DNA of 64,000 nt. Source: Patescibacteria group bacterium. Its GTDB lineage: Bacteria; Patescibacteriota; Minisyncoccia; Phycocordibacterales; Phycocordibacteraceae. Within the stretch, counting starts at the first letter, position 1, and each line of letters opens with the position of its first letter. The translations under genes were made by a program, and so were the position numbers. Below, piece by piece: positions 1-64,000 of this stretch. The stretch spans positions 4,777 through 68,776 of the forward strand of contig SCTS01000006.1 of assembly GCA_004322365.1 (NCBI GenBank). Direction: 5' to 3'. Below the pieces are notes generated by a model. That model was given only the letters and a program-made list of their open reading frames with translations. It was not told the DNA's origin and did no database searches.

Positions 1-190
1 CATGGTATGAAAAAAGCATTTCAGGACTCATGTACTGCTATACACTTGGACTCCCTTTCCTTCGAAATATGCTTCTCGGAGATATTTCATATGCACTTGC
101 CCTCTTTGGAGCATTTGAAGGAATTAAAATACTTCGGACAAGGAAGCACATCACGCTTAAAAGTGCGTGGGAATTTACACCCACCAAATA

Positions 191-595
191 CTAATCAAAT
201 TCTTGAGGTGCGGGTTTGAAGTGTTCGCCTTCATCGGCCTCAGCATCAGCCTTTGTTTTGTGAACTGTATCTCTTTTGTGATTGGGCGGAGCATAAAGCG
301 TATACAATTTCAGAGGATTCACTGAAGATGTGTTTACAATATTATGACGGGTACCAGCTGGGATAATTACAGCAAACCCATCAGCAAGGGTGCGTGCTTC
401 GCCGTCCAAAACTGATTTCCCTTCTCCTTTCTCGACTCGTATAAATTGATCGAGCGTATGTACCTCTTCCCCAATATCTTCATTGGGTTTCAAACTCATC
501 ACCACTAATTGCACTCGCTCATCGGTATACAAAACAGTGCGAAAATTTTCATTCTTCAGTGACTCCTCTTCAATATTGGCAACATATCCATTCAT
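191..595 (-). CDS. cupin domain protein
   Basis: 134-aa ORF with cupin-like beta-barrel region (GFAVIIPAGTRHNIVN); no informative neighbours. Confidence 0.5.
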   Translation of the reverse strand: MNGYVANIEEESLKNENFRTVLYTDERVQLVVMSLKPNEDIGEEVHTLDQFIRVEKGEGKSVLDGEARTLADGFAVIIPAGTRHNIVNTSSVNPLKLYTLYAPPNHKRDTVHKTKADAEADEGEHFKPAPQEFD

Positions 596-645
596 AGAAG
601 TGTGAAGTTACTAGTAACTCTATCTCCATTATATACTGCACACTC

Positions 646-1347
646 ATGGAAATAAGACCCTCTTATCCGTTACGCATCAACAAATACCTTGCACACAAGG
701 GTTATGCGACACGAAAAGATGCAGATACTCTCATAACGCAAGGATTGGTGTTCATTAATGGCAGGCAGGCAGTTCTTGGAGATAAGGTAGAAGAAAAAGA
801 TGTGGTTGAGGTAAAGGGCATACGAAAAGAATACCGATACTTCGCATACAACAAGCCTGAGGGCGTTGTTACCCATTCACCTCAAGAGGGAGAGAAAGAT
901 ATTTTAATGACAACATCCCTCAAGGAAGTGTTCCCTGTCGGCAGGCTTGATAAAAAATCAACAGGACTCATCATTCTTACCAATGACGGTCGCGTTACTG
1001 ACAAACTTCTGAATCCTGACTATGCACACGAAAAAGAGTACCGAGTTACCACAACCGATGAGCTACCAAAGAATTTTAAAAAACGAATGGAGACAGGCGT
1101 TGATATTGAAGGCTATGTAACAAAACCATGCACCATCGAAATTGAAGACGATTTTGAATTTACTATTACTTTAACTGAAGGAAAGAAACATCAAATTCGC
1201 AGGATGTGCGTTGCATGCGGAGTGAACATTGAAACATTGGAGCGCGTGCGTGTAATGAATATAGAGCTTGGCACATTAAAACCAGGGGCTCACCGACCTA
1301 TTGTTGGCACTGAACTAAAAGAACTTCTTACAGCGCTCGGGTTGTAA
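646..1347 (+). CDS. RNA pseudouridine synthase, RsuA/RluB family
   Basis: N-terminal S4-like RNA-binding motif (RINKYLAHKGYATRKDADTLI..NG) followed by the catalytic GRLDKKSTGLIILTNDG motif typical of the RsuA/RluB family. Confidence 0.8.
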   Translation: MEIRPSYPLRINKYLAHKGYATRKDADTLITQGLVFINGRQAVLGDKVEEKDVVEVKGIRKEYRYFAYNKPEGVVTHSPQEGEKDILMTTSLKEVFPVGRLDKKSTGLIILTNDGRVTDKLLNPDYAHEKEYRVTTTDELPKNFKKRMETGVDIEGYVTKPCTIEIEDDFEFTITLTEGKKHQIRRMCVACGVNIETLERVRVMNIELGTLKPGAHRPIVGTELKELLTALGL

Positions 1348-1356
1348 AAACTCGGG

Positions 1357-2064
1357 TTATATTCCATCAACTACTCCAATTATTTTTCCAATACCAAAAG
1401 TGATTACCATGGCGAGTATGCCACCAAACATCACACGAAATGTTGCCTTTGTTTTATTTGCCCCTCCAGCGTAGGCGCTGAGCATGCCTGTAACTGCAAG
1501 TGCGACAACAACGGCAATGAGCATTACAGGCATACGAAGCGATGCAGGCGGCAACCCAACAGCAATAAGAGGAATAAGTGCTCCCGCAAAAAAAGATCCA
1601 GCCGACGCAAATGCCGCATGCCAAGGATTTGTTAAACGATTAGGATCAATACCTAATTCCACATCCACATGTGCTGCGAATGCACCGTGGGCAGTCAGCT
1701 CTTTAGCAACTATGCGTGCCGTTGTACTCGTCACACCTTTCGCTTCATACATCGACACAAGTTCTTCAAACTCTTGCTCGGGCATGGTTTCAAGTTCAAA
1801 TCTTTCTTTTTCCAATAGAGCTCGCTCGGTGTCCCTTTGAGTACTTACAGAAATATATTCTCCAACAGCCATCGAAAGTGCACCTGCAACTAAGCCCGCC
1901 GTACCTGCAGTCAAAATAAATACTGATGAACCAGAAGCGCCAGCAACACCAGCAACTATTGAAGCCACTGAAACAATGCCATCGTTTGCACCCAAAACCG
2001 ATGCACGAAGCCAATTTAGCTTTGCGCCCGCGCCTTTCGAATGCCATTCGTGATGTAGCGACAT
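1357..2064 (-). CDS. VIT1/CCC1 family iron/manganese transporter
   Basis: Cytoplasmic N-terminal region then membrane helices; LGANDGIVSVASIVAGVAGA and C-terminal hydrophobic repeats match the VIT family. Confidence 0.7.
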   Translation of the reverse strand: MSLHHEWHSKGAGAKLNWLRASVLGANDGIVSVASIVAGVAGASGSSVFILTAGTAGLVAGALSMAVGEYISVSTQRDTERALLEKERFELETMPEQEFEELVSMYEAKGVTSTTARIVAKELTAHGAFAAHVDVELGIDPNRLTNPWHAAFASAGSFFAGALIPLIAVGLPPASLRMPVMLIAVVVALAVTGMLSAYAGGANKTKATFRVMFGGILAMVITFGIGKIIGVVDGI

Positions 2065-2091
2065 GCTACATGCATTCTACTATAGCCACTC

Positions 2092-2646
2092 CTAAGCTCC
2101 GATTTCTTTAAACGTAACGCCTGGCGGCAGTGTAAATTTTGACTCATCAACTGTCCACGGCTGACAATCATAGTCGCCAATTGTCTCAGCATTAAAGCCA
2201 ATCTGACCTGATGCGGGAGCTACATTTGTTCCTTCAGGTGCCACCGCCTTTACCTTAAAGCCCATGCTTGGTGCCGCTGAAGTCCATGTATAGGTGTAAC
2301 CGTCGCGAAGTATGAAATCAGTCTGAATAGTTTTGCCGTAGGCTTCAGTCTTAAAATCCCCATTCATCATTCCTTTATATGCATACACAGTCCCCTTCGT
2401 CTCAAGATCACTTACATTTTGGACAACCGTACACTTACTTGCCTCACCACTCTTCAGAAATTCCGAGAACGCCATTTTCTTACCGCTCGGCTGTGCGAGA
2501 GCATTTGCTGTCTCAGTTTTTGAAACTGCACCCTTGTTTGAGGTAATCGCAAAGTATCCTCCTCCAACTACAACGGCACCAACGACAATCCAAAGTATTA
2601 TTTTTTGCATACGATTTAGCGAAATTATGTGAATCAGCAGATTCAT
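2092..2646 (-). CDS. hypothetical membrane-anchored/secreted protein
   Basis: N-terminal hydrophobic helix (likely true start at internal M, MQKIILWIVVGAVVVGGG). Lies directly downstream of an ArsR-type palindrome. No recognisable family. Confidence 0.4.
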   Translation of the reverse strand: MNLLIHIISLNRMQKIILWIVVGAVVVGGGYFAITSNKGAVSKTETANALAQPSGKKMAFSEFLKSGEASKCTVVQNVSDLETKGTVYAYKGMMNGDFKTEAYGKTIQTDFILRDGYTYTWTSAAPSMGFKVKAVAPEGTNVAPASGQIGFNAETIGDYDCQPWTVDESKFTLPPGVTFKEIGA

Positions 2647-2759
2647 GCCGGGCAGTGTCCATTGAAGCCCGGCCGGACGTCCATTAAGGGTCGACTAAAA
2701 ATTATCTTAATAGCTACACTCCTCAGTATACAAGAGACTTACATACCCACCACACAAAA

Positions 2760-2789
2760 CATTCCAACATTCTCAAGAATGTTGGAATG
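2760..2789. promoter_or_regulatory. 30-bp palindrome (14-bp arms, 2-bp spacer) CATTCCAACATTCT-CA-AGAATGTTGGAATG; putative ArsR operator
   Basis: Perfect inverted repeat read from sequence. A second copy lies at 3076-3105. This one sits between the arsR stop and the next gene. Confidence 0.6.
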
Positions 2790-3057
2790 TGGTGATGAAT
2801 CCAACCAGCATACGACCGTACGGAGAGAGCGAGTGTGCCACAGTTCTTCCTTGATACTTTTTATTCAGCAAACCTGCTTGCACCAAACGACGCGTATGTT
2901 CAGAAATTGTTTTTATATTAGAACCGAGACTTTGCGCTATGCCCTCAACCGTAATCTGATCATCAGTATTCACAAGAAGCAAAATCTCAATCCGATGATG
3001 ATTTGCGATCCCTTTAAAATGTCGCTCAAGTTGTTTACTTGTTTTTCCTTTCTTCAT
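2773..3057 (-). CDS. ArsR/SmtB family metalloregulator
   Basis: 94 aa with a winged HTH (HHRIEILLLV..ITVEGIAQSLGSNIKTISEHTRRLVQAGLL), typical of ArsR/SmtB. Confidence 0.8.
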   Translation of the reverse strand: MKKGKTSKQLERHFKGIANHHRIEILLLVNTDDQITVEGIAQSLGSNIKTISEHTRRLVQAGLLNKKYQGRTVAHSLSPYGRMLVGFITTFQHS

Positions 3058-3075
3058 ATATACACAGTACTACAT

Positions 3076-3105
3076 CATTCCAACATTCTTGAGAATGTTG
3101 GAATG
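3076..3105. promoter_or_regulatory. second copy of the 30-bp ArsR-type palindrome, 19-48 bp upstream of the arsR start
   Basis: CATTCCAACATTCT-TG-AGAATGTTGGAATG. Same arms as 2760-2789 with the spacer inverted. Confidence 0.6.
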
Positions 3106-3166
3106 TAAAAGTGAATTAGAGTATCTGAGTGATTTTTTCAAATATTCCTCTCTCTTTGTGAGTAAA

Positions 3167-3469
3167 CTACGCTTGGATTTCTATAGAAAAAGAGATCGAT
3201 TCCTCTGCATACACACCCTCCTTTTTTCGTACCTCAGCTTTAAGTGGGAGAAGATACGAACCAGCTTTTGTATCAGGAAAAATCGAAGTCTTCCAGACTG
3301 TTTTGCCAAGCGTCACCATTACTGGAAGTGAGCCCCATCCTCTTTTCATACCACCAAATTTCTTTTTAATTTCTTCTGATTGTTTTTTATCAATTGATAC
3401 AAAATGCCATCCAGACATTCCTGGATATAGCCGCACCTTGCTCACAACTTTGTACTTTCTTGATTTCAT
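3167..3469 (-). CDS. DUF1905-like small protein
   Basis: MSGWHFVSI core resembles the DUF1905 family. The ORF-track N-terminus probably over-extends; the internal start MKSRKYK avoids overlap with the upstream gene. Confidence 0.35.
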   Translation of the reverse strand: MKSRKYKVVSKVRLYPGMSGWHFVSIDKKQSEEIKKKFGGMKRGWGSLPVMVTLGKTVWKTSIFPDTKAGSYLLPLKAEVRKKEGVYAEESISFSIEIQA

Positions 3470-3497
3470 ATGGCAATTGAATAAAATTACTATTTTC

Positions 3498-4022
3498 CTA
3501 AATATTTGATAGAAAATTCTTCGCTTCTTTAGGAGAAGCAAGTTTGATTATTTTAGTTTGGTCTTTCAGTTGAGCGAGAAATTTATTGAGTGAAGCGGTC
3601 TCCCCCTTTGTCCAGACTAACTTGAGAAACTTCCAGCTAAATTTTTCAGGACTACCTTCAAGCTCAGAGCGAGGATTTTTCTTATGCATCCACCACCGCT
3701 GTATGTAGCGAAGTGACGCAACGAGAGGATGATAATCCAAATAAATTATTGACTCAGCACGCTCAAAAACAAAAGAGCGTGCCCCCTTAGCTATGTAGCC
3801 TTCAATAATCCACCGAGGCTTGGCACTTTCCTCATTAAGCTTTTTAACAGTCTCTTCATCTCCAATATAGTTCCATCCAGGCTTCCACATAATGGCATCC
3901 ATAAAGACAATTGGCAGATTCACTTTCGTAGCCAGCCTTCTTGCGAAAACTGATTTGCCTGAGGCACTGACACCAACTACGACAATTTTATTTCTCAGTT
4001 CTAAAGGATACAAAGGTAACAC
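3498..4022 (-). CDS. P-loop NTPase, topology-modulation/adenylate-kinase-like
   Basis: Walker A motif GVSASGKS near the N-terminus; size about 170 aa; resembles FlaR/YqaC-type kinases. Confidence 0.5.
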   Translation of the reverse strand: MLPLYPLELRNKIVVVGVSASGKSVFARRLATKVNLPIVFMDAIMWKPGWNYIGDEETVKKLNEESAKPRWIIEGYIAKGARSFVFERAESIIYLDYHPLVASLRYIQRWWMHKKNPRSELEGSPEKFSWKFLKLVWTKGETASLNKFLAQLKDQTKIIKLASPKEAKNFLSNI

Positions 4023-4030
4023 TTGGATTA

Positions 4031-4429
4031 CTAGCTAACCTCTATTTGAAAGTTATACATCCCCATGCCACATACCCCTTGTATTTTTTCGCCAGACTTA
4101 GAAATACCTAAATCAATCACCTCTTCACCAGTTGGTTGGAGTATCTTTTGGAAACCGACCGAACGGACAACGAGCGATGCAGAACAATCGTAGGTGCCGT
4201 CGGTTTTCACTACCAACTTTGTCGGTAGTCCTCCCTTGATTTGACTGACGCTCGGAGAATAACCACCCTTTGCGGTTATCGTTACGTACTGTACGCCATC
4301 TCTAATCTCTACATTCTGAGAATCCACCACTTCGTCACCTGAAGATGCTGGTCTGTCAGAAACGAAATACAGCATTCCCCCAATGAGTACAAGACTGATG
4401 ATTACGGATATGAGTATGTTCTTTTGCAT
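4031..4429 (-). CDS. membrane-anchored protein with Cys/Met-rich C-terminus (putative metal-binding)
   Basis: N-terminal TM helix. C-terminal YDCSAS..GVCGMGMY has Cys/Met residues suggestive of Cu(I) ligands. Sits in a metal-resistance context. Confidence 0.4.
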   Translation of the reverse strand: MQKNILISVIISLVLIGGMLYFVSDRPASSGDEVVDSQNVEIRDGVQYVTITAKGGYSPSVSQIKGGLPTKLVVKTDGTYDCSASLVVRSVGFQKILQPTGEEVIDLGISKSGEKIQGVCGMGMYNFQIEVS

Positions 4430-4445
4430 ATATTAACTAGTAAGA

Positions 4446-5453
4446 TTATATGTTAAATAAAGGATCAATAATACCGAGTCCGGCAAGTCCTGCGAGTAGT
4501 GCGAATGCTCCAAGGCCAATCACTAGAACTCCAGCAGATTTGAAAAAGAGCGGGGCGTGCTTTGACCCTGCAAATGAAGCAGAGCCAAAGGACAAAAGCG
4601 CGAGCATCGGGAGTGTGCCAAGGGCAAATGCAGTCATTATTAGAAATCCCGAGAGAAACGAACCGCTTGAGAGCGCAGCAATCTGCATTGTTTGAGTAAA
4701 CCCACAAGGCAAGAAAAATGTACCAACACCAATCAAGAACGGGGCTATCGTCTTATGTTCCACCTTGCGGAAGAAACTGAAAAATCCCGAGGGGAGAGCA
4801 ATCATATTTTTCTCAAATACTCCTACGAGATTAAGCCCAAGCAGAATCATCACTGTTGAAGCAATTATTCCCAGTATTGCAGTGAGAGTAAAACTAATTC
4901 CGATAGCGCTACCAATGGCACCGAGCACACCACCGAGTACAGCAAAACTAATAAGCCTGCCTCCGTGGAAAAGCATCATCGGCTTTACGTCACTAACCTT
5001 GTCCTGAGAGACTGTTGCGGAAAGGGAGAGCACTAATCCTCCAACAACCGCAAGACAACTTGAAACAGAAGCGACTAGTCCGATGATAAAACTTGTCACT
5101 GGTGTCACGGTCCCACCTAAACCAAAATTTAGGATTCCTGATTTTTGCACAATGAAAAACAGTGCGAGAAACGCTAGCCCGATGGGCAATGCCAGCCAAA
5201 TGACTCCACTGTTCTTGTTTTCCTTTGCTCGCTTCTCTATAGAGAGCTGGTAGCCATTCTGTTTAATTTGCTCGGTCAAAACTTCAGCAAGCATATGCTG
5301 CGAATCATCAAGATCGGTATCAAAAGAAACTGTCTCGTGCTTGAGATCAACTTGTGTATTTTTAATACCAATGTGCTCGTTCAGTGCATCCTCAATAAAG
5401 ATTTTGCAGGAGGCGCAGTGCGTGCCGGAAACGTGTAATGTGATAGTTTTCAT
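4446..5453 (-). CDS. HMA-domain fused to a polytopic permease (DsbD_2/UreH-like family)
   Basis: N-terminal heavy-metal-associated fold with GTHCASC (MxCxxC-type) motif, then about 6 TM helices. Start chosen at MKTITLHVSG. Confidence 0.6.
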   Translation of the reverse strand: MKTITLHVSGTHCASCKIFIEDALNEHIGIKNTQVDLKHETVSFDTDLDDSQHMLAEVLTEQIKQNGYQLSIEKRAKENKNSGVIWLALPIGLAFLALFFIVQKSGILNFGLGGTVTPVTSFIIGLVASVSSCLAVVGGLVLSLSATVSQDKVSDVKPMMLFHGGRLISFAVLGGVLGAIGSAIGISFTLTAILGIIASTVMILLGLNLVGVFEKNMIALPSGFFSFFRKVEHKTIAPFLIGVGTFFLPCGFTQTMQIAALSSGSFLSGFLIMTAFALGTLPMLALLSFGSASFAGSKHAPLFFKSAGVLVIGLGAFALLAGLAGLGIIDPLFNI

Positions 5454-5475
5454 AATTGATACTATTTCTCTGGAT

Positions 5476-5697
5476 TTATACAATCTCTCCTTTTTTCTCA
5501 AGCGTCATGTGATGGAGCGTCGCAAGTTGAAGCCAAATGGCAATCAATATTCTAATACCAGCATCAATAAAAAGATGGTTCTGATTCAAACCAAAGACCG
5601 TTCCGCTTGGACCGGCAATATACGCCCCGACAAGCGCTACAATTCCCGCTACGCCTACAATGACGCTCACCACATGCAATATTTTTGATATCTTCAT
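5476..5697 (-). CDS. small 2-TM membrane protein with conserved HHM motif
   Basis: 73 aa. Clear paralog of the ORF at 60601-60819; both end in ..LIAIWL..T.HHM.LEK.GEI. Both are adjacent to metal-transport genes. Confidence 0.5.
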   Translation of the reverse strand: MKISKILHVVSVIVGVAGIVALVGAYIAGPSGTVFGLNQNHLFIDAGIRILIAIWLQLATLHHMTLEKKGEIV

Positions 5698-5729
5698 ATA
5701 TTTTTACTTTTAATTAATTTTTAATAAGA

Positions 5730-6350
5730 TTATTTGTACCAACTTTCATACCAGCCCTGCATTTGCTGAATCTCTTTGGCTTGAGAGTCAATAATATTTC
5801 TTGCGAGCTGTTGCATTTCTGGCTGTGCAGTTCCAGATTCAAGCATGCGAGCCATCATGATTGCCATTTGATGATGCGGAATCATAGCCTCGATAAATGC
5901 CTTGTCGAAATCAGGTGCATTTTTTAAAGCTTCAATATCCTGTGCACCTCCCATGTGCATGCCGCCCTGTGACATCATTCCGCCAATCATGGCACTGCCT
6001 TTTGATACTTCTTTTCCAAACCAATCTTTGTACCAGCTTTTCATCTGCTGATTTTCAGATTCTTGTGCGCTTACGATGGCTTGGGCAAGCGTCTTTATTT
6101 CAGGTCTTTTTGCTTTCTCGAGCGCAAGATTTGCCATAGCAATTGCTCCATCATGATGAGATATCATCTGTTCGATGAAGTGTTTATCAATCGAACTCAC
6201 ATTTGCTGACTGAGGGGTTTGATTTTGGTTGTTTCCCCATGACATCATTCCACCATATCTCATCATGGGAAAGAATATTGCCGCAAAAATGAGACCGATA
6301 ACAATTCCGCTTACTCCGTACATGACGCTATTATTTTGATTGTTGTTCAT
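5730..6350 (-). CDS. DUF305 family protein (copper-resistance-associated, Met/His-rich)
   Basis: Duplicated HH-containing helices (ISHHDGAIAMA.., IPHHQMAIMMA..) after an N-terminal TM segment. Hallmark of DUF305. Confidence 0.7.
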   Translation of the reverse strand: MNNNQNNSVMYGVSGIVIGLIFAAIFFPMMRYGGMMSWGNNQNQTPQSANVSSIDKHFIEQMISHHDGAIAMANLALEKAKRPEIKTLAQAIVSAQESENQQMKSWYKDWFGKEVSKGSAMIGGMMSQGGMHMGGAQDIEALKNAPDFDKAFIEAMIPHHQMAIMMARMLESGTAQPEMQQLARNIIDSQAKEIQQMQGWYESWYK

Positions 6351-6393
6351 AGTTTTGTAGTTACTGTAATAATGACCTTTCTAATAGAAATAG

Positions 6394-7524
6394 TTATGGG
6401 GTGCCACCCATATCCTTATTCCACATACTAATACCATTTGGCATTTCACCAATTTTTATTCGAGCAACTTCTTTGTTTGATAGCGCGTCTATTACAGACA
6501 TATCCTTACTCAACAGGTTTGTTACATACACGAACCGTCCAGCTTTATCTACTACGATGCCGTGCGGTCCGTCCCCTGCAGGTATGACCTGATCAACTTT
6601 TTTTTGGCCAATATCAATTCGATACACTGTATTCCCGATAGGCTGATCAAAGTAGTACCCCTGGTTTACAACATAGAGATATTTTGAATCAGGAGTTGCG
6701 TACAATTGGACTGATCCTTTAGCGTCCTCTGGGAGGTCAATGTATCCTTGTTCTTCTGTCTGCGTCTTAATCCATGCTACTTTTTTTGTGTTGTAAACGG
6801 AACCGAAGACATAGTTTCCATCGGAGGTTACCGCCGTCTGAATTACCGCGCCCGACAGTGGATATTCTAGTACTGAGTAATTTTTAAGGCTGACTTCAGC
6901 AATTGCCTTTCCGCCAATCAATGCAACATATAGTTTTGAATTATCAGGTGAGAGGCGCAGACCGTGAGGTTCACTTTTTTCACCAATAGAAATTGATTTT
7001 TCTATTTTTTTGTTGGTTAAGTCAATGCTATATAAAATCCCTTTCTCTTGCGACATAACATAGGCGCGGGTGCCCGCATCATTGATGACAACGTGCGCAA
7101 GATGCGAGTCTATTTCAATCGGTAATGATCCCGTCACAGTGTCAGTCTTCGGATCAATGAAGAATACTTTGTCGTAGAGGTCGTCCGAGACATCTTCATT
7201 ATTTGATTCACTCTCTCCCATGACACCTCGCTTCACATTAGCGGTGACAAGAACAATTTTTCCATTCGGAGCCACTTGCACATTGTGAGTGGTGTACCCC
7301 ACAAACTTGCCATTCTGGACTTCGGAGAGGTCAATTGATTTAATAACCTTACGCGAAGCGGTATCAACGACGCCCACTCTTCCCTCCTCTTCTATCGCGA
7401 CATACACTTTCTCAGTGTAGTTTTGAGCACCACCAATGTTGCTTTGAGACGAGAAAAGAAATGCTGCGATGAAAAAGGGTGACAATGCAAGAGCTATGGC
7501 TGCTATGAGTGATATTTTTTTCAT
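6394..7524 (-). CDS. secreted YVTN-type beta-propeller repeat protein
   Basis: Signal peptide then repeated about 40-aa units (..YVALIGG.., ..FVYVTNLLSKDMSVID..) typical of YVTN propellers. Confidence 0.55.
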   Translation of the reverse strand: MKKISLIAAIALALSPFFIAAFLFSSQSNIGGAQNYTEKVYVAIEEEGRVGVVDTASRKVIKSIDLSEVQNGKFVGYTTHNVQVAPNGKIVLVTANVKRGVMGESESNNEDVSDDLYDKVFFIDPKTDTVTGSLPIEIDSHLAHVVINDAGTRAYVMSQEKGILYSIDLTNKKIEKSISIGEKSEPHGLRLSPDNSKLYVALIGGKAIAEVSLKNYSVLEYPLSGAVIQTAVTSDGNYVFGSVYNTKKVAWIKTQTEEQGYIDLPEDAKGSVQLYATPDSKYLYVVNQGYYFDQPIGNTVYRIDIGQKKVDQVIPAGDGPHGIVVDKAGRFVYVTNLLSKDMSVIDALSNKEVARIKIGEMPNGISMWNKDMGGTP

Positions 7525-7528
7525 ACCG

Positions 7529-9823
7529 TTATAGTTTCTTTACTTTTAGACGGAGTGAGTTCGTGACCACCGAAACACTCGACATAGCCATCGCAAATCC
7601 CGCAAAGACAGGCGACAACAACCAACCAAAGAACGGAAAGAATATTCCGCTCGCCAGTGGTATGCCAACGATGTTGTATATAAATGCCCAGAACAAATTT
7701 TGTTTGATTCCGCGCATTGTTAACTTTGAGAGGCGAATCGCTTTCACTATTTTAGAAACATCTCCATGAAGAAGCGTAATCCCCGCGCTTTCAATGGCCA
7801 CGTCTGTTCCTGTCGCCATTGCAATACCAACGTCAGCTTGCGCGAGCGCTGGCGCGTCATTCACCCCGTCCCCTGCCATTGCGACGACATACCCCTTGCT
7901 TTGTAACTCCTTAATTTTTGCCAGCTTATCAGCAGGCATGACCTCTGCCACAACCTCATCAATACCAACTTGATCGGCAATATAGCGTGCGGTGTTTTTG
8001 TTATCACCGGTAAGCATTACCACCTTAATCCCAAGCTTGTGCAGATTCTTTACCGCCTCAATGGCTTCCGGCTTTATCGCATCCGCAACCATAAACACCC
8101 CGAGCAACTTTTCTTTTGTTGCAAGCAAGACGGGTGTTTTACCTTCAGTGGTTTCTTTTGTTATTGACTCCGTGTCGAAACTGAGCCCTAGGTCTTGTAT
8201 TAATTTTGTATTACCTGCGAAGTATTCAACACCATCAATTAACCCCTTCACTCCTTTGCCTTTGATCGCTTCAAAACCAGTAACAGTAGGAATATCTATT
8301 TTTCTTTCTTTGGCGGAGGAAGCAATGGCGTGGGCGATTGGATGTTCAGATTTATTTTCAAGTCCTGCCAATACCGAAATAATGTTACTCTCCGATTTCT
8401 CTGAAAGATTTTTAATGGATACTAACTCAGGCTTCCCTCGAGTGAGGGTACCTGTCTTGTCGACCACGACAGTAGTCACCTTGTGAAGTTTTTCCAAAGT
8501 AGCAGCATCTTTCACTAAAATTCCTTCACGAGCGCCTTTGCCTACTCCCACAATAATCGCAGTGGGCGTAGCGAGCCCCAATGCACATGGACATGCAATT
8601 ACCAGAATTCCTACGAAAGAAACAAGTCCGTACGAAAGTGCTTGAGAGAACCCTAGGTACGGTGTACCTATCAAGAGCCATAGGTCGAGAGCAATGACTG
8701 CCAATACCAAAACTACTGGGACAAAAACAGACGAAATTTTGTCAGCCAACGCTTGAATGGGCGCCTTACTTCCTTGAGCGTCTTCAACCATTCTAATAAT
8801 CTGAGACAGGAAAGTCTGTGACCCAATTTTTGTTGCTCTAAACGTAAATACGCCTGAGGTGTTAATAGTTCCGGCCACTATCGAATCACCAAATTCTTTC
8901 TTCACTGGCATTGGCTCACCAGTAACCATAGATTCATCAACAAAAGACTCCCCTTCAGTTATTTCGCCATCAACTGGAATCTTTGCGCCAGGCTTTACGA
9001 TGATAAACTCGCCTACTTTCACTTGGTCTATGGGTATTTCTATCTCCTTTCCATCCCGTATGACGAGCGCGGTCTTTGCCTGAAGATTCAATAGCTTTTC
9101 AATCGCGTCACCTGTTTTAATCTTCGATTTTGCTTCCAGATATTTACCAAGCGTAATGAATGCAATCACCACGATAGTCACGTCGTAATAACTTTGATCA
9201 ACATTCAAATATGGGCGGAGCGATGTCTCGAGAGCCGCTATCATTAAGCTGTATGTGTACGCGGCAAGTGTTCCAATCCCTATAAGGGTGTCCATATTTG
9301 CTTTGCCATAGCGAATGAAGCGATACACACCAAGAAGATACGGTTTACCGACTACAAAAAGCACATACGTTGCAAATGCCGGTAATAGGTGATGAAAAAA
9401 TTCAGACCAAACATAGGGCATCGCCGAAATGATTTTAAATTGGGCGAGAATGTCCCACCCCATGATGAAAGCGGCAAAAATGGCAATGGGAATTGCTGAG
9501 AGTACCTTTATACGCATATCTGCAACCTCCGCTAACTTTTCCTTCTTTGTTTGATTGAGCCCGAGGTGTGCGGCATGATCTTCCGGAGACATACCCATTT
9601 CTAGAGCCGTAGCAGGGATATCTAGAGAATATCCGAGAGGCTCAATATGTTTTGATAGTTCGTGTGCGTTCGTTTTAGCGGGGTCAAAAGAGACCTTCGC
9701 TTTTTCAGTCCCATAGTTTACTTCTGCAGAATGCACGCCTTCAACTTTCTTAAATGTCTTCTCGATAGTCGAGGAGCACGAAGCACAGTGCATTCCTTTA
9801 ATGTTATACGTTTGTGTTTGCAT
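7529..9823 (-). CDS. copA: copper-translocating P1B-type ATPase
   Basis: N-terminal HMA (GMHCASC), CPC motif ([11 protein letters not shown]), DKTGT phosphorylation site, GDGVNDAP hinge. 764 aa. Confidence 0.9.
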
Positions 9824-9847
9824 ATTACTTGTAGTGAGTCTGTCGAA

Positions 9848-10123
9848 CTATTTCCTCTTTAATTTATACACCTTGAGAATTTCTTCTTTTGCCTTGTCTA
9901 TTTTGCCTGACTTCACTTGATTTAAGATGCAGCCACCAAGATGATTCTCGAGGAGAAGATCTTCAACATTCGAAAGCCCCTGTTTTACTGCAGATGTCTG
10001 GGTAATTACATCAATGCAATAGATATCACTCTCAACCATCTTTTGAAGCCCTCGAACTTGACCTTCTAAAAGTTTGAGTCGGCGAATGACTTTCGCTTTA
10101 CTAGTATCATCCATGTATTTCAT
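9848..10123 (-). CDS. csoR: CsoR/RcnR family metal-sensing repressor
   Basis: About 90 aa after trimming to the internal Met (the ORF-track start is GTG at 10165). RRLKLLEGQVRGLQKMVE..YC..H..C is the CsoR signature. Confidence 0.8.
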   Translation of the reverse strand: MKYMDDTSKAKVIRRLKLLEGQVRGLQKMVESDIYCIDVITQTSAVKQGLSNVEDLLLENHLGGCILNQVKSGKIDKAKEEILKVYKLKRK

Positions 10124-10128
10124 ACAAA

Positions 10129-10156
10129 CAAGTATACCCCCTAGGGGGTATACTTG
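10129..10156. promoter_or_regulatory. perfect 28-bp palindrome CAAGTATACCCCCTAGGGGGTATACTTG; CsoR-type operator
   Basis: Read directly from sequence. GC-tract pseudo-palindrome of the ATACCC..GGGTAT type, 5 bp upstream of the csoR start codon. Confidence 0.7.
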
Positions 10157-10163
10157 CAAGTCC

Positions 10164-10191
10164 ACATACCCACATTTGAGTGTGGGTATGT
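10164..10191. promoter_or_regulatory. second palindrome ACATACCCACA-TTTGAG-TGTGGGTATGT between the cusA stop and csoR
   Basis: 11-bp arms with ends related to the CsoR box (TACCC..GGGTA). Could be a second operator or a T-run-less terminator of cusBA. Confidence 0.45.
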
Positions 10192-13100
10192 TACTGATCT
10201 GCCACTTTCTGAAATTTCTTCAGAATATTCTCAAGCTTCGGCATATCGTGATGCCTGAAGTGATAGAACACTGATGGTGTGAAGATGAGTGACACTATCG
10301 TTGAGCTGATAAGTCCTCCAAAAATCACAACCGCGAGTGGGTGTAGAAGCTCTTTGCCTGGCTCTTCTGCTCCGATAAGAAGTGGTACAAGCGCGAGCGC
10401 GGTGACAAGTGAGGTCATAAGAACGGGAACGACACGGTCAAGTGTTGCCTTAAGAACTATCTCCTTCGTTACTCCGTCTCTACTCTCTTTACCTACTAAG
10501 TTGAGCGTGTGACTAATAAGGATGATTCCGTTTCTCGATACGATACCCGCGAGCGATATGAATCCAACGAGGTGTGCGAGATTTATTTCGCCTCCAGTAA
10601 CCCACACTGCAACCATGCCGCCGAATATGGCTGACGGAATATTGAGCATTATCTGGAGCGCAATTGGAATTGACTTGAAGGTCTGATACAGAACCCAAAG
10701 AATAAGCAGAAGTCCTACCGCAAAGAGAATACCGAGTCGCTGGCTGTTTTCTTTCTGACTCTTATAAGTACCTTCATACGAGATGGACTGTCCCTGTGGT
10801 AGTTTTTCTTTGTCCATTGTTTGCTTAACCACCTCAACAGCACCAACAATATTTCCACCTTCATAGTTAGCGCTCACCACAAGAACGCGTTTCCCGCCTT
10901 CATGACTAAATTTATTTCGCCCAGCATCAAGGCGGAGTTCCGCTACATTGCCGAGAGACTCTACTCCATCAAAAGGAAGCGAGAGATCTCGTATGCCGTC
11001 ACTGTTGCCACGCCATGAAGGGTCATACCGAAGAACGACATCAGTACGAGCGGCACCTTCTTGAATCTGACCAATTTTGACTCCAAGAAGACCTTCTTCA
11101 AGTTCTTCTGCAACTTCGCCACTCGATACGCCGTAGTCTGCTAGCCGATTGCGGTCTGGGTAAATACGAAGTTCCGGAAGAAGCACTTCTTTTTGTACTT
11201 GTGGATTTTTTACCCCTTCTTGTTTTGCGAGCTCTGCACGAATCATATCTCCTGTCTGCTTAAGCTCGGATAGATTGTCTCCATACACTTTAACCACTAT
11301 AGGAGCACGAACTCCGGATAGTAGTTCTTCAACACGGTGAGTTATTGGCTGACCTATCGAGAAGTCTGCACCAGGGAATCTATCGACTACTTTCTGTATT
11401 TCGGCGAATAGTTTTTCGCGTTCACCTTCAAGGCCTTGCTCGAAGGTTACCTGGATCTCGCTCGTGTTTGCTCCACTGTCGTGAGGATCTGCACCCGCAC
11501 GACCAGTAATGTGTCCTGCGCGTGCGACACCATCTATTTTTCCTATCTCTTTTTCGACACGAGATGCAAAAGCATTTGACGTTCCAAGATCTGTCCCGAC
11601 AGGCATAACCACAGAGATAGTTGCGGAACCTTCATTGAACGGTGGTATGCCTTCCTTACCTGCAAGCATATACATACCAACAGTGATGAGTATTCCAACG
11701 CCTGTGGCCATCATAAGTGGGCGCACATGATCAATGCCCCACATAATGACAGGGGTCATTTTTGTTTTTATGAAGCGCACGAATTTCGTATCACCTTCAT
11801 GTCCTGTTAGATGTTTTGGTGTGAGCAATAATGCGCACAGCGCGGGGGTTATGGTCACTGACACCACGAGTGACGCGAGCAGTGCAATTAGGTATGCACT
11901 TCCAAGAGACGCCAAAAGACGACCTTCAACTCCCGGAATAAAGAATACGGGCAAGAACACTATCACCACGAGAACAGTCGCAACGACAATCGAACTCAGA
12001 ACTTCGCGAGTGCCCTCATACACAACAGACTGTATTGACTCTGTTGATCCTGATGCTTTCCATTCTCTAAGTCTTCTGAAAACATTCTCAACGCCCACGA
12101 TGGCATTGTCGACCAACTCACCGACTGCAACCGCAATGCCACCTAAAGTCATCACGTTCACAGAGAATCCCAGCAACTTGAAGACAATCAAGGTGACGAG
12201 AATGCTGAATGGAATAGATACAAGAGTGATGAAAGTCACCCTTCGATGCATCAAAAACAGCGCGAGAATAATAGCGACCACAACAACACCTTCGAGGAGC
12301 GCTTTGTAGACGTTATTAAGCCCCGCATCAATAAACCATTCTTGACGAAACAAGTCGTTCTGTAAGGTCACTCCTTCAGGAAGGGATTGCTTGATACCGT
12401 TTAATGCATCATCGACGGAAGCCGTTACCGCGAGTGTCTCCGCTTCCGGCTGTTTTGCAATACGAAGAATGACTCCGGGCTTGCCATCTATAGTTGCACT
12501 GCCACGCACTGGACTCACACCAGAAACTACTGTTCCGATGTCTGCGAGACGTACACCACGGCCATTCCATGTCGTAATGCCAATTTCTTCGATTTCGGCC
12601 ATGTCTTGGGGAGAAACAAGAATGCGAAGTGGGTATTCCTTACCACCCTGCACCAAAAGTCCGCCACTCTTGTTCGTGATTGCAGAGCCAAGCTTCTCTT
12701 CAACATCAGAGATTTTGAGACCGTAGCGTCGCATCGCCTCGGGATTAAGATTGACCTGCCACTCCTTCACATCACCGCCAAGTACGATAATATCGCTCAC
12801 ACCTGGGACGCGCAGAAGCGCTGGTCGCACTGTCCAATCGGCAAGTGTGCGCAACTCTTTACTGTCGGATGTTTCGTCACTCGAGGTAAGTCCAACCCAC
12901 ATAATCTCGCCCATGATGGAGCTCACTGGGCCGAGTACGGGGCGAACATTTGGCGGAAGATCAAGACGTGAAATCCGCTCTTGAATGATTTGTCGATTAC
13001 GATATATATCTGACCCCCAATCAAACTCCGCTTGCACAATGGCGAGTCCAAACGATGCGGTTCCGCGCACGCGTGTGACACCTGGTGCGCCAGCAACCGC

Positions 13101-13343
13101 ATTTTCAACTTGAGAGAGAATTAAACGCTCAACCTCTTCAGGCGCAAACCCCTCAGCTTCGGTAAATACCGCGACCGTTGGTTTGTTAATGTCTGGAAGC
13201 ACGTCGACTTTCATAGTCACGAAGCTCCACGTTCCAAGTAGAATGAGCGCGACAAATACTGCCACAGTCCGCCACTGATGTTTGAGAGAAAGTGAAATAA
13301 TACGATTCAACATACTATTCGTCGTGAGCATGGCCATGCCCAT
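10191..13343 (-). CDS. cusA: heavy-metal-efflux RND permease (CusA/CzcA family)
   Basis: 1050 aa, 12-TM RND architecture with two large periplasmic loops; sequence style of HME-RND. Confidence 0.85.
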   Translation of the reverse strand: MGMAMLTTNSMLNRIISLSLKHQWRTVAVFVALILLGTWSFVTMKVDVLPDINKPTVAVFTEAEGFAPEEVERLILSQVENAVAGAPGVTRVRGTASFGLAIVQAEFDWGSDIYRNRQIIQERISRLDLPPNVRPVLGPVSSIMGEIMWVGLTSSDETSDSKELRTLADWTVRPALLRVPGVSDIIVLGGDVKEWQVNLNPEAMRRYGLKISDVEEKLGSAITNKSGGLLVQGGKEYPLRILVSPQDMAEIEEIGITTWNGRGVRLADIGTVVSGVSPVRGSATIDGKPGVILRIAKQPEAETLAVTASVDDALNGIKQSLPEGVTLQNDLFRQEWFIDAGLNNVYKALLEGVVVVAIILALFLMHRRVTFITLVSIPFSILVTLIVFKLLGFSVNVMTLGGIAVAVGELVDNAIVGVENVFRRLREWKASGSTESIQSVVYEGTREVLSSIVVATVLVVIVFLPVFFIPGVEGRLLASLGSAYLIALLASLVVSVTITPALCALLLTPKHLTGHEGDTKFVRFIKTKMTPVIMWGIDHVRPLMMATGVGILITVGMYMLAGKEGIPPFNEGSATISVVMPVGTDLGTSNAFASRVEKEIGKIDGVARAGHITGRAGADPHDSGANTSEIQVTFEQGLEGEREKLFAEIQKVVDRFPGADFSIGQPITHRVEELLSGVRAPIVVKVYGDNLSELKQTGDMIRAELAKQEGVKNPQVQKEVLLPELRIYPDRNRLADYGVSSGEVAEELEEGLLGVKIGQIQEGAARTDVVLRYDPSWRGNSDGIRDLSLPFDGVESLGNVAELRLDAGRNKFSHEGGKRVLVVSANYEGGNIVGAVEVVKQTMDKEKLPQGQSISYEGTYKSQKENSQRLGILFAVGLLLILWVLYQTFKSIPIALQIMLNIPSAIFGGMVAVWVTGGEINLAHLVGFISLAGIVSRNGIILISHTLNLVGKESRDGVTKEIVLKATLDRVVPVLMTSLVTALALVPLLIGAEEPGKELLHPLAVVIFGGLISSTIVSLIFTPSVFYHFRHHDMPKLENILKKFQKVADQ

Positions 13344-15015
13344 CTCCTCCCGGAGCTGTAGCAGGTTGCTCAGTTATGGCAGCGTCCTCGATTCGCATGC
13401 CTTCAGTAATAGTGTCTGACGCTTCTCTAATGTAGGTATCGCCGAGTGTGAGACCCTCAAGTATTTCGACTGCATCTCCGAACGTCCTACCAGTTTTGAC
13501 TGCCTGAGACGTTACGAGACCTCCCTCTTTCACCATCCATACATGTGGATGATTTACTTCGTCCCAGAACACAGCATCAAATGGGACTACAATAGTTTGA
13601 CTGGTCCGCTTTTCAGGCACTATTCGCACTGATAGGTGTGCAGGCCATTCGAGCTCGCCTTCTACTCGTGCATCGGCCATGAATGCGCCGTTACCATCGA
13701 GCGCTGTACCAACTCCGATTATCGTTGCCGTGCGTACATCCTTCGCAAATCCAGGTCGAATTACTTTTACCGTCTCTCCCTTTTTCGGCACTTCGACATT
13801 GCTTGGGATTCTGAAACGAATAAGCTTATTGATTTGTACCCCTGAGCTTATAGATGCAACTGTTTTCCCTGGTTCTACAAATTCACCGATTTGCCCGAGG
13901 ATAGCAGATACATATCCGCTTTTTGGTGCAATAATCGCCGTGCCGCCGGTGATTGCTCTAGATGCCGCGCCGTATGCTGCTTGTGCCGCTTCGTATTCTG
14001 CTTCTGCGGTTAATTGATCGCGATCGAGTTCAGTATTTTTGTTTGCATTATCACGATTTCGCTCCGCGAATTCTTTTTCCTTTTCAGAAACAGTCAGAAG
14101 CGCTTCACGGTACTTTCCAACCGCCTCATTGAAGCTGGCTTGATGCTCACTGATAAGTTCTCGTAAGTCATTGAGTTCTGCTTGGGTGAATCCCTCTCCT
14201 GAAGAAATGCTTGCAGCTGCCAATTGAGTCGCAACAAGAAAGTACGCAAGACCCTCCTGTTGTGACACTGAGTCTTTTTCAAGAGCGGAAACTACTTTCG
14301 CAGTCGCCGTGAGATATTTATCACGAAGACTGGAATTTGTGACTCCGAACCACCACGGAAGAGTTGTTAAGAATGTGGCATCCTTTGAACTCAAAATATC
14401 CCTATTGTTTCCAGAAAATTCGGAGAACTCCTTAACTACCGATTGTCTTAGGACACCTTTCGCCGTTTCCCCGGCTGCTATTGCCGCTTGCTTTGCTTCA
14501 CTAATTGCTCGCTCTGCTGTGTCGTTTGTTGTGAAGATAGTAAGTTGGGTTTTGGACTGTCCGACGAAACTCTGAGTTGAAGAAAGTTTCGATTTAGCTC
14601 GCGCCACTTCTCCAGCACGCTCCGCGAGAGTGGTTGCGAGTTCCGGTGTAAGTGGCGCAGCCGATAACCGTCCGAGAACCTCTCCAGCGTTCACATATTC
14701 GCCAATAGTGACATTCCACGAAACAACAGTGCCTTGTCGTGGTGGTTGCACATCAGCGTCGTTAGGAGAAATGATTTCTCCCGGCCACGAGGCGAAGGTG
14801 GCGAATGCTTCGCTTTCTGCGCCAACAGTTTGCGTCGCAAGATTTACTTTCTGAAATTCTGTTATTGTGTTTGCCGGTTCTAAAGATGAAGGAAAGTTTA
14901 GCACTCCCAATGTAACCACAAGAACCGTAAACACTCCTGATGCTGCCTGTGTAGTTAAAGGAAGTTGCTTAAACGAACCCCATACGCCTAAGAAAGCGTT
15001 GAGTAATTTTTGCAT
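13315..15015 (-). CDS. RND membrane-fusion (periplasmic adaptor) protein, CusB-like, with C-terminal His-rich tail
   Basis: N-terminal TM, coiled-coil and lipoyl/beta-barrel regions, C-terminus GGDGHGHAHDE. Unusually long at 566 aa. Confidence 0.7.
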   Translation of the reverse strand: MQKLLNAFLGVWGSFKQLPLTTQAASGVFTVLVVTLGVLNFPSSLEPANTITEFQKVNLATQTVGAESEAFATFASWPGEIISPNDADVQPPRQGTVVSWNVTIGEYVNAGEVLGRLSAAPLTPELATTLAERAGEVARAKSKLSSTQSFVGQSKTQLTIFTTNDTAERAISEAKQAAIAAGETAKGVLRQSVVKEFSEFSGNNRDILSSKDATFLTTLPWWFGVTNSSLRDKYLTATAKVVSALEKDSVSQQEGLAYFLVATQLAAASISSGEGFTQAELNDLRELISEHQASFNEAVGKYREALLTVSEKEKEFAERNRDNANKNTELDRDQLTAEAEYEAAQAAYGAASRAITGGTAIIAPKSGYVSAILGQIGEFVEPGKTVASISSGVQINKLIRFRIPSNVEVPKKGETVKVIRPGFAKDVRTATIIGVGTALDGNGAFMADARVEGELEWPAHLSVRIVPEKRTSQTIVVPFDAVFWDEVNHPHVWMVKEGGLVTSQAVKTGRTFGDAVEILEGLTLGDTYIREASDTITEGMRIEDAAITEQPATAPGGDGHGHAHDE

Positions 15016-15029
15016 AATGGTATGTGAGA

Positions 15030-15263
15030 TTAGTCGTTATGTGGCGCTGCTCCCGTGTCATCGTGAGGTACCGCAGTAGTGTCGTTGTGTGGAGCGGTAC
15101 CAGTATCATCATGCGGTGCAATATTTACCGTTTTTTGTTGAGTTGTTGTAGTGTCGCCGGTCTTCGCGTTACCGTCTGATGCTGATTTTCCAAGAACTGT
15201 ATAACCGATAAGGCCACCAACGATAACAATGCCCGCAATAAGAATCAATACTGTTTTGTTCAT
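15030..15263 (-). CDS. small membrane-anchored protein with tandem APH(D/N)DT repeats
   Basis: N-terminal TM then four PH[DN]DT repeat units. The DNA shows the matching tandem 24-bp repeats. Immediately upstream of cusB. Confidence 0.45.
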   Translation of the reverse strand: MNKTVLILIAGIVIVGGLIGYTVLGKSASDGNAKTGDTTTTQQKTVNIAPHDDTGTAPHNDTTAVPHDDTGAAPHND

Positions 15264-15336
15264 AGTTGTTTTAGATTAGAGTCGAAAGTAATAGAAAAAA
15301 TCGTGCAAAAATATGCCACGAATTGTAACGATTCTT

Positions 15337-15717
15337 CTAAAACAGCAGTTGAGTTTTTTGTTGTAGCGGGAGACGCGGTGGGAGTTTTTCTTTCGCGAGA
15401 TGTGTGGAAATTAGATAGTCGTCAAAGTGTACAAAGCTTGAGTTGACGACGACAGATATGCAATAACCCAGACCACCAGTAGAATGCTGATTATCGTCAG
15501 AAACTGTTCGATTGCTTATTATCTGATGAAGTTCTGTTAGACACGGAGAATGGTTATCAGAGTCGGGTGCATGGGGCACTTTGTCCTGATGGGTCTGATC
15601 ATTTGCAAAAGCGACAGAGGGCGATAGGAGTGTATGTCCAAATGTGAAAAAGACGGCAGCAAGGAGCAACGCGACACCAAAAAGTTTTCTCTTCGAATCC
15701 TTACGCTTTGGAAACAT
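15337..15717 (-). CDS. hypothetical secreted His-rich protein
   Basis: Signal/TM segment then HQDKVPHAPDSDNHSP. First gene of the co-directional metal block. Confidence 0.35.
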   Translation of the reverse strand: MFPKRKDSKRKLFGVALLLAAVFFTFGHTLLSPSVAFANDQTHQDKVPHAPDSDNHSPCLTELHQIISNRTVSDDNQHSTGGLGYCISVVVNSSFVHFDDYLISTHLAKEKLPPRLPLQQKTQLLF

Positions 15718-15875
15718 GATGCTATTTTAACACATTTGTAAATTGAGGAGTACAGATGAAGATATTCAAGAATCGCACCAAAAAGAGATTTATAAAAATT
15801 AAACGTTTCTTCTGTGTTACGAGGAAAATTTAGATAGGTGCTTACTCGTGCCAGGTTTTACTCTATTATCTTTAA

Positions 15876-17012
15876 TTATTCTACCATCATTTCAATCGCA
15901 TCAGGGAATGAGTTATAGCCCTTTGCGCGCATGCTGGCACAATAGGCGCCTGTGTCATATATCCGTACCTCATCACCAATTTTCGCCTCTTTTAATGTCC
16001 GTGTCTCAATCTCTTCTGGGTTATCAGCGCCAGGAGAAAGAATATCGCCAGACTCACAATTGTGCCCCACCACTACATATTTTTTTGTAATACTACTTTC
16101 ATTCACCACCTCAATGAGGTGGCGCGAACCATACAAGGTGGCGCGTAAAAAATCATTCATCCCCGTATTAAGACGAAGAAATGTATACCCACCACTCCCT
16201 GTATCAACAATGTCATCTACAGACGCAACTAAAGTCCCTGCGTGCGCAATAAGGTATGTCCCCGGTTCAATCTCTAAAGCAATCTTCCGATTTGTTTTTT
16301 CATAAAACAACTGTAACTTTTTACCAAACATTGCCACAATTTCCACCATGTCAGCCTCCTTCTCATCACCATAGCGATGAATTTTGTATCCACCTCCAAT
16401 GTCGAGCACTGTTACATCAGGCATTTTTTCTACAACACCGAGTGATCGCTCCATTACCTCTCCCCACAGTGCAGGGTCAGTTCCTGAACCAATATGAATA
16501 TGTAGCCTGTTGATGGTTACTTGTTCTGACTGAGCAAGTGCCAGCGCTTCGTCTACATACTCATGCCAGATACCAAAGCTCGCGCTCGTACCTCCAGTGC
16601 TTGTTCTATTGTTATGGCCAGCACCGAACGCTGGGTTAATCCGTACACCAACAACAGAAGGATGATTGGAACAATCTAAAAATAGTTTCAATTGATTAAG
16701 AGATGTTGCCGTAAAGAGCACCCCTGCATTGAGTAGTACTTCAAGATTATGTGGTGACTGCTGTGAGGAAAGGGAAATTTTATTTCCTTCAATTCCTTGG
16801 TTCAATAATTCTTCTGCTTCGTAGCTTGAGCTCGCGTCAAAGTACACTCCTCTTTCATTCATCATTTTAATAATTTCAGGATGAGGATTCGCTTTTATTG
16901 CATACCGAACAGTAAGTCCATATGGTGACGACAAACTAAGAAGTAGTTTGATTGTTTTCTCTATTGCCGAGCGACCATATTCAAAACGAGGTGTGTTCAT
17001 TTTTATGCGCAA
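15876..17012 (-). CDS. PLP-dependent decarboxylase, Orn/DAP/Arg decarboxylase family 2 (diaminopimelate decarboxylase-like)
   Basis: YAIKANPHPEI (PLP-lysine region) and C-terminal GAYCASM-type motifs. 378 aa. Confidence 0.7.
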   Translation of the reverse strand: MRIKMNTPRFEYGRSAIEKTIKLLLSLSSPYGLTVRYAIKANPHPEIIKMMNERGVYFDASSSYEAEELLNQGIEGNKISLSSQQSPHNLEVLLNAGVLFTATSLNQLKLFLDCSNHPSVVGVRINPAFGAGHNNRTSTGGTSASFGIWHEYVDEALALAQSEQVTINRLHIHIGSGTDPALWGEVMERSLGVVEKMPDVTVLDIGGGYKIHRYGDEKEADMVEIVAMFGKKLQLFYEKTNRKIALEIEPGTYLIAHAGTLVASVDDIVDTGSGGYTFLRLNTGMNDFLRATLYGSRHLIEVVNESSITKKYVVVGHNCESGDILSPGADNPEEIETRTLKEAKIGDEVRIYDTGAYCASMRAKGYNSFPDAIEMMVE

Positions 17013-17385
17013 CTTTTTTGATTAGCGTCATTCTATCATTTTGCCCCCCTTTGAACGGGCATTCGCATGGCTTCTGTTTAAGTATTGCATCCTGTTCTTT
17101 GAGAGTACTAATAAATACCCTCTGAATACCAGACCCTTTTGCCAACTGTTTATTGAGAGGCGTGTGATGTTTATAACCACGACGAGTAAATTCCTTAACT
17201 AATACCTCATGCCGATTATAGAGCGCTTTTTGTTTTCCTACCCAGCGCAGTGTCTCCGGATGGCGTGAGTATCCCCCTGTGCCTTTATGTTTTGTAAGGA
17301 TATTCCAGAGTCCATGAAGCTCTCGATGTTCAGCAAGCAAATGCTTTCTGCATAAATGTTTTGGATGAATGTCCCATACACGCAT
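16981..17385 (-). CDS. pyrimidine-dimer DNA glycosylase (T4 endonuclease V / DenV family)
   Basis: N-terminus MRVWDIHPKHLCRKHLLAEHRELHGLW aligns with the DenV DQHLMAEYRELPR region. 134 aa. Confidence 0.7.
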   Translation of the reverse strand: MRVWDIHPKHLCRKHLLAEHRELHGLWNILTKHKGTGGYSRHPETLRWVGKQKALYNRHEVLVKEFTRRGYKHHTPLNKQLAKGSGIQRVFISTLKEQDAILKQKPCECPFKGGQNDRMTLIKKVAHKNEHTSF

Positions 17386-17388
17386 AGA

Positions 17389-17793
17389 TTACCTATTCAA
17401 AAATGTAATGGTTAATTGTAGAAAAGTGGCAAATATTCCCCACAGAAGATACGGGATATTGGCATACACAACCCAACGCAATTCTGGTGACGCATGCCAA
17501 ATGGCTATGAGTGCCCACACAAGCGTGCCAATGACAAGTAGGATATCAATCGATGCAAGGAGATTATTTTTGAGCCCAAACTGAATCGGCGTAAAAGCAA
17601 AGTTAAAAAAGAGATTAAGTGCAAAAGGCACAGCCACTATCCACGGATTTTGTTTAGTGAATACTTTGTAAAATACGGTTCCAAAAGTTACCGCAATAAT
17701 TGCATACAGCACCGTCCACACTAGCCCAAAGAGCCATGATGGCGGAGCCCATGTCGGCTTAATTAATTGTGAGTACCAACTGTAAGTTTCCAT
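17389..17793 (-). CDS. tspO: TspO/MBR tryptophan-rich sensory protein
   Basis: Five TM helices; W-rich N-terminus (SWYSQLIKPTWAPPSWLFGLVWTVLY) characteristic of TspO. Confidence 0.8.
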   Translation of the reverse strand: METYSWYSQLIKPTWAPPSWLFGLVWTVLYAIIAVTFGTVFYKVFTKQNPWIVAVPFALNLFFNFAFTPIQFGLKNNLLASIDILLVIGTLVWALIAIWHASPELRWVVYANIPYLLWGIFATFLQLTITFLNR

Positions 17794-17851
17794 CTATACC
17801 TCATTGTACCTCAATGACCCTCCTCGGAATCGAAACATCTATATAGACCCC

Positions 17852-19600
17852 TTACCCGAAAGTAAAAGTAAATGCTTGTAATCCAGCCCTTGGTATTACG
17901 ATACGAAGGATATGCTTTCCATACTCTGCATCTTGGATGAGTGAATAGAGAGTTTCGTCCTTAATCACCATCTTTTTGACTAATACATCATCTTTATATA
18001 TCTCAATCTCAACTCCTTTAGCTGAGCCAGCTGTCATATAGACATTTTTTGATTCATAGCTGAAGACAATACTTCCTCCGCTTTTATTTTCTGCATATTC
18101 GGGAGTCATGCTCCATGTGCCGCCAAGGTAGAGCTGATTGAAAGAGGCCTTAGAAGGAACGCTCAGCGTCTGCTCGCCAGTCTGACCAGCAGTGCCATTT
18201 GCAAGATAGTGATTACGAGATGACCCAAAATATACTTCAGGACTCTTCACCTTACTCGAGTCAACAGTTACAACCGTTGAAGGTTGTGATGTACCTGTAG
18301 ACACCGTGTCTTCCATCCCCATACGAGATGCGCGTTCTTTGAGAGCATTTTGAATTGCTTTCTCTGTTTCTTCGTACTCACCTTCACCAATATGGTCGTA
18401 AATGATATACCCATCGATATCAATAAGATATTTGCGTGGCCAGAACTGATTACCGAGCGCATTCCATGTCGAGTAATCGTTGTCGAGAACAACAGGATAT
18501 TGTATGCTAAAGCCTTTTACTGCTTTCTCAACATTGACCTGCACCTTTTCAAATGCAAATTCTGGAGTGTGAAGTCCTACTACCTCCAACCCTTGATCTT
18601 TATATTTTGTATACCACTCGTTAATGTACGGAATGGTGCGCTGACAATTGATACAGCTGTATGTCCAAATATCGAGGAGCACTACCTTTCCTCTGAGTGA
18701 TGCGAGGGTAATTGGTTTTCCCTCCGTATTAACATAGCCATCAATCGAGCTCAGTTCTGGAACCTTTTTATATTTTGCCTGTTTCTGTTCCATAGTGAGG
18801 TATCCACTCACATCCTTTTTCACAGAGCTTTCTTTCGCTGATACATCAGTTGTTCGGGCTGGAGCATTATTCTTCTCCAAAAGTTTCTGCTCTATTTTTG
18901 TGACGTCAAAAAATCCGGCATCAAGCAAAAACAGTTGAGTTTTCTTGTCGAACCCACCAATAATAGCGATGCCGACAATAAGGAAAATAACTCCAAGCGT
19001 TCGCTTAAACCATCCCTTTGGATCTGCAGCAACACCAAGTTTGTTCATTATTTTTTGACCAACAATTGACACCACCAAAAGCGAAAGACAAAGTCCTATG
19101 GTGTAGGCAAATAGGTAGAGCATCCCGAGTGCAGGGCTTACTGGGAGTACTGTGGCAAGGACAATGAAGTAAGTTGGACTACAGGTCGAGAACACGGGGC
19201 CAAGCGCACTACCTACAATGACATCGCCCCAGAAACTATTTTGTTTGTTACCTTTGCCAAGAAGAATATTAGACTTTGTGCTGAGCCTTGCAATAAACTG
19301 ACCTTCCCAAAGCGACGGGAAAAGAGTGACGAGACCGAGAAAGATGATGATGCCTCCTGAAATCCATTTCCACACATATTCCGGAATATCAATAAACAAT
19401 GTACTTGCTTTGAGTAACAGCGTGAATCCGATAACAGACACGCCGAGGGCTATGATGATAGTGAAGGCTTTCTTTTTATTGAACACTCCTACACCTCCAT
19501 TTGAAAGCGAGCCGCCAATAATGACAGGAAGCAACGGCAAGATACACGGCGCAAGCACCGTCAAAGCTCCCGCAATAAATGAGATGAGGAGGAGAATCAT
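17852..19600 (-). CDS. CcdA/DsbD-type membrane thiol-disulfide transporter fused to TlpA-like thioredoxin domain plus a C-terminal domain of unknown function
   Basis: N-terminal 6-TM region with the two conserved Cys (APC.., STCSP), periplasmic thioredoxin CxxC (WTYSCINCQ), and a further 150-aa domain of unknown function. Confidence 0.75.
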   Translation of the reverse strand: MILLLISFIAGALTVLAPCILPLLPVIIGGSLSNGGVGVFNKKKAFTIIIALGVSVIGFTLLLKASTLFIDIPEYVWKWISGGIIIFLGLVTLFPSLWEGQFIARLSTKSNILLGKGNKQNSFWGDVIVGSALGPVFSTCSPTYFIVLATVLPVSPALGMLYLFAYTIGLCLSLLVVSIVGQKIMNKLGVAADPKGWFKRTLGVIFLIVGIAIIGGFDKKTQLFLLDAGFFDVTKIEQKLLEKNNAPARTTDVSAKESSVKKDVSGYLTMEQKQAKYKKVPELSSIDGYVNTEGKPITLASLRGKVVLLDIWTYSCINCQRTIPYINEWYTKYKDQGLEVVGLHTPEFAFEKVQVNVEKAVKGFSIQYPVVLDNDYSTWNALGNQFWPRKYLIDIDGYIIYDHIGEGEYEETEKAIQNALKERASRMGMEDTVSTGTSQPSTVVTVDSSKVKSPEVYFGSSRNHYLANGTAGQTGEQTLSVPSKASFNQLYLGGTWSMTPEYAENKSGGSIVFSYESKNVYMTAGSAKGVEIEIYKDDVLVKKMVIKDETLYSLIQDAEYGKHILRIVIPRAGLQAFTFTFG

Positions 19601-19601
19601 G

Positions 19602-20132
19602 TTATTTTACTTCTGCCACGAGCGCTCCGAGAGTCGGGCTACCACTCCACTTTTTAATAAGGTTTCCGTCTTTATCAACCTGCACAAAAGTGTGCTGATA
19701 TGTCACGCCGTACTTTTGTTTAAGCGCAGTAGAGGTATCGTAGTTCACATCTAATATCGAAAGACCTGGAGGAATCTTTGAAAGATTAGCTTTAATATCG
19801 GCATCTATTGTTCTACACGTTGGACACCAGCTGGCTTGGAAAAACAACACTACATCATGGGTAGCCGAAGCTACTGCTACTTTTTCAGGTGCATATGCTT
19901 CATATGATCCCGCTTTCATCATAGTATCGCTCGTATCCATCATGCTATCGGTCTGAGTGGTGTCGGCTTTCATCATTTCTTCCCCCTCTTTCGGTGTATC
20001 TTTCATCATTGCTGAATCAGCCTTTTTAGTATCCATCATTGTGTCATCCTTACTGTTGAGGAATGCATACACCCCTCCAGCAATCACCACTAACGCTATA
20101 ACTCCGATAATAATTCCTATGTTTTTGTTCAT
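19602..20132 (-). CDS. membrane-anchored thioredoxin-like protein with Met-rich linker
   Basis: TM helix, MM-rich segment (MMDTKKADSAMMKD..EEMMKAD..SMMDTSDTMMK), WCPTC active site. Confidence 0.65.
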   Translation of the reverse strand: MNKNIGIIIGVIALVVIAGGVYAFLNSKDDTMMDTKKADSAMMKDTPKEGEEMMKADTTQTDSMMDTSDTMMKAGSYEAYAPEKVAVASATHDVVLFFQASWCPTCRTIDADIKANLSKIPPGLSILDVNYDTSTALKQKYGVTYQHTFVQVDKDGNLIKKWSGSPTLGALVAEVK

Positions 20133-20185
20133 AAAAAATAGTGATATTTATTAATTACTTCTGTACCTAGTACTATAAATAAAAG

Positions 20186-20221
20186 AAAAACAGATGTAAA
20201 GTAGACTTTACATCTGTTTTT
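20186..20221. terminator. bidirectional rho-independent terminator
   Basis: AAAAA-CAGATGTAAAG-taga-CTTTACATCTG-TTTTT. 11-bp perfect stem flanked by an A-run and a T-run. Confidence 0.7.
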
Positions 20222-20245
20222 GGGGAAAACTTACACATGTAGCCT

Positions 20246-20608
20246 CTAGAGGTTTGTATCGCTCCATGTTCGAGTACCAATCTTGACCACCACCATTGCA
20301 ATGAGAGCAATAACGAGCCATGGATCTACCGCGTGTGTATAGCCTTGAATCACTATGCCAAGGGTAAGTACGCCTGATCCTGCAAGAAATGCGTTTCTTC
20401 CAGCAAGGGCACGGTGCTGGGCATCACGCTCGTCAACCAAACTTTCTCGAAGAATGAAGCTGGCAAATATCCCGAAAAGTCCTAACGTTAGCGCCAGCAT
20501 GCCCATCACCATCATGTCTGGCATCCAGAAATGAAATGGATTAAGTAGCAAAATTGCAATTGCAATCAAAGCTACGGTAACAATGATTTCTTTAAGATTA
20601 TTTTTCAT
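20246..20608 (-). CDS. small polytopic membrane protein, cotranscribed partner of the XRE regulator
   Basis: 4 TM helices; overlaps the XRE gene by 11 nt. Confidence 0.4.
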   Translation of the reverse strand: MKNNLKEIIVTVALIAIAILLLNPFHFWMPDMMVMGMLALTLGLFGIFASFILRESLVDERDAQHRALAGRNAFLAGSGVLTLGIVIQGYTHAVDPWLVIALIAMVVVKIGTRTWSDTNL

Positions 20609-20810
20609 AGGATATTTTAAATATTTTCTCGACAGGTATCTTAAAGAAACCGGCGATTTTTAAAGCGAGTAAAATAGATGGCGTGTAGTTCCCTTTTTCC
20701 AAGGCAATGATAGTTTGTCGACTAACATTCACTTTGGAAGCAAGATCCTCCTGCGTCATACCCATCTCCGCTCTGTATGTACTTACCTCATTTTTTATCT
20801 TTTCCTCCAT
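20598..20810 (-). CDS. XRE-family HTH transcriptional regulator
   Basis: 70 aa; MTQEDLASKVNVSRQTIIALEKG is a canonical XRE HTH. Confidence 0.75.
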   Translation of the reverse strand: MEEKIKNEVSTYRAEMGMTQEDLASKVNVSRQTIIALEKGNYTPSILLALKIAGFFKIPVEKIFKISYEK

Positions 20811-20843
20811 ATGTAATGATAATTCAATTGTACCTATCAGCCT

Positions 20844-20873
20844 ATGCTATGTAAAGAGGACTTTACATAGCAT
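20844..20873. promoter_or_regulatory. perfect 13-bp-arm palindrome ATGCTATGTAAAG-agga-CTTTACATAGCAT upstream of the XRE gene; putative operator
   Basis: Read from sequence. Shares the TGTAAAG..CTTTACA core with the terminator stem at 20191-20216. Confidence 0.55.
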
Positions 20874-21168
20874 GACTGACCGCAATAATCATATCGAGGT
20901 TATACATCTCGACTGAACGAACCACAGCTCTTTTGCCTTCAGTTTGAACTAGTTCCAATTTGGAACTAGTTGCTGTTTTGATAAGCTCTTTCTCCTTGTA
21001 GATATTTTGAATATGCTTTGAGATCGCCTGCGGATTAACTCCGAACATTTTAGCCATCTGCATACGGTTTGCCCAAATAGTCTCGCGCACTGAATCCCCA
21101 CGAAGCTCAATGGCACCGTTCTTTGCTTGATACACAACTACGTTATTTTTTACTTGCTTATTTTTCAT
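20863..21168 (-). pseudogene. RhuM-family protein, N-terminal about 100 aa only (truncated)
   Basis: ETIWANRMQMAKMFG..AISKHIQNIYKEKEL..YNLDMIIAV matches the RhuM N-terminal region. Full-length family members are about 330 aa; the remainder is absent. Confidence 0.55.
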
Positions 21169-21256
21169 ACTTTAAAAAATTATACCACATCTAGGCGAAC
21201 GTTCGTTCGCCTTGGTGTGGATATTCCTGTCCCATCTATTTCGAGTAGCGATTCGA

Positions 21257-22264
21257 TCACCACTCTTGCTGTACATCAGAGAATTCTTCCTGCTTCAAAA
21301 GATAGTTTAAGCCACCCACGATAGCGGCGATCTGAGCATTGACGCAGATTTCATCGGTAACCCTAGGGCTATCGGGATACACTTCTGTGGTCGTGGTATA
21401 TACGGCGTCTGAAAAGCCAGCGCACAACTTGGACTCTTTGAAATCATAGTTAACCACTCCTTCTTGCTCGAGCGGAGTTCCGATAATGTTGCCATTTTCA
21501 TCAGCTTGAGCGATGTGGGTTACCTCTCTAACCGACTCGATGATAGCTTTCTGAAAATCCGCCTGCGGATTCTTGGTATCGCCGACAGCGTAAAATCCGT
21601 CGGGGATCTCCGACCACTCCTCGGCTTTTCCATCCCGCTCGCCTTTCGCTGGTCGGAAAACGGTGTTGTCGGTGTCGGTCGTCTCGTGAAGATCAAAATG
21701 TGCAAAGGGCTTGATGTCCTTCATCGCACGCAAGAAAAGCTGGCACTCCTCAACCGGACTCCCATCACGGAACGAACGATTCGGATCGAACGCCTGTGCA
21801 TTCCAACGATTAATCGTCTCGTAAGCCCAGGGACTAACACAAGGCACGCACACAAAATTAAACTTGCCGTCAAACTGTCCAGCCGCGCGTTCCAGAAATC
21901 CGAGCGCGCCTTGAACACCGCTGGTTTCATAACCGTGTACGCCACCAGTGATTAAAATCGTTTTTTTGTCGGGAGAAAAATTTGGAGATTTTAGAAGATA
22001 GAGCGGGTAACGCTTTGGATCCTGCGAGAGCGCTCCGTATTGCTGAACTTCGAATCTGCCCCTCAGCTCTAAGACTCTGCCAACAACTTCTTCGTTATAA
22101 GAGCGCTTAGGTGTTTGCTCTCGAGACCAGCGGTCGACATCCGTCTTCGTCCACTTCCAATCTTCCATTCCGGTCAGGCTGACTTTGGAGCGGGTTTCCT
22201 TAGACAATTCGGCTGCCATAGTTCTTCTACCGTACAATTTAGATACTCTCTTGTCAAACTCCAC
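21257..22264 (-). CDS. M14-family zinc carboxypeptidase-like protein
   Basis: HGYE (HxxE) and downstream DLHE His motifs. The DNA is locally GC-rich (about 50%) relative to its neighbours. Confidence 0.5.
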   Translation of the reverse strand: MEFDKRVSKLYGRRTMAAELSKETRSKVSLTGMEDWKWTKTDVDRWSREQTPKRSYNEEVVGRVLELRGRFEVQQYGALSQDPKRYPLYLLKSPNFSPDKKTILITGGVHGYETSGVQGALGFLERAAGQFDGKFNFVCVPCVSPWAYETINRWNAQAFDPNRSFRDGSPVEECQLFLRAMKDIKPFAHFDLHETTDTDNTVFRPAKGERDGKAEEWSEIPDGFYAVGDTKNPQADFQKAIIESVREVTHIAQADENGNIIGTPLEQEGVVNYDFKESKLCAGFSDAVYTTTTEVYPDSPRVTDEICVNAQIAAIVGGLNYLLKQEEFSDVQQEW

Positions 22265-22314
22265 TTCATTTGAATCCGTAAGAAATCCTTACAAGTTGCC
22301 CTTCACCTCACTAC

Positions 22315-23820
22315 TCAACTAACCATGTCTCGGAGGTGCTTCCAAATTTGGTACATAGCGTAGGTATCAAGGGCGCAGTATGTTCTCAGGTCTTTGGCAA
22401 TCTTCGCCCGCTCTTGTTCTGTAATAGTTGGAGAAATCATTTGCCACCACGCATCTGATGCCGCACCACCTTCAGAAATATCTAAGTCAGCGTGGCGAAC
22501 TCCTTCCACAAGCGCAGGGAGTACTTTCTTAATAGAAGTCTTTCCACGAAAATCGGGATGCACATAATACTGCTTTTGAAATACATCTCGAAGATCGTAC
22601 ATCTGTGTATTTATACGCTCCAAAGCAATACGCTCATCAGGTTGCCTGAGAGCTAGTTCCCTATTCACTCCCTGCTCAAAGCTCTTATTCCACGAAATTA
22701 CACTACCCTCCGGAAGAATATGTTCCGCCAACATTTCAGCTACTTTCTCGGAAGGGTCAGAGCACTCTTCGTGAAGATACTCCACATGTCGAACTTCACC
22801 GGCAGGAGTATCCAAAATATGAAGTGAAAATTGAAACGGAATTCGCTTGTATGGGCTGTAGCCCGTAAACATAGGTATGGCTGGGGCAAAAGTTTCGTAG
22901 TCCAAAAAGTAGAGAGGAAATATGAGTGCCTCTATCTCCGCGCGAATAGCATCAAGGTCAATAATAGGTTTCTGATTTCTATACACGAGGAGCTGATTCA
23001 ATTGAATATCACTCAAATCTACATCCGCAGGAACATCATCCAAACTAAACACTTCTCGCTCCACCAGCGTTGCTAGTTTCTTCTTACTACTGCCAATCCG
23101 TGCCAAGTCGTGAATAGAATATTCAGGAACCTGCGGATTAGAATGTTTGAATGTTGAGCAATGAGCGCTCCGTCCTGAAAAGATACAGTCACATCCTTTC
23201 ATGGGCTCTTCTGTTTGTGTCAGGTGATATTTGGCCGCCTCCATCTGCTCTTCAACCTGAGGCATGCGTGCAATAACCTTCTCGGTCATATCTTCTACTC
23301 TAAACAACTCCTCCGGAACAAGGTCACCCATGCGTACATATTCTTTATTAAGGTGAATGATGAAAAATTTTCCTGTCTGAACTTTTGCGCGCTTCAAAAC
23401 AGATGCTTGAAAAGTAAGGTCGTCTATATGATCACGAGTCTTCCCCTCCTCCTTAATTGAGTTTGTGCCTTTTATTTCATACAGATCGAAGCACGCATTC
23501 TTTTTGTCGTACGCAAGCGCATCGTTTTTTGCAATAAACCCGTCAACAACAAATGTTGCTTGAAATATCGCAGGTATTTCTGCAAGCATAAACCGCTCTG
23601 TTTCTCGTACCGCTTCATCTCCGGTTTCAGTAACGAGCACACCTCCAGGGAAAAGATTTCGGGCATACGCTTCAACTTCATTTCCCTGCTCAGCTAATTG
23701 AAGTTCAAACGCTGAAAGTGAAAAAAGCTTCATAAGCTCAGGCCTATGAAGCTTGAGCCAGATGTTCTTTGGACACATCAGGAATTCGAGGAAAGTTGTT
23801 TTGGAGATGAGGGTGGACAC
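22315..23820 (-). CDS. DUF2779-type nuclease (Cas4/RecB-like PD-(D/E)xK region with Cys cluster plus C-terminal DxE exonuclease-like region)
   Basis: DLYEIKGT (E-x-K), CDCIFSGRSAHC cluster, YFLDYETF motif. 501 aa. Confidence 0.5.
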   Translation of the reverse strand: MSTLISKTTFLEFLMCPKNIWLKLHRPELMKLFSLSAFELQLAEQGNEVEAYARNLFPGGVLVTETGDEAVRETERFMLAEIPAIFQATFVVDGFIAKNDALAYDKKNACFDLYEIKGTNSIKEEGKTRDHIDDLTFQASVLKRAKVQTGKFFIIHLNKEYVRMGDLVPEELFRVEDMTEKVIARMPQVEEQMEAAKYHLTQTEEPMKGCDCIFSGRSAHCSTFKHSNPQVPEYSIHDLARIGSSKKKLATLVEREVFSLDDVPADVDLSDIQLNQLLVYRNQKPIIDLDAIRAEIEALIFPLYFLDYETFAPAIPMFTGYSPYKRIPFQFSLHILDTPAGEVRHVEYLHEECSDPSEKVAEMLAEHILPEGSVISWNKSFEQGVNRELALRQPDERIALERINTQMYDLRDVFQKQYYVHPDFRGKTSIKKVLPALVEGVRHADLDISEGGAASDAWWQMISPTITEQERAKIAKDLRTYCALDTYAMYQIWKHLRDMVS

Positions 23821-23846
23821 GAGATGTACCCAATACTATATAGTGT

Positions 23847-24602
23847 TTATGGAAGTTTCTGAAACACAAACAAATGCTCGTGCATTATCAATAAGAAATT
23901 CGCCTCTTTAGATTTAGTAACCCAAAATCCAGTGGCTTTGCAGTTAAACTGCCTCTTTATAATGTCTTCCTTTAAAACAAAACCGACTTTCAAAAATCTA
24001 TCCATCACCTTAAATGCAAGGGGTTGATACATTTTATTTCTGCGTGTATCTCCCATCAAAATGGCACAAAATTTTCCTGGCTTTAAAACCCTATAAAGCT
24101 CCTGTGCGACTTTCTCAATTTCATCAACAAAAGCATCTATATTATGTATCCCTGACAAATCCTCTTCTATTTTCCCCTCACTATATTTAATAATGTCTGC
24201 GTATGGAGGATGAGTTAAAACAAAATCAATTTCATTATCTTTAATAAAACTCATATCCCTCGCATCACATTTCACTACTCGCTGTTTTGCCTTATTATCA
24301 ACTTCAAATTCGAGAGATTTTTTCGTTCTCTCCAATGCCACCTCATTTACATCAATGCAAGTAATATGGCGATTTAATATCTTTGCTTCAATTGCTGTCG
24401 TACCCCCACCGATCATGCAATCGAGTAAATGATCCTTTTCTTTTGAATACCGCAAAATAAGGTTGCGAACAACCTCGGGTGCCCAATTACCTCGCCAATC
24501 TGACTTATGTGTTGCCCAATTACCTCTCCGTGGAAATGCCCAGACCGTGGTACATTCCAGTTCAAAATCGTCGGGATGAAGTTTGAAATCTTTTGTAGGC
24601 AT
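23847..24602 (-). CDS. DNA methyltransferase, N6-adenine/N4-cytosine class (second methylase of R-M cassette)
   Basis: AdoMet motif LLDCMIGGGTTAIEA, acidic motif II, HPPY catalytic motif. Confidence 0.65.
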   Translation of the reverse strand: MPTKDFKLHPDDFELECTTVWAFPRRGNWATHKSDWRGNWAPEVVRNLILRYSKEKDHLLDCMIGGGTTAIEAKILNRHITCIDVNEVALERTKKSLEFEVDNKAKQRVVKCDARDMSFIKDNEIDFVLTHPPYADIIKYSEGKIEEDLSGIHNIDAFVDEIEKVAQELYRVLKPGKFCAILMGDTRRNKMYQPLAFKVMDRFLKVGFVLKEDIIKRQFNCKATGFWVTKSKEANFLLIMHEHLFVFQKLP

Positions 24603-25411
24603 TATTTTACTTGTAGAATATATTTTTTACTTTTAGATACACTCATCCCGATACTAGATTCTGAGGTATCCTCAATCAAATCATAAGCCCAATACTCAAC
24701 ACCTATTTTATTTGTCACTGCCAATAAAACTAACGAATGCACTTTTTTATTCTGTAGCAATTTTTTCCACTTAAGCATCGGGAGTAAAGCCTGATTAACA
24801 TCAAATTTCGTTTGAGTAAACGAACTCTTCATTTCTACAATTACAACAGTCTCTGGCCACTCAAAACCTCCATCTATTTCAATTTGTGCTTTAGTCATAT
24901 CAACGCTCTTACCACCAACAATAAGATGAATATCTGCTTTTTGACGACCTCCTGTAAACAACACTCCATTTTCACTTAAACTATAAAAATCAGAAATGAT
25001 ACCAGCATGGTTTGCGATCGCCAAAAGAGTGGTCTCCCCAGGGTTTGAGTTTAAAGCCAGCGTTTCCTTGATTCCCGCAAGCATCCCTTCAGTTAATTCA
25101 TTTTTTATCTTAAAAATTCCACCAACTGTCGGCTCTTGAAAATCAATACCCGGTGGACTTTTAACAATTTTCCATGAACTACGACTTATGGGAATTTTCA
25201 CTATCCCTCTTTTCTGAACAGCATTCACATGTTTTGAACTTGAATGAAATATACGGATTTCTCCTTGCCCTGATTTCGTATATTTTGATAAAATAGGTTC
25301 TAAATCCGATTTATCATATTCAACAACATCAACACCTTTCGGTCTTTTGTCCCATTTTTTCTTTAAAAGAATCTCCCAAGCCTCCTCTTTCCATGAATCC
25401 TTCTTGGGCAT
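24602..25411 (-). CDS. putative Type II restriction endonuclease (middle gene of M1-R-M2 cassette)
   Basis: Assigned by its position between the two methylases, as in mboA-mboB-mboC. Possible PD..(E)xK region VVIVEMKSS. No direct family recognition. Confidence 0.4.
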   Translation of the reverse strand: MPKKDSWKEEAWEILLKKKWDKRPKGVDVVEYDKSDLEPILSKYTKSGQGEIRIFHSSSKHVNAVQKRGIVKIPISRSSWKIVKSPPGIDFQEPTVGGIFKIKNELTEGMLAGIKETLALNSNPGETTLLAIANHAGIISDFYSLSENGVLFTGGRQKADIHLIVGGKSVDMTKAQIEIDGGFEWPETVVIVEMKSSFTQTKFDVNQALLPMLKWKKLLQNKKVHSLVLLAVTNKIGVEYWAYDLIEDTSESSIGMSVSKSKKYILQVK

Positions 25412-25416
25412 AAATA

Positions 25417-26400
25417 TTAATAATTCGTTACCAAAACCTCATTGATTTTTCCTCTTTTCGAGGCATCTGAATTGATCATTCTTCCTGCTTTTATTTTGTG
25501 AATATTTATTTTTCTATCCTTAATTTCTGTATAGATTTTGTTTATGAAGGGAGTGTCAGAATTTGAAAGCATCACAAAACACCCACGCTTATGCAATTCT
25601 AAAAAAGTATCGCGAAGTTCAATTTGTTCTTTTTCTAAAAACTCTTCTGCAGTGTACGCAGTAAACGAAGCGGTTTTGCTAACTGGGTAATAAGGGGGGT
25701 CAAGGTAGATGAAGTCACCTTTTTGGGCGTATCGAAGAACCTTCTTGTAATCAGCAACCTTTATTTCCGTGTGTTGAAGTGTCTCTGACACTTTACGCAA
25801 ATTTTCTACATCACAAATGAGAGGATTAGAGTGCCTTCCAAAAGGTATATTGAACTTTCCACTTTTATTCACGCGATACATGCCGTTAAAACCTGCACGA
25901 TTCAAAAAGATAAAACGAGAAGCTACTTCCACGTCTGACAAAGAAACTGGATCCTGTGCACGCACTTTGTAATAATATTTTTCTTCGTACCGATGTTTTT
26001 TTAGAGACTTTATGAGCGATCCAACATCATCACGAATCACTTTATATGTGGTAACAAGTTCAGCGTTGCTATCAGAAAGGTAGGCCTTCTCTGGCTCAAG
26101 ATCAAAAAAAACTGCACCGCCTCCAACAAATGGTTCGAAATATCTATGTCGCACAGGATCAAACCCATCGGGAGGATAAAGCCCCAACTCCTTAAATTGT
26201 TTTAGTAGTTGTCTTTTACCGCCAACCCACTTTATAAAGGGCTTTGCCTTATGAGCGATTGCATGCGATGGCCCTAGAGGGAGCTTTCCTGTGACGTTTT
26301 TTACCGCAAGAACATGGGCATAGATACGATTGATGCCAAATTCAGCCTGATAGACCTTAGCAGCCTTTTTTATTACGGCGTCGTTTGTTACAGCGCTCAT
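25417..26400 (-). CDS. Dam-family (D12 class) N6-adenine DNA methyltransferase
   Basis: KWVGGKRQLL AdoMet motif and DPPY catalytic motif. 327 aa. Confidence 0.8.
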   Translation of the reverse strand: MSAVTNDAVIKKAAKVYQAEFGINRIYAHVLAVKNVTGKLPLGPSHAIAHKAKPFIKWVGGKRQLLKQFKELGLYPPDGFDPVRHRYFEPFVGGGAVFFDLEPEKAYLSDSNAELVTTYKVIRDDVGSLIKSLKKHRYEEKYYYKVRAQDPVSLSDVEVASRFIFLNRAGFNGMYRVNKSGKFNIPFGRHSNPLICDVENLRKVSETLQHTEIKVADYKKVLRYAQKGDFIYLDPPYYPVSKTASFTAYTAEEFLEKEQIELRDTFLELHKRGCFVMLSNSDTPFINKIYTEIKDRKINIHKIKAGRMINSDASKRGKINEVLVTNY

Positions 26401-26479
26401 AGAAGTTAATTATTAACCATATTGTAACATCCCATTTATTGGTGCGACTGCGCTAGGAACTTGGTACGAAGTTGGAACC

Positions 26480-27052
26480 TTATTGAGTAAAGCCTTCCGG
26501 TAATTCCATGTCAGAAGGTAGGCCCATTTGAGCTAAAGGGTTTTTAGTAAGATTAACTTCAGAAAAATGAGCGTTGCCTGAAAGGAACTCCTGCTGGAGT
26601 TTATCGGGCATGTATATTTTATTTGAGGGGGATTTTATGTTGTGCAGGTATATATTTCTCAAATTGAAGGTGAGTTCATCGACTGAGTTGATAATTTCTT
26701 GGCAATTGGAATTTGCTCCCGCTTCTCCGTATCGGTGAATCAAATAACCTTCCGACAATTGTTTTAAGAATTCAACCTTGTGCGGATCACCAAGGATTGT
26801 AGAAAAGTAGGGGTCTCTACTTTTGTACTTTATCAAAAGTTTAATTAAGTCGTGTCCTCGCTCTTTTTCGTAATTTAGTCTGAGTATAGCTTTGACGTAC
26901 AATTCGATTGCTTGATGGGCATTTGAACAGCCCACCGACACCCAACCATACGAGAGAGCGCGGCGTGCACTTATATAAAATGCGTCGGCGTTAGAAAATA
27001 AAAAAATAAAATCTAAGGCCCCATTTTTAATTAGTTCAAAAGGTTTATCCAT
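26480..27052 (-). CDS. HEPN-like helical protein
   Basis: All-helical; R-x4-H motif (RNIYLH) near the C-terminal region, consistent with HEPN. No closer family call is possible. Confidence 0.35.
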   Translation of the reverse strand: MDKPFELIKNGALDFIFLFSNADAFYISARRALSYGWVSVGCSNAHQAIELYVKAILRLNYEKERGHDLIKLLIKYKSRDPYFSTILGDPHKVEFLKQLSEGYLIHRYGEAGANSNCQEIINSVDELTFNLRNIYLHNIKSPSNKIYMPDKLQQEFLSGNAHFSEVNLTKNPLAQMGLPSDMELPEGFTQ

Positions 27053-27150
27053 AATTTGCTGGGAAATAGGGATTCGGATAATTTTCAGTCAAGCCCCATA
27101 AGGTTTTTAGCCGGTTTTTTGACTCAGACTCAAGCTCTTCGGAATGGAGA

Positions 27151-28038
27151 TCATGCCTTTAAATTTGCCTGAATTTCTCCAATAAGATCGTATATATAAT
27201 CGACCGGTAGTGCTACGGAATAACCCGAGTTTTGTAAATTTGTATTATATAACTCTGGAAATCGAACGTTCCTCCATTGATCAACAAAGGGAACGAACTG
27301 AACAACTACCCCAATGAGATGGATGTCTCCATTTCCTAACCCTGTTGCGTTCATTTCTAATACAAGCCCCCCGCTATTTCCACCATACACAGGACAGTCA
27401 AGAATCAAGGATTTATTTATATTATTTTTCCCAGCGATTATTCCTTTTCTAACCAAAGGGGAATCGTAATCTATCTGATTCATTTCGGGCGTACTGAGTG
27501 ACACTGGGTAGCCAAGGATAAATATATCGTTAGTGATTACCACGTCGTCGAATCGCCTGGACCCTGTCATATCATAATGTACAATCATTCCTTCGGATTT
27601 TTGAATGATTTGTATAGTTTCAAGAAAATCGATATTGCCATCTTCACTTCTCACTTCTGCCAATTTAATAACAACAATGTCTCCGCTCGCATGTGCTTTT
27701 AAATCATTTGAATCTGAGAGTGCTTCTATATTGAGCTCGAACATCTGTGGTTTGGTAGATACCTTTCCCGAAACTACAGGATAAGCAATCATCTTCATTT
27801 TCTTATCAAGTAGATTAAAAGCCTTAGTGACTTGATCTTGCTGATAGAGAACATGCTTTGCTGTCACCAAATATAACTGGTTACCATGTCTAATAATAAA
27901 ACCCGAGCCTGAACTGCCACCGACTAAAAGCTTTACTGGGTAGCTCAAGTTATCTGTAGGTAATTTCATATCAAGTTTTTTATACTTCTTGGACTTCAAA
28001 CCTATCGCAAGTTTGCTAGAAAACAGGGATTCGGTCAC
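27151..28038 (-). CDS. cytoplasmic trypsin-like (S1 family) serine peptidase
   Basis: Catalytic triad regions TAKHV (His), GDIVVIKL (Asp), GNSGGLV (Ser). No signal peptide. GTG start. Confidence 0.7.
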   Translation of the reverse strand: MTESLFSSKLAIGLKSKKYKKLDMKLPTDNLSYPVKLLVGGSSGSGFIIRHGNQLYLVTAKHVLYQQDQVTKAFNLLDKKMKMIAYPVVSGKVSTKPQMFELNIEALSDSNDLKAHASGDIVVIKLAEVRSEDGNIDFLETIQIIQKSEGMIVHYDMTGSRRFDDVVITNDIFILGYPVSLSTPEMNQIDYDSPLVRKGIIAGKNNINKSLILDCPVYGGNSGGLVLEMNATGLGNGDIHLIGVVVQFVPFVDQWRNVRFPELYNTNLQNSGYSVALPVDYIYDLIGEIQANLKA

Positions 28039-28202
28039 CCGTCACTAAGTATTTTACTCCTCAAATTCGTAAAATACTAAGTGCGCTCAATCTCGTTCTA
28101 TTTTTTTACCCCAATTAGCTTCTTGTGTTGCTATCCGCAACATCCGCGAAGTGAATTCGAGCTTTTTTGTAATGGATCGCTTCGCTCGCAAAAAACTCTA
28201 AT

Positions 28203-28245
28203 TCAAGGCTTCAAAGGCCTCTGTCCTACTGTCTAGCGAATGAGG
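28203..28245. repeat. partial degenerate copy of tRNA-Gln (D-arm to anticodon region)
   Basis: 25 nt identical to 28307-28331 of the intact tRNA-Gln, then decays. Confidence 0.55.
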
Positions 28246-28277
28246 GGAATGAAAAAGTGTTCAATTCGTGTGCACTG

Positions 28278-28348
28278 CTGGGGAACAGGGATTCGAACCC
28301 CAATTAAAGGCTTCAAAGGCCTCTGTCCTACCATTAGACGATTCCCCA
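28278..28348 (-). tRNA. tRNA-Gln (anticodon TTG)
   Basis: Manual cloverleaf: acceptor TGGGGAA/TTCCCCA, anticodon loop CTTTGAA, T-loop TTCGAAT, discriminator G. Confidence 0.8.
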
Positions 28349-28420
28349 GCGGTGAACGCGAATACTAAGATTTAAAAGAACACTTTTTCATTTCCGAGGG
28401 AGCGCTGACAGAAAGCTTTG

Positions 28421-28441
28421 CTTACCATTAGACGATTCCCC
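28421..28441. repeat. 19-nt exact copy of the 5' end of tRNA-Gln
   Basis: ACCATTAGACGATTCCCCA is identical to 28330-28348. Confidence 0.5.
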
Positions 28442-28505
28442 ATTACCTAACTTCTAGCTTACAGGTGACAGCTTATAGGTTTTAGCTTTAAACTTCAACC
28501 TTTAT

Positions 28506-28541
28506 AACAAAAAACACCCTGCGGGAAGCAGGGTGTTTTTT
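28506..28541. terminator. bidirectional rho-independent terminator
   Basis: AAAAAA-CACCCTGC-ggga-AGCAGGGTG-TTTTTT. Confidence 0.75.
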
Positions 28542-28551
28542 AGAGTAAGAG

Positions 28552-29181
28552 TTAGTTTGCTTTTGCGGATGCCTCTGCATTCAAGGATGCAATAATGGCA
28601 TTTACTATTTGTGCTCGGGTTTCGTTTGAAACCTGAGCGCCAGCACCTGCTTTAATTTGAGCATTAGCTTTGAGTGAGGTTTCAATGTCGTTTTCAACTT
28701 TTGATACGCCACCAACAAGGAAGCTCCACCATGGCAACTTAACCGTTACCGTTACATTGCCATCAGCGTCACTCTTCACTTTTGTGTGAGATGTAATTTT
28801 CATTGGAATAAATCCCAAGAATCGCACCTTATGCTGGTATGCCACCTCTACACTACCGTCTTCATTGGCCTCAACGGCTTCAACGTTTTCATTCTTTGAT
28901 TCAACATCATCAGAGAATGATTTGAACTCAGTATCTACATCACCTGACATCTCTTCTTGATCATCAGAAACGTCAACTTTTACATTAGCAATTGTTTCAT
29001 TTTTTTCAGAGTCAGTTTCTATTCCAGTCGAACTCTTCACGTCTCCACGCACACCGACATCTACTGAGACACCGGAACCTGAGTTAGCCATAACTTCAGT
29101 GTTTCCATATAGAGACGCTGCTCCTACAGAAAGAGGAAGTACGAGAAGTGCGATAGGCAATAATTTTATAGCTGTTTTCAT
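28552..29181 (-). CDS. secreted acidic protein of unknown function
   Basis: Clear signal peptide (MKTAIKLLPIALLVLPLSVGAASLYG). No family recognised. Confidence 0.4.
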   Translation of the reverse strand: MKTAIKLLPIALLVLPLSVGAASLYGNTEVMANSGSGVSVDVGVRGDVKSSTGIETDSEKNETIANVKVDVSDDQEEMSGDVDTEFKSFSDDVESKNENVEAVEANEDGSVEVAYQHKVRFLGFIPMKITSHTKVKSDADGNVTVTVKLPWWSFLVGGVSKVENDIETSLKANAQIKAGAGAQVSNETRAQIVNAIIASLNAEASAKAN

Positions 29182-29298
29182 TTTATTAAATTACTTAAAA
29201 GACTTTTTAAATACCCCAAGACCTAGGGCACTAAAAGTATAAGACGGCTGTAGTAATGAACACTTACAGTGTTCCCGAATGCAATTTCTAGTTTTAAT

Positions 29299-29340
29299 TC
29301 CTGAAAGCTGAAAGCTGGAACCTGGAACCTGACACCTAGC
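29299..29340. repeat. degenerate heptamer tandem array (GCTGAAA GCTGAAA GCTGGAA CCTGGAA CCTGACA CCTAGCT)
   Basis: Read from sequence. Member of the leader-associated heptamer family (see findings). Confidence 0.6.
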
Positions 29341-30367
29341 TTTGAGCCAGTTCCATTATCGCGAGCTCTAAAGGCAACTGCGGAACGGGAGAACGAGGAA
29401 TTTCTATGGAAGCGAGGATGAACTTTCTGAGAGTTTCAGAATTTATTTTTGATTTTGTATCTTTAGCGAGAGCTTCCAAGAATGCTCGATCAGTATCAGC
29501 AAGATCGCTTGCGAGTTCTTTACCAAATTCAGGTGAGTAGCGAAGCATCAAAAGTACACGCAAGCGTTGAAGAAGAAGCATTGCAAACACATTCATGTCT
29601 GCATTCGCCTTCGTTGCCTCCCCTATTGCCTGAAGTGCGCCATCAGATTTCCCTTCACTTAAATCCATAATAACTTTCTCCACGAGCTCAAGGCGAGGCG
29701 CCCCAGTAACAAGCACTGCTTCTTCGACGCTTACTTTCTTATCCGAAGAGGACGCAAGGATTTTTTGAAGTGTTCCGTGTGCATCTCGAAATGATCCATC
29801 AGCAAGAAGTGAAATTAATTCTGCCGCTGCAGGTTCCAAGCTGAAGCCTTCAGCTTTTGCCACCCTTGTTACCATTTCCACCAAAACTTTCTGTGTAGGT
29901 TTTTTAAAAGTAAATACTTGGCAACGCGACTGAATAGTTTCAGGAACTTTTTCCAGCTCAGTAGTTGCGAGAATAAACACCACATGTGAAGGAGGCTCTT
30001 CAAGAATTTTCAAGAACGCATTGAAGGCACCTTTCGAGAGCATGTGCACTTCATCAATGATGTATACCTTCCGTGGTGACTCAAACGGCATCACAAACGC
30101 TTCTTCACGAAGCTGGCGAATATTATCAACACCTGTGTTTGAAGCGGCATCCATTTCATAGATATCACGCTCGCTTGCACCAAGCTCACGAGCAAGAATT
30201 CGAGCAACAGAAGTCTTCCCTGTTCCTCGAGAACCTATAAACAAATATGCATGCGCAGGATGTTTTTCTTTAAGCGCTCCTTCAAGCACTTTAACCACAT
30301 GATCTTGCCCCAAAACATCCTTGAATGTTGTAGGTCGGTATTTCCTGTAGAGAGAAAGATCTGACAT
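29336..30367 (-). CDS. dnaX: DNA polymerase III subunit gamma/tau (short form)
   Basis: YRKYRPTTFKDVLGQ, Walker A GSRGTGKTS, DEVHML box. Start trimmed to MSDLSLYRKY. Confidence 0.8.
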   Translation of the reverse strand: MSDLSLYRKYRPTTFKDVLGQDHVVKVLEGALKEKHPAHAYLFIGSRGTGKTSVARILARELGASERDIYEMDAASNTGVDNIRQLREEAFVMPFESPRKVYIIDEVHMLSKGAFNAFLKILEEPPSHVVFILATTELEKVPETIQSRCQVFTFKKPTQKVLVEMVTRVAKAEGFSLEPAAAELISLLADGSFRDAHGTLQKILASSSDKKVSVEEAVLVTGAPRLELVEKVIMDLSEGKSDGALQAIGEATKANADMNVFAMLLLQRLRVLLMLRYSPEFGKELASDLADTDRAFLEALAKDTKSKINSETLRKFILASIEIPRSPVPQLPLELAIMELAQS

Positions 30368-30750
30368 TTGCCCAAAGTATAACAGAATACCCAGTTGGGT
30401 TTTCAACTCAAATGTTTCCTCTATTTCCCAGTCTCGCTAACTCAGCTTCTGCACCCTTCCAGCCCGCTTCATCCTTTTCTTTCAAGTTACCCCCAATTCT
30501 CCCGTTACGAAAAATGCCGTTCGGGCCAATAATAAAACGATAAAACACACCTCCGAGCTGTATATTTCTTGCTATCTCTTTTCCTGGCTCATTCATAGAC
30601 GAATAATGGATTAATCAATACAAAAGGTCAAATTACCGTATTTTAATTACGACCCCACTTCCCTCTGCCTCTCACTCATTCTCACAACACACATATATAC
30701 CCCTTATTCGCACTAATAAGGGGTATATATTCAAAAAAGTTTTCCGTGAG

Positions 30751-31074
30751 TTATTGCGACTTAACAATTTTCTTGGCGACCGCTCCAACAAAAAGACGAT
30801 ACGCTGGCCGGTCCTCCTTTTTGTATGTAATGAGTGCACCAAGAACTCTTTCACAGTGTTCACAAACTAACTGCTTCGCGGTTCGAGTAGATTCTGGAAT
30901 CATCCTATCGGTATACAGACGCTTCAACATTCCCGGTCCATCTTTTTGATAGAGACAAATCACAGCCTTGCAACCCTCACACGAAAGCTCTAGCAAGCGT
31001 GAATACCCACCTCTCGTACGCCGATAGGCATCCTTTTTGAATACAATCGATTTCTTTACACTTTTTCTTTTCAT
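30751..31074 (-). CDS. zinc-ribbon-like protein, paralog 1 of 33201-33533
   Basis: Two CxxC pairs (CEGC..CEHC). Shares ELSCxxC..YQKDG.G.L.R.Y..R ... AYRL with the paralog. Confidence 0.4.
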   Translation of the reverse strand: MKRKSVKKSIVFKKDAYRRTRGGYSRLLELSCEGCKAVICLYQKDGPGMLKRLYTDRMIPESTRTAKQLVCEHCERVLGALITYKKEDRPAYRLFVGAVAKKIVKSQ

Positions 31075-31098
31075 ACTGTATATCCAAGGTACCACGCA

Positions 31099-31656
31099 CT
31101 ATTCCTTTGACTCTTTCGTTAGACTCTCCAAGTACCCCCTATAGATTGTTTCCGCGACTTCCTTAGTGTGCCCCTCATGATTAACGACAGAAAGTTCAAA
31201 TGTCTCCTTACTCTCGCCCATTCTTTCTATCTCCTCTTCACTCTCCCTCATTCTCTCTGGTCTACTCTTCAAGCGTTCCCGTAATATTTCTAGAGAAGGT
31301 GGGTATACATACACTATATAGAGTTGACCGGGAAATATTTTTTTTACTACATCAAGTCGAGAAATAGGAAAATCAAGAACAGGAAAATTACCAGAATCAA
31401 AAGCATCTACTATAGGTTCATATGGTGTACCGTAGCTAATCCCATACAATTCATTAACTATAACGAATTTACCTGCATCTTCTAATTCTTTAAAAGTCTC
31501 CTTGTCCACACTTACCTTCTCATCCTCTCCTTCCCGCAACGGGCGAGTCATAAAAGGAGAAATGTATACGAAGCGAGGGTCTAATTTTTTCAATTCATTT
31601 ATTATGGTGCTTTTCCCAACCCCCGATGCACCAAGTAGAAGCAAGAATTTACTCAT
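31099..31656 (-). CDS. guanylate-kinase-like P-loop nucleoside-monophosphate kinase
   Basis: GASGVGKST Walker A, TRPLREGE (compare Gmk TRxPRxGE), ..YGISYGTP. Divergent. Confidence 0.5.
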   Translation of the reverse strand: MSKFLLLLGASGVGKSTIINELKKLDPRFVYISPFMTRPLREGEDEKVSVDKETFKELEDAGKFVIVNELYGISYGTPYEPIVDAFDSGNFPVLDFPISRLDVVKKIFPGQLYIVYVYPPSLEILRERLKSRPERMRESEEEIERMGESKETFELSVVNHEGHTKEVAETIYRGYLESLTKESKE

Positions 31657-32488
31657 TTCGAAATTTATTAACCTCATCTTTCATTCGATTCAATTCAACA
31701 GCAACATTATCGCGCCAATTTTTATCTTCTGTGCTATACGGATACAGAATTTTTCGAGATGAATTAATGAATACACCTCTTTTTTTACTGTCTAAAAAAT
31801 CAGTAATGTTCGTTGCATCCCCACCCTGTGCGCCGTATCCAGCTAACAAAATAGGTATATCGTCCGGGATACTAGAGCGTGGGCTTGTAGAATACTCCGC
31901 AAGCGAAGAAAGCACCGGGATAAGATTCTGAGCAGTATTCCATTCATTCACAGTTAAATCGAGTACATGTTCCCACATTTTTCTCCCGTCGAGCGCTGGT
32001 AAATCTTGAACGGAACTATCATTACTTGTCTTTACAAGAACAATGCCTGCTTTCTCGGGCCGATTTCTCACAATGTTTAAAACGTCTTCTCCCATATATG
32101 GGTTCAAGACAACTCCGTCAGCATCCAACTCATCAAAAATAAGTGACCCGTATGCTTCCATCGTATTATCAATGTCGCCAATTTTACAATCTACAAAAAC
32201 AGGTATGTCAGAATACTTTAGGTGTATATATTGAATAATATTTTTTAAAAGTGAGTGCCCCTGTGGATACAAATCAAAAAATGCTTTCTGAATTTTATAC
32301 GAGCACACACCTTCGCCTGTAATGTCGACAATGGTTGTCAAAAAACTATAGATTTTCTCTTCGCGATTTTCGATAGCAGAATCACGTGTGTATTCCTCTG
32401 GCATTTTTGACCAATCAGGGTCAAGACCTACACAAATAAGCGAATCGTTCTTCACCATTGCTCTGTCAAGCTTTTCAAGAGTACTCAT
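31649..32488 (-). CDS. pyrF: orotidine-5'-phosphate decarboxylase (long type 2 form)
   Basis: LICVGLDPD and FVDCKIGDIDNTM (K-x-x-D-I-x-x-T) motifs. Confidence 0.8.
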   Translation of the reverse strand: MSTLEKLDRAMVKNDSLICVGLDPDWSKMPEEYTRDSAIENREEKIYSFLTTIVDITGEGVCSYKIQKAFFDLYPQGHSLLKNIIQYIHLKYSDIPVFVDCKIGDIDNTMEAYGSLIFDELDADGVVLNPYMGEDVLNIVRNRPEKAGIVLVKTSNDSSVQDLPALDGRKMWEHVLDLTVNEWNTAQNLIPVLSSLAEYSTSPRSSIPDDIPILLAGYGAQGGDATNITDFLDSKKRGVFINSSRKILYPYSTEDKNWRDNVAVELNRMKDEVNKFRNE

Positions 32489-33204
32489 ACAAGATTGAGA
32501 TGTCCTAATTTGTCTTGCTTGGCACGCAAATGTGGCTCCGTAAGCTCGGTAGGCTGAATAACCACTGGCATTACCTCATGAATCGTATAACCGTTCTCAG
32601 CAAAAACTTGCATTTTCTTTGGGTTATTTGTAGCCAACTCAATCTTCGTTGATGTTGGTATATTGAAAAATTTCAAAATTGCAATTACACCACGGTAACT
32701 TCTAACATCTATTTCGCCATGAGTTAAAGAATGTGCGGCATCAACGGTATCTAAGCCGAGATCGTGCTGCAGTAATAATGTAGCAAGTTTAAATGCCAAA
32801 CCTTTACCGCGTCCATCTTGCTGAGGTATGTGTACAATCATACCCTCTCCCTTTGCCTGTATATCTTCCATTGTTTTGTGAAGCTGATCTTTGCAGTCAC
32901 ATGTTCTATCCCCAAAAACCTGACCAGTCTCACAGCCGGAGTCTATACGAATCGTTAATAAGTCTCTATTTCTAAAAACAGGAGAAAGAGATTGATCTAA
33001 TTCTGCATTAATAAGCACAGAATATTTCTGCCACTTATCACTTACTCTAAATAAAAACTGATGAAACATACCCTCCTCAGGCTTAATTATGCCCACCCCC
33101 TCTCTTTTGACTGTAATGTTGTGCACTTTACCAGCCTCAGTAACAGACACACGCCTCTTGATTGGGCGCATGCTTAATTTTGCTCTTTCAAGTGATTCAC
33201 TCAT
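32485..33204 (-). CDS. GTP cyclohydrolase II (RibA)-like enzyme
   Basis: Zinc motif C-x2-G-x8-C-x-C (SGCETGQVFGDRTCDCKDQL) with RibA spacing. Embedded in the pyrimidine cluster. Confidence 0.6.
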   Translation of the reverse strand: MSESLERAKLSMRPIKRRVSVTEAGKVHNITVKREGVGIIKPEEGMFHQFLFRVSDKWQKYSVLINAELDQSLSPVFRNRDLLTIRIDSGCETGQVFGDRTCDCKDQLHKTMEDIQAKGEGMIVHIPQQDGRGKGLAFKLATLLLQHDLGLDTVDAAHSLTHGEIDVRSYRGVIAILKFFNIPTSTKIELATNNPKKMQVFAENGYTIHEVMPVVIQPTELTEPHLRAKQDKLGHLNLV

Positions 33205-33533
33205 GATATATGGTTCTTTTTTGAAAATCGTCCTCGAATAAGGCGATATGCCAATCTGTCGTCTATATGTCGCATAGGTAGCCCAATAATGGAATCGCAA
33301 GAAATACAAGAAAAATTTGGCATATCTCGCTGGTCGACTATATCAGCGTCATATTGAAGGTTGGCATATGTATCGGGCCAAAAAATACGATTTAAGTAGC
33401 AACGGAACAAACTACCGCTACCGTCTTTTTGATAAACAAGCGTCTTTTCTTGACATGCAGTGCAAGACAATTCAATAAATTTTCCAAAACCCTCCCTAGC
33501 TCTGAAATACTTATCTTTTTTTAATTCGAAGCT
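33201..33533 (-). CDS. zinc-ribbon-like protein, paralog 2
   Basis: CTAC..CISC pairs; conserved blocks shared with 30751-31074. Start at MSFELKKDKYF. Confidence 0.4.
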   Translation of the reverse strand, partial: SFELKKDKYFRAREGFGKFIELSCTACQEKTLVYQKDGSGSLFRCYLNRIFWPDTYANLQYDADIVDQRDMPNFSCISCDSIIGLPMRHIDDRLAYRLIRGRFSKKNHIS

Positions 33534-33666
33534 CATTTTGTTTGAATGTAATATTCTGCTCTTTTTTTGAATACTGTCAAGTCTCACCAATTCCACACTA
33601 TCTTGGCGCTTTAATAACGATTCGTTTAAACAGAGCAAGATGGGAGGTGATGGTAGAATATCTGGA

Positions 33667-34737
33667 ATGGATTCAATAACCATCCGCAAACCCGACGATT
33701 GGCATGTGCACCTCCGAGACGGTGCAATGCTTGAAGCCGTTCTGCCATTTACTGCTCGTACCTTTGGACGAGCCATTGTAATGCCAAACCTCTCACCAAA
33801 CCCCGTCACCACAACTCTTGAGCTACAAGCATACAGAGAACGAATTGCTGAAGTAATTAAAGCGTATCCAAAATTCACACCTTTGATGACCTACTACCTC
33901 ACCGATAATTCTTCGGCGGAAGAAATCGCAAGCGGTTTTACGAATGGCATCGCTTCAGCAGTAAAGGCGTACCCAGCCGGTGCAACTACCAACTCAGCGC
34001 AAGGCGTTACCGACATTCGAAAAGTATATGAGGTACTTGAAGCCATGCAAAAAATTGGCATGCCCATTCTTATGCATGGAGAGACACTAAAAGATGAGAA
34101 TGGAAATATTATTGACCCATTTGATCGTGAGAAGGTATTTCTCGACACCACCCTTCCCACAATTCTCAAAAATTTTCCAGAATTGAAAATAGTTTTAGAG
34201 CACGCAACCACAAAAGATGCCGTGGACTTTGTACGAAATGAAAACAGTAACCGCCTTGGCTCAACAGTGACCATCCACCACCTCATGGAAAACAAAGCGG
34301 ATGTAGAGCATAGCGAGGAACCTGCATACCTTCACTGTATGCCAGTTATAAAAAACGAAGCGAACCAAAAGGCACTTCGGGAAGCCGTAACATCGGGTGA
34401 TTCACACTTCTTCCTCGGTACTGACTCAGCGCCACATCCAGTGTCTTCAAAAGAAAAAACTCCACCAGCGGCCGGTATCTTTACTGTTCCTTCAGCAATA
34501 GAGCTCTATACACAAGTGTTTGAAGAGATGGGAAAACTTGAAAACTTAGAAACATTTGCATCACTCAACGGCGCACAGTTTTATGGCCTTCCACCGAACG
34601 AAGAAACCATCACTCTTACTAAAAACCCTTGGACTATTGATTCACTGGTACACGTTTCAAACGGCGAAACCATTCGCCCTTTTGGCTACACCGAAGACCC
34701 AACGAAGCGCCTTCAAATCCAATGGAAGATTTCCTAA
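33667..34737 (+). CDS. pyrC: dihydroorotase (class II, E. coli type)
   Basis: IRKPDDWHVHLRDG N-terminal metal-binding motif; size about 355 aa. Confidence 0.85.
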   Translation: MDSITIRKPDDWHVHLRDGAMLEAVLPFTARTFGRAIVMPNLSPNPVTTTLELQAYRERIAEVIKAYPKFTPLMTYYLTDNSSAEEIASGFTNGIASAVKAYPAGATTNSAQGVTDIRKVYEVLEAMQKIGMPILMHGETLKDENGNIIDPFDREKVFLDTTLPTILKNFPELKIVLEHATTKDAVDFVRNENSNRLGSTVTIHHLMENKADVEHSEEPAYLHCMPVIKNEANQKALREAVTSGDSHFFLGTDSAPHPVSSKEKTPPAAGIFTVPSAIELYTQVFEEMGKLENLETFASLNGAQFYGLPPNEETITLTKNPWTIDSLVHVSNGETIRPFGYTEDPTKRLQIQWKIS

Positions 34738-34741
34738 GCGC

Positions 34742-35641
34742 TTAACCAAGCAACAATTTCAAAAGTGCCATGCGCACAAGAACACCGTACTCTGCTTGCT
34801 TGAAATAGACTGCGTGCGGTGAGTCATCAACTTCAGGAGTTATCTCACCTGCCCGTGGAAGTGGATGAATGAGTATAGAGCCTTCTTTCATCTGATCAAC
34901 CAATGCGCGATCAATAACATACTTACCGCGAAGCTTTTCATACTGATCGTGATCGGGAATCCACTCTTCCGCAATACGTGTTTGATAGACAACATCGGCC
35001 TCGCGCATTGCTCCTACTAAATCATCTGTTTCAGTAAACTGAACACCTCTCTCTTTCAAATACTCTTTCACATCGTCTTTCATAGCAAGCTCGGGGCCAG
35101 ACACGAATGTCATTTTTACATTGTTGTATTTGGCGAGAAGATATGCGAGCGAACGAGCGGCACGATAATACGCGAGATTGCCGACGAATGCGATGTGAAA
35201 ATCATCAGTGCGACCTATCTCACGAAAAATAGTATACAAATCAAGAAAGGCCTGTGTTGGATGCTGACCGATACCATCTCCACCATTAATGACGGAGACT
35301 TCCGAAACAGCACCAGCCCTCGCGAGCATTCCCACTTCTGGATGACGAAGAACAATCACATCGGCGTAGTTGTCTACGATACGAACAGTGTCTTCAATAG
35401 TCTCCCCTTTGGTTGAAGAGGACGACTCACTTGCATTCTCCATTGAAATAACATGACCGCCGAGCCGATACATTGCTGATTCAAAACTTAAACGAGTGCG
35501 GGTGGATGGCGCAAAAAATAACGACGCCATTATCTTTCCATCAAGATCCTTTGTGCGCCTCCCTTCAAGAGAAGTCGCAACCTGAAAAAGATTATTTAGT
35601 GCTTCGCGATCAAACTGCTGAGTTTCGAGTATATGTTGCAT
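34742..35641 (-). CDS. pyrB: aspartate carbamoyltransferase catalytic subunit
   Basis: STRTR carbamoyl-phosphate motif (FFAPSTRTRLSFE), HPLPR motif. Confidence 0.9.
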   Translation of the reverse strand: MQHILETQQFDREALNNLFQVATSLEGRRTKDLDGKIMASLFFAPSTRTRLSFESAMYRLGGHVISMENASESSSSTKGETIEDTVRIVDNYADVIVLRHPEVGMLARAGAVSEVSVINGGDGIGQHPTQAFLDLYTIFREIGRTDDFHIAFVGNLAYYRAARSLAYLLAKYNNVKMTFVSGPELAMKDDVKEYLKERGVQFTETDDLVGAMREADVVYQTRIAEEWIPDHDQYEKLRGKYVIDRALVDQMKEGSILIHPLPRAGEITPEVDDSPHAVYFKQAEYGVLVRMALLKLLLG

Positions 35642-35644
35642 AAA

Positions 35645-35698
35645 CTAGGTGTTAGGGGTTAGCGTTTAGGCGATGCTTCATCGGATCCGTAGGGATCA
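35645..35698. repeat. leader element: heptamer array plus conserved 33-bp two-hairpin block (TGATCCCTACGGATCCGATGAAGCATCGCCTAA in gene sense)
   Basis: Near-identical 33-bp block recurs inverted at 42827-42859. Confidence 0.6.
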
Positions 35699-35712
35699 CT
35701 TAGAAATAAAAA

Positions 35713-36789
35713 CTACGAGGTTTCGGGAAACTTAATCTCTTTTGCTAAGTTTGTATTCCACATGGCGCCAGTTGCACTCATGACAATGTCAGCTCCAGCG
35801 TGCAAGTACTCAGCATAGTCAGCGGGGGTAGTCACACCACCAACGCCGCAAATTTTAAATGTACCCCCACTAGAATCTCGAGCACTTTTCAGGCGCTGCA
35901 CCATCTCGAGCCCTGCCCATTTGATGGATGCGCCACATACACCTGAGCGTGAACGATTTGGCCCTGGGAGTGCCTGCTCGCCTTTTTCATCTACAATAGT
36001 TGCCTGCACTGTGTTGATAGCGGAAACACCGTTTGCATATTTTTCAGCAATTTCAGCGAGACGCACAACGTCTTCATTGTTTTTGTAATAGCCAACTTTG
36101 AGCATCAGCGGTGTTGAACCAATGACGGCACGCAATCCTTCACAGACTTTTTCCGTAACATCCAAGTTGTAGCAAACCAAGCCTTCGTTGCCGATGTTAG
36201 GACATGAAAGATTCACTTCCAAAACTTTTGCTCCTGTCTTCGCCGCAAGAGATCCTGCAAGAACATAGTCATCAATAAATTCATTTTGGCTTTGATCTGC
36301 TTTCACGGTACCCATAAAACTAAGTACAGCGAGCTGACCTTTTTTCTCATAGACAATAGCTTTCTTAAAATCATCCTGCCACACAGGTGTTTCTTTTGAG
36401 GGGACGCCAAATGAGTTGGTGATGGAAATAGGCTCAGTGTAATTAACATCTGCCACCAAGGCTTCTGCTTGCGCACGCTCTAGCGTGAGGTGTTCCCCCG
36501 GATGTACCGCAAGTACATTAGGAAATGGATGGCACGGGTAAGCGCCACTTCGTATTGTTTTATAAACTGCGATATCAAAACCAGTATCAAACGCACCCTT
36601 CATGAATGCGCTATTTAAAAGTGGGCCAGCAGGAATACCGAATGGTGTGTAGACTTTATACCCAAAAACATCATGCATTGGCTCGCCTTTCTCTTCATAA
36701 GCTGGAGCGTTTTTAAATCCTCCAAACGGACCATCTGTATAGTTTTCTTCGTATGACTTCGTGGGATCATAAAAGCTCGTAGTGGTCAT
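35713..36789 (-). CDS. pyrD: dihydroorotate dehydrogenase
   Basis: NLSCPN active-site motif, FMN-binding TIM-barrel pattern, N-terminal extension. Start trimmed to avoid overlap with pyrE. Confidence 0.8.
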   Translation of the reverse strand: MTTTSFYDPTKSYEENYTDGPFGGFKNAPAYEEKGEPMHDVFGYKVYTPFGIPAGPLLNSAFMKGAFDTGFDIAVYKTIRSGAYPCHPFPNVLAVHPGEHLTLERAQAEALVADVNYTEPISITNSFGVPSKETPVWQDDFKKAIVYEKKGQLAVLSFMGTVKADQSQNEFIDDYVLAGSLAAKTGAKVLEVNLSCPNIGNEGLVCYNLDVTEKVCEGLRAVIGSTPLMLKVGYYKNNEDVVRLAEIAEKYANGVSAINTVQATIVDEKGEQALPGPNRSRSGVCGASIKWAGLEMVQRLKSARDSSGGTFKICGVGGVTTPADYAEYLHAGADIVMSATGAMWNTNLAKEIKFPETS

Positions 36790-36790
36790 A

Positions 36791-37429
36791 TTATTGAGTG
36801 TACTCTTTAAGGTATTTCGCACCGTGACCAAGTTCAGTATTGATAGGAATTTTTTTCAACCATTCTGGAACCTCGTTTTCCGCATACGCATCAAGGGGCA
36901 TAAGTGAGAGAGAGTGGAATGGAACCCCAAGCAATTCTTGAATCAGTGTATCGGTTGAATTTCTGTTTATGAGTGCAACTGCCCCCACCACCTCACCACC
37001 TACTGCCTGCACCGCCTGAACAACCCCGTTGATTGATTTTCCAGTGTTGACGACATCTTCAATCACCACAACCCTCTTTCCTTTAACCACTGCGTCGTAC
37101 CCGCGCTTTGTAATAGACTGAATTCCATCAATTGATTCTGTGTAGGCACTCAAAACCTCTCTTCCTAAAAGCGCACTCATATGAAATGCCATCCACTGCG
37201 AGAGTGCTATGCCGCCAGTTGCAGGAGCTACGATGACATCGGGATTCCAATCAACGACCTTCTTTGCAAGTACTTCACACAGGCGTGAGGTAAGAGCAAC
37301 GTGGATAAGAATTTTATTTTTATTTATGTATACAGACAAATGCTTTCCTGACGTACCGATAAAATGGCCTTCAGTGATAGCTCCCGCCTCTTTTAGTATG
37401 TGAGTAATGTCGTCCATATTCCTCACCAT
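36791..37429 (-). CDS. pyrE: orotate phosphoribosyltransferase
   Basis: PRPP-binding motif VVVIEDVVNTGKS. Confidence 0.85.
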   Translation of the reverse strand: MVRNMDDITHILKEAGAITEGHFIGTSGKHLSVYINKNKILIHVALTSRLCEVLAKKVVDWNPDVIVAPATGGIALSQWMAFHMSALLGREVLSAYTESIDGIQSITKRGYDAVVKGKRVVVIEDVVNTGKSINGVVQAVQAVGGEVVGAVALINRNSTDTLIQELLGVPFHSLSLMPLDAYAENEVPEWLKKIPINTELGHGAKYLKEYTQ

Positions 37430-40400
37430 TTAAGCATCTTTCTTATACGCATCCCATGCTTTTGACTCTAATCCTTTCTTTCCTACTTCTGAGAGTGCCA
37501 TGGCAAATGCTTCTGCTAGCTGACGGTTAGTGATGAGCGGGATATTAAGGTCAACTGCCTTGCGACGAATAATAAAGCCGTCTGACGGATTATTCCCTCC
37601 GTTACCTTCTCGCACGAGCCCTCGATTTGCGAGATTGATAATGAGCTCAAGTTTTCCTGAATCAAGTAATGTCCCTACGTTCTCTTTCTTGCCGCTCTTA
37701 ATTTTATGCACGAGCTCTGAAGCAATACCGTGGGTTTTCAAAAACTCTGCAGTGTGTTCAGTCGCAAAAAAATTAAATCCTAACACTTTAAGTTTTTCTA
37801 TTGCAGGAAGAAGCTTTACTTTATTTTCCTCACCTCCAAGAGAAATCAAAATATTTTTCTTGGGCAATCGAAAACCAGCGGACATCATGGATTTCAACAA
37901 GGCTTCTGGATATGAATCACCAAACGCAGCCACCTCACCTGTTGATGCCATCTCTACATACCCAAGTGGATCAGCGCCTTTAATTCGACTGTATGAAAAC
38001 TGTGGCGACTTCACCGCAACATAGTCAAGTTCGAGCGTTTGATAGTGCCCACTAATGTCTTTGCCGAGCATTGCTTTTGTAGCGAGCTCAATAAAATTGT
38101 ACCCAGTGACTTTTGAAACGAATGGAAAACTACGCGACGCACGAACATTGGTTTCAATAACCTGTAATTTATTTTCTTTCGCCAAAAACTGAATGTTGAA
38201 TGGGCCAGTGATTTTCAACTCTTTGACTACTTTCTTTGCAATACGCTTTGCACGGCGAATCGTTTCAAGATAGGTGCGCTGTGGAGGTAATACTACTGTT
38301 GCGTCACCCGAATGTGTTCCTGCATTCTCAACGTGCTCTGTAATAGCGTAAATTTCGAGCTTGCCCTTTGAAGCCACGCCATCTATTTCAATTTCCCGTG
38401 CATTTTCAATAAATTTTGAAATAACTATTGGATGTTCTGATGACACATCAACTGCTCGCTCCAAAAATCGCATGAGTGATTTCTCGTCGGACGCAATTGC
38501 CATGGCCGAGCCTGAAAGAACATAGGAAGGGCGCACGAGAACAGGGTACCCAAGCCTCATAGCTGCTTCACCTGCAGCTTTTCGTGTAGTGAGCTCTGCC
38601 CATCCTGGTTGATCAATATTGAGCTTATCTAAAAGCTTTGAAAATGTGTGGCGATCTTCTGCGCGGTCAATGTTTTCAGGCGTGGTGCCTAAAATCTTCA
38701 CACCGTTTTTATGGAGTGGAAGTGCAAGATTGTTTGACACTTGTCCGCCCGTTGAAATGACAACTCCTTTTATTTTTTCAAATTGCACAATGTCGAGTAC
38801 ACGCTCAAGAGAAAGTTCTTCAAAGTACAATCTGTCTGACATGTCGTAGTCAGTCGACACTGTTTCGGGATTGTAGTTAATCATCACCGTCTCCTTGCCT
38901 TCGGCTTGGAGTGTTTTTAGCACCTGCACACTCGACCAATCAAACTCCACCGATGAGCCGATGGAATATGGCCCACTTCCAAGAACCGCAATTCCTTTCT
39001 TTCCAGGAGTCACATCGTGTTCAGTGCCGTGGTACGTCACATAAAGATAGTTTGTTTTTGCTGGAAACTCCCCCGCCAGCGTATCGATTTGCTTCACTAC
39101 TGGAGTGACATTCTTTTTTCCACGAAGTGCACGCACCGCCACTTCAGTCTTATCCGTAATTGTTCCAATTTGCTTGTCTGAAAATCCCGCCTGCTTTACT
39201 TGGCGTAACAATTCCACCGTGAGTGTTTCTTTCTTTAAGCGCTTTTCAAGCTCGATGATATTTTTCATCTTATCCAAAAACCATGTGGTGATACCTGAGA
39301 GCTTGTGAATCTCCTCAACAGAAACGCCCCGATGCAGTGCCTCTGCCACAGCAAAAACACGCCTCGTTGTTGGATCTTTAATTTCAGCTAGATATTTTTC
39401 TATATGAAATGCCTCGCCTTTATTTGCAGTAAATCCATCTGCTCCGATCATGAGCATACGAATTGCTTTCTGAAGCACCTCCTCAAAAGAGCGTCCTATC
39501 GCCATTACCTCTCCCACTGATTTCATTTCTGTTCCAATGGAGGTAACGGCACTATCAAATTTATTCAAATCCCATCGTGGCATTTTCAGTACCAAGTAGT
39601 CGAGTGCCGGCTCAAAACATGCGATTGTCTTTTGGGTAACAGCATTTTTAATAGTGAGAAGTGATTGTCCAAGGGCGAGCTTCGCAGCAATAAATGCCAG
39701 AGGATATCCAGTTGCCTTTGAAGCAAGTGCAGAAGAACGAGAGAGGCGTGCGTTTACTTCAATCACACGGTACTCACCCGTCGTGGGGTGGAGCGCATAT
39801 TGAATGTTGCACTCACCCACCACGCCAAGGTGTCGAATCGTTTTAATCGCCACTTCACGCAAACGGTGATATTCCTCATTCGTTAATGTTTGCGACGGCG
39901 CAACCACCATAGATTCACCAGTGTGAACACCCATTGGGTCAAAGTTTTCCATGTTGCAAACCACAATGCAGTTGTCATAGGCATCGCGAACAACTTCATA
40001 TTCCACCTCTTTCCACCCTGCAAGATATTCTTCAATCAATACCTGCGGGCTACGATGAAATGCTTCCGCAAGTCGAGTACGCAGTTCTGACTCAGAACGC
40101 ACTAACCCAGAACCTTCACCACCGAGCGCAAAGCCCATGCGAATCATCACTGGGTACTTCAGTTTTGCGGCGGCCTTTACCGCATCTTTAATATTTTCTG
40201 CAGCAAAACTTCTTGCAGTCACCACACCGATTTCCGAAAGACGCTTAATAAAAAGCTCTCTGTCTTCAGTGTCTCGAATAACAGACACGGGCGTACCCAA
40301 AACTTCAACGCCATATTTTTTAAGCACCCCACTCTTATCAAGCGCGAGGCCCAAGTTCAATGCGGTTTGCCCACCAAAGCCAAGAAGTATCGCATCAGGG

Positions 40401-40639
40401 CGTTCTTTCTCTATTACCTCTTTTGCAAAATGTTCAGTGAGTGGCAAAAAGTATACGGTGTCCGCAAGTCCTTTATCTGTCTGCACCGTTGCAATATTTG
40501 GGTTCATCAAAACAGTTCGAATACCTTCTTCTTTGAGTGCTTTGATTGCTTGAGAGCCCGAGTAATCAAACTCGCCAGCTTGCCCAATGCGCAAACCTCC
40601 AGAGCCGAGAATAAGAACTTTTTTGGGTTTTTTAGGCAT
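37430..40639 (-). CDS. carB: carbamoyl-phosphate synthase large subunit
   Basis: Duplicated ATP-grasp halves, oligomerisation and MGS-like domains. About 1070 aa. Confidence 0.95.
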   Translation of the reverse strand: MPKKPKKVLILGSGGLRIGQAGEFDYSGSQAIKALKEEGIRTVLMNPNIATVQTDKGLADTVYFLPLTEHFAKEVIEKERPDAILLGFGGQTALNLGLALDKSGVLKKYGVEVLGTPVSVIRDTEDRELFIKRLSEIGVVTARSFAAENIKDAVKAAAKLKYPVMIRMGFALGGEGSGLVRSESELRTRLAEAFHRSPQVLIEEYLAGWKEVEYEVVRDAYDNCIVVCNMENFDPMGVHTGESMVVAPSQTLTNEEYHRLREVAIKTIRHLGVVGECNIQYALHPTTGEYRVIEVNARLSRSSALASKATGYPLAFIAAKLALGQSLLTIKNAVTQKTIACFEPALDYLVLKMPRWDLNKFDSAVTSIGTEMKSVGEVMAIGRSFEEVLQKAIRMLMIGADGFTANKGEAFHIEKYLAEIKDPTTRRVFAVAEALHRGVSVEEIHKLSGITTWFLDKMKNIIELEKRLKKETLTVELLRQVKQAGFSDKQIGTITDKTEVAVRALRGKKNVTPVVKQIDTLAGEFPAKTNYLYVTYHGTEHDVTPGKKGIAVLGSGPYSIGSSVEFDWSSVQVLKTLQAEGKETVMINYNPETVSTDYDMSDRLYFEELSLERVLDIVQFEKIKGVVISTGGQVSNNLALPLHKNGVKILGTTPENIDRAEDRHTFSKLLDKLNIDQPGWAELTTRKAAGEAAMRLGYPVLVRPSYVLSGSAMAIASDEKSLMRFLERAVDVSSEHPIVISKFIENAREIEIDGVASKGKLEIYAITEHVENAGTHSGDATVVLPPQRTYLETIRRAKRIAKKVVKELKITGPFNIQFLAKENKLQVIETNVRASRSFPFVSKVTGYNFIELATKAMLGKDISGHYQTLELDYVAVKSPQFSYSRIKGADPLGYVEMASTGEVAAFGDSYPEALLKSMMSAGFRLPKKNILISLGGEENKVKLLPAIEKLKVLGFNFFATEHTAEFLKTHGIASELVHKIKSGKKENVGTLLDSGKLELIINLANRGLVREGNGGNNPSDGFIIRRKAVDLNIPLITNRQLAEAFAMALSEVGKKGLESKAWDAYKKDA

Positions 40640-41687
40640 GATTCTTTTTATACAAAGCAACAGAGGCTAAAAACTCATCGAAAACCCATGCGGTATCGGT
40701 AGGTCCAGGGGATGCTTCGGGATGAAACTGTACTGCAGACCACGGTTTAGAGCTGTGTTTAATACCCTCAATAGAACCATCATTCGCATTTTCAAACCAC
40801 ACCTTCCATTCTTTGGGTAATGTTTTTCGATTGATCGCGAATCCGTGATTTTGAGAAGTGATGTAACAACGAGTGCCGACAGTCACATCAGTACATGGCT
40901 GATTTTGAGAGCGATGTCCGTATTTTAGTTTGTAGGTTGATGCACCTGCGGCGAGAGCCATGAGTTGTGTACCGAGACAGATCCCAAGGATAGGAATATC
41001 TTTCTTGAATGCATTTTTTATATTTTGAATTGTGGCGTCACACATCGTTGGGTCCCCCGGACCATTTGAAAGAAAGAGTCCGTCATACTCCTCTTTTGTA
41101 AAATCGTAGTCCCAAGGAACACGAAGCACGGTGATACCAGGGCGCGTGAGTGAGCGGACAATATTTTCCTTCATCCCACAGTCAACTGCAATAATTTTTG
41201 TTGGGCCACTTCCGTACACACGCTTTTCTTTGATACTCACTTCTGCTACAAGGTTTCTTTTATTTGGATCCTCAAGAGCAATTGTGTTTCCCTTAGCTGA
41301 GAGTCCACCAAGCATGACGCCTTTTTCACGGAGCTTCTTTGTAAGCGCACGCGTATCAACACCGGAAATTGCAGGAATGCCAGATTTTTTCAACCACGAA
41401 GCGAGCGACTGCTTTGCAGATGCACTTGAGTAGGTCTCGCTGTACTCACTCACCACAAGCCCTGAAATATGAATACCTGTTGATTCAAAAAATTCAGGGT
41501 CAGGAACACCATAATTACCTACAAGTGGATAGGTCAGAACTAAAATTTGTCCTTGGTACGACGGATCAGTGAGTGTCTCAACATACCCAACCATCCCAGT
41601 ATTGAAAACAACTTCACCTGTTGCAGAAGTCTCTGCTCCAAAGCTTTTCCCTTCTATAACGGTTTTGTCTGCAAGGATTAATTTCAT
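40632..41687 (-). CDS. carA: carbamoyl-phosphate synthase small (glutaminase) subunit
   Basis: Class I GATase triad region (GICLGTQ, H..E). Confidence 0.9.
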   Translation of the reverse strand: MKLILADKTVIEGKSFGAETSATGEVVFNTGMVGYVETLTDPSYQGQILVLTYPLVGNYGVPDPEFFESTGIHISGLVVSEYSETYSSASAKQSLASWLKKSGIPAISGVDTRALTKKLREKGVMLGGLSAKGNTIALEDPNKRNLVAEVSIKEKRVYGSGPTKIIAVDCGMKENIVRSLTRPGITVLRVPWDYDFTKEEYDGLFLSNGPGDPTMCDATIQNIKNAFKKDIPILGICLGTQLMALAAGASTYKLKYGHRSQNQPCTDVTVGTRCYITSQNHGFAINRKTLPKEWKVWFENANDGSIEGIKHSSKPWSAVQFHPEASPGPTDTAWVFDEFLASVALYKKNHA

Positions 41688-41802
41688 AGATTAAAAAAAA
41701 GCCCCCAATAAATGGAGGTTTTTGAGGAATTAATTCCCTGTCTGTGGAGAGAGCGAAGCTTGAAGTGATTCTGCATACTCAAATTAAAAGTAGTCTACAT
41801 GG

Positions 41803-42780
41803 CTAACGCACTGAAGTAAAGAACCTGTCCACAGCATCCGCTACTTCTGTAGCATTTTCTGCCCTCATAAGTTCCCCCCGAAGCTCTGCGGCACCATCAA
41901 AACCATTCACATACGCTTTATAGTGTTTTTTCATAATGGCAAAAGATTTGTGAGGCAGTAATTCCTCAAAAAGCTTTGTGTGTTCCACCATGACTCGTAA
42001 TTGCTCTCGAATAGCAATGTAGGGTTTCGTAAACCCTACATTGGCGAATAGCCATGGGTTACCGAAGATGGCACGGCCCAGCATGGCGCCATCAGCACCA
42101 GACTCTTCAATTTTTGCTCGAGCATCTTCAGTGTCCACAATGTCCCCATTACCCAAAATAAATGCATCGGGGTTTTCGCGATTGCGGATGCCCACTGCGT
42201 GAGCAACTTCTTCCCACCGTGCAGGGACACTCGACATTTCCTTTCGTGTACGCGCATGAATGGTAATTGCAGAAACATCAGTTTCAAGTAGGTATGGTAA
42301 CCACTCCTCAAGTTCGTTTTTGTTGTACCCAATTCTTGTCTTTACCGAAACAGGCAATCCCCCACCGCCCCTAATTGCAGCTTCAACAACAGCCTTCGCG
42401 CGCATAGGGTCCCTCATCATTGCAGCTCCCGCTTTTTGCTTCTCAATTGATTTGTCGGGGCATCCCATGTTGAGGTCGATACCATCGAAACCAAGCTCCC
42501 TCGCAAGCTCGGCAGTTTTTTCCATGTGGTCAGGATTGCCTGTAAAAAACTGAGCAACTATTGGACGCTCTTCTTCGGAATAAATTAAATCCGCAAGCAG
42601 TTTCTTCTTTCCTATCTCTGGTGCACGCACCAAGCCGTCTGCCGAAACGAATTCCGTCCACATCACATCTGGTTTGCCATACTTTGCGATTACTCGACGA
42701 AATGCCGCATCCGTTACATCCGCCATTGGTGCAAGAACCAAAAACGGCTTAGGTAGTCTGTCCCAAAATCCTCTGTTCAT
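41803..42780 (-). CDS. dus: tRNA-dihydrouridine synthase
   Basis: LVLAPMADVTD, DLNMGCP, FMN TIM-barrel. Confidence 0.85.
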   Translation of the reverse strand: MNRGFWDRLPKPFLVLAPMADVTDAAFRRVIAKYGKPDVMWTEFVSADGLVRAPEIGKKKLLADLIYSEEERPIVAQFFTGNPDHMEKTAELARELGFDGIDLNMGCPDKSIEKQKAGAAMMRDPMRAKAVVEAAIRGGGGLPVSVKTRIGYNKNELEEWLPYLLETDVSAITIHARTRKEMSSVPARWEEVAHAVGIRNRENPDAFILGNGDIVDTEDARAKIEESGADGAMLGRAIFGNPWLFANVGFTKPYIAIREQLRVMVEHTKLFEELLPHKSFAIMKKHYKAYVNGFDGAAELRGELMRAENATEVADAVDRFFTSVR

Positions 42781-42826
42781 AGGGCGAGCCTACCACACAA
42801 CTTAACTTACGTGCGACTTGTTCCTA

Positions 42827-42888
42827 TGATCCCTTCGGATCCGATGAAGCATCGCCTAAAAGCTAGAAGCTATAACCTAGAACCTTCC
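42827..42888. repeat. leader element upstream of dus: 33-bp two-hairpin block plus heptamer array (AGCTAGA AGCTATA ACCTAGA ACCT)
   Basis: Block TGATCCCTTCGGATCCGATGAAGCATCGCCTAA is 32/33 identical to the reverse complement of 35666-35698. Confidence 0.6.
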
Positions 42889-42890
42889 TG

Positions 42891-43697
42891 TTATTCCCCT
42901 TTAAACTTTATATATACTTTGTCGCCAAAACGGAAATCTGCGTATTCAAACTCCTTGTTTTTTTTGAAGCTTTGGGATGCAAAAACTGATGCAATGTTTT
43001 CAAGGGTAGCCTGCTGGTTTGATGTAGTGCGAACAAACTTCAATACCCCACCGTCCGCAAACGCAAGCTCAACATCATTTGAAGTGCCATCAACAATAAC
43101 GGTCTCTGGAATGCGATGTATAGATGAAGCAATGCCAGTAACTAATGTATTGAGAGAAGCAAAACCGCCATCAAGGTATGTGCTACCAATAGGCACACTT
43201 GAAAGCGCCCCATAAAAACGAATCATCGGCGGTACATCCGTCACGGAAGCAAAAATAAATCCGTTTTTGTCGACACTGTAACAAGCTTCCTCTGCAGCAC
43301 CATCGCACCACAGAGCAGTCGCCCCTCGCTCTTCGGCAGTTACAGTGAGCACATTAAAACCATTTCGAGAGATGGTAATTTTTGCCAGTGGAGGAAAGGC
43401 AGTGGCTACGGCATTCTCTATATTTCTTTTTGGAAACAATAAGGAGTTTCTGTAGGGAATCCAATATGCGTATGAGCCATCCAATTTTTCTTCGACAAGT
43501 TTTTTAACTTCATCAGCTGAAACTATTGAAGTTCCTTTCACTTCAATTGAAGCAATTGTGGTTGCTGGAATACGCGCAAGAAACCACACAGCTATCAGCG
43601 ACAGAGCGACAACTGCACTGCCCGCAGCCACCTTCACCCACACTAATCGGCGTCGCCTATCTCGAAGACTAAGTTTTGGCTGTTGCGAATTTGGCAT
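42891..43697 (-). CDS. FtsQ/DivIB-like cell-division protein (TM + POTRA)
   Basis: Basic N-terminus, single TM, extracellular domain; in a division-site neighbourhood. Confidence 0.45.
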   Translation of the reverse strand: MPNSQQPKLSLRDRRRRLVWVKVAAGSAVVALSLIAVWFLARIPATTIASIEVKGTSIVSADEVKKLVEEKLDGSYAYWIPYRNSLLFPKRNIENAVATAFPPLAKITISRNGFNVLTVTAEERGATALWCDGAAEEACYSVDKNGFIFASVTDVPPMIRFYGALSSVPIGSTYLDGGFASLNTLVTGIASSIHRIPETVIVDGTSNDVELAFADGGVLKFVRTTSNQQATLENIASVFASQSFKKNKEFEYADFRFGDKVYIKFKGE

Positions 43698-43704
43698 AGG
43701 GACC

Positions 43705-44988
43705 TTAGGCCTTCAGTATATCCTTCCCTACATATTGCTGAAGAACTTTTGGAACACGGACTGTGCCATTTGATTCCTGATAATTTTCAAGAATAGCCGC
43801 GAGTGTGCGTCCCATAGCCACAAGCGTTGCGTCGTTCATATGTACAAATTCCATAGCACCGTCAGCGCGCTTTGTTCTGGTATTCAAACGACGAGCTTGG
43901 AACCCCCCCATGTAGTCTGAGGTATGTGTTTCGCGGTATGCGCCCTGCCCTGGCATCCAGGTGTTCATATCAAACTGTCTTTGATCTGGGAACCCCATAT
44001 CCGCGGTGCAAATTGAAATTACCTGATACGGCAAACCGAGGAGTTGTAAAAAATGTTCCTGAAGTGCCACCATAAAATCCTGCTCTTGATACCCTTCCTC
44101 TGGTTTCGTGAAGGTCTCCATTTCTACCTTATCAAAGTGGTGCATGCGAATTAATCCGCGCGTATCTTTACCGTATGAACCAGCTTCACGGCGAAATGAC
44201 GGTGAGTATCCAACATAGCGAATAGGTAGCATCTCTTCGGGAATAACCTCGTCCATGTGGATAGGTCCCAAAGTATGCTCTGCACTTCCAATCAACACTT
44301 CATCATCTTTTTCAAAATAGTACCGCTCATCTATAGGGTCGAGTCGTGCCATTCTATTCATCACGGCTGAACGCACCATATAAGGAGGGATAACGGGAAT
44401 GAAAGGCTTCGAAGAGACCTTTAGGCCAGAGCGCTCAATGACCCCCTTTAAAATGTCTTCGTCTGTAAGAACCTTCATTGCAAGATTGAGGAGTCCAAAT
44501 TGCATGAGTGCAAGATCTCCCATGAGGTATGCAAAACGAGCACCAGAAACCACCCCTGCCTTCTCAGAATTTATAATTCCTAAATCACTCCCTATTTCAA
44601 AATGTTGCCGTGGAGAAAAAGGGCCGAAGCTTCGTTTCTCACCCACTTCACGGAGCACCACATTCTCGTCCTCGCTAGCACCAATAGGTGTATCGGGTGA
44701 AGGAATGTTAGGAATCTTCAAAAGGAGTGCAACCAAATCTTTCTCTAGTGCTCCATGGCGAGCTTCAAGTGCCTGCAATTCTTCCTTAAGGAGTTTACCG
44801 GTTTCTATATCTCTCGTTGCAGCTGCTTCATTTCTTTTACGATTCACTTCTTCGATCCTTTGCTTCACGCCTTTACGCTCTTCGTGCAACTTCAATACTT
44901 CATCAATATCAACAGGCTTCCCTTTTTTATTTACAATCGCTGCGCGAACTATATCGGGATTATCTTGAATGAATTTGATGTCTAACAT
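43705..44988 (-). CDS. serS: seryl-tRNA synthetase
   Basis: N-terminal coiled-coil arm (MLDIKFIQDNPD..), class II motifs. Confidence 0.9.
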   Translation of the reverse strand: MLDIKFIQDNPDIVRAAIVNKKGKPVDIDEVLKLHEERKGVKQRIEEVNRKRNEAAATRDIETGKLLKEELQALEARHGALEKDLVALLLKIPNIPSPDTPIGASEDENVVLREVGEKRSFGPFSPRQHFEIGSDLGIINSEKAGVVSGARFAYLMGDLALMQFGLLNLAMKVLTDEDILKGVIERSGLKVSSKPFIPVIPPYMVRSAVMNRMARLDPIDERYYFEKDDEVLIGSAEHTLGPIHMDEVIPEEMLPIRYVGYSPSFRREAGSYGKDTRGLIRMHHFDKVEMETFTKPEEGYQEQDFMVALQEHFLQLLGLPYQVISICTADMGFPDQRQFDMNTWMPGQGAYRETHTSDYMGGFQARRLNTRTKRADGAMEFVHMNDATLVAMGRTLAAILENYQESNGTVRVPKVLQQYVGKDILKA

Positions 44989-44995
44989 AAAAAAC

Positions 44996-45042
44996 AGGTT
45001 ATAGGTTACAGGTTACAGGTTACAGGTTTTAGCTTTAACAGC
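44996..45042. repeat. heptamer array AGGTTAT AGGTTAC AGGTTAC AGGTTAC AGGTTTT AGCTTTA in the serS/dprA divergent region
   Basis: Read from sequence; cleanest member of the family. Confidence 0.7.
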
Positions 45043-45081
45043 AAATCAGAAGTGCACAATACCACGAGCTATACTTGAACC

Positions 45082-45936
45082 ATGCCAGTAGAAATACGAA
45101 AGCTCTCAAAAAATAACTTCCCAGCACTTCTTTCTGAAATCAACGACCCGCCAAGCACACTCTACTTACGAGGGGTATTGCCGCCACCCGAAACAAAGCT
45201 TCTAGCAGTTGTGGGGTCACGGCGTATGAGCAGATATGGGCAAGATGCTTGTGAACATTTAATTGCCGGACTTGCTGGATACCCTATTTCTATAGTTTCA
45301 GGTTTAGCCCTTGGCATTGATGGTGTTGCCCACAAGGCGGCGCTCGCGGCAGGCTTACACACTATTGCGGTTCCTGGCTCTGGGTTATCTGAAGAAGTTC
45401 TCTATCCGCGAGCGCACCTCACACTCTCAAGAGATATTCTTGATGCTGGCGGAGCACTTCTCTCGGAAATGGAACCAGATGAACACGCAGCTCCCTACAC
45501 ATTTCCTAAGCGTAATCGCATCATGGCAGGGATGAGCCACGCCGTCCTTATAATAGAAGCGGGCTTGAAATCAGGAACACTCATAACGGCACGGCTCGCT
45601 ACTGAATATAACCGTGAACTCCTCATTGTCCCCCACTCTATTTTTTCCGAGGGAGGCGCCGGCGGGCATCTCTTTATGGGTCTTGGAGCAAAACCGGTAC
45701 GGAATGCGGACGACATCCTTGATGTCTTTGATATGAAAAAAGAAGAGACTAAAAAAAGTGTTGAGCTTACTCCCGAAGAAGAGCGTGTGTTTGAAATTCT
45801 TTCTGCCCCCATACCACGCGACGAATTAATCCGTGCATTAGGAGTCTCTACTGGAAGTGCAAATGTGCTTCTTACACAAATGGAAATTCGTGGAATTATT
45901 ACAGAATCGATGGGAGAAATTAGGAAAAATATCTAG
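45082..45936 (+). CDS. dprA: DNA-processing protein DprA (SMF family)
   Basis: LLAVVGSRR..GLALGIDGVAHKAALAAG Rossmann-like DprA core. Confidence 0.8.
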   Translation: MPVEIRKLSKNNFPALLSEINDPPSTLYLRGVLPPPETKLLAVVGSRRMSRYGQDACEHLIAGLAGYPISIVSGLALGIDGVAHKAALAAGLHTIAVPGSGLSEEVLYPRAHLTLSRDILDAGGALLSEMEPDEHAAPYTFPKRNRIMAGMSHAVLIIEAGLKSGTLITARLATEYNRELLIVPHSIFSEGGAGGHLFMGLGAKPVRNADDILDVFDMKKEETKKSVELTPEEERVFEILSAPIPRDELIRALGVSTGSANVLLTQMEIRGIITESMGEIRKNI

Positions 45937-45982
45937 CAGTATGGTTGACACGATTCAATTCATGCCGTACTAGTGTCTCGTA

Positions 45983-48373
45983 ATGGCAACAAAAAGTGCA
46001 AGCGCAAAGAATACGCTCGTTATCGTTGAGTCGCCCGCAAAGGCAAAGACGATAGAAAAATACTTAGGACCTGGCTACAAGGTGCTTGCTTCCGTTGGGC
46101 ATGTTCGTGATTTACCAAAATCTAGCAAAGACGCTATTGATATTGAGGCTGGATTTATACCTCGCTATGTCACTGTTCCAGGAAAAGGAGATGTCATAAA
46201 AAAAATTGTAGAGGCTGCAGAAAAAGCTGATGAGGTGCTTCTTGCAACCGACCCTGACCGTGAAGGAGAAGCTATTGCGTGGCACCTAAATGAAGCGGCA
46301 CATCTCAAAGGGGCAAAGCGTGTCGTTTTTCATGAGATTACAAAAGACGCCGTAACAGAGGCAATTGCGCATCCACGAAAAATTGACCAAGACCTTCGAA
46401 AAGCACAGGAAGCGAGGCGCGTACTTGACCGACTTGTGGGGTACGACCTTTCAGGACTCATTTGGAAAAAAGTTCGCTATGGCCTTTCAGCAGGAAGAGT
46501 GCAATCGCCGGCACTTCGCATTCTCGTAGAAAAGGAACGAGAAATCCGTGCGTTCAACCCCGTTCAATATTTCGTTATCACCGCAGATTTGCAAACTCCT
46601 CGGGGCGATACATTTACTGCTACCTGCTCAACTGAGCCAGCAACAATTGCTGAAGCAGAAGAAATAGTAAAGAACGGCACCAAAGGTGCATGGGTAGTTG
46701 CTGATGTTACCTCTTCTCCAGTGAAGCGTTCCCCAAAAGCACCATTCACTACTTCAACGCTCCAGCAGTCAGCAAGCTCTCGTCTTGGCTTCTCACCTTC
46801 ACGCACTATGCGTACCGCACAAAGACTCTATGAAGCTGGCCACATAACCTACATGCGCACTGACAGCACGAGTCTTGCTGAAGTTGCGGTGAGTGCAATC
46901 GCCAGCCATGTAAAAAAAGAATATGGCGCGAACTACCTTGAAACCCGTACTTACAAAACAAAAAGTAAAAACGCTCAAGAAGCTCACGAAGCAGTACGCC
47001 CTACAGATATAACGGTCGCGAGAGCAGGAGCAACCGAGGAAGAAGAGCGTTTGTATGCACTCATATACACTCGCACTGTCGCCTCACAAATGTCAGATGC
47101 AATAATGACCCGTTCAAAAATTACTGCCATCACTGAAGGAGTTCCTGAATTTGGTGTCACTGGTTCCACTATGCAATTTGATGGATGGCTTGCTGCAGAT
47201 GTTGAAGCTAAAGGTGAGGAAACAATTCTCCCTGAAGCAAAAAAGGGAGAGAAACTAAAATTAGAGAAGATAGAATCGCAGGAAAAATATACCCAACCTC
47301 CGGCACGCTACACCGAGGCAGGCCTCGTGAAAGAGCTCGAAAAACGCGGTATCGGCCGACCATCTACCTACGCATCAATCATCAAGACTGTTGTCGACCG
47401 TGGCTATGTCGAAAAAATTGGAAGAGCTTTGCATCCAACAACTACAGGTGAAGTAGTCTCAACATTTCTAGAGGAAAACTTTGAAAAATACATCAGCGAT
47501 TCATTTACTGCTGAAATGGAAAACGAACTCGACCAGATTGCTTCAGGCGAGCGCGAGTATACAAAAACCTTGAAGAATTTTTACGGACCATTTTCAAAAG
47601 ATGTAGCGTCAAAAGAAGATATTCCAAAGCTCACTACTCTCGGTGATGTTCCTAAAGAATTCCCCTGCCCTTTGTGCGGACATGCAATGGTTATGAAACT
47701 TTCACGCACTGGTGTCTTCATGAGCTGTGCACGATTTCCTGACTGCAAAGGTTCTCGTACTGAAAAAGGAGAAGTTATTAAAGAGACTGAATCCATTGGT
47801 GATCATCCAGAAACCGGACACCCAATTCATGTGCGTGTCGGTCGTTTTGGTCCGTACCTAGAAATGGGTCCAAAAATGGAACCGGTACCAGAACCTGTGG
47901 ATGGAAAAAAGAAAAAGAAAGCAAAAAAACCTGACACAAGAAAAGCGAGTATCCCTCCAGAAATAATTCCTGAATCAATCACGATGGAACAGGCGGTTAA
48001 GCTTCTTTCGCTTCCACGAGAATTAGGTGTCCACCCTGACTCGAGCATGCCTATAACTTCAGCCATAGGAAAATTCGGTCCGTTCATCGTACATAACGGA
48101 GATTTTCGTTCACTCAAAGGAGCTGATGAGCCGTACAGTATCACCTACGAGCGAGCTCTCGAAATTCTCAAAGAGCCTAAGAAAGGACGCCCCGGCATTG
48201 CTATCGCACGCGAAGTTGGAACGCATCCACGCACAAAGAAAAAAATATATCTCTATAAATCAAAGAGTGGTTTCTTTTTGAAAAAAGGCTTCAAGCATGT
48301 GCGAATTCCCGATGGCATGGATCCAGAGAAACTCACCGTGCCAGAAGCACTTGAATTATTAAAGGCGTCTTAG
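45983..48373 (+). CDS. topA: DNA topoisomerase I
   Basis: Toprim (LVIVESPAKAKTI), catalytic Tyr domain, C-terminal zinc ribbons (CPLCGH..C..C), Lys-rich tail. Confidence 0.95.
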   Translation: MATKSASAKNTLVIVESPAKAKTIEKYLGPGYKVLASVGHVRDLPKSSKDAIDIEAGFIPRYVTVPGKGDVIKKIVEAAEKADEVLLATDPDREGEAIAWHLNEAAHLKGAKRVVFHEITKDAVTEAIAHPRKIDQDLRKAQEARRVLDRLVGYDLSGLIWKKVRYGLSAGRVQSPALRILVEKEREIRAFNPVQYFVITADLQTPRGDTFTATCSTEPATIAEAEEIVKNGTKGAWVVADVTSSPVKRSPKAPFTTSTLQQSASSRLGFSPSRTMRTAQRLYEAGHITYMRTDSTSLAEVAVSAIASHVKKEYGANYLETRTYKTKSKNAQEAHEAVRPTDITVARAGATEEEERLYALIYTRTVASQMSDAIMTRSKITAITEGVPEFGVTGSTMQFDGWLAADVEAKGEETILPEAKKGEKLKLEKIESQEKYTQPPARYTEAGLVKELEKRGIGRPSTYASIIKTVVDRGYVEKIGRALHPTTTGEVVSTFLEENFEKYISDSFTAEMENELDQIASGEREYTKTLKNFYGPFSKDVASKEDIPKLTTLGDVPKEFPCPLCGHAMVMKLSRTGVFMSCARFPDCKGSRTEKGEVIKETESIGDHPETGHPIHVRVGRFGPYLEMGPKMEPVPEPVDGKKKKKAKKPDTRKASIPPEIIPESITMEQAVKLLSLPRELGVHPDSSMPITSAIGKFGPFIVHNGDFRSLKGADEPYSITYERALEILKEPKKGRPGIAIAREVGTHPRTKKKIYLYKSKSGFFLKKGFKHVRIPDGMDPEKLTVPEALELLKAS

Positions 48374-48620
48374 ACGAGAGGCGTCGGCAAATCCAGTGCG
48401 AGCAACATCACGAAATAAAGGCGCGTGTGGTGAACGGTAATTAATCAAGACTGCTGTAGCAAGATTCCAAGCAGCTAATTCTAAGTTAGTAGCTCTACGA
48501 GCTATTCTTGCAGGACTCATACGGCGAATCCTTCTCGGAGGTAAACTTTCGCGTGTAGTCATTTAAAAATTTTATATCAAATTTTGAGCCTATTGTCAAC
48601 GATAATGCCGAGATAACTTC

Positions 48621-48669
48621 ATAGGTTTTTGCTTTGAAAGCTAGCCCCTAAACACTAAACGCTATACAC
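48621..48669. repeat. heptamer-family leader element immediately upstream of the rsh start (..CTAGCCCCTAAACACTAAACGCTATACAC)
   Basis: Resembles the reverse complement of the pyrB leader array. Confidence 0.5.
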
Positions 48670-48676
48670 TATTCAC

Positions 48677-50209
48677 ATGCCTCATGCTACAGACGACATC
48701 ATCCGTGCGATGCAGTCCCCTTCCTCGGAAGATCAGAAAGCAATTCAGGTGGCGTATGAATTTGCAAAAGTAGCCCACGGTGAAGAAAAAAGAAAATCAG
48801 GTGAGCCATACATCATCCACCCAACTGCAATTGCAGTGACACTCGCCAAGCTCGGGATGGACCGCGAAACAATTGTTGCGGGAATTCTTCATGACACAGT
48901 TGAGGACACGCCCGTTACCATCGAAGAAATAGAAGAAAAATTTGGTGCAACAGTGCGATTTTTGGTTGAGGGGGTCACGAAGCTTTCGAAATTAAAATAT
49001 CGCGGAGTAGAGAGGCACGTGGAAAGTTTACGGCGTCTACTCGTTGCAACTGCAAACGATATTCGCGTCATCATCATCAAGCTTGCTGATAGGCTCCACA
49101 ACATGGAGACAATTAACTTCGTTGAACCTATTGAAAAACGAATGCGCATTGCGCTCGAAACGAAGGAAATATATGTCCCTATCGCCGAAAGACTTGGTAT
49201 CGGTTTAATAAAATCACAACTCGAAGATTTAGCATTTAAAACACTAGAACCTGAACGATACAAAAAAATTCACCAATTCTTGGAAGAGCGTGGAGAAACG
49301 GAAAAAGAAGCACTCGACAGAGCGCTTAATGACCTGCGCAAAGCACTTGCTGAAGCAGGTATACGCAACTTTAGAACAGAATCACGCGTAAAAAATGTTC
49401 ATAGTTTTGCCACGAAGCTCATTCGCAAAGGCAACGACCCCGACAAGGTATACGACATATTTGCGATTCGCATTATTGTTCCAACACTTGAGGACTGCTA
49501 TCGATCATTTGGAGTTATTCACAATATCTGGAGACCAATCCCAGGACGCATTAAAGATTACATCGCAAGCCCAAAGCCGAACGGCTACCGTACTCTCCAC
49601 ACCACAATCATCACTCCTCATAAGCTGATTATTGAAATTCAGATACGCTCTGAAGAGATGCAACAGGAAAGTAAGTTTGGGGTGATGGCACATTTCATAT
49701 ACAAAAACAAAAGTCAGGGCAGCGAGCCTGGAAAAGATTCAAAAATAGGATGGGTAGGACGCTTTGTTCCATCGCTCATGAAAATGACGCGCGCAGAAAA
49801 ATCTCTCACGCAAACCAGTACACCAACACCGCGTTGGCTCACAGACTTGAATACCGCAGCAGAAGATTTTGAGGGGGAGGAAGCATTTCACGATGCACTT
49901 CGTGAAGACTTTTTTGCACGAAGAATGTTTGTGTTCACTCCAAAAGGTGATGTTATCGACTTACCTATTGGCGCAACGCCGATAGATTTTGCATACGCAG
50001 TACACACAAATCTTGTTGACCTTATGTCTGGTGCTAGGGTAAATGGAAAAATGGTTGGTCTTGATACAGAGTTACACAAAGGGGATATTGTTGAAATACA
50101 AACAAAAAAAATAGGAGTGCCTAATAAAAAATGGCTTGAGTATACAAAAACTGCATCGGCTCGTCGCTACATCCGCGCAACATTAAAGAAGAAAGAAAAT
50201 AAATCCTAG
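48677..50209 (+). CDS. bifunctional (p)ppGpp synthetase/hydrolase, short RelA/SpoT homolog
   Basis: HD motif HDTVEDT, RelA_SpoT synthetase region, TGS domain. 510 aa, with no ACT-like C-terminal region visible. Confidence 0.85.
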   Translation: MPHATDDIIRAMQSPSSEDQKAIQVAYEFAKVAHGEEKRKSGEPYIIHPTAIAVTLAKLGMDRETIVAGILHDTVEDTPVTIEEIEEKFGATVRFLVEGVTKLSKLKYRGVERHVESLRRLLVATANDIRVIIIKLADRLHNMETINFVEPIEKRMRIALETKEIYVPIAERLGIGLIKSQLEDLAFKTLEPERYKKIHQFLEERGETEKEALDRALNDLRKALAEAGIRNFRTESRVKNVHSFATKLIRKGNDPDKVYDIFAIRIIVPTLEDCYRSFGVIHNIWRPIPGRIKDYIASPKPNGYRTLHTTIITPHKLIIEIQIRSEEMQQESKFGVMAHFIYKNKSQGSEPGKDSKIGWVGRFVPSLMKMTRAEKSLTQTSTPTPRWLTDLNTAAEDFEGEEAFHDALREDFFARRMFVFTPKGDVIDLPIGATPIDFAYAVHTNLVDLMSGARVNGKMVGLDTELHKGDIVEIQTKKIGVPNKKWLEYTKTASARRYIRATLKKKENKS

Positions 50210-50261
50210 CTCTACGCCGACCACTCCAAAGGATTTCAAGTTAAAAGATTAAAAATTTTCT

Positions 50262-50298
50262 CTTAGAAAAAATTCACCCATATATGGGTGAATTTTTT
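50262..50298. terminator. bidirectional rho-independent terminator
   Basis: AAAAAA-TTCACCCATATATGGGTGAA-TTTTTT. Confidence 0.7.
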
Positions 50299-50321
50299 AA
50301 AGATATACTGCGGAGGATTTT

Positions 50322-50345
50322 CCAGTGACTTGATATCAAGTCACT
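50322..50345. promoter_or_regulatory. perfect 24-bp palindrome CAGTGACTTGATATCAAGTCACTG
   Basis: Read from sequence; 75 bp past the parB stop; no adjacent T-run. Confidence 0.4.
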
Positions 50346-50420
50346 GCCACCCTCTTTAAAATAAAATACCCCAAGATGAAACATTGGGATATTTTATCTA
50401 TTCTGTTATACAGACGGAAA

Positions 50421-51385
50421 CTAGATAGAGAAATGTTTCAAAGAAAAGTCATCATCATTCGAAGGAGGTGGAGGTACGGAAGCGAGTGTTGAAGGCACAT
50501 CTACCATATCATTTCTTTGTTCTTGAACCTCTGAGATAGGGCTCTCCACTTGAGGCGAAATACCACGGCGCTCCATATGCGCGAGCATACCTTCCAAATC
50601 TTCTGTTGAGAAAAAATCAATGATGAGCTTTCCTCCCTTTTCCTGCGCTTTAATTTCAACCTTTGTTCCTAACGACTCTGCGAATGCTCGTTCAAGTGCC
50701 TCGATTTGAGGAGTAACATCACGCTTTCGTGCTTTCTCCACAGCAATCTCACGCGTAATTTTTTCAACATCACGCACTGATAATTTGCGAATCATAATGT
50801 CACGAAAGACTGTCTTTTGTTCTTCGGGTCTGTCGGAGAGCATGAGTAATGCTCGAGCATGACCTTCGTAAATAGCACCACCAATAACCGCTTGTTGCAT
50901 TTCAGCAGGCAATGCAAGAAGGCGAATTGAGTTTGAAACATACTCGCGACTCTTCCCCACCTTCACAGCAATTTCTGAATTGTTTAAACTAAATTCTTTC
51001 TGCAAACGATCAAAGGCGCGCGCACGGTCAATGGCATTCAGATCTTCTCGTTGTAAGTTTTCAATGATAGCGAGCTCCAAGCGTACACGGCTCTGTTCTT
51101 CAGTGGAGCGAATAATAACAGGCACCTGAGAGAGGCCGGCAAGCTTTGATGCACGGAGCCGGCGCTCCCCCGCAATGAGTTCATAGTAGGTTGAAAGTCC
51201 GCCATCTTCACGCGACTCTTCGTATCGTGTGACCATAAGTGGCTGTAACACTCCGTATTGGCGAATAGAACCAGCAAGGTCTTTCAATTTTGCTTCATCG
51301 AACTCGGTACGTGGTTGATATTGGTTTGGCCGTATTTTTTCAACCTCGACCCAAAAAATTGCATCTCCTTGGAACTGTGACATGG
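50421..51385 (-). CDS. parB: ParB/Spo0J family partition protein
   Basis: ParB box (GERRLRASKLAGL..VPVII), HTH, C-terminal dimerisation region. Start trimmed to MSQFQGD. Confidence 0.8.
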
Positions 51386-51499
51386 GAAAATTGTAACACG
51401 AACACAAAAGAAGCGTGAGATAAAAAACCATCCTGTTTCTCAAAAATTGAGAAAATTCAAAAAAAATCAACCATCTAACCTACTCCCTACCACTCTTTA

Positions 51500-51543
51500 C
51501 CTGTATAGTATAATTTAACGGTCGTTAAATTATACTATACAGG
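51500..51543. promoter_or_regulatory. 44-bp perfect palindrome CCTGTATAGTATAATTTAACG-GT-CGTTAAATTATACTATACAGG (copy 1)
   Basis: 21-bp arms; contains TATAAT on both strands; second copy at 56610-56651. Confidence 0.6.
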
Positions 51544-51701
51544 TGGAATGGCGCGGGGGTTTTAGTTTTTTAAAGTATCGAACATGAATCTCTGATGCAG
51601 GTCATTCATCTAGCCTAGTATTGAATACAGCACGGCAACTAGACCTCACTGCTCCTTTCGGGTACTCTACACGGAGCAACGCACGAGTCCTAGTTGCACA
51701 G

Positions 51702-51782
51702 GCCGGAGTGGTGGAATGGTATACACGCACGACTCAAAATCGTGTCTCGCAAGGGATGAGGGTTCGAGTCCCTCCTCCGGCA
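51702..51782 (+). tRNA. tRNA-Leu (anticodon CAA)
   Basis: Manual fold: acceptor GCCGGAG/CTCCGGC, anticodon stem CACGA/TCGTG with loop CTCAAAA, long variable arm, T-loop TTCGAGT. Confidence 0.8.
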
Positions 51783-51833
51783 CTTGCCAAGCAAGAAGAC
51801 GGAGCACACTGCATTTCTGCAGTGTGGGAGAGG

Positions 51834-51875
51834 GGCTCGAAAAGCGGAAGACGCCTCGTCTCCCTATCGAGGGCC
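51834..51875. repeat. inverted copy (D) of the tRNA-associated repeat body (GGAAGACGCCTCGTCTCC hairpin core)
   Basis: Reverse complement matches ..CCCTCAAAGGGAGACGAGGCGTCTTGAGCTCGAAA of repeat A. Confidence 0.5.
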
Positions 51876-52000
51876 AGTGTTTTTTGCAACAAAAAACCGT
51901 GAGGCGGCGATTAGAAAATCGTGCCGAGAGGCTCTGCGACTTAAGGTGAACATGGGTGAACCTTAAAGTTCTAGGTGTGTTCCCCTTCCTTCTGGCACAC

Positions 52001-52450
52001 CTATATTTTTCTTGAATTGGTTGTAATAATATTCCAATCGTCCTTTTCTATAATCAAAAGACAATCAACAGGCTCATCCCATGGTTCACGGCTTAATTTC
52101 TCTTCAGAAAGTTGAGCTGGGCTCAAAACACCAATGCGTATCCAGTCTTGCGGTAACTCCTTGAGAAATCTATCGTACCAGCCTCCGCCACGCCCATGAC
52201 GTGTTCCAAAATGATCAAATTCCCTCCCGGGAATAAGAATACAAACTTTTTCATCCGCATGTGCCTCTAAAAGCGACAGTGCAAAATCATGCGGAGAAAT
52301 ATCCTTGTCTGCAAGAATGGAGCGCCCGGAGTTAAAAATTTTATTTTTAACTAGAAACTCATGTGGATTAGGCTCATCGCCCATCGGTGAATACCCAATG
52401 ATGGCATCCGCCTCACGAAGTTTTTCAAGAAGTTCTTCCTTGTCATTCAT
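52001..52450 (-). CDS. 5-formyltetrahydrofolate cyclo-ligase
   Basis: PGREFDHFGTRHGRGGGWYDRFL is the MTHFS signature. Start trimmed to MNDKEE. Confidence 0.75.
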   Translation of the reverse strand: MNDKEELLEKLREADAIIGYSPMGDEPNPHEFLVKNKIFNSGRSILADKDISPHDFALSLLEAHADEKVCILIPGREFDHFGTRHGRGGGWYDRFLKELPQDWIRIGVLSPAQLSEEKLSREPWDEPVDCLLIIEKDDWNIITTNSRKI

Positions 52451-52458
52451 CGATCCAA

Positions 52459-52495
52459 AAGCTGAAAGCTGTAACCTGACACCTGAAAGCTGGTC
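52459..52495. repeat. heptamer array GCTGAAA GCTGTAA CCTGACA CCTGAAA GCTGG between prx and 5-FCL
   Basis: Read from sequence. Confidence 0.6.
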
Positions 52496-53138
52496 AAATC
52501 TTTCCAACCAAATCCAAATCCCCTCCTTTCAGTGTATCGTCACCTGGTTTCCATGCAGCAGGACACACTTGACCTCCGTGAGATCGAACAAATTGAGCAG
52601 CTTGAAGCTTGCGAATAAGTTCTTGTGCAGAACGGCCAATTGAATTGTCATTGATTTCCATCGTAGAAAGAATGCCATCTGGATCAATGATGAATGTACC
52701 GCGGAGCGATAACCCTTCATCTTCCATGTGTTCAAGTCCATCATTTTCAATATAGGTCCCGAAAGCTCGAGCAAGTCTACCTGCAGTATCTGACGCCATA
52801 GGGAATTCAATTTTGGCTATTGCTGGCGATGTATCGTGCCATGCTTTATGCACAAACACTGTGTCAGCACTTACGCTGACAATTTCGGTATCTAAATTTG
52901 TAAAAACCTTATGAGAATCTGCTAGTTCTTCAAGCTCCGTAGGACACACAAAGGTGAAATCTGCTGGATAGAAAAACAACACGAGCCACTTGCCTTTATA
53001 GTCAGAAAGTCGAATTTTCTTGATTTTTTCGTTGTGAAATACCTCACATTCTAGGTCAGGAATCTGATGTCCAATGCGCACCATACTCACAAATCCTTCT
53101 GCTGTATCCTCGCTGTTGTCTTTTTTTTCTTTTGCCAT
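52494..53138 (-). CDS. peroxiredoxin (1-Cys/Prx6-like, AhpC/TSA family)
   Basis: Peroxidatic Cys motif FTFVCPTE. 214 aa. Confidence 0.85.
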   Translation of the reverse strand: MAKEKKDNSEDTAEGFVSMVRIGHQIPDLECEVFHNEKIKKIRLSDYKGKWLVLFFYPADFTFVCPTELEELADSHKVFTNLDTEIVSVSADTVFVHKAWHDTSPAIAKIEFPMASDTAGRLARAFGTYIENDGLEHMEDEGLSLRGTFIIDPDGILSTMEINDNSIGRSAQELIRKLQAAQFVRSHGGQVCPAAWKPGDDTLKGGDLDLVGKI

Positions 53139-53140
53139 TG

Positions 53141-53166
53141 CAGTTCTAATGAAGCTAGTTCTAACG
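53141..53166. repeat. short heptamer-family element (AGTTCTA ATGAAGC TAGTTCTA) abutting the prx start codon
   Basis: Similar to the reverse complement of the dus leader array. Confidence 0.45.
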
Positions 53167-53192
53167 ATTATTATGATAGCATACCAGCCACA

Positions 53193-54119
53193 ATGAAAGA
53201 GAAAGTACTAGTCGTCCTTGGACCCACTGCAGTGGGTAAAACAAGCATTTCTATTGAAATCACTAAAGCACTCGGTGGTGAGGTTGTGTCTGCGGACTCA
53301 CGGCAAGTCTATAGAGGACTTGATATTGGGAGTGGCAAAGTTACATCATCTGAGATGAATGGAGTTCCCCATCATCTCATTGATATCGCAAACCCGGAGG
53401 AGATATTTTCTGTGTCTGATTATCTACACCTAGGAAGACAAGCATTGAGCGACATACTCACTCGCAAAAAAGTTCCTGTCGTCGTCGGAGGCACAGGATT
53501 CTATATTGATGCGCTCTTGGGAAATATTTCACTTCCTAATGTACCGGCAGACCCAAGCTTAAGGTTTCAGCTGTCAGGTTTCAGCTTGGAGGAACTGAAT
53601 GAAGAGTTGGAAAAACTGGATCCTGAGAGAATTAAAACTATAGATACAAAAAATCCAGTGCGCTTAATACGAGCCATAGAAATAGCACGGGCACTTGGTG
53701 CAACCCCTCAATCCGCACCAGAGGCACCCTACAATGTTTTATATATTGGACTCACTTTGCCACTCACTCAATTGCAGGAAAAAATACGCACTCGTCTTCT
53801 CGCTCGTCTAGAGTTAGGAATGCTTGATGAAGCAATTCGACTCCACGCACACGGACTCTCATGGGAGAGGATGGAAAGCTTGGGACTTGAGTATCGGTAT
53901 ATGGCACGACACCTTCAGGGACATATTTCGTATGAAGAAATGGTAGCCCAATTGGAACTAGAAATTCGACACTATGCAAAGCGCCAAATGACGTGGTTTA
54001 AGCGAAACAAAGATATTCAGTGGTTTACCCCGAACGCAGTTGATGGGTTTAATCCAGAACAGAAAAAAGAAATCCTCGCACTAACAAAAAACTTTATGTC
54101 TCCCAACTACTCCAATTAA
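53193..54119 (+). CDS. miaA: tRNA dimethylallyltransferase
   Basis: P-loop GPTAVGKTS, SADSRQVYRGLDIGSGK. Start trimmed to MKEKVLVV. Confidence 0.85.
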   Translation: MKEKVLVVLGPTAVGKTSISIEITKALGGEVVSADSRQVYRGLDIGSGKVTSSEMNGVPHHLIDIANPEEIFSVSDYLHLGRQALSDILTRKKVPVVVGGTGFYIDALLGNISLPNVPADPSLRFQLSGFSLEELNEELEKLDPERIKTIDTKNPVRLIRAIEIARALGATPQSAPEAPYNVLYIGLTLPLTQLQEKIRTRLLARLELGMLDEAIRLHAHGLSWERMESLGLEYRYMARHLQGHISYEEMVAQLELEIRHYAKRQMTWFKRNKDIQWFTPNAVDGFNPEQKKEILALTKNFMSPNYSN

Positions 54120-54145
54120 TCGGAGTAGTTGTTCCAAATATGAAG

Positions 54146-54745
54146 CTAGTCACCTTGAAATTTCACTGAACCAGGACAACCCGGTAAGCCAAGGTTCTTA
54201 TCGGCGTAATATTCATTTACCCAACGAGGCGTTTGAACTGTAGCAACAATTGAGCATAATTCTTTTGGAGATAGACCGGTTCTCTTAGCTAAATCATCAG
54301 CTGCTTTTCTTCTTACCTCAGCAAGGGGCTCTCCTGCTAAGACCAAGGAGAAAGAACGATCTGAGGGAAAGTAGTTAATCTCATAATCAAATTCGGATGG
54401 ATTGGTGCTTGTAACACTGGAATACAAAACATAAAAAACTCGATTGTCTGGTTCGGCAATAATATCAGGGCCTTTAGTAAAATCTTCTACGAACAAAATG
54501 TCTCCAGTAACTGTACGCACCTCTAAGGTGTTTGAACTCTGCACCGGCACCCCCTGTGAAGTAGCAGAAACAGGCCTTCGATCATCTTTCGTTCCAAAAA
54601 ATGGCAATGTGGCTGAGAAAGGATCTTCATTAACAATAGTTGTCTTAGTGGCGTTTGACCCGAAAGAAAAGAAATACAATATGCCCAATCCGAGAATGAG
54701 CAATAAGGCCCCGAAGGCAACTATGAGAGTTGGAGATAATTTCAT
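54146..54745 (-). CDS. hypothetical membrane-anchored protein
   Basis: Single N-terminal TM (internal start MKLSPTLIVAF..); extracellular domain of unknown function. Confidence 0.35.
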   Translation of the reverse strand: MKLSPTLIVAFGALLLILGLGILYFFSFGSNATKTTIVNEDPFSATLPFFGTKDDRRPVSATSQGVPVQSSNTLEVRTVTGDILFVEDFTKGPDIIAEPDNRVFYVLYSSVTSTNPSEFDYEINYFPSDRSFSLVLAGEPLAEVRRKAADDLAKRTGLSPKELCSIVATVQTPRWVNEYYADKNLGLPGCPGSVKFQGD

Positions 54746-54761
54746 ACGGAATAGGTATTCA

Positions 54762-55640
54762 TTAACCATTAGGATAGACCGCGCGGGGTAACTGAAAATG
54801 CATCGCATCGTAACACCTGTTTTGCATGAAGGTTGGACTACTACCCCCCCACTGATAAGGAATACCGGTCTGCCGACTGCCACAAGCAAATGCGTCATTT
54901 ATTGCTCGATAATTTGCATTGGGGACTGCACATGAACCTCCTGTATAGCTCACTATACTTCTAATGATAGGGTGCGCGTCTACAGCCATACCCTGGATAT
55001 GCCGTGAATCTGTAGCGGTGCTAGACCTCTGACGAAAACCACTCGTCACCTGAAATTGAATAGGAGAACAGGCATGAGCCGCATTGACGAGTCGGACAAG
55101 GTCAGGGTGAACTCCCGCAAGATTATCATTACGATTTGTTGGAGCAACGGGAGTTCCAGTACCGGTCACTCGAGGACGAGGGGTAGGTGCACCTGGTGCA
55201 TCAGGAAATGCGGCACTAGTTGGATTTCCCACACATGAAATGTCTGTCCATATAGCAAGACCTCTTCCGGTAAGCACCGAAAAAGTAACATTCACCAAAA
55301 GCCATGCAGTGAGGACGATACATAAGCCAACGAATACATTAATGAACACCCCGTGTGCTTTCTTTACTTGGTCTGGTTTGCTGGCTGCGGTTACATACAG
55401 GATGCCTGCATAAGCAAACATGAGTGTGGCAATAATTACTGAAAATGCAATAGCAAAGTTGATAACATTGCTCGAAAGCTCAATAAGATCGCACGCTCTG
55501 CAGAGTGCTCCCTCACACTGAGGAACTAATCCCCCACCACTCCCACTTAAGAGTGCTGAAGGGTCTTGTTGAACTGCAGCAAATGCCACGAGTGGCATGA
55601 AGAACAGTATCGGAAGGAGAAGTATCAGTATCTTTCTCAT
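54762..55640 (-). CDS. pilin-like (TrbC/VirB2-type two-helix) N-terminal domain fused to M15-family zinc peptidase (VanY/DD-carboxypeptidase-like)
   Basis: Signal peptide then two hydrophobic helices. C-terminal S-x-H-x2-G-x-A-x-D-x-H (DSRHIQGMAVDAH) zinc motif of peptidase M15. Confidence 0.5.
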   Translation of the reverse strand: MRKILILLLPILFFMPLVAFAAVQQDPSALLSGSGGGLVPQCEGALCRACDLIELSSNVINFAIAFSVIIATLMFAYAGILYVTAASKPDQVKKAHGVFINVFVGLCIVLTAWLLVNVTFSVLTGRGLAIWTDISCVGNPTSAAFPDAPGAPTPRPRVTGTGTPVAPTNRNDNLAGVHPDLVRLVNAAHACSPIQFQVTSGFRQRSSTATDSRHIQGMAVDAHPIIRSIVSYTGGSCAVPNANYRAINDAFACGSRQTGIPYQWGGSSPTFMQNRCYDAMHFQLPRAVYPNG

Positions 55641-55794
55641 CACACAATGAGTATACCCTTGAAAAGCGGCTTTCGGCCTGTATATGAGACCTTTCCACAC
55701 CTCGAAGAACCACATATTGACTTTCCTCATAGGAAGCACATGATTTAGAGAGATAGCGCATGATTATTGGTTTTCTAAACAGAAACTGAAACAT

Positions 55795-56217
55795 ATGGGA
55801 TCGCAATACGAAGGCCGACATCGTACTCAAAAGAAACCTTGGGGTGCAGCGCTACTCGCAGCCGTCACTCTTGGCTTTGCTGGTGATGCGGGAGCGCAGA
55901 GTCAACCTGACCGAAGCTTCTACTTTAATCGTGACCCTGAGCTTCCCCTAGCGGAAAACATTAGGAGATTTAATCTAATGCAAGCAAGACGGAGGAGTGG
56001 AGAGATATCAGATGACTGCATGGAAATTATAGCTATTACAGAAAGACAGCTACGAGCAGGTCAATATCCAGAATACTTAGAAGAAGATGTCTCATCCTGC
56101 AGTGATAACGAATATAATAGATTATCAGCTCTCGACAGAGCAAACGCTAGGCGTAGAGGCTTAGCAGGGATGGCAGATTTGCCAGCAGATCGTCGAGGTA
56201 GCGGAGGAAATCCTTAA
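55795..56217 (+). CDS. hypothetical secreted protein
   Basis: Signal peptide (AALLAAVTLGFAGDAGAQS); Arg-rich; no family. Confidence 0.35.
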   Translation: MGSQYEGRHRTQKKPWGAALLAAVTLGFAGDAGAQSQPDRSFYFNRDPELPLAENIRRFNLMQARRRSGEISDDCMEIIAITERQLRAGQYPEYLEEDVSSCSDNEYNRLSALDRANARRRGLAGMADLPADRRGSGGNP

Positions 56218-56240
56218 TTACCCATGCTATGAAGTGATAA

Positions 56241-56272
56241 AAACCCGCCCACATTTAACTGGCGGGTTTTTA
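56241..56272. terminator. bidirectional rho-independent terminator
   Basis: AAAA-CCCGCC-cacatttaact-GGCGGG-TTTTT between convergent genes. Confidence 0.65.
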
Positions 56273-56566
56273 TTTATGATTCTGAATCCACCACTTTTTT
56301 ACTAGCGGAAGTGATTGCGTAGAGAGGAGGTATCCAACAGCTGGTACTAATGCGTTGAATATGAAATTACTGATGCCTAAGATCGCAAGAATAAAACACG
56401 CGACAACATAGGTGATGATAGTAATAGTGAGGATGCGAAACCAGCTTACTTCCCAAGCTTTTTCGGCTTCTACCTTCAGGTTTCGTTCCCGAATAAGCTG
56501 TACTTCCCTTTCCAATTTTTGTATACGATCTTCTGTCATAGAATCAGTGTAACTCACCCATTTCAA
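56270..56566 (-). CDS. small coiled-coil plus 2-TM membrane protein
   Basis: 98 aa; N-terminal charged helix then two TM helices. Confidence 0.4.
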   Translation of the reverse strand: MKWVSYTDSMTEDRIQKLEREVQLIRERNLKVEAEKAWEVSWFRILTITIITYVVACFILAILGISNFIFNALVPAVGYLLSTQSLPLVKKWWIQNHK

Positions 56567-56609
56567 AAAATACTACCAAACCTTTTTCCATCTTTCAGAT
56601 TTAAAATCA

Positions 56610-56651
56610 CAATATAGTATAATCTAACGGTCGTTAAATTATACTATATTG
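56610..56651. promoter_or_regulatory. second copy of the 44-bp TATAAT-containing palindrome (one arm mismatch)
   Basis: CAATATAGTATAATCTAACG-GT-CGTTAAATTATACTATATTG. Confidence 0.6.
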
Positions 56652-56764
56652 TGCATTGAGGCTCGGAAGTTAGTTCTAATGTTGATTTGAACTGTGACCT
56701 CGCTTTTCTAATGCGCTACAGAGCAAAAACCAATCAGTGTATGGAAATGTTAGGATTGTAATCG

Positions 56765-57850
56765 ATGCCTATAGATATTCTCAACCCAGTTTCTTCAACA
56801 TACATCTTCGCAGTACTGCTGTTCGTGGGGCTGTTGTTTTCGTTGAAGAAAAAAGAAAGTACGGAACTCCTCCCCCCAACCCTTTCACAAGAACTTAAGG
56901 GGTTTGCGATGCTTGCGATTATTTTGGCGCACATTGGATATTTTTTAGTAAACGACCATCGGTTTCTTTTTCCTTTATCAATTTTCGCAGGTGTGGGGGT
57001 AGACCTCTTTCTTTTTCTCTCTGGTTTCGGACTTGCACTGTCTGCTCTCAGAAAGAAGCTTTCGCCAAGAGATTTTTATCGACGACACCTTCCTAAGCTG
57101 TATATCCCTTTTTGGATAGTACTTACAGTGCTTTTCGTTGCTGACTTTCTGTTACTCAACACCACCCGCTCTTGGAGCTACATAGTGCAATCGTTTTTCG
57201 GCTTCTTTCCTCATGCGAATCTCTTTACTGATATCAACTCACCTCTTTGGTATTTCACCTTCATACTTTTTTTCTATCTTATATTTCCTATTCTGTTCTT
57301 CAAACAAAGACCACTACTTTCAGCAGTTCTGATGTATGTCGGGGTGCAAAGTGTCATGTTTTTACACCTACCTATTCTAAAAAACGTTGAACATCTCTAC
57401 CTACTCCATACCGTTGCGTTTCCATTAGGTGTAGCTGTTGCGGGGCTCTATCAGAGATATTCAAAAAACCGTGAGTACATAGAGAGTCAAATTAAAAAAG
57501 TGAGTATGTGGATCCTGGTTCCAAGCATGTTGTGCATTACAGGAATCTTTTCTTATTTTGCGTATTTCTCTGGCGTCGGTACACCATCACAGCAATATAT
57601 AAGCCTCTTGGTGACACTCTTACTTCTTATTCTTTTCATTCTCAAACCTTTTCGTATCAGCTTTTTCTATCTTTTGGGAATATACTCCTACGAGCTCTAC
57701 CTCATACACTGGCCTCTTATGTCACGGTACGACATTCTCTATTCACACCTCCCTGCATGGCTAGCCACTACGCTGTATATCCCTCTGCTTTTGGGATTAG
57801 CTTGGTTGTTGCACAAAGCGGTTGAAGTTATGTTGAAAAAGAAAAATTAG
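56765..57850 (+). CDS. acyltransferase family 3 (OafA-like) membrane protein
   Basis: About 10 TM helices; conserved His-containing N-terminal helix (ILAHIGYF); 361 aa. Confidence 0.7.
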   Translation: MPIDILNPVSSTYIFAVLLFVGLLFSLKKKESTELLPPTLSQELKGFAMLAIILAHIGYFLVNDHRFLFPLSIFAGVGVDLFLFLSGFGLALSALRKKLSPRDFYRRHLPKLYIPFWIVLTVLFVADFLLLNTTRSWSYIVQSFFGFFPHANLFTDINSPLWYFTFILFFYLIFPILFFKQRPLLSAVLMYVGVQSVMFLHLPILKNVEHLYLLHTVAFPLGVAVAGLYQRYSKNREYIESQIKKVSMWILVPSMLCITGIFSYFAYFSGVGTPSQQYISLLVTLLLLILFILKPFRISFFYLLGIYSYELYLIHWPLMSRYDILYSHLPAWLATTLYIPLLLGLAWLLHKAVEVMLKKKN

Positions 57851-57884
57851 TTAGGTGTTGTGCAAAAATAGCTAAGATTGACTC

Positions 57885-58382
57885 TTACATTTTTCCTTTA
57901 CCGAACGCATTCCAAGGAAGCTTGATATTTGATTCTGGAAAACTGCTCAACACCCACTGCACGTAGGTATTGCTGTTAGGACCTAAAAGCGAGTAATAAT
58001 CTCGATGTGGATACGAGGTAATGGAATTTTCAATGTAGGTGGCCATACGCTCAGCAACCGAACCCGCACCGCCTTCTACTACACCTACAATTACCCCTTT
58101 CCAATGCGTGTGATGTATAGAGGGAAATATTTCTAAGCCTTCGAAAGGAGGTTTTGCATTTTTATGTAGACGACCAGAACACTCCTCGCACGAGTGTGTT
58201 CCAAAAAATCTTCTACTTTCTTCGGTATTGTAACGGCCGATTCCAAATCGTGACACTATTCCCCTTTGATTTATGACAAGCCACGGGTGTACAGCGAACG
58301 AAAATGGCATCGTTGCTGGGCACACCATGACAAAGACTTGATAGATATCTTTTCGTACCAAAGAGACTAGAGGTTCGTGCAT
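57885..58382 (-). CDS. hypothetical protein
   Basis: 165 aa; no recognisable motifs beyond a CEEC pair. Confidence 0.3.
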   Translation of the reverse strand: MHEPLVSLVRKDIYQVFVMVCPATMPFSFAVHPWLVINQRGIVSRFGIGRYNTEESRRFFGTHSCEECSGRLHKNAKPPFEGLEIFPSIHHTHWKGVIVGVVEGGAGSVAERMATYIENSITSYPHRDYYSLLGPNSNTYVQWVLSSFPESNIKLPWNAFGKGKM

Positions 58383-58486
58383 AAAAAATTAGTTGCGAAA
58401 GGGAAATTTATTTTAGCAAAGTTACCTGAGTATATGAAGATACGTGGATATAGAACACAGACAAAATATTAGATAATTGCATGCAA

Positions 58487-59074
58487 TTAAAGAATCTTCT
58501 CTCGAAAAAGAATTAACTCACTAGACTCAGGTATTGCTTCATCGCCAGTCAGTCGGAACCCAAACTCTTCGTACATGTCTTGCGCAACGACCTCTTCAGG
58601 TGCAGTAGTTGTCCATAGTCGTAATTTCTCAAAACCAATTAAGCGAGCCTTGGAAATAGTTTTTTTAAGCAATGACCGCCCATACCCCTTCCCGCGATAC
58701 TGAGGAGTAACCCCAAACCACCCAAGCCATGCTACATCATTCGTATCCTCCATTTTTGTTTCAAGACCAGTGATTCCTGCCACATCGTGTGACTTTTTTG
58801 ATTTCGTGGCAACCCAATACTTCTGGGTTTTTATACCATTCGCGAGCATCTCCTCATTAAATCTTTCAGGTTCCAAACTCATTCGATAATCCCGTTCAAC
58901 TGCGATTTGATCTTTTGGATTACCAAATATTTCAAAAGCAGAACCGAGGGCGCGTGAAAATATTGAAGGGGAAATCCCATGCAACTTTATACGCGCACTT
59001 TTATGGTGATGTTCTTGGATCCTTTCATCACCATAGGAAACATAGGAAACACCTTGAGGAGACTCAAAACTCAT
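58487..59074 (-). CDS. GNAT family N-acetyltransferase
   Basis: Motif A region VAWLGWFGVTPQYRGKGYGRSLL (Q/RxxGxG/A). Confidence 0.75.
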   Translation of the reverse strand: MSFESPQGVSYVSYGDERIQEHHHKSARIKLHGISPSIFSRALGSAFEIFGNPKDQIAVERDYRMSLEPERFNEEMLANGIKTQKYWVATKSKKSHDVAGITGLETKMEDTNDVAWLGWFGVTPQYRGKGYGRSLLKKTISKARLIGFEKLRLWTTTAPEEVVAQDMYEEFGFRLTGDEAIPESSELILFREKIL

Positions 59075-59162
59075 ACCTTATAAAATATACTCTTCTGTTC
59101 GAAGTAAGTAAAAAAGTATCTTTTGTATACAAGCAACTATAGTCGCTTCGCTCGTTATTTTT

Positions 59163-59220
59163 GCGGGGCCACAAGGATTCGCCTCTCGTCGCTGCTGCAA
59201 CTCGAAACCTACGGCCGCTC
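59163..59220. repeat. repeat C: tRNA-Trp 3'-end-like fragment (GGCCACAAGGATTCG) joined to the conserved repeat body (CTCTCG..CTCGAAACCTACGGCCGCTC)
   Basis: 16/17 match to 59546-59562 of tRNA-Trp. Body shared with repeat A. Confidence 0.55.
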
Positions 59221-59223
59221 AAA

Positions 59224-59457
59224 TCAAGATAGATGCCTTTTTATGAAAGCTCTTCCGGAACCTGATTTGAGATATTTTTCAAACTCAAATGCTTTGTATT
59301 TATCTGCGATAGCAACATAGAATTCCAAAGCTACAGGTAGACGCTCTCTCGTGGCAAGAACTTGACCTTTCATATGCCTACTCATTCTATCTTTCAAATC
59401 AGTAGTACATCCAATATAGAATCCGTCTTTGCACTTTAAGCTATATACATACCACAT
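59224..59457 (-). CDS. GIY-YIG nuclease family protein (small)
   Basis: YVYSLKCKDGFYIGCTTDLKDRMSRH carries the GIY..YIG and catalytic Arg motifs. 77 aa. Confidence 0.7.
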   Translation of the reverse strand: MWYVYSLKCKDGFYIGCTTDLKDRMSRHMKGQVLATRERLPVALEFYVAIADKYKAFEFEKYLKSGSGRAFIKRHLS

Positions 59458-59543
59458 AAAATTTCACTTCAGCGGGTTTCACCACGCCGAAGCCATGACG
59501 AATCCCACCTTCGTCTCGAGACGGGACTTCGGCGTGGCAAAGG

Positions 59544-59614
59544 CGGGCCCACAAGGATTCGAACCTTGATCGACGGTTTTGGAGACCGTAATTCTACCAT
59601 TGAACTATAGGCCC
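59544..59614 (-). tRNA. tRNA-Trp (anticodon CCA)
   Basis: Manual fold: acceptor GGGCCTA/TGGGCCC, anticodon stem ACGGT/ACCGT with loop CTCCAAA, T-arm CAAGG-TTCGAAT-CCTTG. Confidence 0.8.
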
Positions 59615-59685
59615 TATTGAGTCACCAGTATAAATGAAAAAAGGGAAAAAGTATTTCCCTTTCAAACATCAAAAATAAGCAATGC

Positions 59686-59844
59686 TTACTTTTTAGCTTC
59701 TTTGAAGGTCACGCGCTTCCTGACCACTGGGTCGTACTTTTTGAGCGCCATTTTTGTATTCGCAAGCTTCTTTTTGTTTTTGGTAGTCCAAATAACATGG
59801 CCAGAAGCCGAGGATTTCATCTTGATGAGGTTATCTTGTGACAT
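59686..59844 (-). CDS. rpmG: 50S ribosomal protein L33
   Basis: 52-aa ORF, below the 60-aa threshold of the ORF track: [52 protein letters not shown]. Matches L33 (..[28 protein letters not shown]). Confidence 0.8.
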
Positions 59845-59895
59845 GCCGTGTACTATACCTCAGGTTCTACTATGGGTCAAAATCCGAGAATCTCC

Positions 59896-60417
59896 TTATA
59901 CTCCCTGCCCCAAAGACCCACTTGCTCGCTTAACAAGCTCATCTCTCAAAACCTCTGCATCTGCTTTTGATACTCCAGGTAATCTTCCTTCTGCGCTGAT
60001 ACCTGCCATCCCATATCGGCTTATCGAAGCACTCGCCCCTGCCGTTTGAATATGCAAATCTGAAAGACCTAGTAAGCGCGCCAGAATGCCACGATTAATA
60101 TCAACATTTTGGATTCGTGCATAAGGTATGGTGACGTATTTTTTCCAAATTACTCCAGATTCCTTACGAAACCCTAAATCGGTTAACTCGTAGCGATAGT
60201 AGTGATATGAGAGCTTTGCCCAAATAAATGATAATGCTATCAAAACGAGGAATATCAGCACGAGCCATGTTACGAGGGTAATAATCCAATTTCCATCGAA
60301 GATCCCTTCAATCGCAATCAACACTACCCATCCGGTAAACATCATACTGAGTACGAATGACCCGAATACGGAGCTAAGAAAAAATAACCACACTGCTTTT
60401 TTGTCTAGTTGTTTCAT
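59896..60417 (-). CDS. bacterial PH-domain (bPH_2/YdbS-like) membrane protein
   Basis: Two N-terminal TM helices then PH-like domain (YRYELTDLGFRKESGVIWKKYVTIPYARIQNVDI..). Confidence 0.6.
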   Translation of the reverse strand: MKQLDKKAVWLFFLSSVFGSFVLSMMFTGWVVLIAIEGIFDGNWIITLVTWLVLIFLVLIALSFIWAKLSYHYYRYELTDLGFRKESGVIWKKYVTIPYARIQNVDINRGILARLLGLSDLHIQTAGASASISRYGMAGISAEGRLPGVSKADAEVLRDELVKRASGSLGQGV

Positions 60418-60465
60418 AGAAAATATATAAATAAGTGAACTCCTTTCAGTATATAACAAATCTCG

Positions 60466-60550
60466 GGTTGGATTCGCTTCTCGCGTTTGACCCTCAAAGG
60501 GAGACGAGGCGTCTTGAGCTCGAAACCTACGGTCGCTGTGCGGACAACAG
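60466..60550. repeat. repeat A: tRNA-Tyr T-arm-like fragment (GGGTTGGATTCG) joined to repeat body with GGAGACGAGGCGTCTTG hairpin and CTCGAAACCTACGGTCGCTGTGCGGACAAC
   Basis: 12/12 identity to 63354-63365 of tRNA-Tyr. Same orientation as repeat B on the other side of the copper cassette. Confidence 0.6.
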
Positions 60551-60600
60551 TTCCAACTGCAACTATTCAGAATAGATGAAGAAACTTGTTGTTCATATGA

Positions 60601-60819
60601 TTAGATAATTTCCCCTGTCTTCTCAAGCATCATGTGATGGATGGTGCTGATGGCAAGCCAGATTGCAATAAGCATGAGGACAGCTGAGCACATGAGTGCA
60701 TCCATTTTCGTGATTCCGAACACGTCCTCAGAATTACCGAAAACACTAATCAAGAAAGATACAACTCCAATAAATCCGGCAACTACACTGCCTACATGTA
60801 TTGCTTTTGATAGTTTCAT
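60601..60819 (-). CDS. small 2-TM HHM-motif membrane protein (paralog of 5476-5697)
   Basis: 72 aa; about 45% identical to the locus-1 paralog; 24 bp downstream of the copB-type ATPase. Confidence 0.5.
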   Translation of the reverse strand: MKLSKAIHVGSVVAGFIGVVSFLISVFGNSEDVFGITKMDALMCSAVLMLIAIWLAISTIHHMMLEKTGEII

Positions 60820-60842
60820 AATTTTATTTTATTTTTTAATAT

Positions 60843-62762
60843 TTATAAAGTTCTTCTTCCCAGCAGAACCGCATTGATCGCCACAATGACAGTTGAAAGA
60901 GACATGAACACCGCCGCTAACCACGGTTGCAATATAATACCCCAAGGCGCGAGTACTCCAGCAGCCAATGGAATAGCGACGACGTTATAGCCGGTTGCCC
61001 AGAAGAGATTCTGGATCATTTTATTGTAGGTAAGACGGGAGAGATTAAAAATTTTCGGAATATCTCTCGGGTCATTTTTAACAAGTATTATTCCCGCAGA
61101 TTCAATGGCCACGTTTGTACCTGCGCCAATTGCGATACCTAGGTTTGCTTGAGCAAGAGCGGGGGCATCATTTACTCCGTCGCCAACCATTGCAACTCTG
61201 CGACCATTACTTTGGAGCAACTTTACTTTTTCAGATTTTTCTTCAGGTCGAACGCACGCAAAATACTCATCAATACCAAGCTCGTTGGCAACTTCTTTCG
61301 CTACGTCCTCGGAATCTCCCGTAATCATCGAGACTAAAATGCCTGCTTCTTTCAAATGTGCCACTGCTTCCTTTGCTTCAGGGCGAACAGAATCGGCTAC
61401 TACGATCGTGCCAATAACCTCACCATCTTTTTCAACGACAATATCCTTACCACCTCGATGACCAACAAAAATAGTAATGCCGTCCACTTTTGCTTCTACT
61501 CCAGTACCCGCGATAGTTTTAAACTCTCTTACTTCTCCAATGTGTAGATTTCTCTTTTGAGCTTCTTTCAGAATTGCCTTGCCGATTGGGTGCTCGGAGT
61601 TTGTTTCCACTGCGGCTGCGAGTGCAAGTACCTCATCTGAGGTTACTGAAACGACACCAAATTCTCCTTTGGTGAGCGTACCCGTTTTATCGAACAAGAC
61701 CGTATCAATCTTCCGAGCTTCTTCAAGTGCGATTCTTTGGCGGATTAACAAACCATTTCTTGCTGCCATTGTTGTTGATATCGCAGCAACTAGCGGTACT
61801 GCCAGACCTAGTGCATGAGGGCAGGCAATTACGAGAACGGCGACAAAACGCTCGACAGCGGTGAGAGTGCCGGCGCCTAGAGCGATCCATGCTGTAAACG
61901 TAATGCCCCCACCAACGATAGCTACAATGGTGAGATAGAACGCAGCTTGATCTGAAAGCACCTGTAATCGCGACTTTGACGCCTGTGCCTCAGCTACCAG
62001 GCGCATTACTCCTGCAAGAAACGTTTTCTCTCCAATGGTACTAATCTCAACTGTGAGGCTACCATCTCCATTTATTGAACCAGCGATGACCTCGGCGCCT
62101 ACAGTTTTTCGCACTGGCTTCGATTCTCCTGTAAGAATGGATTCATTTACATTTGATAGCCCCTCAATTACTTTGCCATCAGCAGGGATTTTTGAGCCCG
62201 GCTTTATCAAAACAACATCGCCAACCTTAAGTTCAGAAATTGAGATCGTTATCGTAGAGCCACCACGAATAACATCTGCAGTATCAGGGAGCAGTTTTGA
62301 TAACTCTTTGAGTGCCCCTTGTGCGTTGGTGACAGATTTCATCTCAATCCAATGACCAAGAAGCATAATTGTTATTAGAGACGCGAGTTCAAACATCAGA
62401 TCATGCATCCCGCCTGAGAGTATTGAGAAGGTGCTATACGCGTAAGCGGCAGTAACTGCAATGGCAATGAGCGTCATCATGCCGGGCAATCTGTCTTTTA
62501 GCTCCCGGTATGCACTTTGGAGAAATACCCAACCACAGTAAAAGTAGGTAACCGAGCCGAGTAGAAGCAAAAGGTATTGCCACCCGATGAACTCGGGACC
62601 ACGAATATTAAAAACCTCCATAGCCATTTCTGAGTAGAAGAAAATGGGGACGGAAAGTACCAAAGAAATCCAGAACTTCTTTAAGAAGTCGGCAGTGTGA
62701 TGCCCGGCGTGTTTGTCATGCTGTGCCTCATGCTGGTGATGAGGCGAGTGGTTGTGGTCCAT
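60843..62762 (-). CDS. P1B-type heavy-metal ATPase, CopB-like (CPH motif, His-rich N-terminus, no HMA domain)
   Basis: MDHNHSPHHQHEAQHDKHAGHH N-terminus, [26 protein letters not shown]. Confidence 0.85.
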   Translation of the reverse strand: MDHNHSPHHQHEAQHDKHAGHHTADFLKKFWISLVLSVPIFFYSEMAMEVFNIRGPEFIGWQYLLLLLGSVTYFYCGWVFLQSAYRELKDRLPGMMTLIAIAVTAAYAYSTFSILSGGMHDLMFELASLITIMLLGHWIEMKSVTNAQGALKELSKLLPDTADVIRGGSTITISISELKVGDVVLIKPGSKIPADGKVIEGLSNVNESILTGESKPVRKTVGAEVIAGSINGDGSLTVEISTIGEKTFLAGVMRLVAEAQASKSRLQVLSDQAAFYLTIVAIVGGGITFTAWIALGAGTLTAVERFVAVLVIACPHALGLAVPLVAAISTTMAARNGLLIRQRIALEEARKIDTVLFDKTGTLTKGEFGVVSVTSDEVLALAAAVETNSEHPIGKAILKEAQKRNLHIGEVREFKTIAGTGVEAKVDGITIFVGHRGGKDIVVEKDGEVIGTIVVADSVRPEAKEAVAHLKEAGILVSMITGDSEDVAKEVANELGIDEYFACVRPEEKSEKVKLLQSNGRRVAMVGDGVNDAPALAQANLGIAIGAGTNVAIESAGIILVKNDPRDIPKIFNLSRLTYNKMIQNLFWATGYNVVAIPLAAGVLAPWGIILQPWLAAVFMSLSTVIVAINAVLLGRRTL

Positions 62763-62795
62763 ATTATTTTTTCTTTTGAATTAGCTTGTACACTT

Positions 62796-63035
62796 TCAAC
62801 ATCTCATCGATAGCTTTTTTTCTTTACCGATCTTCATCTGATGTAATACGTGAGTAGATAGGTGGTTTTCAAGCATAAGATTTTCCACTCCGGAAAGCGC
62901 CTCCTTGATTGCATTCGACTGCGTAATAATCTCAATACAGTATTTTTCGTCTTCAATCATCTTCATCAGGCCCTTTAGCTGACCTTGTACAATTTGGAGA
63001 CGACGAACAATTTTTTTCTTAGTATCAGACTTCAT
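62796..63035 (-). CDS. CsoR/RcnR family repressor (second copy)
   Basis: RRLQIVQGQLKGLMKMIE..YC..H..C. Start trimmed to MKSDTKKK. Confidence 0.75.
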   Translation of the reverse strand: MKSDTKKKIVRRLQIVQGQLKGLMKMIEDEKYCIEIITQSNAIKEALSGVENLMLENHLSTHVLHQMKIGKEKKLSMRC

Positions 63036-63042
63036 TATAGTA

Positions 63043-63062
63043 TTATACCCCCTAGGGGTATT
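63043..63062. promoter_or_regulatory. CsoR-type box TATACCCCCTAGGGGTATTA (one G shorter than the locus-1 box), 8 bp upstream of the csoR-2 start
   Basis: Same ATACCCCC-TA-GGGGTAT core as 10129-10156. Confidence 0.6.
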
Positions 63063-63140
63063 AGACACAAACAAAACACCCCTTATTTTTCGAATCCAGC
63101 AAAAAAGTCATTTGTGCGGACATGGGTAAATCTAGACGAA

Positions 63141-63212
63141 TTGGATTCGGTTCTTACATTTGACCCTCAGAGGAAGACAAAGCGTCTTCCGTCCGCGCAC
63201 TTGTGCGGACAC
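63141..63212. repeat. repeat B: TTGGATTCG fragment joined to repeat body (TTTGACCCTCAGAGGAAGACAAAGCGTCTTCC..TGTGCGGACA)
   Basis: About 75% identical to repeat A over 55 nt; lies 135 bp from the tRNA-Tyr 3' end. Confidence 0.6.
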
Positions 63213-63347
63213 GGATAAATCTCCTGACGGAGATTTTCCGCGATCCCCGCCTCGGTATTTTTGCCTTTCGCTTCGCTCAAACAAAAATATACCTGCGGCC
63301 GCGCACAAAGCAGAAAACCTCCCGCAGGGGAGGTATTTCTAGCTTTG

Positions 63348-63430
63348 TGCGCCGGGTTGGATTCGAACCAACGAAGACCGAAGTCAGGAGATTTACAGTC
63401 TCCCCTCGTTGACCACTTGAGTACCGACGC
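63348..63430 (-). tRNA. tRNA-Tyr (anticodon GTA)
   Basis: Manual fold: acceptor GCGTCGG/CCGGCGC (one G-T pair), anticodon loop CTGTAAA, long variable hairpin TGACTTCGGTCTTCG, T-arm GTTGG-TTCGAAT-CCAAC. Confidence 0.8.
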
Positions 63431-63475
63431 AACTAACTAGCCAGTTATGGCTAGTTGCTACAGTAACACTTTTCT

Positions 63476-64000
63476 TTAGTTTTTTGAACTCGCCGCTCCG
63501 ACTTTCGCACGGTGTGACTTAGTAGCACGGGCACTCTTCACAACATCAAAAACAAACTCATTCCCCTTCATGCTGACGCTCACGGTACCTCCCTGCATCA
63601 CGCCACGGGACACCATAAACGATGCTACCGGCGTGAGAATCTTAGATTGAATCAAGCGTTTCAATGGTCTAGCGCCGTACTGAGGGCTATAGCCTTCTTT
63701 AGCAAGGTACGCATACACTTCAGGATGTATTGCGAGCTTAATGTCTTTCGTAGCGAGTCTATCTTCCACAATCTTCACCTGCATATCAACAATGTTCTTT
63801 ATTGCTTCTACCGAGAGAATGTTAAAGACAATAATCTCATCGAGACGGTTCAAGAATTCTGGTCTGAAGTAATCTTTCAGACGACCCATGACTTTCTCTT
63901 TGGCAATGGCATATTCAGCAACATCACTGCCATTTGCTGAGCTAAATCCGAAGCTCGACATCTTATCGATGAACTCAGCTCCGATGTTTGAAGTCAAAAT
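63476..64000 (-). CDS. Clp ATPase (ClpB/ClpC-type), C-terminal portion; gene continues past window end
   Basis: D2 small-domain region (..YGARPLKRLIQ..). ORF open to the window edge. Confidence 0.7.
   Translation of the reverse strand: MLTSNIGAEFIDKMSSFGFSSANGSDVAEYAIAKEKVMGRLKDYFRPEFLNRLDEIIVFNILSVEAIKNIVDMQVKIVEDRLATKDIKLAIHPEVYAYLAKEGYSPQYGARPLKRLIQSKILTPVASFMVSRGVMQGGTVSVSMKGNEFVFDVVKSARATKSHRAKVGAASSKN

Follow-up and report, generated by a model that had tools for sequence, protein, structure and literature searches.

Several described chromosome systems, such as MatP-matS, SlmA-SBS, Noc-NBS, ParB-parS and RTP-Ter, combine tens of palindromic sites with one small dimeric protein of the HTH or winged-helix (wHTH) type. 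The genes neighbouring these sites have no common functional theme, some of the proteins are encoded next to their own sites (rtp-TerI/II, parB-parS), and the sites are 13-30 bp long, often located inside genes and confined to a chromosomal domain. Symmetry is also a feature of the bidirectional promoters described by Warman et al. in 2021, which reportedly have overlapping -10 elements and starts ~18 bp apart. REP palindromes are dispersed, intergenic and able to form hairpins, they occur in hundreds of copies, and two of them flank the gene of the RAYT protein, an IS200/IS605-type HUH tyrosine transposase. Escherichia coli PaaX, a 316-aa protein with a wHTH and a central Cas2-like domain, binds the 39-bp dyad TGATTC-N27-GAATCA and represses its own promoter (PMC9493321).

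Here, we describe a family of long intergenic palindromes, two copies of which reside in a 64,000-nt stretch of DNA from a Patescibacteria group bacterium (GCA_004322365.1 SCTS01000006.1:4777-68776; hereafter the window). We consider it about an even chance that they are the ~46-bp cognate sites of a dimeric, PaaX-related protein, here called mini-PaaX, and that they gate two divergent promoter regions in the window. Copy 1 reads CCTGTATAGTATAATTTAACG-GT-CGTTAAATTATACTATACAGG at 51500-51543, exactly the 44-bp palindrome with perfect 21-bp arms that the initial annotation had recorded, and its pairing reaches one further base on each side, giving perfect 22-bp arms around a GT centre (51499-51544, without strand). 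Its core is TAAT-T-TAACG-GT-CGTTA-A-ATTA, its outer arms are ACCTGTATAG / CTATACAGGT, and orthologous copies are found at L018, L026/L048 and L107. Copy 2 (56608-56653, likewise without strand) reads CACAATATAGTATAATCTAACG-GT-CGTTAAATTATACTATATTGTG, with 22-bp arms containing one C.A mismatch (56624 vs 56637), and has orthologous copies at L003/L059, L030/L084 and L112. The recurrence with one mismatch noted in the initial annotation holds for the 36-bp core (51504-39 vs 56613-48, T to C at 56624) but not beyond it, as there are 5 differences over the 42-bp range given there and 7 over 44 bp. At the outer 4-5 bp the copies have different sequences (CCTG...CAGG vs ACAA...TTGT), each still self-complementary; the outer arms of copy 2, CACAATATAG / CTATATTGTG, are unlike those of copy 1, yet compensated. 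No match arose in 100 dinucleotide-preserving shuffles, and a chance origin of the window palindromes is excluded. Single-strand folds of both copies gave -13 to -18 kcal/mol (z about -8.5 to -10). The 64-kb window contains only these two copies and no isolated single arms.

Both window copies lie between divergent genes, in promoter-type positions as previously proposed. Copy 1 separates a parB-type gene (50421-51470, minus strand; ParB_N, HTH_ParB, ParB_C), whose start codon is 28-55 nt away and whose orthologues start at the equivalent of 51443, from tRNA-Leu (CAA) (51702-51783, plus strand), 157 nt downstream across a spacer conserved among relatives. Copy 2 is located 41 nt from a divergent ORF for a 98-aa predicted membrane protein (56270-56566, minus strand), conserved in relatives and without family match, and 111 nt upstream of an Acyl_transf_3 gene (56765-57850, plus strand). 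A layout of palindrome, transcription factor and palindrome is also present in the window around an ArsR-family regulator.

The TATAAT hexamers reported on both strands were present in both copies. In copy 1, the left-arm hexamer (51509-51514, plus strand), read from the sequence, faces tRNA-Leu and the right-arm one (51534-51529, minus strand) faces parB, while those of copy 2 face the acyltransferase gene (56618-56623, plus strand) and the 98-aa ORF (56643-56638, minus strand). Their description as extended -10-like did not stand, because positions -15/-14 read TA and the hexamers are thus not canonical TGn extended -10 elements. For the plus-strand hexamer of copy 1, a putative promoter element, the predicted start falls near the dyad at ~51521. 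A search for a -35 partner for copy 1 found none; in copy 2 the plus-strand TATAAT pairs with TTCAGA at 18 bp (10/12 matches), and the number of such promoter-like sites is within, not above, shuffle expectation. Neither of the two divergent intergenic regions contains a consensus TATAAT other than the arm hexamers. As in the promoters of Warman and colleagues, -10-like hexamers occupy both strands of a short symmetric segment between divergent genes; unlike in those promoters, they point towards each other across 14 bp, which places both inferred starts at the dyad, the hexamer is not conserved and many copies lie upstream of no gene.

A genome-wide search for further copies returned 33 genome and 79 metagenome loci, representing 82 non-identical copies from Paceibacterota and other CPR metagenome-assembled genomes (MAGs). 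There are about 20 copies per genome (18-24), approximately one per 40 kb, spread over all large contigs, and every examined copy is intergenic. Identity between orthologues is 96% in the palindrome and 82% in the adjoining 45-nt flanks (Wilcoxon p = 8e-5), and a 22-bp core is common to deeply diverged lineages. The central dinucleotide is the sole asymmetric part and reads GT, AT or AC among orthologues. The palindrome was in place in all 121 orthologous comparisons, none of which revealed an empty site; this test is biased by the retrieval of loci via their palindromes. Apart from one synteny break that falls at a palindrome, synteny is kept on both sides almost everywhere. Because orthologous copies keep private variants, the copies are inherited vertically and not re-seeded. 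These sequence comparisons show that the family is real, stable in position and under purifying selection. No copies were found in the phage and plasmid collections searched. The MITE-like repeat raised in the initial annotation is matched in that many copies occupy non-promoter positions, but not in mobility, as no empty sites were seen.

For the 61 copies with both neighbouring genes called, the context was convergent in 18, tandem in 30 and divergent in 13, a split close to the 1:2:1 expected for sites blind to gene orientation. Elsewhere in the family TATAAT is replaced by TTTAAT, GATAAT, CCTAAT, AATAAT or CATAAT, usually in both arms together. The idea that copies precede one functional class of genes was not borne out, the neighbouring genes being without functional theme. 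Like the sites of MatP-matS-type systems, the palindromes are thus many per chromosome and have no neighbour-gene theme; unlike them, they are 46 bp long, strictly intergenic and present on all large contigs.

In every lineage examined, one gene is bracketed by two palindromes. It encodes mini-PaaX, a protein of ~190 aa (187-211 aa across homologues) with a wHTH and a Cas2-like domain. At the six loci found pattern-first (L028/L061, L080, L072, L015, L043, L046), a palindrome lies ~35-160 nt from the gene on each side, with arms common to three close relatives and lineage-specific outer arms in each of L015, L043 and L046. From the protein side, all eight homologues fetched by protein sequence (L114-L121) were bracketed by two palindromes, several of which have a different core, for example CCTATAGG or GCTATAGC; the palindrome sequence thus changes with the protein lineage. 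At all 14 loci a palindrome centre lies ~36-108 nt upstream of the mini-PaaX start codon. In L118 and L121 the module is inserted between rpsJ and rplC. Homologues are widespread (491 matches at E <= 1e-5, hundreds of CPR lineages); no published description was found, and the protein is apparently undescribed. Since the gene was not found in the 64-kb window, its presence in this genome is presumed from close relatives.

Pfam matches of mini-PaaX were PaaX_M (PF20803, E = 6e-20), Cas2 and a weak EarA. In the AF2 model a wHTH is followed by a beta-alpha-beta-beta-alpha-beta domain, and the top Foldseek match was E. coli PaaX 8a39 (E = 1.8e-6), with further matches to 3l09 and then to ArsR/SqrR/HlyU/AspA-type wHTH proteins and Cas2; judging from the model, mini-PaaX looks like a DNA binder. 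The protein shares the wHTH and central Cas2-like domain (PF20803) with PaaX, PDB 8a39 and 3l09 being its best matches in both sequence and fold, and it has a palindrome upstream of its own gene, as the autoregulated PaaX does. In contrast to PaaX, it is ~190 aa rather than 316 aa long, scores 48.6 bits against a cut-off of 264.55 for the TIGR02277 equivalog, which marks it as not a full-length PaaX, lacks a match to PaaX_C, and has no paa genes among its annotated neighbours. Its Cas2-like domain exceeds the NCBI cas2 cut-off (29.8 vs 24.5), and the Asp of its VFDI strand is invariant.

According to the preferred reading, a mini-PaaX dimer would recognise the ~46-bp dyad as duplex DNA. As each window site overlays the sole consensus -10-like hexamers of its divergent promoter region, occupancy would block RNA polymerase, or gate it, in either direction, presumably with repression as the outcome. 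The proposed protein-palindrome link rests on conserved gene neighbourhood, which has a parallel in the palindrome-flanked ArsR-family regulator of the window, and the PaaX dyad offers a geometric precedent for so long a site. The analogy has limits: an unusually long dyad is common to both, but the site sequences are unrelated, neither TGATTC nor GAATCA occurs in the window palindromes, palindromy and conservation extend over all 44-46 bp rather than over two hexamers, and ~20 sites per genome are found in all types of intergenic region. Between an occluded bidirectional promoter and an operator for a then unnamed regulator, the two functions suggested in the initial annotation, the operator is the better supported, with mini-PaaX, bracketed by palindromes, as the candidate. 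Promoter occlusion is plausible within the window, as neither region has a consensus TATAAT outside the arms. Against the operator reading, a classical operator would have nothing to control between convergent genes, the location of ~30% of copies, and the neighbouring genes share no functional theme.

The structure of the arms bears on how the palindromes are recognised. Within single genomes, the variable positions d = 7, 12, 19 and 20 show co-variation between the arms (p <= 0.005 in one genome), symmetric sub-variants are present inside one genome, and complementarity runs on into copy-specific, non-conserved sequence, with arms of up to 32-33 bp in L119/L123. The dyad-adjacent position is purine|pyrimidine without co-variation, as expected for two independent half-site contacts. 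Dimer recognition of two half-sites predicts neither the arm co-variation nor the extended complementarity, which call for either selection on a hairpin or cruciform or homogenisation of both arms by template switching. Some probability therefore attaches to a function as a hairpin or cruciform and to a system of the REPtron kind.

The best surviving alternative, which we nevertheless regard as unlikely, is that the palindromes function by folding into hairpins or cruciforms when the DNA is single-stranded or supercoiled. The wHTH-Cas2-like protein, possibly a nuclease, would then recognise this structure specifically and maintain the palindromes, or have spread them in the past, any effects on genes being secondary. 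The strictly intergenic, orientation-blind sites, the partner gene with two flanking copies in every lineage (as RAYT with REPs), palindrome sequences that differ between lineages of the bracketed gene, the co-varying arms with stems running into copy-specific sequence, the symmetric sub-variants, the Cas2-like domain with its invariant Asp, the module between rpsJ and rplC and the synteny break at a palindrome all speak for this alternative. The differences from REP/RAYT are also considerable: no HUH/Y1 transposase was among the Pfam matches (only PaaX_M, Cas2 and the weak EarA), copies number merely ~20 per genome rather than hundreds, positions are stable across species with no presence/absence polymorphism, private variants point to vertical inheritance rather than re-seeding, the 22-bp core is shared by deeply diverged lineages, and no copies turned up in the phage and plasmid collections searched. 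The corresponding picture of a CPR protein-palindrome partnership built like a REPtron with a different protein, a possible nuclease recognising hairpin- or cruciform-forming palindromes of 36-66 bp whose palindromy is itself selected, is equally doubtful. Within that picture, the ~20 fixed intergenic copies would be orientation-independent transcription-unit boundaries or genome-architecture sites.

Less probable again is a role at the RNA level, in which the element, transcribed either way, forms a 20-22-bp stem serving RNase III-type processing, as a stabiliser or as a protein-binding site in UTRs. Transcripts of either orientation would form the same hairpin, in agreement with the indifference to gene orientation, the arms co-vary and the predicted stems are very stable, and the downstream copy of L121, between a stop codon and a canonical terminator, would be transcribed. 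In tandem contexts, sense-strand G.U mismatches outnumber A.C mismatches 9 to 4, but this excess is not significant and 15 transversion mismatches occur besides. Further, T-runs past the stem are independent of incoming transcription (means 4.04 vs 4.06, p = 0.97), 22-36 bp of near-invariant sequence is more than an RNA stem by itself needs, the window copies would be transcribed only if the divergent promoters lie beyond them, and no Rfam family matched.

Marginally less credible still is a sigma-70 promoter that works in both directions on its own, from -10 hexamers facing each other, with no dedicated binding protein. TATAAT on both strands of both window copies, both between divergent genes and without another consensus hexamer in those regions, would suit such a promoter, as would TAATNT (fitting the TAnnnT rule) in every retrieved copy, although this motif was fixed by the search pattern. 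The -10 varies across the family with both arms altered (TTTAAT, GATAAT, CCTAAT), however, 18/61 copies lie between convergent genes and thus upstream of no gene, copy 1 has no -35 element, lone single arms were never found, arm co-variation and stem extension are not required by a promoter, and the constant bracketing of one gene family is left unexplained. Because of the 1:2:1 gene contexts, the non-conserved TATAAT and -35 partners that are lacking or at chance level, bidirectional promotion is not supported as the general function of the element.

A lox/dif-like core site of a site-specific recombinase, with inverted arms around a 6-bp CGRYCG spacer, is very improbable. In its favour, the layout is close to that of 13-bp arms around a 6-8-bp spacer, asymmetry is confined to the central dinucleotide, which flips between orthologues, and one rearrangement breakpoint lies at a palindrome, but no recombinase gene is among the annotated neighbours and ~20 dispersed active sites would scramble a genome whose synteny is conserved almost everywhere. 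A parS/ParB centromere was rejected, as the window holds no canonical parS and no TGTTNCACGTGNAACA match with <=3 mismatches, the palindromes are on all large contigs, and parB adjoins them at one orthologous site only. Intrinsic (bidirectional) terminators were likewise rejected: the stems are 25-35% G+C, the T-runs are unrelated to incoming transcription as given above, and the palindromes are not terminators because canonical ones adjoin them. Canonical terminators also occur elsewhere in the window, for example at 50267-50298. The sole terminator-like call was copy 2 on the minus strand, into which no gene reads.

Almost nothing is known about gene regulation and chromosome organisation in the CPR/Patescibacteria, whose members are mostly uncultured and possess very few transcription factors. 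Our analysis offers a concrete pair, a ~190-aa protein that hundreds of CPR lineages encode, and a defined 46-bp site at ~20 genomic positions. The arm co-variation additionally raises the question of whether long perfect palindromes in small genomes are maintained via selection on DNA or RNA structure or via template-switch homogenisation. If the proposed binding is true, mini-PaaX could be among the few global DNA-binding factors of the CPR, and the PaaX/Cas2-like fold would gain a role outside phenylacetate catabolism and CRISPR.

Copy 1 of the palindrome is centred on a non-pairing GT, and its perfect 21-bp arms (51500-51543), as reported in the initial annotation, gain one further complementary base on each side, giving perfect 22-bp arms over 51499-51544. 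Copy 2 lies at 56608-56653, and the earlier description of the two as differing by one mismatch holds for their 36-bp cores (51504-51539 and 56613-56648, one base differing) but not for the outer 4-5 bp, which read ACCTG...CAGGT in copy 1 and CACAA...TTGTG in copy 2. As these outer arms differ between the copies yet remain complementary within each, that description makes the copies look more alike than they are and overlooks the compensation. The shuffled window gave zero matches of such kind, isolated single arms were not found in the window, and each strand is predicted to fold as a single strand at -13 to -18 kcal/mol (z about -8.5 to -10). Both copies lie between divergent genes, namely parB (-) and tRNA-Leu (+) for copy 1 and a 98-aa ORF (-) and an Acyl_transf_3 gene (+) for copy 2. 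The window resembles a genome of the candidate phyla radiation (CPR)/Patescibacteria, and the features suggesting this origin include a G+C content of ~43% and an ORF fusing T4SS_pilin and Peptidase_M15_4 domains (54762-55739, - strand). The spacer from copy 1 to tRNA-Leu (51545-51701, 157 nt) is conserved among relatives and includes a long stem, GCAACTAGAC...GTCCTAGTTGC, immediately 5' of the tRNA gene; no Rfam family matched this spacer, which may encode a small RNA or form a leader or processing structure.

The genome-wide search for additional copies proposed in the initial annotation showed that the two are members of a family. Scanning one genome per species with TATAATNTAACGNNCGTTANATTATA returned at least 33 loci, mostly from three related Paceibacterota metagenome-assembled genomes (MAGs) with 8-13 strict copies each among the matches listed, and the remainder from two MAGs labelled Saccharibacteria and one unclassified bacterium. 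The looser core TAATNTAACGNNCGTTANATTA gave at least 79 metagenome loci, and searching all retrieved DNA with a profile gave 102 matches, 82 of them non-identical. In the metagenome bin Ga0207952 alone, four contigs (789 kb in total) hold 18 copies, ~1 per 40 kb. Phage and plasmid collections gave zero matches; the sole match on a viral contig (L113) comprises the 22-bp core without extended arms, and ~25 metagenome matches with the 22-bp pattern alone were set aside as chance or unrelated. MAG labels were used as written. Two short contigs with window-type palindromes, one labelled Simkania sp. (L004, JAGXTH010000098.1) with flanks nearly identical to Paceibacterota locus L020 and one labelled Saccharibacteria (L001) with flanks resembling locus L016, are probably, judging by these flanks, mis-binned Paceibacterota contigs.

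In four or five related genomes, orthologues of both window copies are found with the same neighbouring genes. Identity between orthologues is 96% over the palindrome and 82% over the 45-nt flanks next to it (p = 8e-5, the orthologous pairs in these statistics being not independent), and part of the core conservation is built into the search, in which loci came from pattern retrieval. The palindrome was present in 121 of 121 orthologous comparisons with both flanks aligned, with no empty site or other mark of mobility, a test biased because the loci were fetched via their palindromes. The sites nonetheless appear to be vertically inherited and under purifying selection, without sign of mobility. 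At one locus (L019:4184, compared with L027:2737 and L025:2848) a synteny breakpoint falls at the palindrome, the AdoHcy-hydrolase flank being kept and the other swapped, which hints that copies may occasionally mediate rearrangement; as a general pattern such breaks were dismissed, this being the single case.

Across the family, arm complementarity is at least 82% at positions 2-21 from the dyad, falls to ~50% at positions 22-23 and is at background from position 24 outward. The dyad-adjacent position always has a purine on the left and a pyrimidine on the right (AT 28, GT/AC 48, GC 5), with no co-variation between the sides. The core TAAT-N-TAACG-RY-CGTTA-N-ATTA is common to lineages with wholly different outer arms, the variants around it including CTGTATAGTATAAT (the window's family), CCATCACTATAAT, TTATAACCTAAT, GGGGGAATATAAT and ATCCTATTATAAT. 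At variable positions the arms co-vary, also among non-orthologous copies within one genome, as in JBBAAE01 (positions 7, 12, 19 and 20; p <= 0.005), and both arms change together where TATAAT gives way to GATAAT or TTTAAT and TTAACG to TTCACG. One further lineage has arms extending to 32-33 bp, with outer sequence private to each copy. Such symmetry is not predicted for a dimer recognising two half-sites, and it reflects either a selected capacity to form a hairpin or cruciform or homogenisation of the arms by intramolecular template switching, a known mutational behaviour of quasi-palindromes.

A recurrent neighbour of the palindrome across lineages is a gene for a ~190-aa protein with a PaaX_M/Cas2-like domain, here called mini-PaaX. 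The gene is flanked by a palindrome on both sides at loci L028/L061, L080, L072, L015, L043 and L046, of which the last three encode proteins at most 46% identical to those of the others and have different outer arms. Starting from the protein side, eight homologues (46-96% identity in alignment) were found by sequence search and then located on their contigs, and each of the eight lies between two copies of a palindrome 34-66 bp in length, some of these palindromes with window-type arms and another centre (GCTATAGC or CGCTACCGTG), others with an ACGRYCGT centre and different arms (GTAGCAATA), and further ones with both arms and centre different (GTATCAATA...CCTATAGG). No fewer than three additional lineages (L044/L100, L039/L092 and L123:14481) have palindrome copies that do not neighbour the gene, and the gene itself is absent from the 64-kb window. 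In L118 (2273-3162) and L121 (2325-3177) the palindrome-flanked module, with canonical terminators of its own, sits between rpsJ (S10) and rplC (L3) and thereby interrupts the normally contiguous S10 ribosomal-protein operon. As alternative partners, a 103-aa protein bracketed by two window-type palindromes in two related genomes only (L021:7082-7611 and L029:573-1091) and the 98-aa gene beside copy 2 were rejected, both being without family match or wider association.

In the mini-PaaX model (pLDDT 72) a winged helix (wHTH) precedes a beta-alpha-beta-beta-alpha-beta domain. Its closest structures are E. coli PaaX (8a39), 3l09 and Rv0674, followed by winged helices of the ArsR/SqrR/HlyU/AspA type and Cas2. 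The protein scores 48.6 bits for PaaX against a cut-off of 264.55, passes the NCBI cas2 cut-off (29.8 against 24.5) and has no detectable C-terminal PaaX domain, and is by these sequence criteria not a true PaaX. Most likely, the palindromes are the cognate sites of dimeric mini-PaaX. The long dyad geometry has a precedent in E. coli PaaX, a repressor of its own promoter that recognises the 39-bp dyad TGATTC-N27-GAATCA (PMC9493321). That the bracket comprises a regulator and its operators is also supported by the recurrence of this layout for an ordinary transcription factor in the window, a 94-aa ArsR/SmtB-family regulator (2773-3057, - strand) bracketed by two perfect palindromes, ACATTCCAACATTCT-NN-AGAATGTTGGAATGT (2759-2790 and 3076-3105), which differ in sequence from the studied one and are probably the ArsR regulator's own operators.

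The mini-PaaX operator model leaves two observations unexplained, the co-variation of the arms and the copies between convergent genes, and these keep alive a role based on structure, be it as an RNA hairpin, as a roadblock or insulator that works in either orientation, or as part of a REPtron-like system. An RNA-specific G.U signal was not significant, and Rfam searches for a known RNA family, in both gathering and E-value modes, yielded nothing beyond tRNAs and miRNA-hairpin matches without meaning. Both neighbours were called for 61 copies, of which 18 sit between convergent, 30 between tandem and 13 between divergent genes, close to the 1:2:1 expected for sites ignoring gene orientation; the calls came from a simple greedy ORF picker, several convergent cases having Pfam-confirmed neighbours. 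The bidirectional promoter suggested in the initial annotation is, as such, at odds with the 18 convergent copies and with a -10 hexamer that varies across copies; no -35 element was found at copy 1, and the promoter-like site at copy 2 is within shuffle expectation. Nor do the copies precede one functional class of genes, the neighbours being an unthemed housekeeping mix (parB, gltX-like, pheS, murG, fmt, pepQ, glmS, polA, holA, recR, ychF and genes for AdoHcy hydrolase, a glycosylase and a NUDIX protein).

A terminator role was rejected on the basis of A+T-rich stems and T-runs that show no relation to incoming transcription (p = 0.97). Terminators of the canonical type, G+C-rich and flanked by A/T, adjoin the palindromes and also occur elsewhere in the window; the palindrome AAAAAATTCACCCATAT/ATATGGGTGAATTTTTT at 50267-50298 (perfect 17-bp arms), between the convergent RelA/SpoT-like gene (end 50209) and parB (end 50421), looks like a canonical bidirectional terminator, in contrast to the studied palindrome. 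A LexA box was rejected; the palindrome centre TAAC-N4-GTTA is similar to the GAAC-N4-GTTC box of Gram-positive bacteria, the LexA motif of Patescibacteria is apparently a direct repeat, as cited in PMC7739468, and no LexA homologue was found in 1.0 Mb of palindrome-bearing loci with an approximate E. coli LexA query. Canonical parS (absent from the window), restriction-site avoidance (centre CGRYCG not depleted, 23 observed against 30.6 expected) and association with tRNA genes (confined to one orthologous tRNA-Leu site) were likewise discarded.

The window holds other inverted repeats. Hairpins with the stem (G/A)TATACCCC...GGGGTATA(C/T) occur at 10129-10156, 30693-30730 and about 63040-63060, and could represent either a second family of repeated hairpins or a stem favoured in terminators; GTATACCCC, with at most one mismatch, occurs 15 times against 4.9 expected. 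Two more palindromes (20186-20221 and 21185-21220; 17-bp arms, 2-nt centre) are unrelated in sequence to the studied one.

In the literature, we found no description of the palindrome element or the mini-PaaX family in CPR bacteria. A regulator with its operators is an already known kind of system; the new features are the 46-bp fully palindromic site, its symmetry at non-conserved positions, its placement blind to gene orientation, the two palindromes that invariably enclose the partner gene and the wHTH-Cas2-like partner itself. The analysis shows the family, the selection on it and its stable positions, the symmetry of its arms, the conserved bracket and the partner's fold; we infer that mini-PaaX binds the palindromes, as duplex DNA rather than as a hairpin, and that repression results. 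Each window copy lies in a divergent intergenic region whose sole consensus TATAAT hexamers are those within the copy, and the transcription starts predicted from them would coincide with the dyad, so that a bound dimer would exclude RNA polymerase in both directions. At copy 1 this would affect parB and a tRNA-Leu transcript with a 180-nt leader; at copy 2, the acyltransferase and the 98-aa ORF.

Follow-up and report, generated by a model that had tools for sequence, protein, structure and literature searches.

A 77-residue GIY-YIG nuclease gene behind tRNA-Trp is one copy of a large cassette family attached to tRNA gene 3' ends

On the minus strand of a 64-kb stretch of a Patescibacteria genome (64,000 nt of contig SCTS01000006.1; hereafter the window), a tRNA-Trp gene is followed by a folded spacer, a very short nuclease gene and a second copy of its own 3' end. 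An earlier note on this DNA had read the arrangement as a tiny integrated element, and the locus raises the question of whether a bare nuclease gene can be the heart of a mobile unit and, if so, how such a unit would enter a tRNA gene. The analysis places the locus in a large cassette family whose members adjoin the 3' ends of tRNA genes. The unit consists of the 3' part of the tRNA (T-loop to C75), a palindromic element, a terminal hairpin and the gene for a 77-aa GIY-YIG protein.

The tRNA-Trp locus and its nuclease

The features of the locus are collected in Table 1. Rfam and the earlier note agree on the tRNA-Trp coordinates, ARAGORN extending the gene to 59542, and Pfam (PF00471) identified rpmG where it had been proposed. 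The tRNA ends in ...GGGCCCGCC, the A of CCA not being encoded in the gene, and TTTG of the palindromic element stands immediately next to it. tblastn detected a single GIY-YIG gene in the window. The Pfam-scanned neighbours on either side of the cassette are DUF3750, GNAT, L33 and bPH_2, and no tyrosine or serine recombinase was found near the att site among these four proteins of the locus; Acyl_transf_3-like and P-type ATPase ORFs, named from sequence reading only, lie further out, and neither resembles a recombinase. PADLOC returned zero matches to defence systems. The L33 gene rpmG is a conserved upstream neighbour outside the cassette, and the related locus L101 has the same neighbour.

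Table 1. Coordinates of the features around the cassette in the window
Feature	Position	Strand	Basis or remark
tRNA-Trp(cca)	59542-59614	minus	ARAGORN; Rfam RF00005 gives 59544-59614, 68.7 bits
Spacer between tRNA-Trp and ORF	59458-59541 (84 nt)	minus	Folds as a long hairpin
Palindromic element	59478-59541	minus	Fold, arm identity, homologous elements, covariation
Distal hairpin P3	59471-59488	minus	Motif search; tracks tRNA ends
GIY-YIG nuclease ORF, 77 aa, UPF0213/Slx1 type by sequence	59224-59457	minus	Pfam PF01541, E = 2e-12
Repeat C body, GCGGCCGTAGGTTTCGAG-TTGCAGCAGCGA-CGAGAGG	59182-59218	minus	18 nt in common with repeat A
Displaced tRNA-Trp 3' end copy, attR-like, CGAATCCTTGTGGCCCCGC	59163-59181	minus	Shuffle-tested identity
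GAGCGAAGCGA motif	59143-59153	minus	Downstream of the old tRNA-Trp end
Repeat A	60464-60540	minus	Same GCGACCGTAGGTTTCGAG head as repeat C, longer body, tRNA-Tyr-type 3' end
rpmG (ribosomal protein L33)	59686-59844	minus	Pfam PF00471, E = 1.2e-11

The gene product matched the Pfam GIY-YIG family at 47.6 bits (cut-off 22.6 bits), in line with the earlier assignment, and consists of the catalytic domain alone, with zero further Pfam domains. Absence of the catalytic residues would have spoken against the earlier reading; in alignments of 32 and 84 relatives they are conserved, Y3/Y5, Y14-I-G16, R24, R27, H28 and E60 being invariant or nearly so and Y5, Y14, G16, R24, H28 and E60 invariant, and an invariant C-terminal motif, FEKYLKSGSGRAF, is peculiar to the subfamily. 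In phmmer searches the protein matched PDB 1zg2 (UPF0213 protein BH0048; E = 4.5e-6) and 1ywl (E = 0.07). An AlphaFold2 model (pLDDT 91.3; E2-9, E12-18, H21-29, E41-50, H53-64, H67-76) predicts the beta-beta-alpha-beta-alpha-alpha layout of GIY-YIG domains, with a three-stranded sheet and flanking helices, and its top Foldseek matches were 1zg2, Slx1 (7cq3; TM 0.67, rmsd 2.8 A), the UvrC N-terminal domain and I-TevI. Judged by its sequence and predicted fold, the nuclease is a minimal GIY-YIG enzyme of the Slx1/UPF0213 type. TIGR01453 scored 15.9 bits, far under its 56-bit cut-off, and a PHROG homing-endonuclease profile matched residues 1-37 only (E = 0.009). The protein stops at residue 77, and the C-terminal DNA-binding module of the Seg/I-TevI type is absent. 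A bare catalytic domain of this kind is no classical homing endonuclease, and site-specific cutting lacks an explanation in 77 aa with no recognisable DNA-binding domain.

Downstream of the gene, the displaced tRNA end, read on the minus strand, differs by one mismatch from CGAATCCTTGTGGGCCCGC in the live tRNA-Trp and spans the T-loop to the discriminator. It agrees with the last 20 nt of tRNA-Trp at 18/20 positions (0/200 shuffles as high) and at 17/18 in a 3-kb downstream scan, and the strain-level relative L099 retains it. These results uphold the proposal that repeat C carries the tRNA-Trp 3' end. The body of repeat C had also been equated with that of repeat A, correctly, since CTCGAAACCTACGGYCGC occurs in the window at 59201 and 60519 only, with 0.04 matches expected. 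This body has no significant structure (z = -0.6) and ends in a T-arm-like ...GTAGGTT(T)CGAG set directly against the tRNA remnant. Repeat A terminates in a tRNA-Tyr-like 3' end, CGAATCCAACCCG (60464-60476), not a tRNA-Trp-like one; it lies 2.8 kb from tRNA-Tyr (63347-63430), and its orthologue in L101 has the complete tRNA-Tyr 3' end. Repeat C was also considered as a tmRNA or a split or intron-containing tRNA, and this was rejected: ARAGORN made no call, the T-stem halves are unpaired, and the stability of repeats C and A does not exceed that of shuffles. The attL-cargo-attR geometry, with the GIY-YIG gene as lone ORF bracketed by a direct repeat of the tRNA 3' end, is present as the earlier note had described it and recurs in other genomes, comparable repeats being found at L056, L079 and L081.

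Linkage to tRNA genes and the palindromic element

The GIY-YIG family numbers more than 1,699 relatives, typically 70-84% identical. At 67 of the 74 sampled loci the ORF follows a same-strand tRNA gene at a median distance of 95 nt, the local background being 3.3%; small GIY-YIG genes beside tRNA genes are thus the general phenomenon that had been suspected. The linked tRNAs are Ser and Trp, rarely Asp or Pro, and without exception they end in YCCGCC or CCCGAC, some 55 other tRNAs in the sampled loci (Arg, Thr, Tyr, Glu, Leu and others) having neither element nor gene. The gene is also missing behind many tRNA-Ser and tRNA-Trp genes, some of them within sampled loci. Five of the seven remaining loci (L025, L026, L034, L067 and L085) still start with ...CCGCC joined to TTCG and have at most a tRNA 3' end fragment upstream, and at L069 a tRNA-Ser is present that ARAGORN missed. 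At the seventh, in Fulvivirga kasyanovii JCM 16186 (L060), the gene lies downstream of tmRNA; as this carrier is a named strain, experiments may be feasible.

Taken together, the partners comprise four Ser isoacceptors, Trp, Asp, Pro and tmRNA, and the proteins show no clean clustering by partner. The Trp-linked protein of the window is nearer to that of Ser-linked L008 (84%) than to other Trp-linked proteins, and Trp-linked copies occupy at least five places in a protein tree that, with 77 residues, is poorly resolved. Proteins from different CPR classes are 70-84% identical, and identity to those of Bacteroidota is 61-64%. No tblastn match to the family was obtained among 50,697 phage records, and IMG/VR gave one weak match; a phage origin was rejected on these searches, the family being chromosomal in Patescibacteria and Bacteroidota. 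Full-text literature searches gave no account of tRNA-linked small GIY-YIG genes, and no description of the tRNA-linked cassette family was found in the literature searched. Insertions in CPR rRNA genes that are not introns have been reported to contain GIY-YIG ORFs (PMC11270868), and a published list of genes transferred out of Patescibacteria includes a protein with a GIY-YIG domain (PMC12455944).

The spacer, described earlier as structured and 85 bp long, is indeed structured (dG -34.3 kcal/mol, z = -3.3 vs shuffles) and measures 84 nt; what that label overlooked is a conserved palindrome whose distal hairpin repeats the end of the tRNA lying upstream. The left arm, TTTGCCACGCCGAAG (59527-59541), and the right arm, CTTCGGCGTGGTGAA (59478-59492; reverse complement TTCACCACGCCGAAG), resemble terminal inverted repeats, enclose an inner hairpin, CGTCTCGAGACG, and are identical at 11/13 positions in the window (family mean 8.7/13; controls 5.0/13). 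CCCGCC and CCCGCT stand on either side of the element, whose flanks form a 5-6-nt direct repeat. Across the family its length is 35-110 nt, and it always starts with TTCG directly after ...YCCGMC. The consensus structure has 18 pairs with 95% of cells paired, and its covariation score is 0.383, compared with 0.172 for shuffles and at most 0.10 for slid controls. G.U cells number 20 and A.C cells 2, which places the fold on the sense strand, and the two transitions that separate the window from L099 in CCGCCUUYG/CGAAGGYGG are both pairing-neutral through wobble. Homologous elements were found 71 times in tRNA-GIY spacers and 11 times elsewhere (440 kb, both strands), several of the 11 sites adjoining another tRNA-Ser or cassette. 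The window contains one copy, and across the loci compared the element behaves neither as a genome-wide repeat nor as one dispersed in many copies over unrelated sites.

The distal hairpin P3 reads GGCGTGGT-GAA-ACCCGCT. CCCGCC, the final 6 nt of tRNA-Trp, is copied in the 3' arm (59471-59477), and the 5' arm complements the copy. Throughout the family one arm repeats the final 6-7 nt of the upstream tRNA and the other repeats them inverted, the hairpin agreeing with the tRNA end in 50 of 53 loci (Ser, Trp, Pro, Asp); in the 5' arm GGCG becomes GTCG at tRNA-Pro, which ends in ...CGAC, and at Asp-linked L066 the hairpin fits its own partner arm, not the tRNA. A known RNA family for the spacer was rejected: Rfam 15 gave no match to it, a scan of the whole window at the gathering threshold returned only tRNA, and a search at E <= 10 over 58900-60700 yielded nothing credible. 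The tail GCGAAGGCGG was dropped as a Shine-Dalgarno sequence, its distance to the ATG (12-16 nt) being too long and too variable among spacers.

Turnover at the same and at other loci

The supposed interruption of the rpmG-tRNA-Trp-secE-nusG order is not supported, and the cassette, of about 0.45 kb, does not account for the missing secE and nusG: the relatives L099, L101 and L104 all read rpmG-tRNA-Trp-(X)-GNAT whether the GIY gene is present or not. L104 combines an identical tRNA-Trp with a different spacer, a GIY allele 67% identical to that of the window and no remnant. The flanking GNAT genes of the window and L104 are 69% identical, a value similar to that of the nuclease, so that vertical descent is possible at this particular locus. 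At L101 the same locus has no GIY gene, two tRNA-Trp remnants and a homologous repeat C junction, ...GCACCAGCAACGAGAGG followed directly by TGATTC.... Since this junction is common to both, the remnant in the window may predate the present GIY copy or derive from another T-loop element. A metagenome scan for a clean empty allele of the window locus, with intact tRNA-Trp and the "old" 3' end, yielded nine loci, with 0/9 sharing its flanks; among them are tRNA-Trp sites that are empty, a T-loop insertion lacking an ORF and a site with the hairpin alone. The relatives compared gave no clean pair of filled and empty alleles at high identity.

At other loci, L049 and L052 share a 96% identical stretch that begins exactly at the tRNA 5' end and runs on for 44 nt beyond the stop codon, between unrelated flanks. 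Cassettes are tandem or duplicated at L082, L079 and L059, the entire segment of tRNA end plus spacer being duplicated around the ORF at the latter two, and truncated at least at L074. Copies of the element that have no GIY gene occur at L074 (vs empty L067) and L114, and ORF-less T-loop insertions with remnants at L109/L112, at L101 and in the tRNA-Gln region of the window.

Downstream copies of the tRNA end were sought up to 3 kb away at 66 loci. Strict duplicates are present at L079, L056 and L081 and degraded ones at L059, L065, L010, L029 and L014, and about 85-90% of loci, Trp-linked L001 and L104 among them, have none. Where present, the copies lie 33-75 nt past the stop codon, which makes the nuclease gene the sole cargo; a larger island with the GIY gene at its edge was rejected, as the scan found copies at this distance only. 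The earlier note had proposed that the gene standing without a tRNA duplication across diverse relatives would mark it as non-mobile, and by that measure the majority of family members count against mobility. On the other hand, the variable tRNA partner, the absence of the gene from L101, the L104 allele and the flanks of L049/L052 argue against simple vertical inheritance. Recent jumps were looked for through identical proteins: P0078 (24 contigs) and P0011 (13 contigs) were each always in one context, giving no sign of strain-level jumping. A group I intron in the tRNA was rejected, the inserts being too short, located in or after the T-loop and without an Rfam intron match; group I introns of Patescibacteria tRNAs have been described at position 35/36 (PMC13011429).

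Possible origins and known systems

The reading that we favour, and in which we place about even confidence, is that of a selfish tRNA-3'-end cassette built around a minimal Slx1/UPF0213-type nuclease. Such a present or recent selfish element would enter tRNA genes by swapping their 3' part for its own copy, which would keep the tRNA functional; the old 3' end would be displaced downstream and then decay, as may be the case at 59163-59181. The nuclease would presumably initiate the process with a cut in a cognate tRNA gene that lacks the cassette, or in hairpin or branched DNA formed there, and repair would copy the cassette from the occupied allele in a homing-like manner. The homology for repair could come from the tRNA itself, which would account for the spread over distant Patescibacteria and into Bacteroidota. 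No promoter-like site belongs to the ORF itself, so that transcription continuing from the tRNA promoter probably drives its expression, and the palindromic element, folded in the sense-strand RNA, probably separates tRNA maturation from the mRNA.

That the gene is instead a resident, non-mobile Slx1-like nuclease, long co-transcribed with tRNA-Ser and tRNA-Trp in Patescibacteria, seems to us unlikely. It might, for example, deal with hairpins or R-loops that form where tRNA genes are heavily transcribed, or have the tRNA trailer as its substrate, and nearby tRNA-end remnants would then stem from other T-loop-inserting elements. Such insertions do leave remnants independently of the gene (L109/L112, L101 and the tRNA-Gln region of the window), and GIY-less L101 has the same repeat C junction; the very high conservation of the protein with its invariant catalytic residues, its fixed position and orientation behind the tRNA, the stable strain-level context and the lack of a remnant at most loci are likewise consistent with residency. 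A resident gene would, however, sit uneasily with its absence behind many tRNA-Ser and tRNA-Trp genes, same-locus relative L101 included, with a partner that varies and does not structure the protein tree, with the L049/L052 unit between unrelated flanks, with the tandem or duplicated cassettes (L082, L079, L059) and with the truncated copy at L074, and transfer fits the identities across CPR classes and to Bacteroidota better than descent does. Slightly more doubtful is a non-autonomous passenger moved by a recombinase encoded elsewhere, either a T-loop integrase or an inverted-repeat transposase, with the GIY-YIG gene as cargo, for example as an insertion stabiliser or with an addiction or defence function. 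The cassette ends form a circularly permuted T-arm (left CGAATCC..., right ...CCGTAGGTT or ...GTGAC joined to CGAATCC), exactly what integrase-type attP x attB recombination in the tRNA T-loop would give. The same T-loop junction is seen in ORF-less elements, the inverted-repeat ends with their short flanking direct repeat are MITE-like, and the GIY-less copies (L074 vs empty L067; L114) also agree with a passenger. Yet the Pfam-scanned neighbours and the other flanking ORFs offer no recombinase, the GIY-YIG gene itself occupies the usual position of an island integrase, and near-confinement of the hairpin to tRNA-GIY spacers (71 vs 11 elsewhere) is unlike a transposase-driven MITE; the zero PADLOC matches and the family's absence from phage records and near-absence from IMG/VR weigh in the same direction.

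We see a small chance that the 77-aa nuclease and the palindromic RNA/DNA element beside it form a self-contained tRNA-end-targeting system, in which the hairpin would recognise the tRNA gene by its terminal 6-7 nt and the nuclease would only cut. Pairing of the hairpin with the tRNA end would explain the dependence of its arm on the target (Ser, Trp, Pro or Asp), and such a hairpin-targeted system, if real, would be the first nucleic-acid-guided GIY-YIG mobile element and a new, integrase-free route of tRNA gene colonisation. The enzyme could be a nucleic-acid-guided nuclease whose target recognition is provided by a hairpin RNA or a top-strand DNA hairpin, a reading to which we attach little probability. 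The P3 5' arm and the CGAAGGCGG segment, which complements ...CCGCC plus TTCG, would pair with the tRNA gene end by a logic analogous to the guide sequences of IS200/IS605 or the bridge RNAs of IS110. The arm does complement the final 6-7 nt of any upstream tRNA, the change to GTCG at tRNA-Pro included; the window/L099 transitions preserve pairing, the structure is sense-strand-specific, insertion is specific in orientation and position, and the protein has no DNA-binding domain. All this complementarity would nevertheless be trivial if the 3' arm were a target-site duplication and the hairpin merely selected to fold, and the arm of Asp-linked L066 fits its partner arm and not the tRNA. We know of no RNA- or hairpin-guided GIY-YIG enzyme.

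Among known systems, the free-standing GIY-YIG homing endonucleases of T-even phages likewise place a free GIY-YIG gene between genes and beside tRNA genes. The T4 segB gene, in a tRNA cluster, is co-inherited with flanking tRNA markers as the allele lacking the endonuclease is cleaved and repaired (PMC2330249), and the same logic of selfish spread is proposed for the cassette. SegB and I-TevI, however, exceed 200 aa and have a C-terminal DNA-binding domain, whereas the cassette protein is a 77-aa catalytic domain; Seg genes lack both the palindromic element and the tRNA 3' end copy, and they are phage-borne, unlike the chromosomal cassettes. The best sequence and fold matches, UPF0213/YhbQ-YazA and the Slx1 nuclease domain, resemble the cassette protein in their single-domain size and catalytic Tyr/Arg/His/Glu residues, and the cassette subfamily has the FEKYLKSGSGRAF motif of its own. 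Slx1 requires its partner Slx4 and a RING domain. To our knowledge, bacterial UPF0213 proteins have no assigned function, and neither tRNA genes nor a palindromic element have been described as linked to them. Integrase islands and prophages in the tRNA T-loop or 3' end show the same order of intact tRNA (attL), cargo and displaced repeat starting in the T-loop (attR), and they too bring a replacement tRNA 3' end; the cassette differs in that no tyrosine or serine recombinase was found, its cargo is about 0.3 kb, the GIY-YIG gene stands beside the tRNA and attR is mostly missing. Correia and REP/BIME elements are also short and GC-rich, with inverted-repeat ends, a short flanking direct repeat and hairpins within longer RNAs, whereas the cassette element is undispersed, keeps one orientation and has a distal arm that varies with the target tRNA. 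The CPR rRNA insertions (PMC11270868), likened here by their description, share phylum, enzyme superfamily and association with stable RNA genes and are not group I/II introns either; they are situated inside rRNA genes, the article judges them to be sparse and not spreading by homing, and it contains no description of a tRNA-linked module, palindromic element or tRNA-end mimic.

If the favoured selfish-cassette reading is true, the tRNA genes of ultra-small Patescibacteria and of some Bacteroidota have been colonised on a large scale by nothing beyond a bare nuclease domain and a structured palindrome. Part of the UPF0213/YhbQ family, long an orphan, would thereby gain a function, homing-type selfish DNA would reach beyond phage and organelle genomes into the tRNA genes of bacterial chromosomes, and a source of the gene-order breaks and tRNA-fragment "graveyards" of these genomes would be explained; the reading would also provide a very small, possibly programmable nuclease-plus-hairpin pair.

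The window holds a second, ORF-less kind of tRNA-flank element, the start of which is marked by the GAGCGAAGCGA motif. This motif has exactly three copies in the window (63268, 59143 and 28177), each downstream of a tRNA and on the same strand as it.

The nuclease locus behind tRNA-Trp

Re-reading of coordinates, ORF and repeat C confirmed the earlier note's description of the locus to within 1-2 bases (see table). The final 19 nt of repeat C (CGAATCCTTGTGGCCCCGC) carry 1 mismatch to the T-loop-to-discriminator stretch of tRNA-Trp, and this copy matches the last 20 nt of the tRNA at 18/20 positions, a score reached by 0/200 shuffles. The portion before the copy shares with repeat A an 18-mer (60519-60536) found 2 times in the window versus 0.04 expected, and the 3' terminus of repeat A is a tRNA-Tyr-like 3' end. 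The proposed interruption of an rpmG-secE-nusG neighbourhood fails, since the order rpmG-tRNA-Trp-(X)-GNAT is present in relatives both with and without the cassette; Trp-linked cassettes elsewhere occupy several different neighbourhoods. The gene order around tRNA-Trp belongs to the lineage; a 0.45-kb insertion did not produce it.

Features of the window discussed in the text (rpmG to DUF3750 in minus-strand order)
Feature	Position	Strand	Remark
rpmG (L33)	59686-59844	minus
Terminator-like hairpin			between rpmG and tRNA-Trp
tRNA-Trp(CCA)	59542-59614	minus
GC-rich spacer	59458-59541	minus	84 nt
P3 hairpin	59471-59488		GGCGTGGT-GAA-ACCCGCT; terminal small hairpin of the spacer element
GIY-YIG ORF	59224-59457	minus	77 aa; Pfam GIY-YIG, E = 2e-12
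Repeat C	59163-59218	minus
GNAT acetyltransferase gene, DUF3750 gene			after repeat C
tRNA-Tyr	63347-63430
Repeat body copy, then CGAATCCAA	63141-63191
CsoR-like repressor ORF	62796-63074		named from sequence only
P-type metal ATPase	60843-62762		between tRNA-Tyr and repeat A
Membrane ORF			72 aa; between tRNA-Tyr and repeat A
Repeat A	60464-60540		with tRNA-Tyr 3' end
GAGCGAAGCGA	63268-63278, 59143-59153, 28177-28187	minus
tRNA-Gln, live	28277-28348	minus
Second tRNA-Gln, fragments	28022-28442		5' 20 nt, 28423-28442; anticodon-arm part, 28205-28229; 3' remnant CGAATCCCTGTT..., 28022-28033
tRNA-Leu	51702-51783	plus
Repeat A body copy (GAAGACGCCTCGTCTCCCTATCGAGGGCCAG)	51845-51880		62-97 nt downstream of tRNA-Leu
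TATAGTATAATTTAACGGTCGTTAAATTATACTATA palindromes	51504-51539, 56613-56648		36 nt, perfect; 97% identical
AGCTGAAAGCTG / ACAGGTTACAGGT repeats	28452-28491, 29304-29337, 42859-42892, 44999-45038, 52458-52491		low complexity
Direct repeat	7769-7885, 61080-61196		117 nt; 74% identity

Comparison of the protein family revealed invariant Y5, Y14, G16, R24, H28 and E60, a nearly invariant R27, and a family-specific C-terminal motif, FEKYLKSGSGRxF. The AlphaFold2 model (pLDDT 91.3) has a GIY-YIG fold, with best structural matches to the UPF0213 protein BH0048 (1zg2), the Slx1 nuclease domain (7cq3; TM 0.67, rmsd 2.8 Å), the UvrC N-terminal domain (1yd6) and the I-TevI catalytic domain (1ln0), and the protein belongs to the UPF0213/Slx1-type branch of the superfamily. 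Its 77 aa include no DNA-binding domain; it scores far under the cut-off of the group I intron endonuclease model TIGR01453 and has no match in PADLOC. Phage records gave no match and IMG/VR one weak match.

Linkage to tRNA genes and the palindromic spacer element

More than 1,699 relatives of the window protein were found, typically 70-84% identical, and almost all of those with a source name bear a Patescibacteria label; scanning one genome per species gave at least 546, a few of them in Bacteroidota at 61-64% identity. From 88 fetched loci (L-numbers denote loci of relatives from other genomes or contigs), 74 were non-redundant with enough upstream sequence. A same-strand tRNA precedes the GIY start codon in 67 of these, at 64-349 nt (median 95 nt), versus a background, in the same tRNA-rich loci, of 3.3% of strand positions equally close behind some other tRNA. 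The partners are tRNA-Ser (53 loci, all four isoacceptors), Trp (9), Asp (2), Pro (2) and a Trp-like tRNA(UCA), together with one tmRNA (upstream of the GIY gene in L060). Seven loci, L060 among them, fall outside the 67. Five of these (L025, L026, L034, L067 and L085) still start with ...CCGCC/TTCG and have at most a tRNA 3'-end fragment in front; in L069, a tRNA-Ser is present that ARAGORN missed. All linked tRNAs end in YCCGCC or CCCGAC, then TTCG, and the unlinked ones in ...GCAC/A, ...GCTC/A or CTCCGC/A; about 55 other tRNAs in the sampled loci (Arg, Thr, Tyr, Glu, Leu, Cys, Val and others) have neither spacer motif nor GIY gene. The module of tRNA 3' part, palindromic element and nuclease gene is conserved, with fixed insertion point and orientation.

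Tandem cassettes occur in L082:1300-2178, in the order tRNA-Ser(GCT), GIY, tRNA-Ser(TGA), GIY, and a second, more divergent GIY-YIG ORF lies within 2-3 kb in three loci (L011, L077, L087). The UCA tRNA ('SeC' according to ARAGORN) with a cassette behind it is in L040:2118-3231, where an ordinary tRNA-Trp(CCA) lies 700 nt upstream without a cassette; it may be a duplicated, UGA-reading tRNA-Trp.

No Rfam entry matches the window spacer. Alignment of 19 short spacers yielded a nested structure, P1-P2-P3, of 18 pairs with 95.2% of cells paired, in which double-sided changes affect 46 cells versus 14 in shuffles, and the covariation score is 0.383 versus 0.172 in shuffles and at most 0.10 when partners were slid by 1-3 columns. 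The excess of G.U over A.C cells (20 versus 2) indicates a sense-strand fold, as RNA or top-strand DNA. Longer spacers, including that of the window (dG -34.3 kcal/mol, z = -3.3), contain the same modules in series as one long hairpin. Spacer ends are inverted repeats (window left end TTTGCCACGCCGAAG, right end reverse-complement TTCACCACGCCGAAG), with a mean end match across 53 loci of 8.7/13 versus 5.0/13 in controls. This is not a repeat dispersed through the genome; the distal motif of the element was found 71 times in tRNA-GIY spacers versus 11 elsewhere (440 kb, both strands), several of these 11 adjoining another tRNA-Ser or a second cassette, and the window has one copy.

The junction hairpin P3, distal in the element, is derived from the target. 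Its 3' arm, often followed by A to give ...GCCA, repeats the last 6-7 nt preceding the element, to which the 5' arm is complementary. P3 agrees with the upstream tRNA end in 50 of 53 loci: ...TCCGCC goes with GGCG(T)GAC-NNN-GTCCGCC (Ser), ...CCCGCC with a P3 ending ...ACCCGCC (Trp), ...CCCGAC with GTCGGGC-AAC-GCCCGAC (Pro), and ...GACCGCC with GGCGGTC-GAA-GACCGCC (Asp). In a protein tree built on 77 residues, Trp-linked proteins fall in at least five places, and the window protein is 84% identical to a Ser-linked one versus 77% to other Trp-linked ones; thus, the match has been re-established repeatedly, as expected if one arm is copied from the target at insertion (a short target duplication).

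Insertion, turnover and proposed mechanism

Scanning up to 3 kb downstream in 66 loci gave strict tRNA 3'-end copies (at least 15/18) in only four, namely the window, L056, L079 and L081, and degraded ones in five more. All four strict copies lie 33-75 nt past the GIY stop, so that the nuclease gene is the sole cargo, as had been proposed, although most cassettes have no such remnant. The whole segment from tRNA T-loop to spacer end stands on both sides of the ORF in L079 and L059. Two Trp-linked cassettes (L049 and L052) are 96% identical from tRNA-Trp position -1 to +44 after the stop, and both flanks are unrelated beyond.

Turnover at the locus level was evident among relatives found via the flanking GNAT gene. 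One (L099, 97% nucleotide identity) has the window's arrangement, with two transitions in the CCGCCUUYG/CGAAGGYGG pair that keep pairing by wobble. In another (L104, GNAT 69% identical), the tRNA-Trp is identical, the spacer differs, the GIY allele is only 67% identical and no remnant is present. A third (L101, GNAT 80% identical) reads rpmG, tRNA-Trp, 290 nt non-coding, GNAT; the GIY gene is absent and two tRNA-Trp remnants are present, one with the ...ACGAGAGG/ junction of repeat C but fitting L101's own tRNA variant. Because this junction is shared with a GIY-less relative, the window remnant may predate the GIY copy now beside it, or come from an ORF-less T-loop element, a type also found in these tRNA genes (L109/L112, L101, window tRNA-Gln).

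At an empty site (L067:4812-4960), a gene (M.ITICGSMQFH...) directly follows tRNA-Ser(CGA), and in L074:5278-5440 a 69-nt palindromic element without GIY precedes the same gene, a clean pair of hairpin-only and empty sites. L114 is a tRNA-Trp site with the hairpin only.

We consider it about an even chance that the module is a selfish cassette whose entry into a tRNA gene restores the 3' end of that gene. The nuclease would initiate the event, and repair would copy the cassette, with the conserved tRNA as homology; since the spacer has no promoter-like site, transcription of the ORF would run on from the tRNA promoter, the palindrome folding within the transcript. Some observations call for caution. 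Identical GIY proteins on many contigs had a single context every time, with no strain-level jumping seen, and GIY has diverged between the window and L104 (67% identity) about as far as the flanking GNAT (69%). The rival reading of a resident Slx1-like gene, transcribed together with the tRNA, appears unlikely.

The proposed selfish cassette resembles in its logic T4 SegB, a free-standing GIY-YIG homing endonuclease of a phage tRNA cluster (PMC2330249), but lacks a defining feature of such enzymes, a DNA-binding domain. It likewise resembles integrase-driven islands at tRNA genes, whose defining recombinase was not found among its flanking ORFs. The right end of the cassette is ...CCGTAGGTT in the window, L014, L059 and L065 and ...GTGAC in L010 and L079, abutting CGAATCC...; combined with the left end it makes a T-arm, like an attP site that recombines in the T-loop. 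These ends would suit a passenger whose recombinase is encoded elsewhere, a reading that we hold to be rather improbable. The constant complementarity of the other P3 arm could reflect hairpin selection, fold-back repair or a role as a guide. Of the four readings of the module, that of a nuclease directed by the hairpin or its RNA seems the most doubtful. GIY-YIG ORFs have been reported within CPR rRNA genes, in insertions that are not introns (PMC11270868), and a GIY-YIG domain protein has been listed among genes passed horizontally out of Patescibacteria (PMC12455944). The tRNA linkage, palindromic element and tRNA-end hairpin had no description in the full-text literature searched, which mostly excludes subscription journals, and an earlier description is possible.

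Other tRNA-flanking elements and repeats in the window

The live tRNA-Gln stands amid fragments of a second one, whose 3' remnant is joined to ...GGGTGAC (junction 28027-28038), a layout that suggests an older tRNA gene hit by serial insertions. Exactly three copies of GAGCGAAGCGA are present in the 64 kb, lying behind tRNA-Tyr, tRNA-Trp and tRNA-Gln on the strand of each tRNA; related motifs open ORF-less elements of about 150 nt ending ...GTGAC/CGAATCC (L101, L109/L112, L010, L029). These seem to constitute a second, gene-less family associated with T-loops.

The small gene cluster flanked by tRNA-Tyr and repeat A, in which no integrase was seen (60464-63430), is a candidate 2.8-kb metal-resistance islet. 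The body copy beside tRNA-Leu is oriented to its tRNA just as the Tyr-side copies are to theirs. The TATAGTATAATTTAACGGTCGTTAAATTATACTATA palindromes are 5.1 kb apart and bracket a region with tRNA-Leu in it, and the AGCTGAAAGCTG / ACAGGTTACAGGT repeats are intergenic, in both orientations, one just upstream of tRNA-Gln. Finally, because the second copy of the 117-nt direct repeat is inside the P-type ATPase gene, a paralogous ATPase gene probably lies near 7.8 kb.

Follow-up and report, generated by a model that had tools for sequence, protein, structure and literature searches.

A 2.57-kb copper operon in a Patescibacteria genome has, in our reading, been inserted inside a small structured element linked to a tRNA gene, and four repeats in the same stretch of DNA, A to D, are copies or fragments of that element's family; we put the probability of this reading at about 70%. 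The window, the whole stretch that we analysed, comprises 64,000 nucleotides (GCA_004322365.1 SCTS01000006.1:4777-68776). A reading made from sequence alone (the sequence-only reading) had taken A and B, which flank the copper genes, for scars of two insertions at the 3′ end of tRNA-Tyr that delimit the cassette.

The copper operon forms a csoR/copB/small-protein unit that is complete in itself and includes a presumed operator. On the minus strand it encodes a 79-aa csoR-family repressor (62796-63035; PF02583, E = 4.6e-21), a 639-aa P1B-type, CopB-like ATPase (60843-62762; PF00122 and PF00702, and translation) with a CPH motif and a His-rich N-terminus, and a 72-aa membrane protein (60601-60819) that has no Pfam family and, by repeat search, a paralogue at ORF 5476-5697. 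Upstream of csoR lies the palindrome ATACCCCTAGGGGGTAT (63045-63061, minus strand), which we presume from its resemblance to CsoR boxes to be the CsoR operator; its ATACCCC-N3-GGGGTAT form is kept in loci L039-L041. Pfam hits and translation bear out the copper cargo proposed earlier, and repressor, P1B ATPase and presumed operator together are those of a CsoR-regulated copper efflux operon. The cassette ends carry no inverted repeats by inspection and the three ORFs (CsoR, ATPase, small membrane protein) include no transposase, which sets the cassette apart from an IS or composite transposon.

A genome scan with the core pattern of the repeat body returned 32 loci, all in Patescibacteria MAGs, the pattern itself forcing part of their apparent core conservation. 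About 25 of these lie 60-330 nt downstream of a co-oriented tRNA, with at least 12 isotypes represented. At 13 of these the body is followed by an exact or near-exact copy of the adjacent tRNA's 3′ end (at most 1 mismatch within the first 21 nt, length at least 17 nt); the copy starts at T-loop C56/G57 and typically spans 17-21 nt, extending to 65-69 nt in two of the 13. The att-associated element family suggested by the sequence-only reading thus holds as regards the tie between body and tRNA 3′ fragments, and fails as regards A and B as ends of the cassette.

Read on the tRNA-sense strand, a complete unit consists of the tRNA, a terminator-like hairpin, an arm a′, a conserved core and an arm a. 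The a′ arm repeats in inverted orientation the 3′ strands of the tRNA's acceptor and T-stem together with the T-loop, and a is a direct copy of the tRNA 3′ end that runs to just beyond the discriminator. The core is ordered CGAACC-GCGGGCCGCAG, hp1 (6 bp, loop GAAGA), GTAGGTTTCGAG, hp2 and CGAGAGGC, where hp2 takes one of two forms, a short one with an AGCA loop or, in A, B and D, a double hairpin of 35 nt. L035 has the large form too, within a complete canonical unit at tRNA-Val, where a G-C pair of A is replaced by A-U in a compensatory change. Repeats A and C match the core pattern and the core HMM, and are interrupted copies, both missing the complete left half; B and D have just the large hp2 module in common with A and L035. 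The core motifs GTAGGTTTCGAR ... CGAGARGCGAWTCC are found together with a covarying hp2, as is a co-oriented upstream tRNA whose own 3′ end forms the terminus (13 nt in A, 12 + 5 nt in C). Searches of Rfam 15, the viral contigs, INPHARED phages and PLSDB plasmids gave no match to the family, and Rfam 15, including its group I introns and small ribozymes, reports tRNAs only in the window, L001, L003-L005 and six element loci. We conclude that the four repeats belong, as copies or fragments, to a tRNA-linked element family that is widespread in Patescibacteria and apparently undescribed.

The resemblance among A to D and their tRNA-like starts might in principle be chance or a generic T-loop, because part of the common start (GGATTCG) is the universal T-loop and B matches tRNA-Tyr over 9 nt only. 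We reject this explanation, whose probability is close to nil: the 18-mer AAGACGCCTCGTCTCCCT, allowing up to 3 mismatches, occurs 3 times (A, B and D) against 0.05 expected by chance, HMM scores reach E = 1e-16 to 1e-26, and in 13 cases the tail follows the adjacent tRNA for 11 nt or more past the pattern-forced bases.

At the copper locus the intact tRNA-Tyr(GTA) adjoins the repeats, as had been noted (63347-63430, minus strand; ARAGORN, Rfam tRNA model 53.1 bits). A terminator-like hairpin follows it (63301-63353, minus strand; terminator scan hit at 63317-63334, and sequence comparison), in whose outer arms the acceptor 3′ strand GGCGCACAAAGC pairs with an inverted copy, GCTTTGTGCGC; these arms co-vary in L001, L003, L004 and L005. 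Next comes a proximal element module (63202-63300, minus strand), a hairpin and then a long S1-type hairpin (GGCGGGGATCGCGG...CCGTGTCCGC) ending in TGTCCGCACA; this type of module is also found 3′ of tRNA-Leu in L001-L003 and of tRNA-Trp in L003. Repeat B (63137-63211) has its body and tail at 63137-63201 on the minus strand, with a small hairpin, an hp2-type double hairpin (63157-63190) and the tail GAACCGAATCCAATTCG. The block containing B is flanked by two minus-strand copies of a 22-bp direct repeat, AGATTTAYCCRTGTCCGCACAA: copy 1 (63201-63222) is the L003-type allele, from which L005 differs by 2 nt, and copy 2 (63112-63133) is the L002-type allele.

Repeat A occupies 60464-60536 on the minus strand, or 60464-60546 including the right junction repeat (core HMM E = 2.9e-4; alignment to relatives), and comprises the hp1 3′ half (CGACC), GTAGGTTTCGAG, a large hp2 (60484-60518), CGAGAAGC and the tail GAATCCAACCCG. 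A and B are indeed direct repeats, sharing an ungapped 48-nt block (60468-60515 and 63141-63188) that is 83% identical; a global alignment of the two intervals first assigned to them gives 60 identities in 88 columns. The tRNA-Tyr fragment said to start each repeat is clear in A, where the 13 nt CGGGTTGGATTCG (60464-60476) equal tRNA positions 63353-63365; B shares just the 9 nt TTGGATTCG, partly generic T-loop. Even in A the fragment ends at CCCG, lacking the acceptor end expected of a displaced tRNA 3′ end.

The boundaries of the cassette emerge from comparison with five syntenic relatives (L001-L005), found by exact-match look-up of L33, whose flanks are 99% (L002), 93% (L004), 89% (L005), 83% (L001) and 79% (L003) identical to the window. 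The cassette is polymorphic: by blastn and MAFFT it spans 60547-63112 (minus strand), is carried by the window and L002/L038, with 96% nucleotide identity between the window and L002 copies, and is missing from L001, L003, L004 and L005. Its junctions are a 10-bp direct repeat, TGTCCGCACA, at 63113-63122, within copy 2 of the 22-bp repeat, and at 60537-60546 (minus strand), the right copy being S1-equivalent and matching the single copy CTGTGTCCGCACAG of L005. The motif TGTGCGGACA, earlier counted as part of the repeat body, is this junction repeat. In both the window and L002 the copper block lies inside the tRNA-Tyr-linked element, between an S1-type segment and the hp1 3′ half, and it has displaced the left half of A (a′, S1 and the hp1 5′ half).

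Repeat A holds the same place in L002 and in the cassette-less L004 and L005, and repeat B is absent from L002, which carries the cassette. The single repeat copy in L004, and likewise in L005, aligns to both A and B (blastn, MAFFT), and B forms an 89-bp window-specific block between the 22-bp direct repeats. Relatives with tRNA-Tyr beside bPH/rpmG and no cassette, sought as a check on the sequence-only reading, do exist in L004 and L005, but with A retained; A and B are not the cassette boundaries. Nor is the cassette bounded by tRNA 3′-end repeats with one copy in the empty site, as an attL/attR island would be, and no integrase gene, another mark of such an island, was found among the 50 window ORFs scanned. 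Repeat A was probably present before the copper block arrived, and B is probably a later, window-specific addition. Given the ranking of flank identities, presence in the window and L002 only makes one gain most parsimonious over the six genomes, and the copper genes appear to be a recent insertion into the element, acquired by the ancestor that the window and L002 share.

An unlikely alternative has two integrase-type insertions at the 3′ end of tRNA-Tyr, one after the other, with the cassette as cargo of the older element, whose right end is A. Displaced tRNA 3′ ends do stand in tandem at the window tRNA-Gln, at tRNA-Leu in L002 and at tRNA-Tyr in L004, and L002 too has a tRNA-Tyr-tail fragment, GCGAATCCAACCC, between tRNA and cassette. 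The tRNA-proximal end of the cassette also carries GCTGGATTCGAA (63089-63100, minus strand), tentatively an a′-like, inverted T-arm remnant as read from the sequence, so that cassette plus A resembles a unit of a′, cargo, core and tail. Against this, A persists where the cassette is missing (L004, L005) and B is missing where the cassette is present (L002); the claim that the two are scars of insertions delimiting it finds no support. The tails of A and B stop short, at 13 and 9 nt, and are followed by partial S1 rather than by a tRNA end and terminator, which would require extra deletions, and no integrase was found among 50 window ORFs or in the Pfam annotations of L001-L005.

Still less probable is an ancestral cassette that L004 and L005 lost by recombination between the S1-type repeats CTGTGTCCGCACAG and CTGTTGTCCGCACAG. 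Flanking direct repeats of 10-15 bp are the expected substrate for such a deletion, but the hp1 loop and 3′ half (CCGAAGAGCGATCG), missing from the window A, are retained in L005 and L004, so a simple deletion from a window-like allele does not account for them; nor do the outgroups L001 and L003 have the cassette. The insertion reading has its own complication, since the segment to the right of the junction is CGACCGTAGGTTTCGAG in the window and CCGAAGAGCGATCGAATGTCTCGAG in L004/L005; the block therefore did not enter an L005-like allele cleanly. No true empty site was found among the relatives, all of which carry some element 3′ of tRNA-Tyr, tRNA-Trp and tRNA-Leu, and this too counts against the insertion reading. 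In favour of that reading, the repeat body or core is never nearby at the 79 loci with copper-operon homologues elsewhere. The 10-bp TGTCCGCACA could be microhomology rather than a recombination site, a point that counts against the insertion reading.

The other tRNAs of the window carry comparable arrangements. Downstream of tRNA-Trp(CCA) (59542-59614, minus strand) lies repeat C (59163-59222, minus strand; pattern, core HMM E = 5e-7), confirming that the body recurs with a tRNA-Trp fragment. It consists of the 3′ part of a short-form core (GCGGCC GTAGGTTTCGAG TTGC-AGCA-GCGA CGAGAGGC) and the tRNA-Trp 3′-end copy GAATCCTTGTGGcCCCGC, whose 12 + 5 nt make a near-complete 3′ end; in L003 the tRNA-Trp fragment mirrors that genome's own tRNA variant. 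A 77-aa GIY-YIG nuclease gene (59224-59457, minus strand; PF01541, and contexts in other genomes) sits between tRNA-Trp and C, in place of a′, S1 and the hp1 5′ half. The repeat D region (51826-51932, plus strand) follows tRNA-Leu(CAA) (51702-51783), as described, with a degenerate a′ (GGGAGAGGGGCTCGAA), an hp2-type hairpin (51846-51879), CGAGAGGC at 51925-51932 and a decayed tail; D had been called inverted, but relative to its own tRNA its orientation is that of A, B and C. In region 27057-28034 two decayed tRNA-Gln 3′-end copies (28014-28034 and 27057-27077, minus strand) bracket a trypsin-like peptidase ORF, a second case of the layout in the window. All four window tRNAs accordingly have elements or decayed 3′-end copies downstream.

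Genes do lie as cargo between tRNAs and such bodies: the copper operon, the 77-aa GIY-YIG protein (window, L028, L134/L135), a Fic protein (L032) and the peptidase at the window tRNA-Gln. The GIY-YIG protein is one of a very large family in Patescibacteria, marked by a conserved leader after tRNAs, and in 6 of 7 contexts that family lay just 3′ of a tRNA; the window copy has the catalytic domain PF01541, and its 77 aa leave no space for a DNA-binding domain. No recombinase or transposase, RAYT and DDE types included, appears among the 50 window ORFs scanned against Pfam, in agreement with the earlier remark that no integrase is visible there, and for the genes called in L001-L005 the precomputed Pfam annotations list no integrase or recombinase.

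The core has two covarying hairpins, as judged from 14 copies (alignment A2): 89% of cells are paired, against 30-50% with the 3′ partners slid, compensatory changes occur in 4 of 6 hp1 pairs and 3 of 4 hp2 pairs, and none of 500 shuffles reached the observed covariation score. Taken together, hp1 and P1 include 5 G-U pairs and no A-C mismatch, and element folding z-scores are -5 to -6.5. Insertions are tolerated at three places in a unit (S1, hp1 and the region upstream of a′), and the units stack in tandem and turn over fast among close relatives. Possibly, though we hold this tentatively, the a′-core-a units form a new class with a folded core of about 75 nt and arms that reproduce the acceptor/T minihelix of the preceding tRNA, either a new mobile element or a tRNA-mimicking RNA family. 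As a mobile element, a unit would copy itself into tRNA T-loops with a 17-21-nt duplication, perhaps driven by the very abundant tRNA-adjacent 77-aa GIY-YIG nuclease. Under either alternative the units would create insertion hotspots for cargo exchange among Patescibacteria, the copper operon being one example.

That the units are primarily functional RNAs of the host, with cargo incidental, is a somewhat doubtful proposal, and one compatible with the insertion reading of the cassette. Such an RNA might mimic the cognate tRNA's acceptor/T minihelix and be freed by tRNA-processing enzymes, or might serve as a tRNA 3′-trailer processing or termination device. Compensatory covariation in the core hairpins, the preference for G-U over A-C on the tRNA-sense strand, peripheral expansions and an ORF at hairpin positions, as in structured RNAs, and an a′ that follows its tRNA's own acceptor change (orthologous L009 and L019) all point this way, as does the presence of elements or decayed copies after every window tRNA. 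A terminator-like hairpin usually lies between tRNA and unit, however, many copies have decayed tails, close relatives differ sharply in their units, and none of 9 tRNAs in CopB-selected contigs has an exact 12-nt downstream copy. Strong core conservation and covariation, with all four window tRNAs occupied, are also compatible with a function as host RNA instead of mobility.

Among the known systems closest to these units are tycheposons of Prochlorococcus, tRNA-targeting integrative elements with partial-tRNA att repeats and cargo-only arrays (bioRxiv 10.1101/2020.12.28.424599). Shared features are a streamlined genome with variable islets beside tRNA genes, direct repeats that copy the 3′ part of the tRNA from loop to 3′ end, tandem stacking with older units displaced outward, and adaptive cargo such as metal homeostasis genes (bioRxiv 10.1101/2020.12.28.424599). 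Unlike tycheposons, however, the window and the relatives examined yielded no tyrosine recombinase, most patescibacterial units are only 130-330 bp, they have a conserved core with covarying hairpins and an inverted tRNA-end copy, a single core subfamily serves many tRNA isotypes, and the copper cassette junction is a 10-bp repeat within the element rather than a tRNA fragment.

Like MITEs and REPINs, which are miniature hairpin-forming repeats moved in trans, the units are short, non-coding, GC-rich, hairpin-forming, intergenic and multi-copy, with no transposase in cis. Their arms match the adjacent tRNA instead of being constant, they have a set position 3′ of a co-oriented tRNA, and what they duplicate is 17-21 nt of that tRNA in place of a short target site; with no RAYT or DDE gene among the 50 window ORFs, we reject this identity. 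Integron cassettes and attC sites resemble them in having a cargo gene followed by a 60-100-nt imperfect palindrome conserved in structure above sequence, and in cassette-like arrays. There is, however, no attI and, among the 50 window ORFs scanned, no IntI, the elements are tRNA-anchored with tRNA-derived arms, and the junctions are CGAWTCC and TGTCCGCACA rather than GTTRRRY, and this identity too is rejected. T4 SegB is a free-standing GIY-YIG homing endonuclease gene in a tRNA gene cluster (PMC2330249), and the GIY-YIG gene at repeat C likewise adjoins tRNA genes and is variably present among relatives; the window protein, by contrast, comprises the catalytic domain alone, any homing is putative, and most units are ORF-less. 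Group I introns in patescibacterial tRNA genes interrupt the anticodon loop at position 35/36 (PMC13011429). They share with our units the phylum, a structured RNA-like element tied to tRNA genes and an occasional ORF in a peripheral hairpin (PMC13011429), whereas our units lie 3′ of tRNAs that are uninterrupted and match no Rfam intron model.

We suggest that the units may be non-autonomous, either relics or miniatures of elements whose recombination site is the tRNA T-loop, where cargo could enter or be swapped by means of a trans-acting recombinase or nuclease. Alternatively, cargo might arrive through homology- or microhomology-facilitated recombination after DNA uptake. The tRNA and element sequences would serve as anchors for cargo recombination. 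The window also encodes DprA.

The repeats around the copper cassette belong to a family of elements that is linked to tRNA genes, has a covarying structure and turns over rapidly between relatives; this family appears to be undescribed. The sequence-only reading had noted that a common repeat body recurs in the window, and it does: an 18-mer shared by repeats A (60464-60546), B (63137-63211) and D (51826-51932) occurs three times against 0.05 expected by chance. Across six genomes, the window and its syntenic relatives L001 to L005, tRNA-Tyr and tRNA-Trp each precede 100-330 nt of GC-rich sequence whose last part copies the 3′ end of the same tRNA, with the full tRNA-Tyr end in L001 and the full tRNA-Trp end in L004 and L005; the fragment in L003 follows the tRNA-Trp variant of L003 itself. 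Scanning 185,579 species genomes for the pattern GTAGGTTTCGAR-N(10-40)-CGAGARGCGAWTCC returned 32 loci, every one from Patescibacteria MAGs. About 25 of the 32 lie 60-330 nt downstream of a co-oriented tRNA, bearing out the suggested pairing of the repeat body with tRNA 3′ fragments, and the tRNAs preceding units are of isotypes Gln, Glu, Arg, Trp, Met, Tyr, Gly, Ser, Pro, Lys, Val and Ile. At 13 loci the bases after the motif copy the adjacent tRNA from T-loop C56/G57 to 1-3 bases past the discriminator, exactly or near-exactly (at most one mismatch in the first 21 nt); these copies are 17-21 nt long, and 65-69 nt in two loci.

We found no earlier description of these elements in the literature, where partial coverage makes this no proof of novelty. 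Rfam 15, at gathering and E-value thresholds, returned tRNAs alone from the window, four relatives and six element loci, and we therefore rejected known ribozymes, group I introns and tmRNA-like RNAs; the group I introns of patescibacterial tRNAs are anticodon-loop introns, unlike the elements here. The core pattern had no match in viral contigs, INPHARED phages or PLSDB plasmids, so that no phage or plasmid source was found.

Read on the tRNA-sense strand, a complete unit comprises the tRNA; a terminator-like hairpin; a′, in which the 3′ part of the tRNA is copied in inverse orientation (CAGACTTGGATTCGAACC is one example); a core made up of S1 (GCGGGCCGCAG), hp1 (GNNNNC GAAGA GNNNNC), GTAGGTTTCGAG, hp2 (either a 3-5 bp stem with an AGCA loop or a double hairpin of 35 nt) and CGAGAGGC; and the direct tRNA tail. 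In 14 copies, 89% of cells are paired, versus 30-50% with the partners slid; compensatory changes occur at 4 of the 6 pairs in hp1 and 3 of the 4 in hp2, and none of 500 shuffles attains the observed covariation score. Five G-U pairs and no A-C mismatches in hp1 and P1 mildly favor folding of the tRNA-sense strand, and whole units have folding z-scores of -5 to -6.5. We did not adopt a degenerate tRNA cloverleaf for the core, as U33 is absent and the loops are too small. At S1 some copies hold a long hairpin or a common 62-nt insert, which is AT-rich (TCCCGATTTCTTAGGTTGTAATCARCC...TTGTTGCC), splits the stem GCGGGC/GCCCGC, and is shared by tRNA-Trp, Tyr, Arg and Glu units of different genomes (L001 10340-10400, L002 6540-6610, L009 and L034); it could represent an optional RNA domain or a mini-element nested in the unit. 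Long hairpins also form in the tRNA 3′ trailers; the acceptor 3′ strand is part of their outer arms, and the pairing co-varies between genomes (window 63301-63353; tRNA-Tyr in L001 and L003-L005; tRNA-Trp in L002, L004 and L005). The tRNA-Arg 3′ end of L009 and L019 has a full inverted copy of 23 nt, which follows the tRNA's own A/G difference. A motif, GCGAAGCGA / GAGCGAAGC, recurs in element spacers and flanks (window 63275-63285, 59140-59155 and 28175-28190; L007, L023 and L029); the DNA heptamer d(GCGAAGC) forms a mini-hairpin of unusual stability.

All four window tRNAs have downstream elements or decayed 3′-end copies. The tRNA-Val of L035 is followed by a complete canonical unit that also has the large hp2 of A, B and D, with a compensatory change from G-C to A-U. 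A is therefore half of such a unit, the right one, and bears a tRNA-Tyr tail. Repeat C (59163-59222) is likewise a right-hand portion, of a unit with short hp2, and its tail is from tRNA-Trp; B is a chimera in which the large hp2 is joined to another right-end type, found also in L004; and D, which follows tRNA-Leu, is a unit whose a′ is degenerate and whose tail has decayed. Other types of core have the same architecture. In the tRNA-Leu units of L001-L003, a′ and a hairpin precede a long GGGGTCG...GTGACC hairpin, and an exact tail closes the unit; the window's tRNA-Tyr-proximal module (63202-63300) belongs to this type; at tRNA-Trp of L004 and L005 yet another core has an NNNN-TGTAA-NNNN hairpin preceding the tail. 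On the minus strand, two decayed tRNA-Gln 3′-end copies (28014-28034 and 27057-27077) enclose a trypsin-like peptidase ORF, and beyond them (21257-27052) lie HEPN, Dam-type methyltransferase, DUF6997, N6/N4 methyltransferase and DUF2779 genes. This islet 3′ of tRNA-Gln is defense-like, and its layout is cargo plus tRNA tail, as in the element units. About 50 nt downstream of the intact tRNA-Gln there is also a 36-nt copy of its D-arm/anticodon-arm part (28194-28229 versus 28296-28331, 92% identity), different in kind from the 3′-end copies.

The cassette locus itself, in a window of ~43% G+C, reads as follows on the minus strand. Downstream of tRNA-Tyr(GTA) (63347-63430) come a terminator-like hairpin (63317-63334), in whose outer arms the tRNA acceptor 3′ strand pairs with an inverted copy; two more hairpins, the second ending in the 10-bp sequence TGTCCGCACA; repeat B; and a second TGTCCGCACA. 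The cassette then comprises a csoR-family gene (62796-63035) with the palindrome ATACCCCTAGGGGGTAT upstream, a 639-aa CopB-like P1B ATPase (60843-62762) with a CPH motif and a His-rich N-terminus, and a 72-aa membrane protein (60601-60819). A third TGTCCGCACA follows, then repeat A, a bPH gene, rpmG, tRNA-Trp, a gene for a 77-aa GIY-YIG protein and repeat C. A further TGTCCGCACA copy, at 47673, was set aside as a chance match within a coding region.

The sequence-only reading took A and B for scars of two insertions at the tRNA-Tyr 3′ end, bracketing the cassette. The direct repeats are real, with 83% identity over 48 ungapped nt and 60 identities in 88 columns over the full intervals it had delimited; the tRNA-Tyr fragment ascribed to both is 13 nt in A (T-arm/acceptor region) and 9 nt in B. 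An exact-match look-up of ribosomal protein L33 gave the five syntenic loci, whose flank-identity order is L002, L004, L005, L001, L003; the closest relatives, L002 and L006, are MAGs named Candidatus Paceibacterota. L002 (Ga0265292_1000324, also JBBAAE010000002.1) carries this cassette, 96% identical in nucleotides. In L004 and L005 a single repeat stands between tRNA-Tyr and the bPH and rpmG genes. This is the cassette-free arrangement that had been envisaged, except that both retain a repeat: by blastn and MAFFT it is A-like and at the position of A, and A thus exists without the cassette. The same alignments place the L002 junction, where tRNA-proximal sequence meets the cassette, at ...ACCCATGTCCGCACA|AATGAC, with B absent. 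A, kept where the cassette is missing, and B, missing where the cassette is kept, are therefore not its ends; on this comparison A pre-exists the cassette and B is window-specific. The original observation was largely right; its interpretation was right in spirit about an att-like, tRNA-fragment-linked family, but wrong in these specifics.

B is an extra 89-bp block in the window, flanked by a 22-bp direct repeat (63201-63222 and 63112-63133) whose first copy is the L003-type allele (2 nt different in L005) and whose second is L002-type. The presence/absence block is 60547-63112 with TGTCCGCACA at both sides, a cassette polymorphism with a 10-bp junction repeat. One gain in the lineage of the window and L002 is most parsimonious. 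This gain was not a clean insertion, because the sequence right of the junction is CGACCGTAGGTTTCGAG in the window versus CCGAAGAGCGATCGAATGTCTCGAG in L004 and L005. In L001 (JAZJYZ010000001.1) tRNA-Tyr and its element (9856-9939) are inverted relative to ClpB, directly before rpmG, and the tRNA-Tyr gap is occupied by an unrelated 255-aa ORF, as other genes occupy it in L003; the L001 inversion and ORF mark the interval from tRNA-Tyr to rpmG as a rearrangement hotspot.

An exact look-up of the window CopB gave no record. Among its relatives in metagenomes (80 loci) the copper operon is common and never adjoins the core, and the 79 other loci with operon homologues have no core near them. We therefore rejected the cassette as dedicated cargo of the element: it is the more ordinary result, a strain-variable operon that landed in a hotspot, and the element family is the part worth following up. 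The window holds a first copper locus too (4446-10165), with CsoR (9848-10165), an HMA-CopA ATPase (7529-9823), a YncE-like beta-propeller protein, DUF305, the paralogue of the small membrane protein (5476-5697) and a DsbD_2+HMA protein (4446-5501). Beside this locus we saw neither a tRNA nor a core element.

Cargo between tRNA and core varies by locus: the copper operon in the window, a Fic-domain protein in L032, and the 77-aa GIY-YIG protein in the window (59224-59457, minus strand, between tRNA-Trp and repeat C) and L028. This protein has >1,690 homologues; the best 120 are 71-100% identical, and those with a named source are all from Patescibacteria or unclassified MAGs. The contigs of many homologues are very short. 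Seven distinct contexts were examined (from the window, L028 and L119-L136); in six, a co-oriented tRNA (Trp, Ser-GCT or Ser-GGA) lies 75-110 nt before the gene start, with a conserved GC-rich leader in between, GCCACGCTGAAGCGTGGC...GGCGTGACAnAGTCCGC; in L134 and L135, a′, core and an exact 18-nt tRNA-Ser tail lie 3′ of it. The ORF ends exactly at the hp1 3′ half in the window and L028, close to the cassette insertion site in A. The link of this nuclease family to tRNA 3′ flanks is a lead in its own right.

An identity block from a tRNA loop to the 3′ end is a classic mark of tRNA-site integration, and the block from T-loop to tRNA 3′ end in these units may be read as that signature. We suggest that elements recombining at the T-loop were the ancestors of these units, or that the units are miniature forms of such elements, and that cargo would be exchanged through a trans-acting enzyme or homology-facilitated recombination. 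A plain integrase model is at odds with the presence of one core subfamily at several isotypes: copies at Trp and Arg (JAZJYZ01), Glu (L034) and Val (L035, with long hp2) share hp1, and the Trp, Arg and Glu copies also share hp2. It is equally at odds with L001, where a′ and tail are both of the L003-type tRNA-Trp and differ from the resident tRNA, which indicates that the a′-core-tail unit can move, or be retained, as a whole. A host RNA role, as a mimic of the cognate acceptor/T minihelix or as a tRNA 3′-trailer device, is a candidate alternative to recombination at the T-loop. Casposon-like and Tn7-like insertion were rejected, with no terminal inverted repeats or corresponding genes seen. 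Among 50 window ORFs scanned against Pfam there was no recombinase or transposase; DprA is encoded. We compared the identity block with that of tycheposons (bioRxiv 10.1101/2020.12.28.424599). Exact 12-nt downstream copies of tRNA ends numbered 0/9 in CopB-selected contigs, a small sample under a strict probe that gives no estimate of prevalence.

Patescibacteria have tiny genomes with few recognizable mobile elements, and their routes of gene exchange are poorly understood. A tRNA-anchored family that is present at many tRNA loci, shows turnover between near-identical strains and flags the sites of accessory genes (copper efflux, GIY-YIG nuclease, Fic protein and defense-type functions) would offer a concrete handle on cargo acquisition in these genomes, and a searchable marker of variable islets in metagenome-assembled genomes.

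Two other repeat types were seen in the window. Two 36-nt near-perfect palindromes (TATAGTATAATTTAACGGTCGTTAAATTATACTATA; 51504-51539 and 56613-56648), 97% identical and 5.1 kb apart, flank the tRNA-Leu region, and L002 and L004 also hold copies. Intergenic AGCTG/AGGTT-type pentamer repeats (for example TTACAGGTTACAGGTTACAGG and AAAGCTGAAAGCTG) occur in both orientations at 28452-28491, 29304-29337, 42859-42892, 44999-45038 and 52458-52491.
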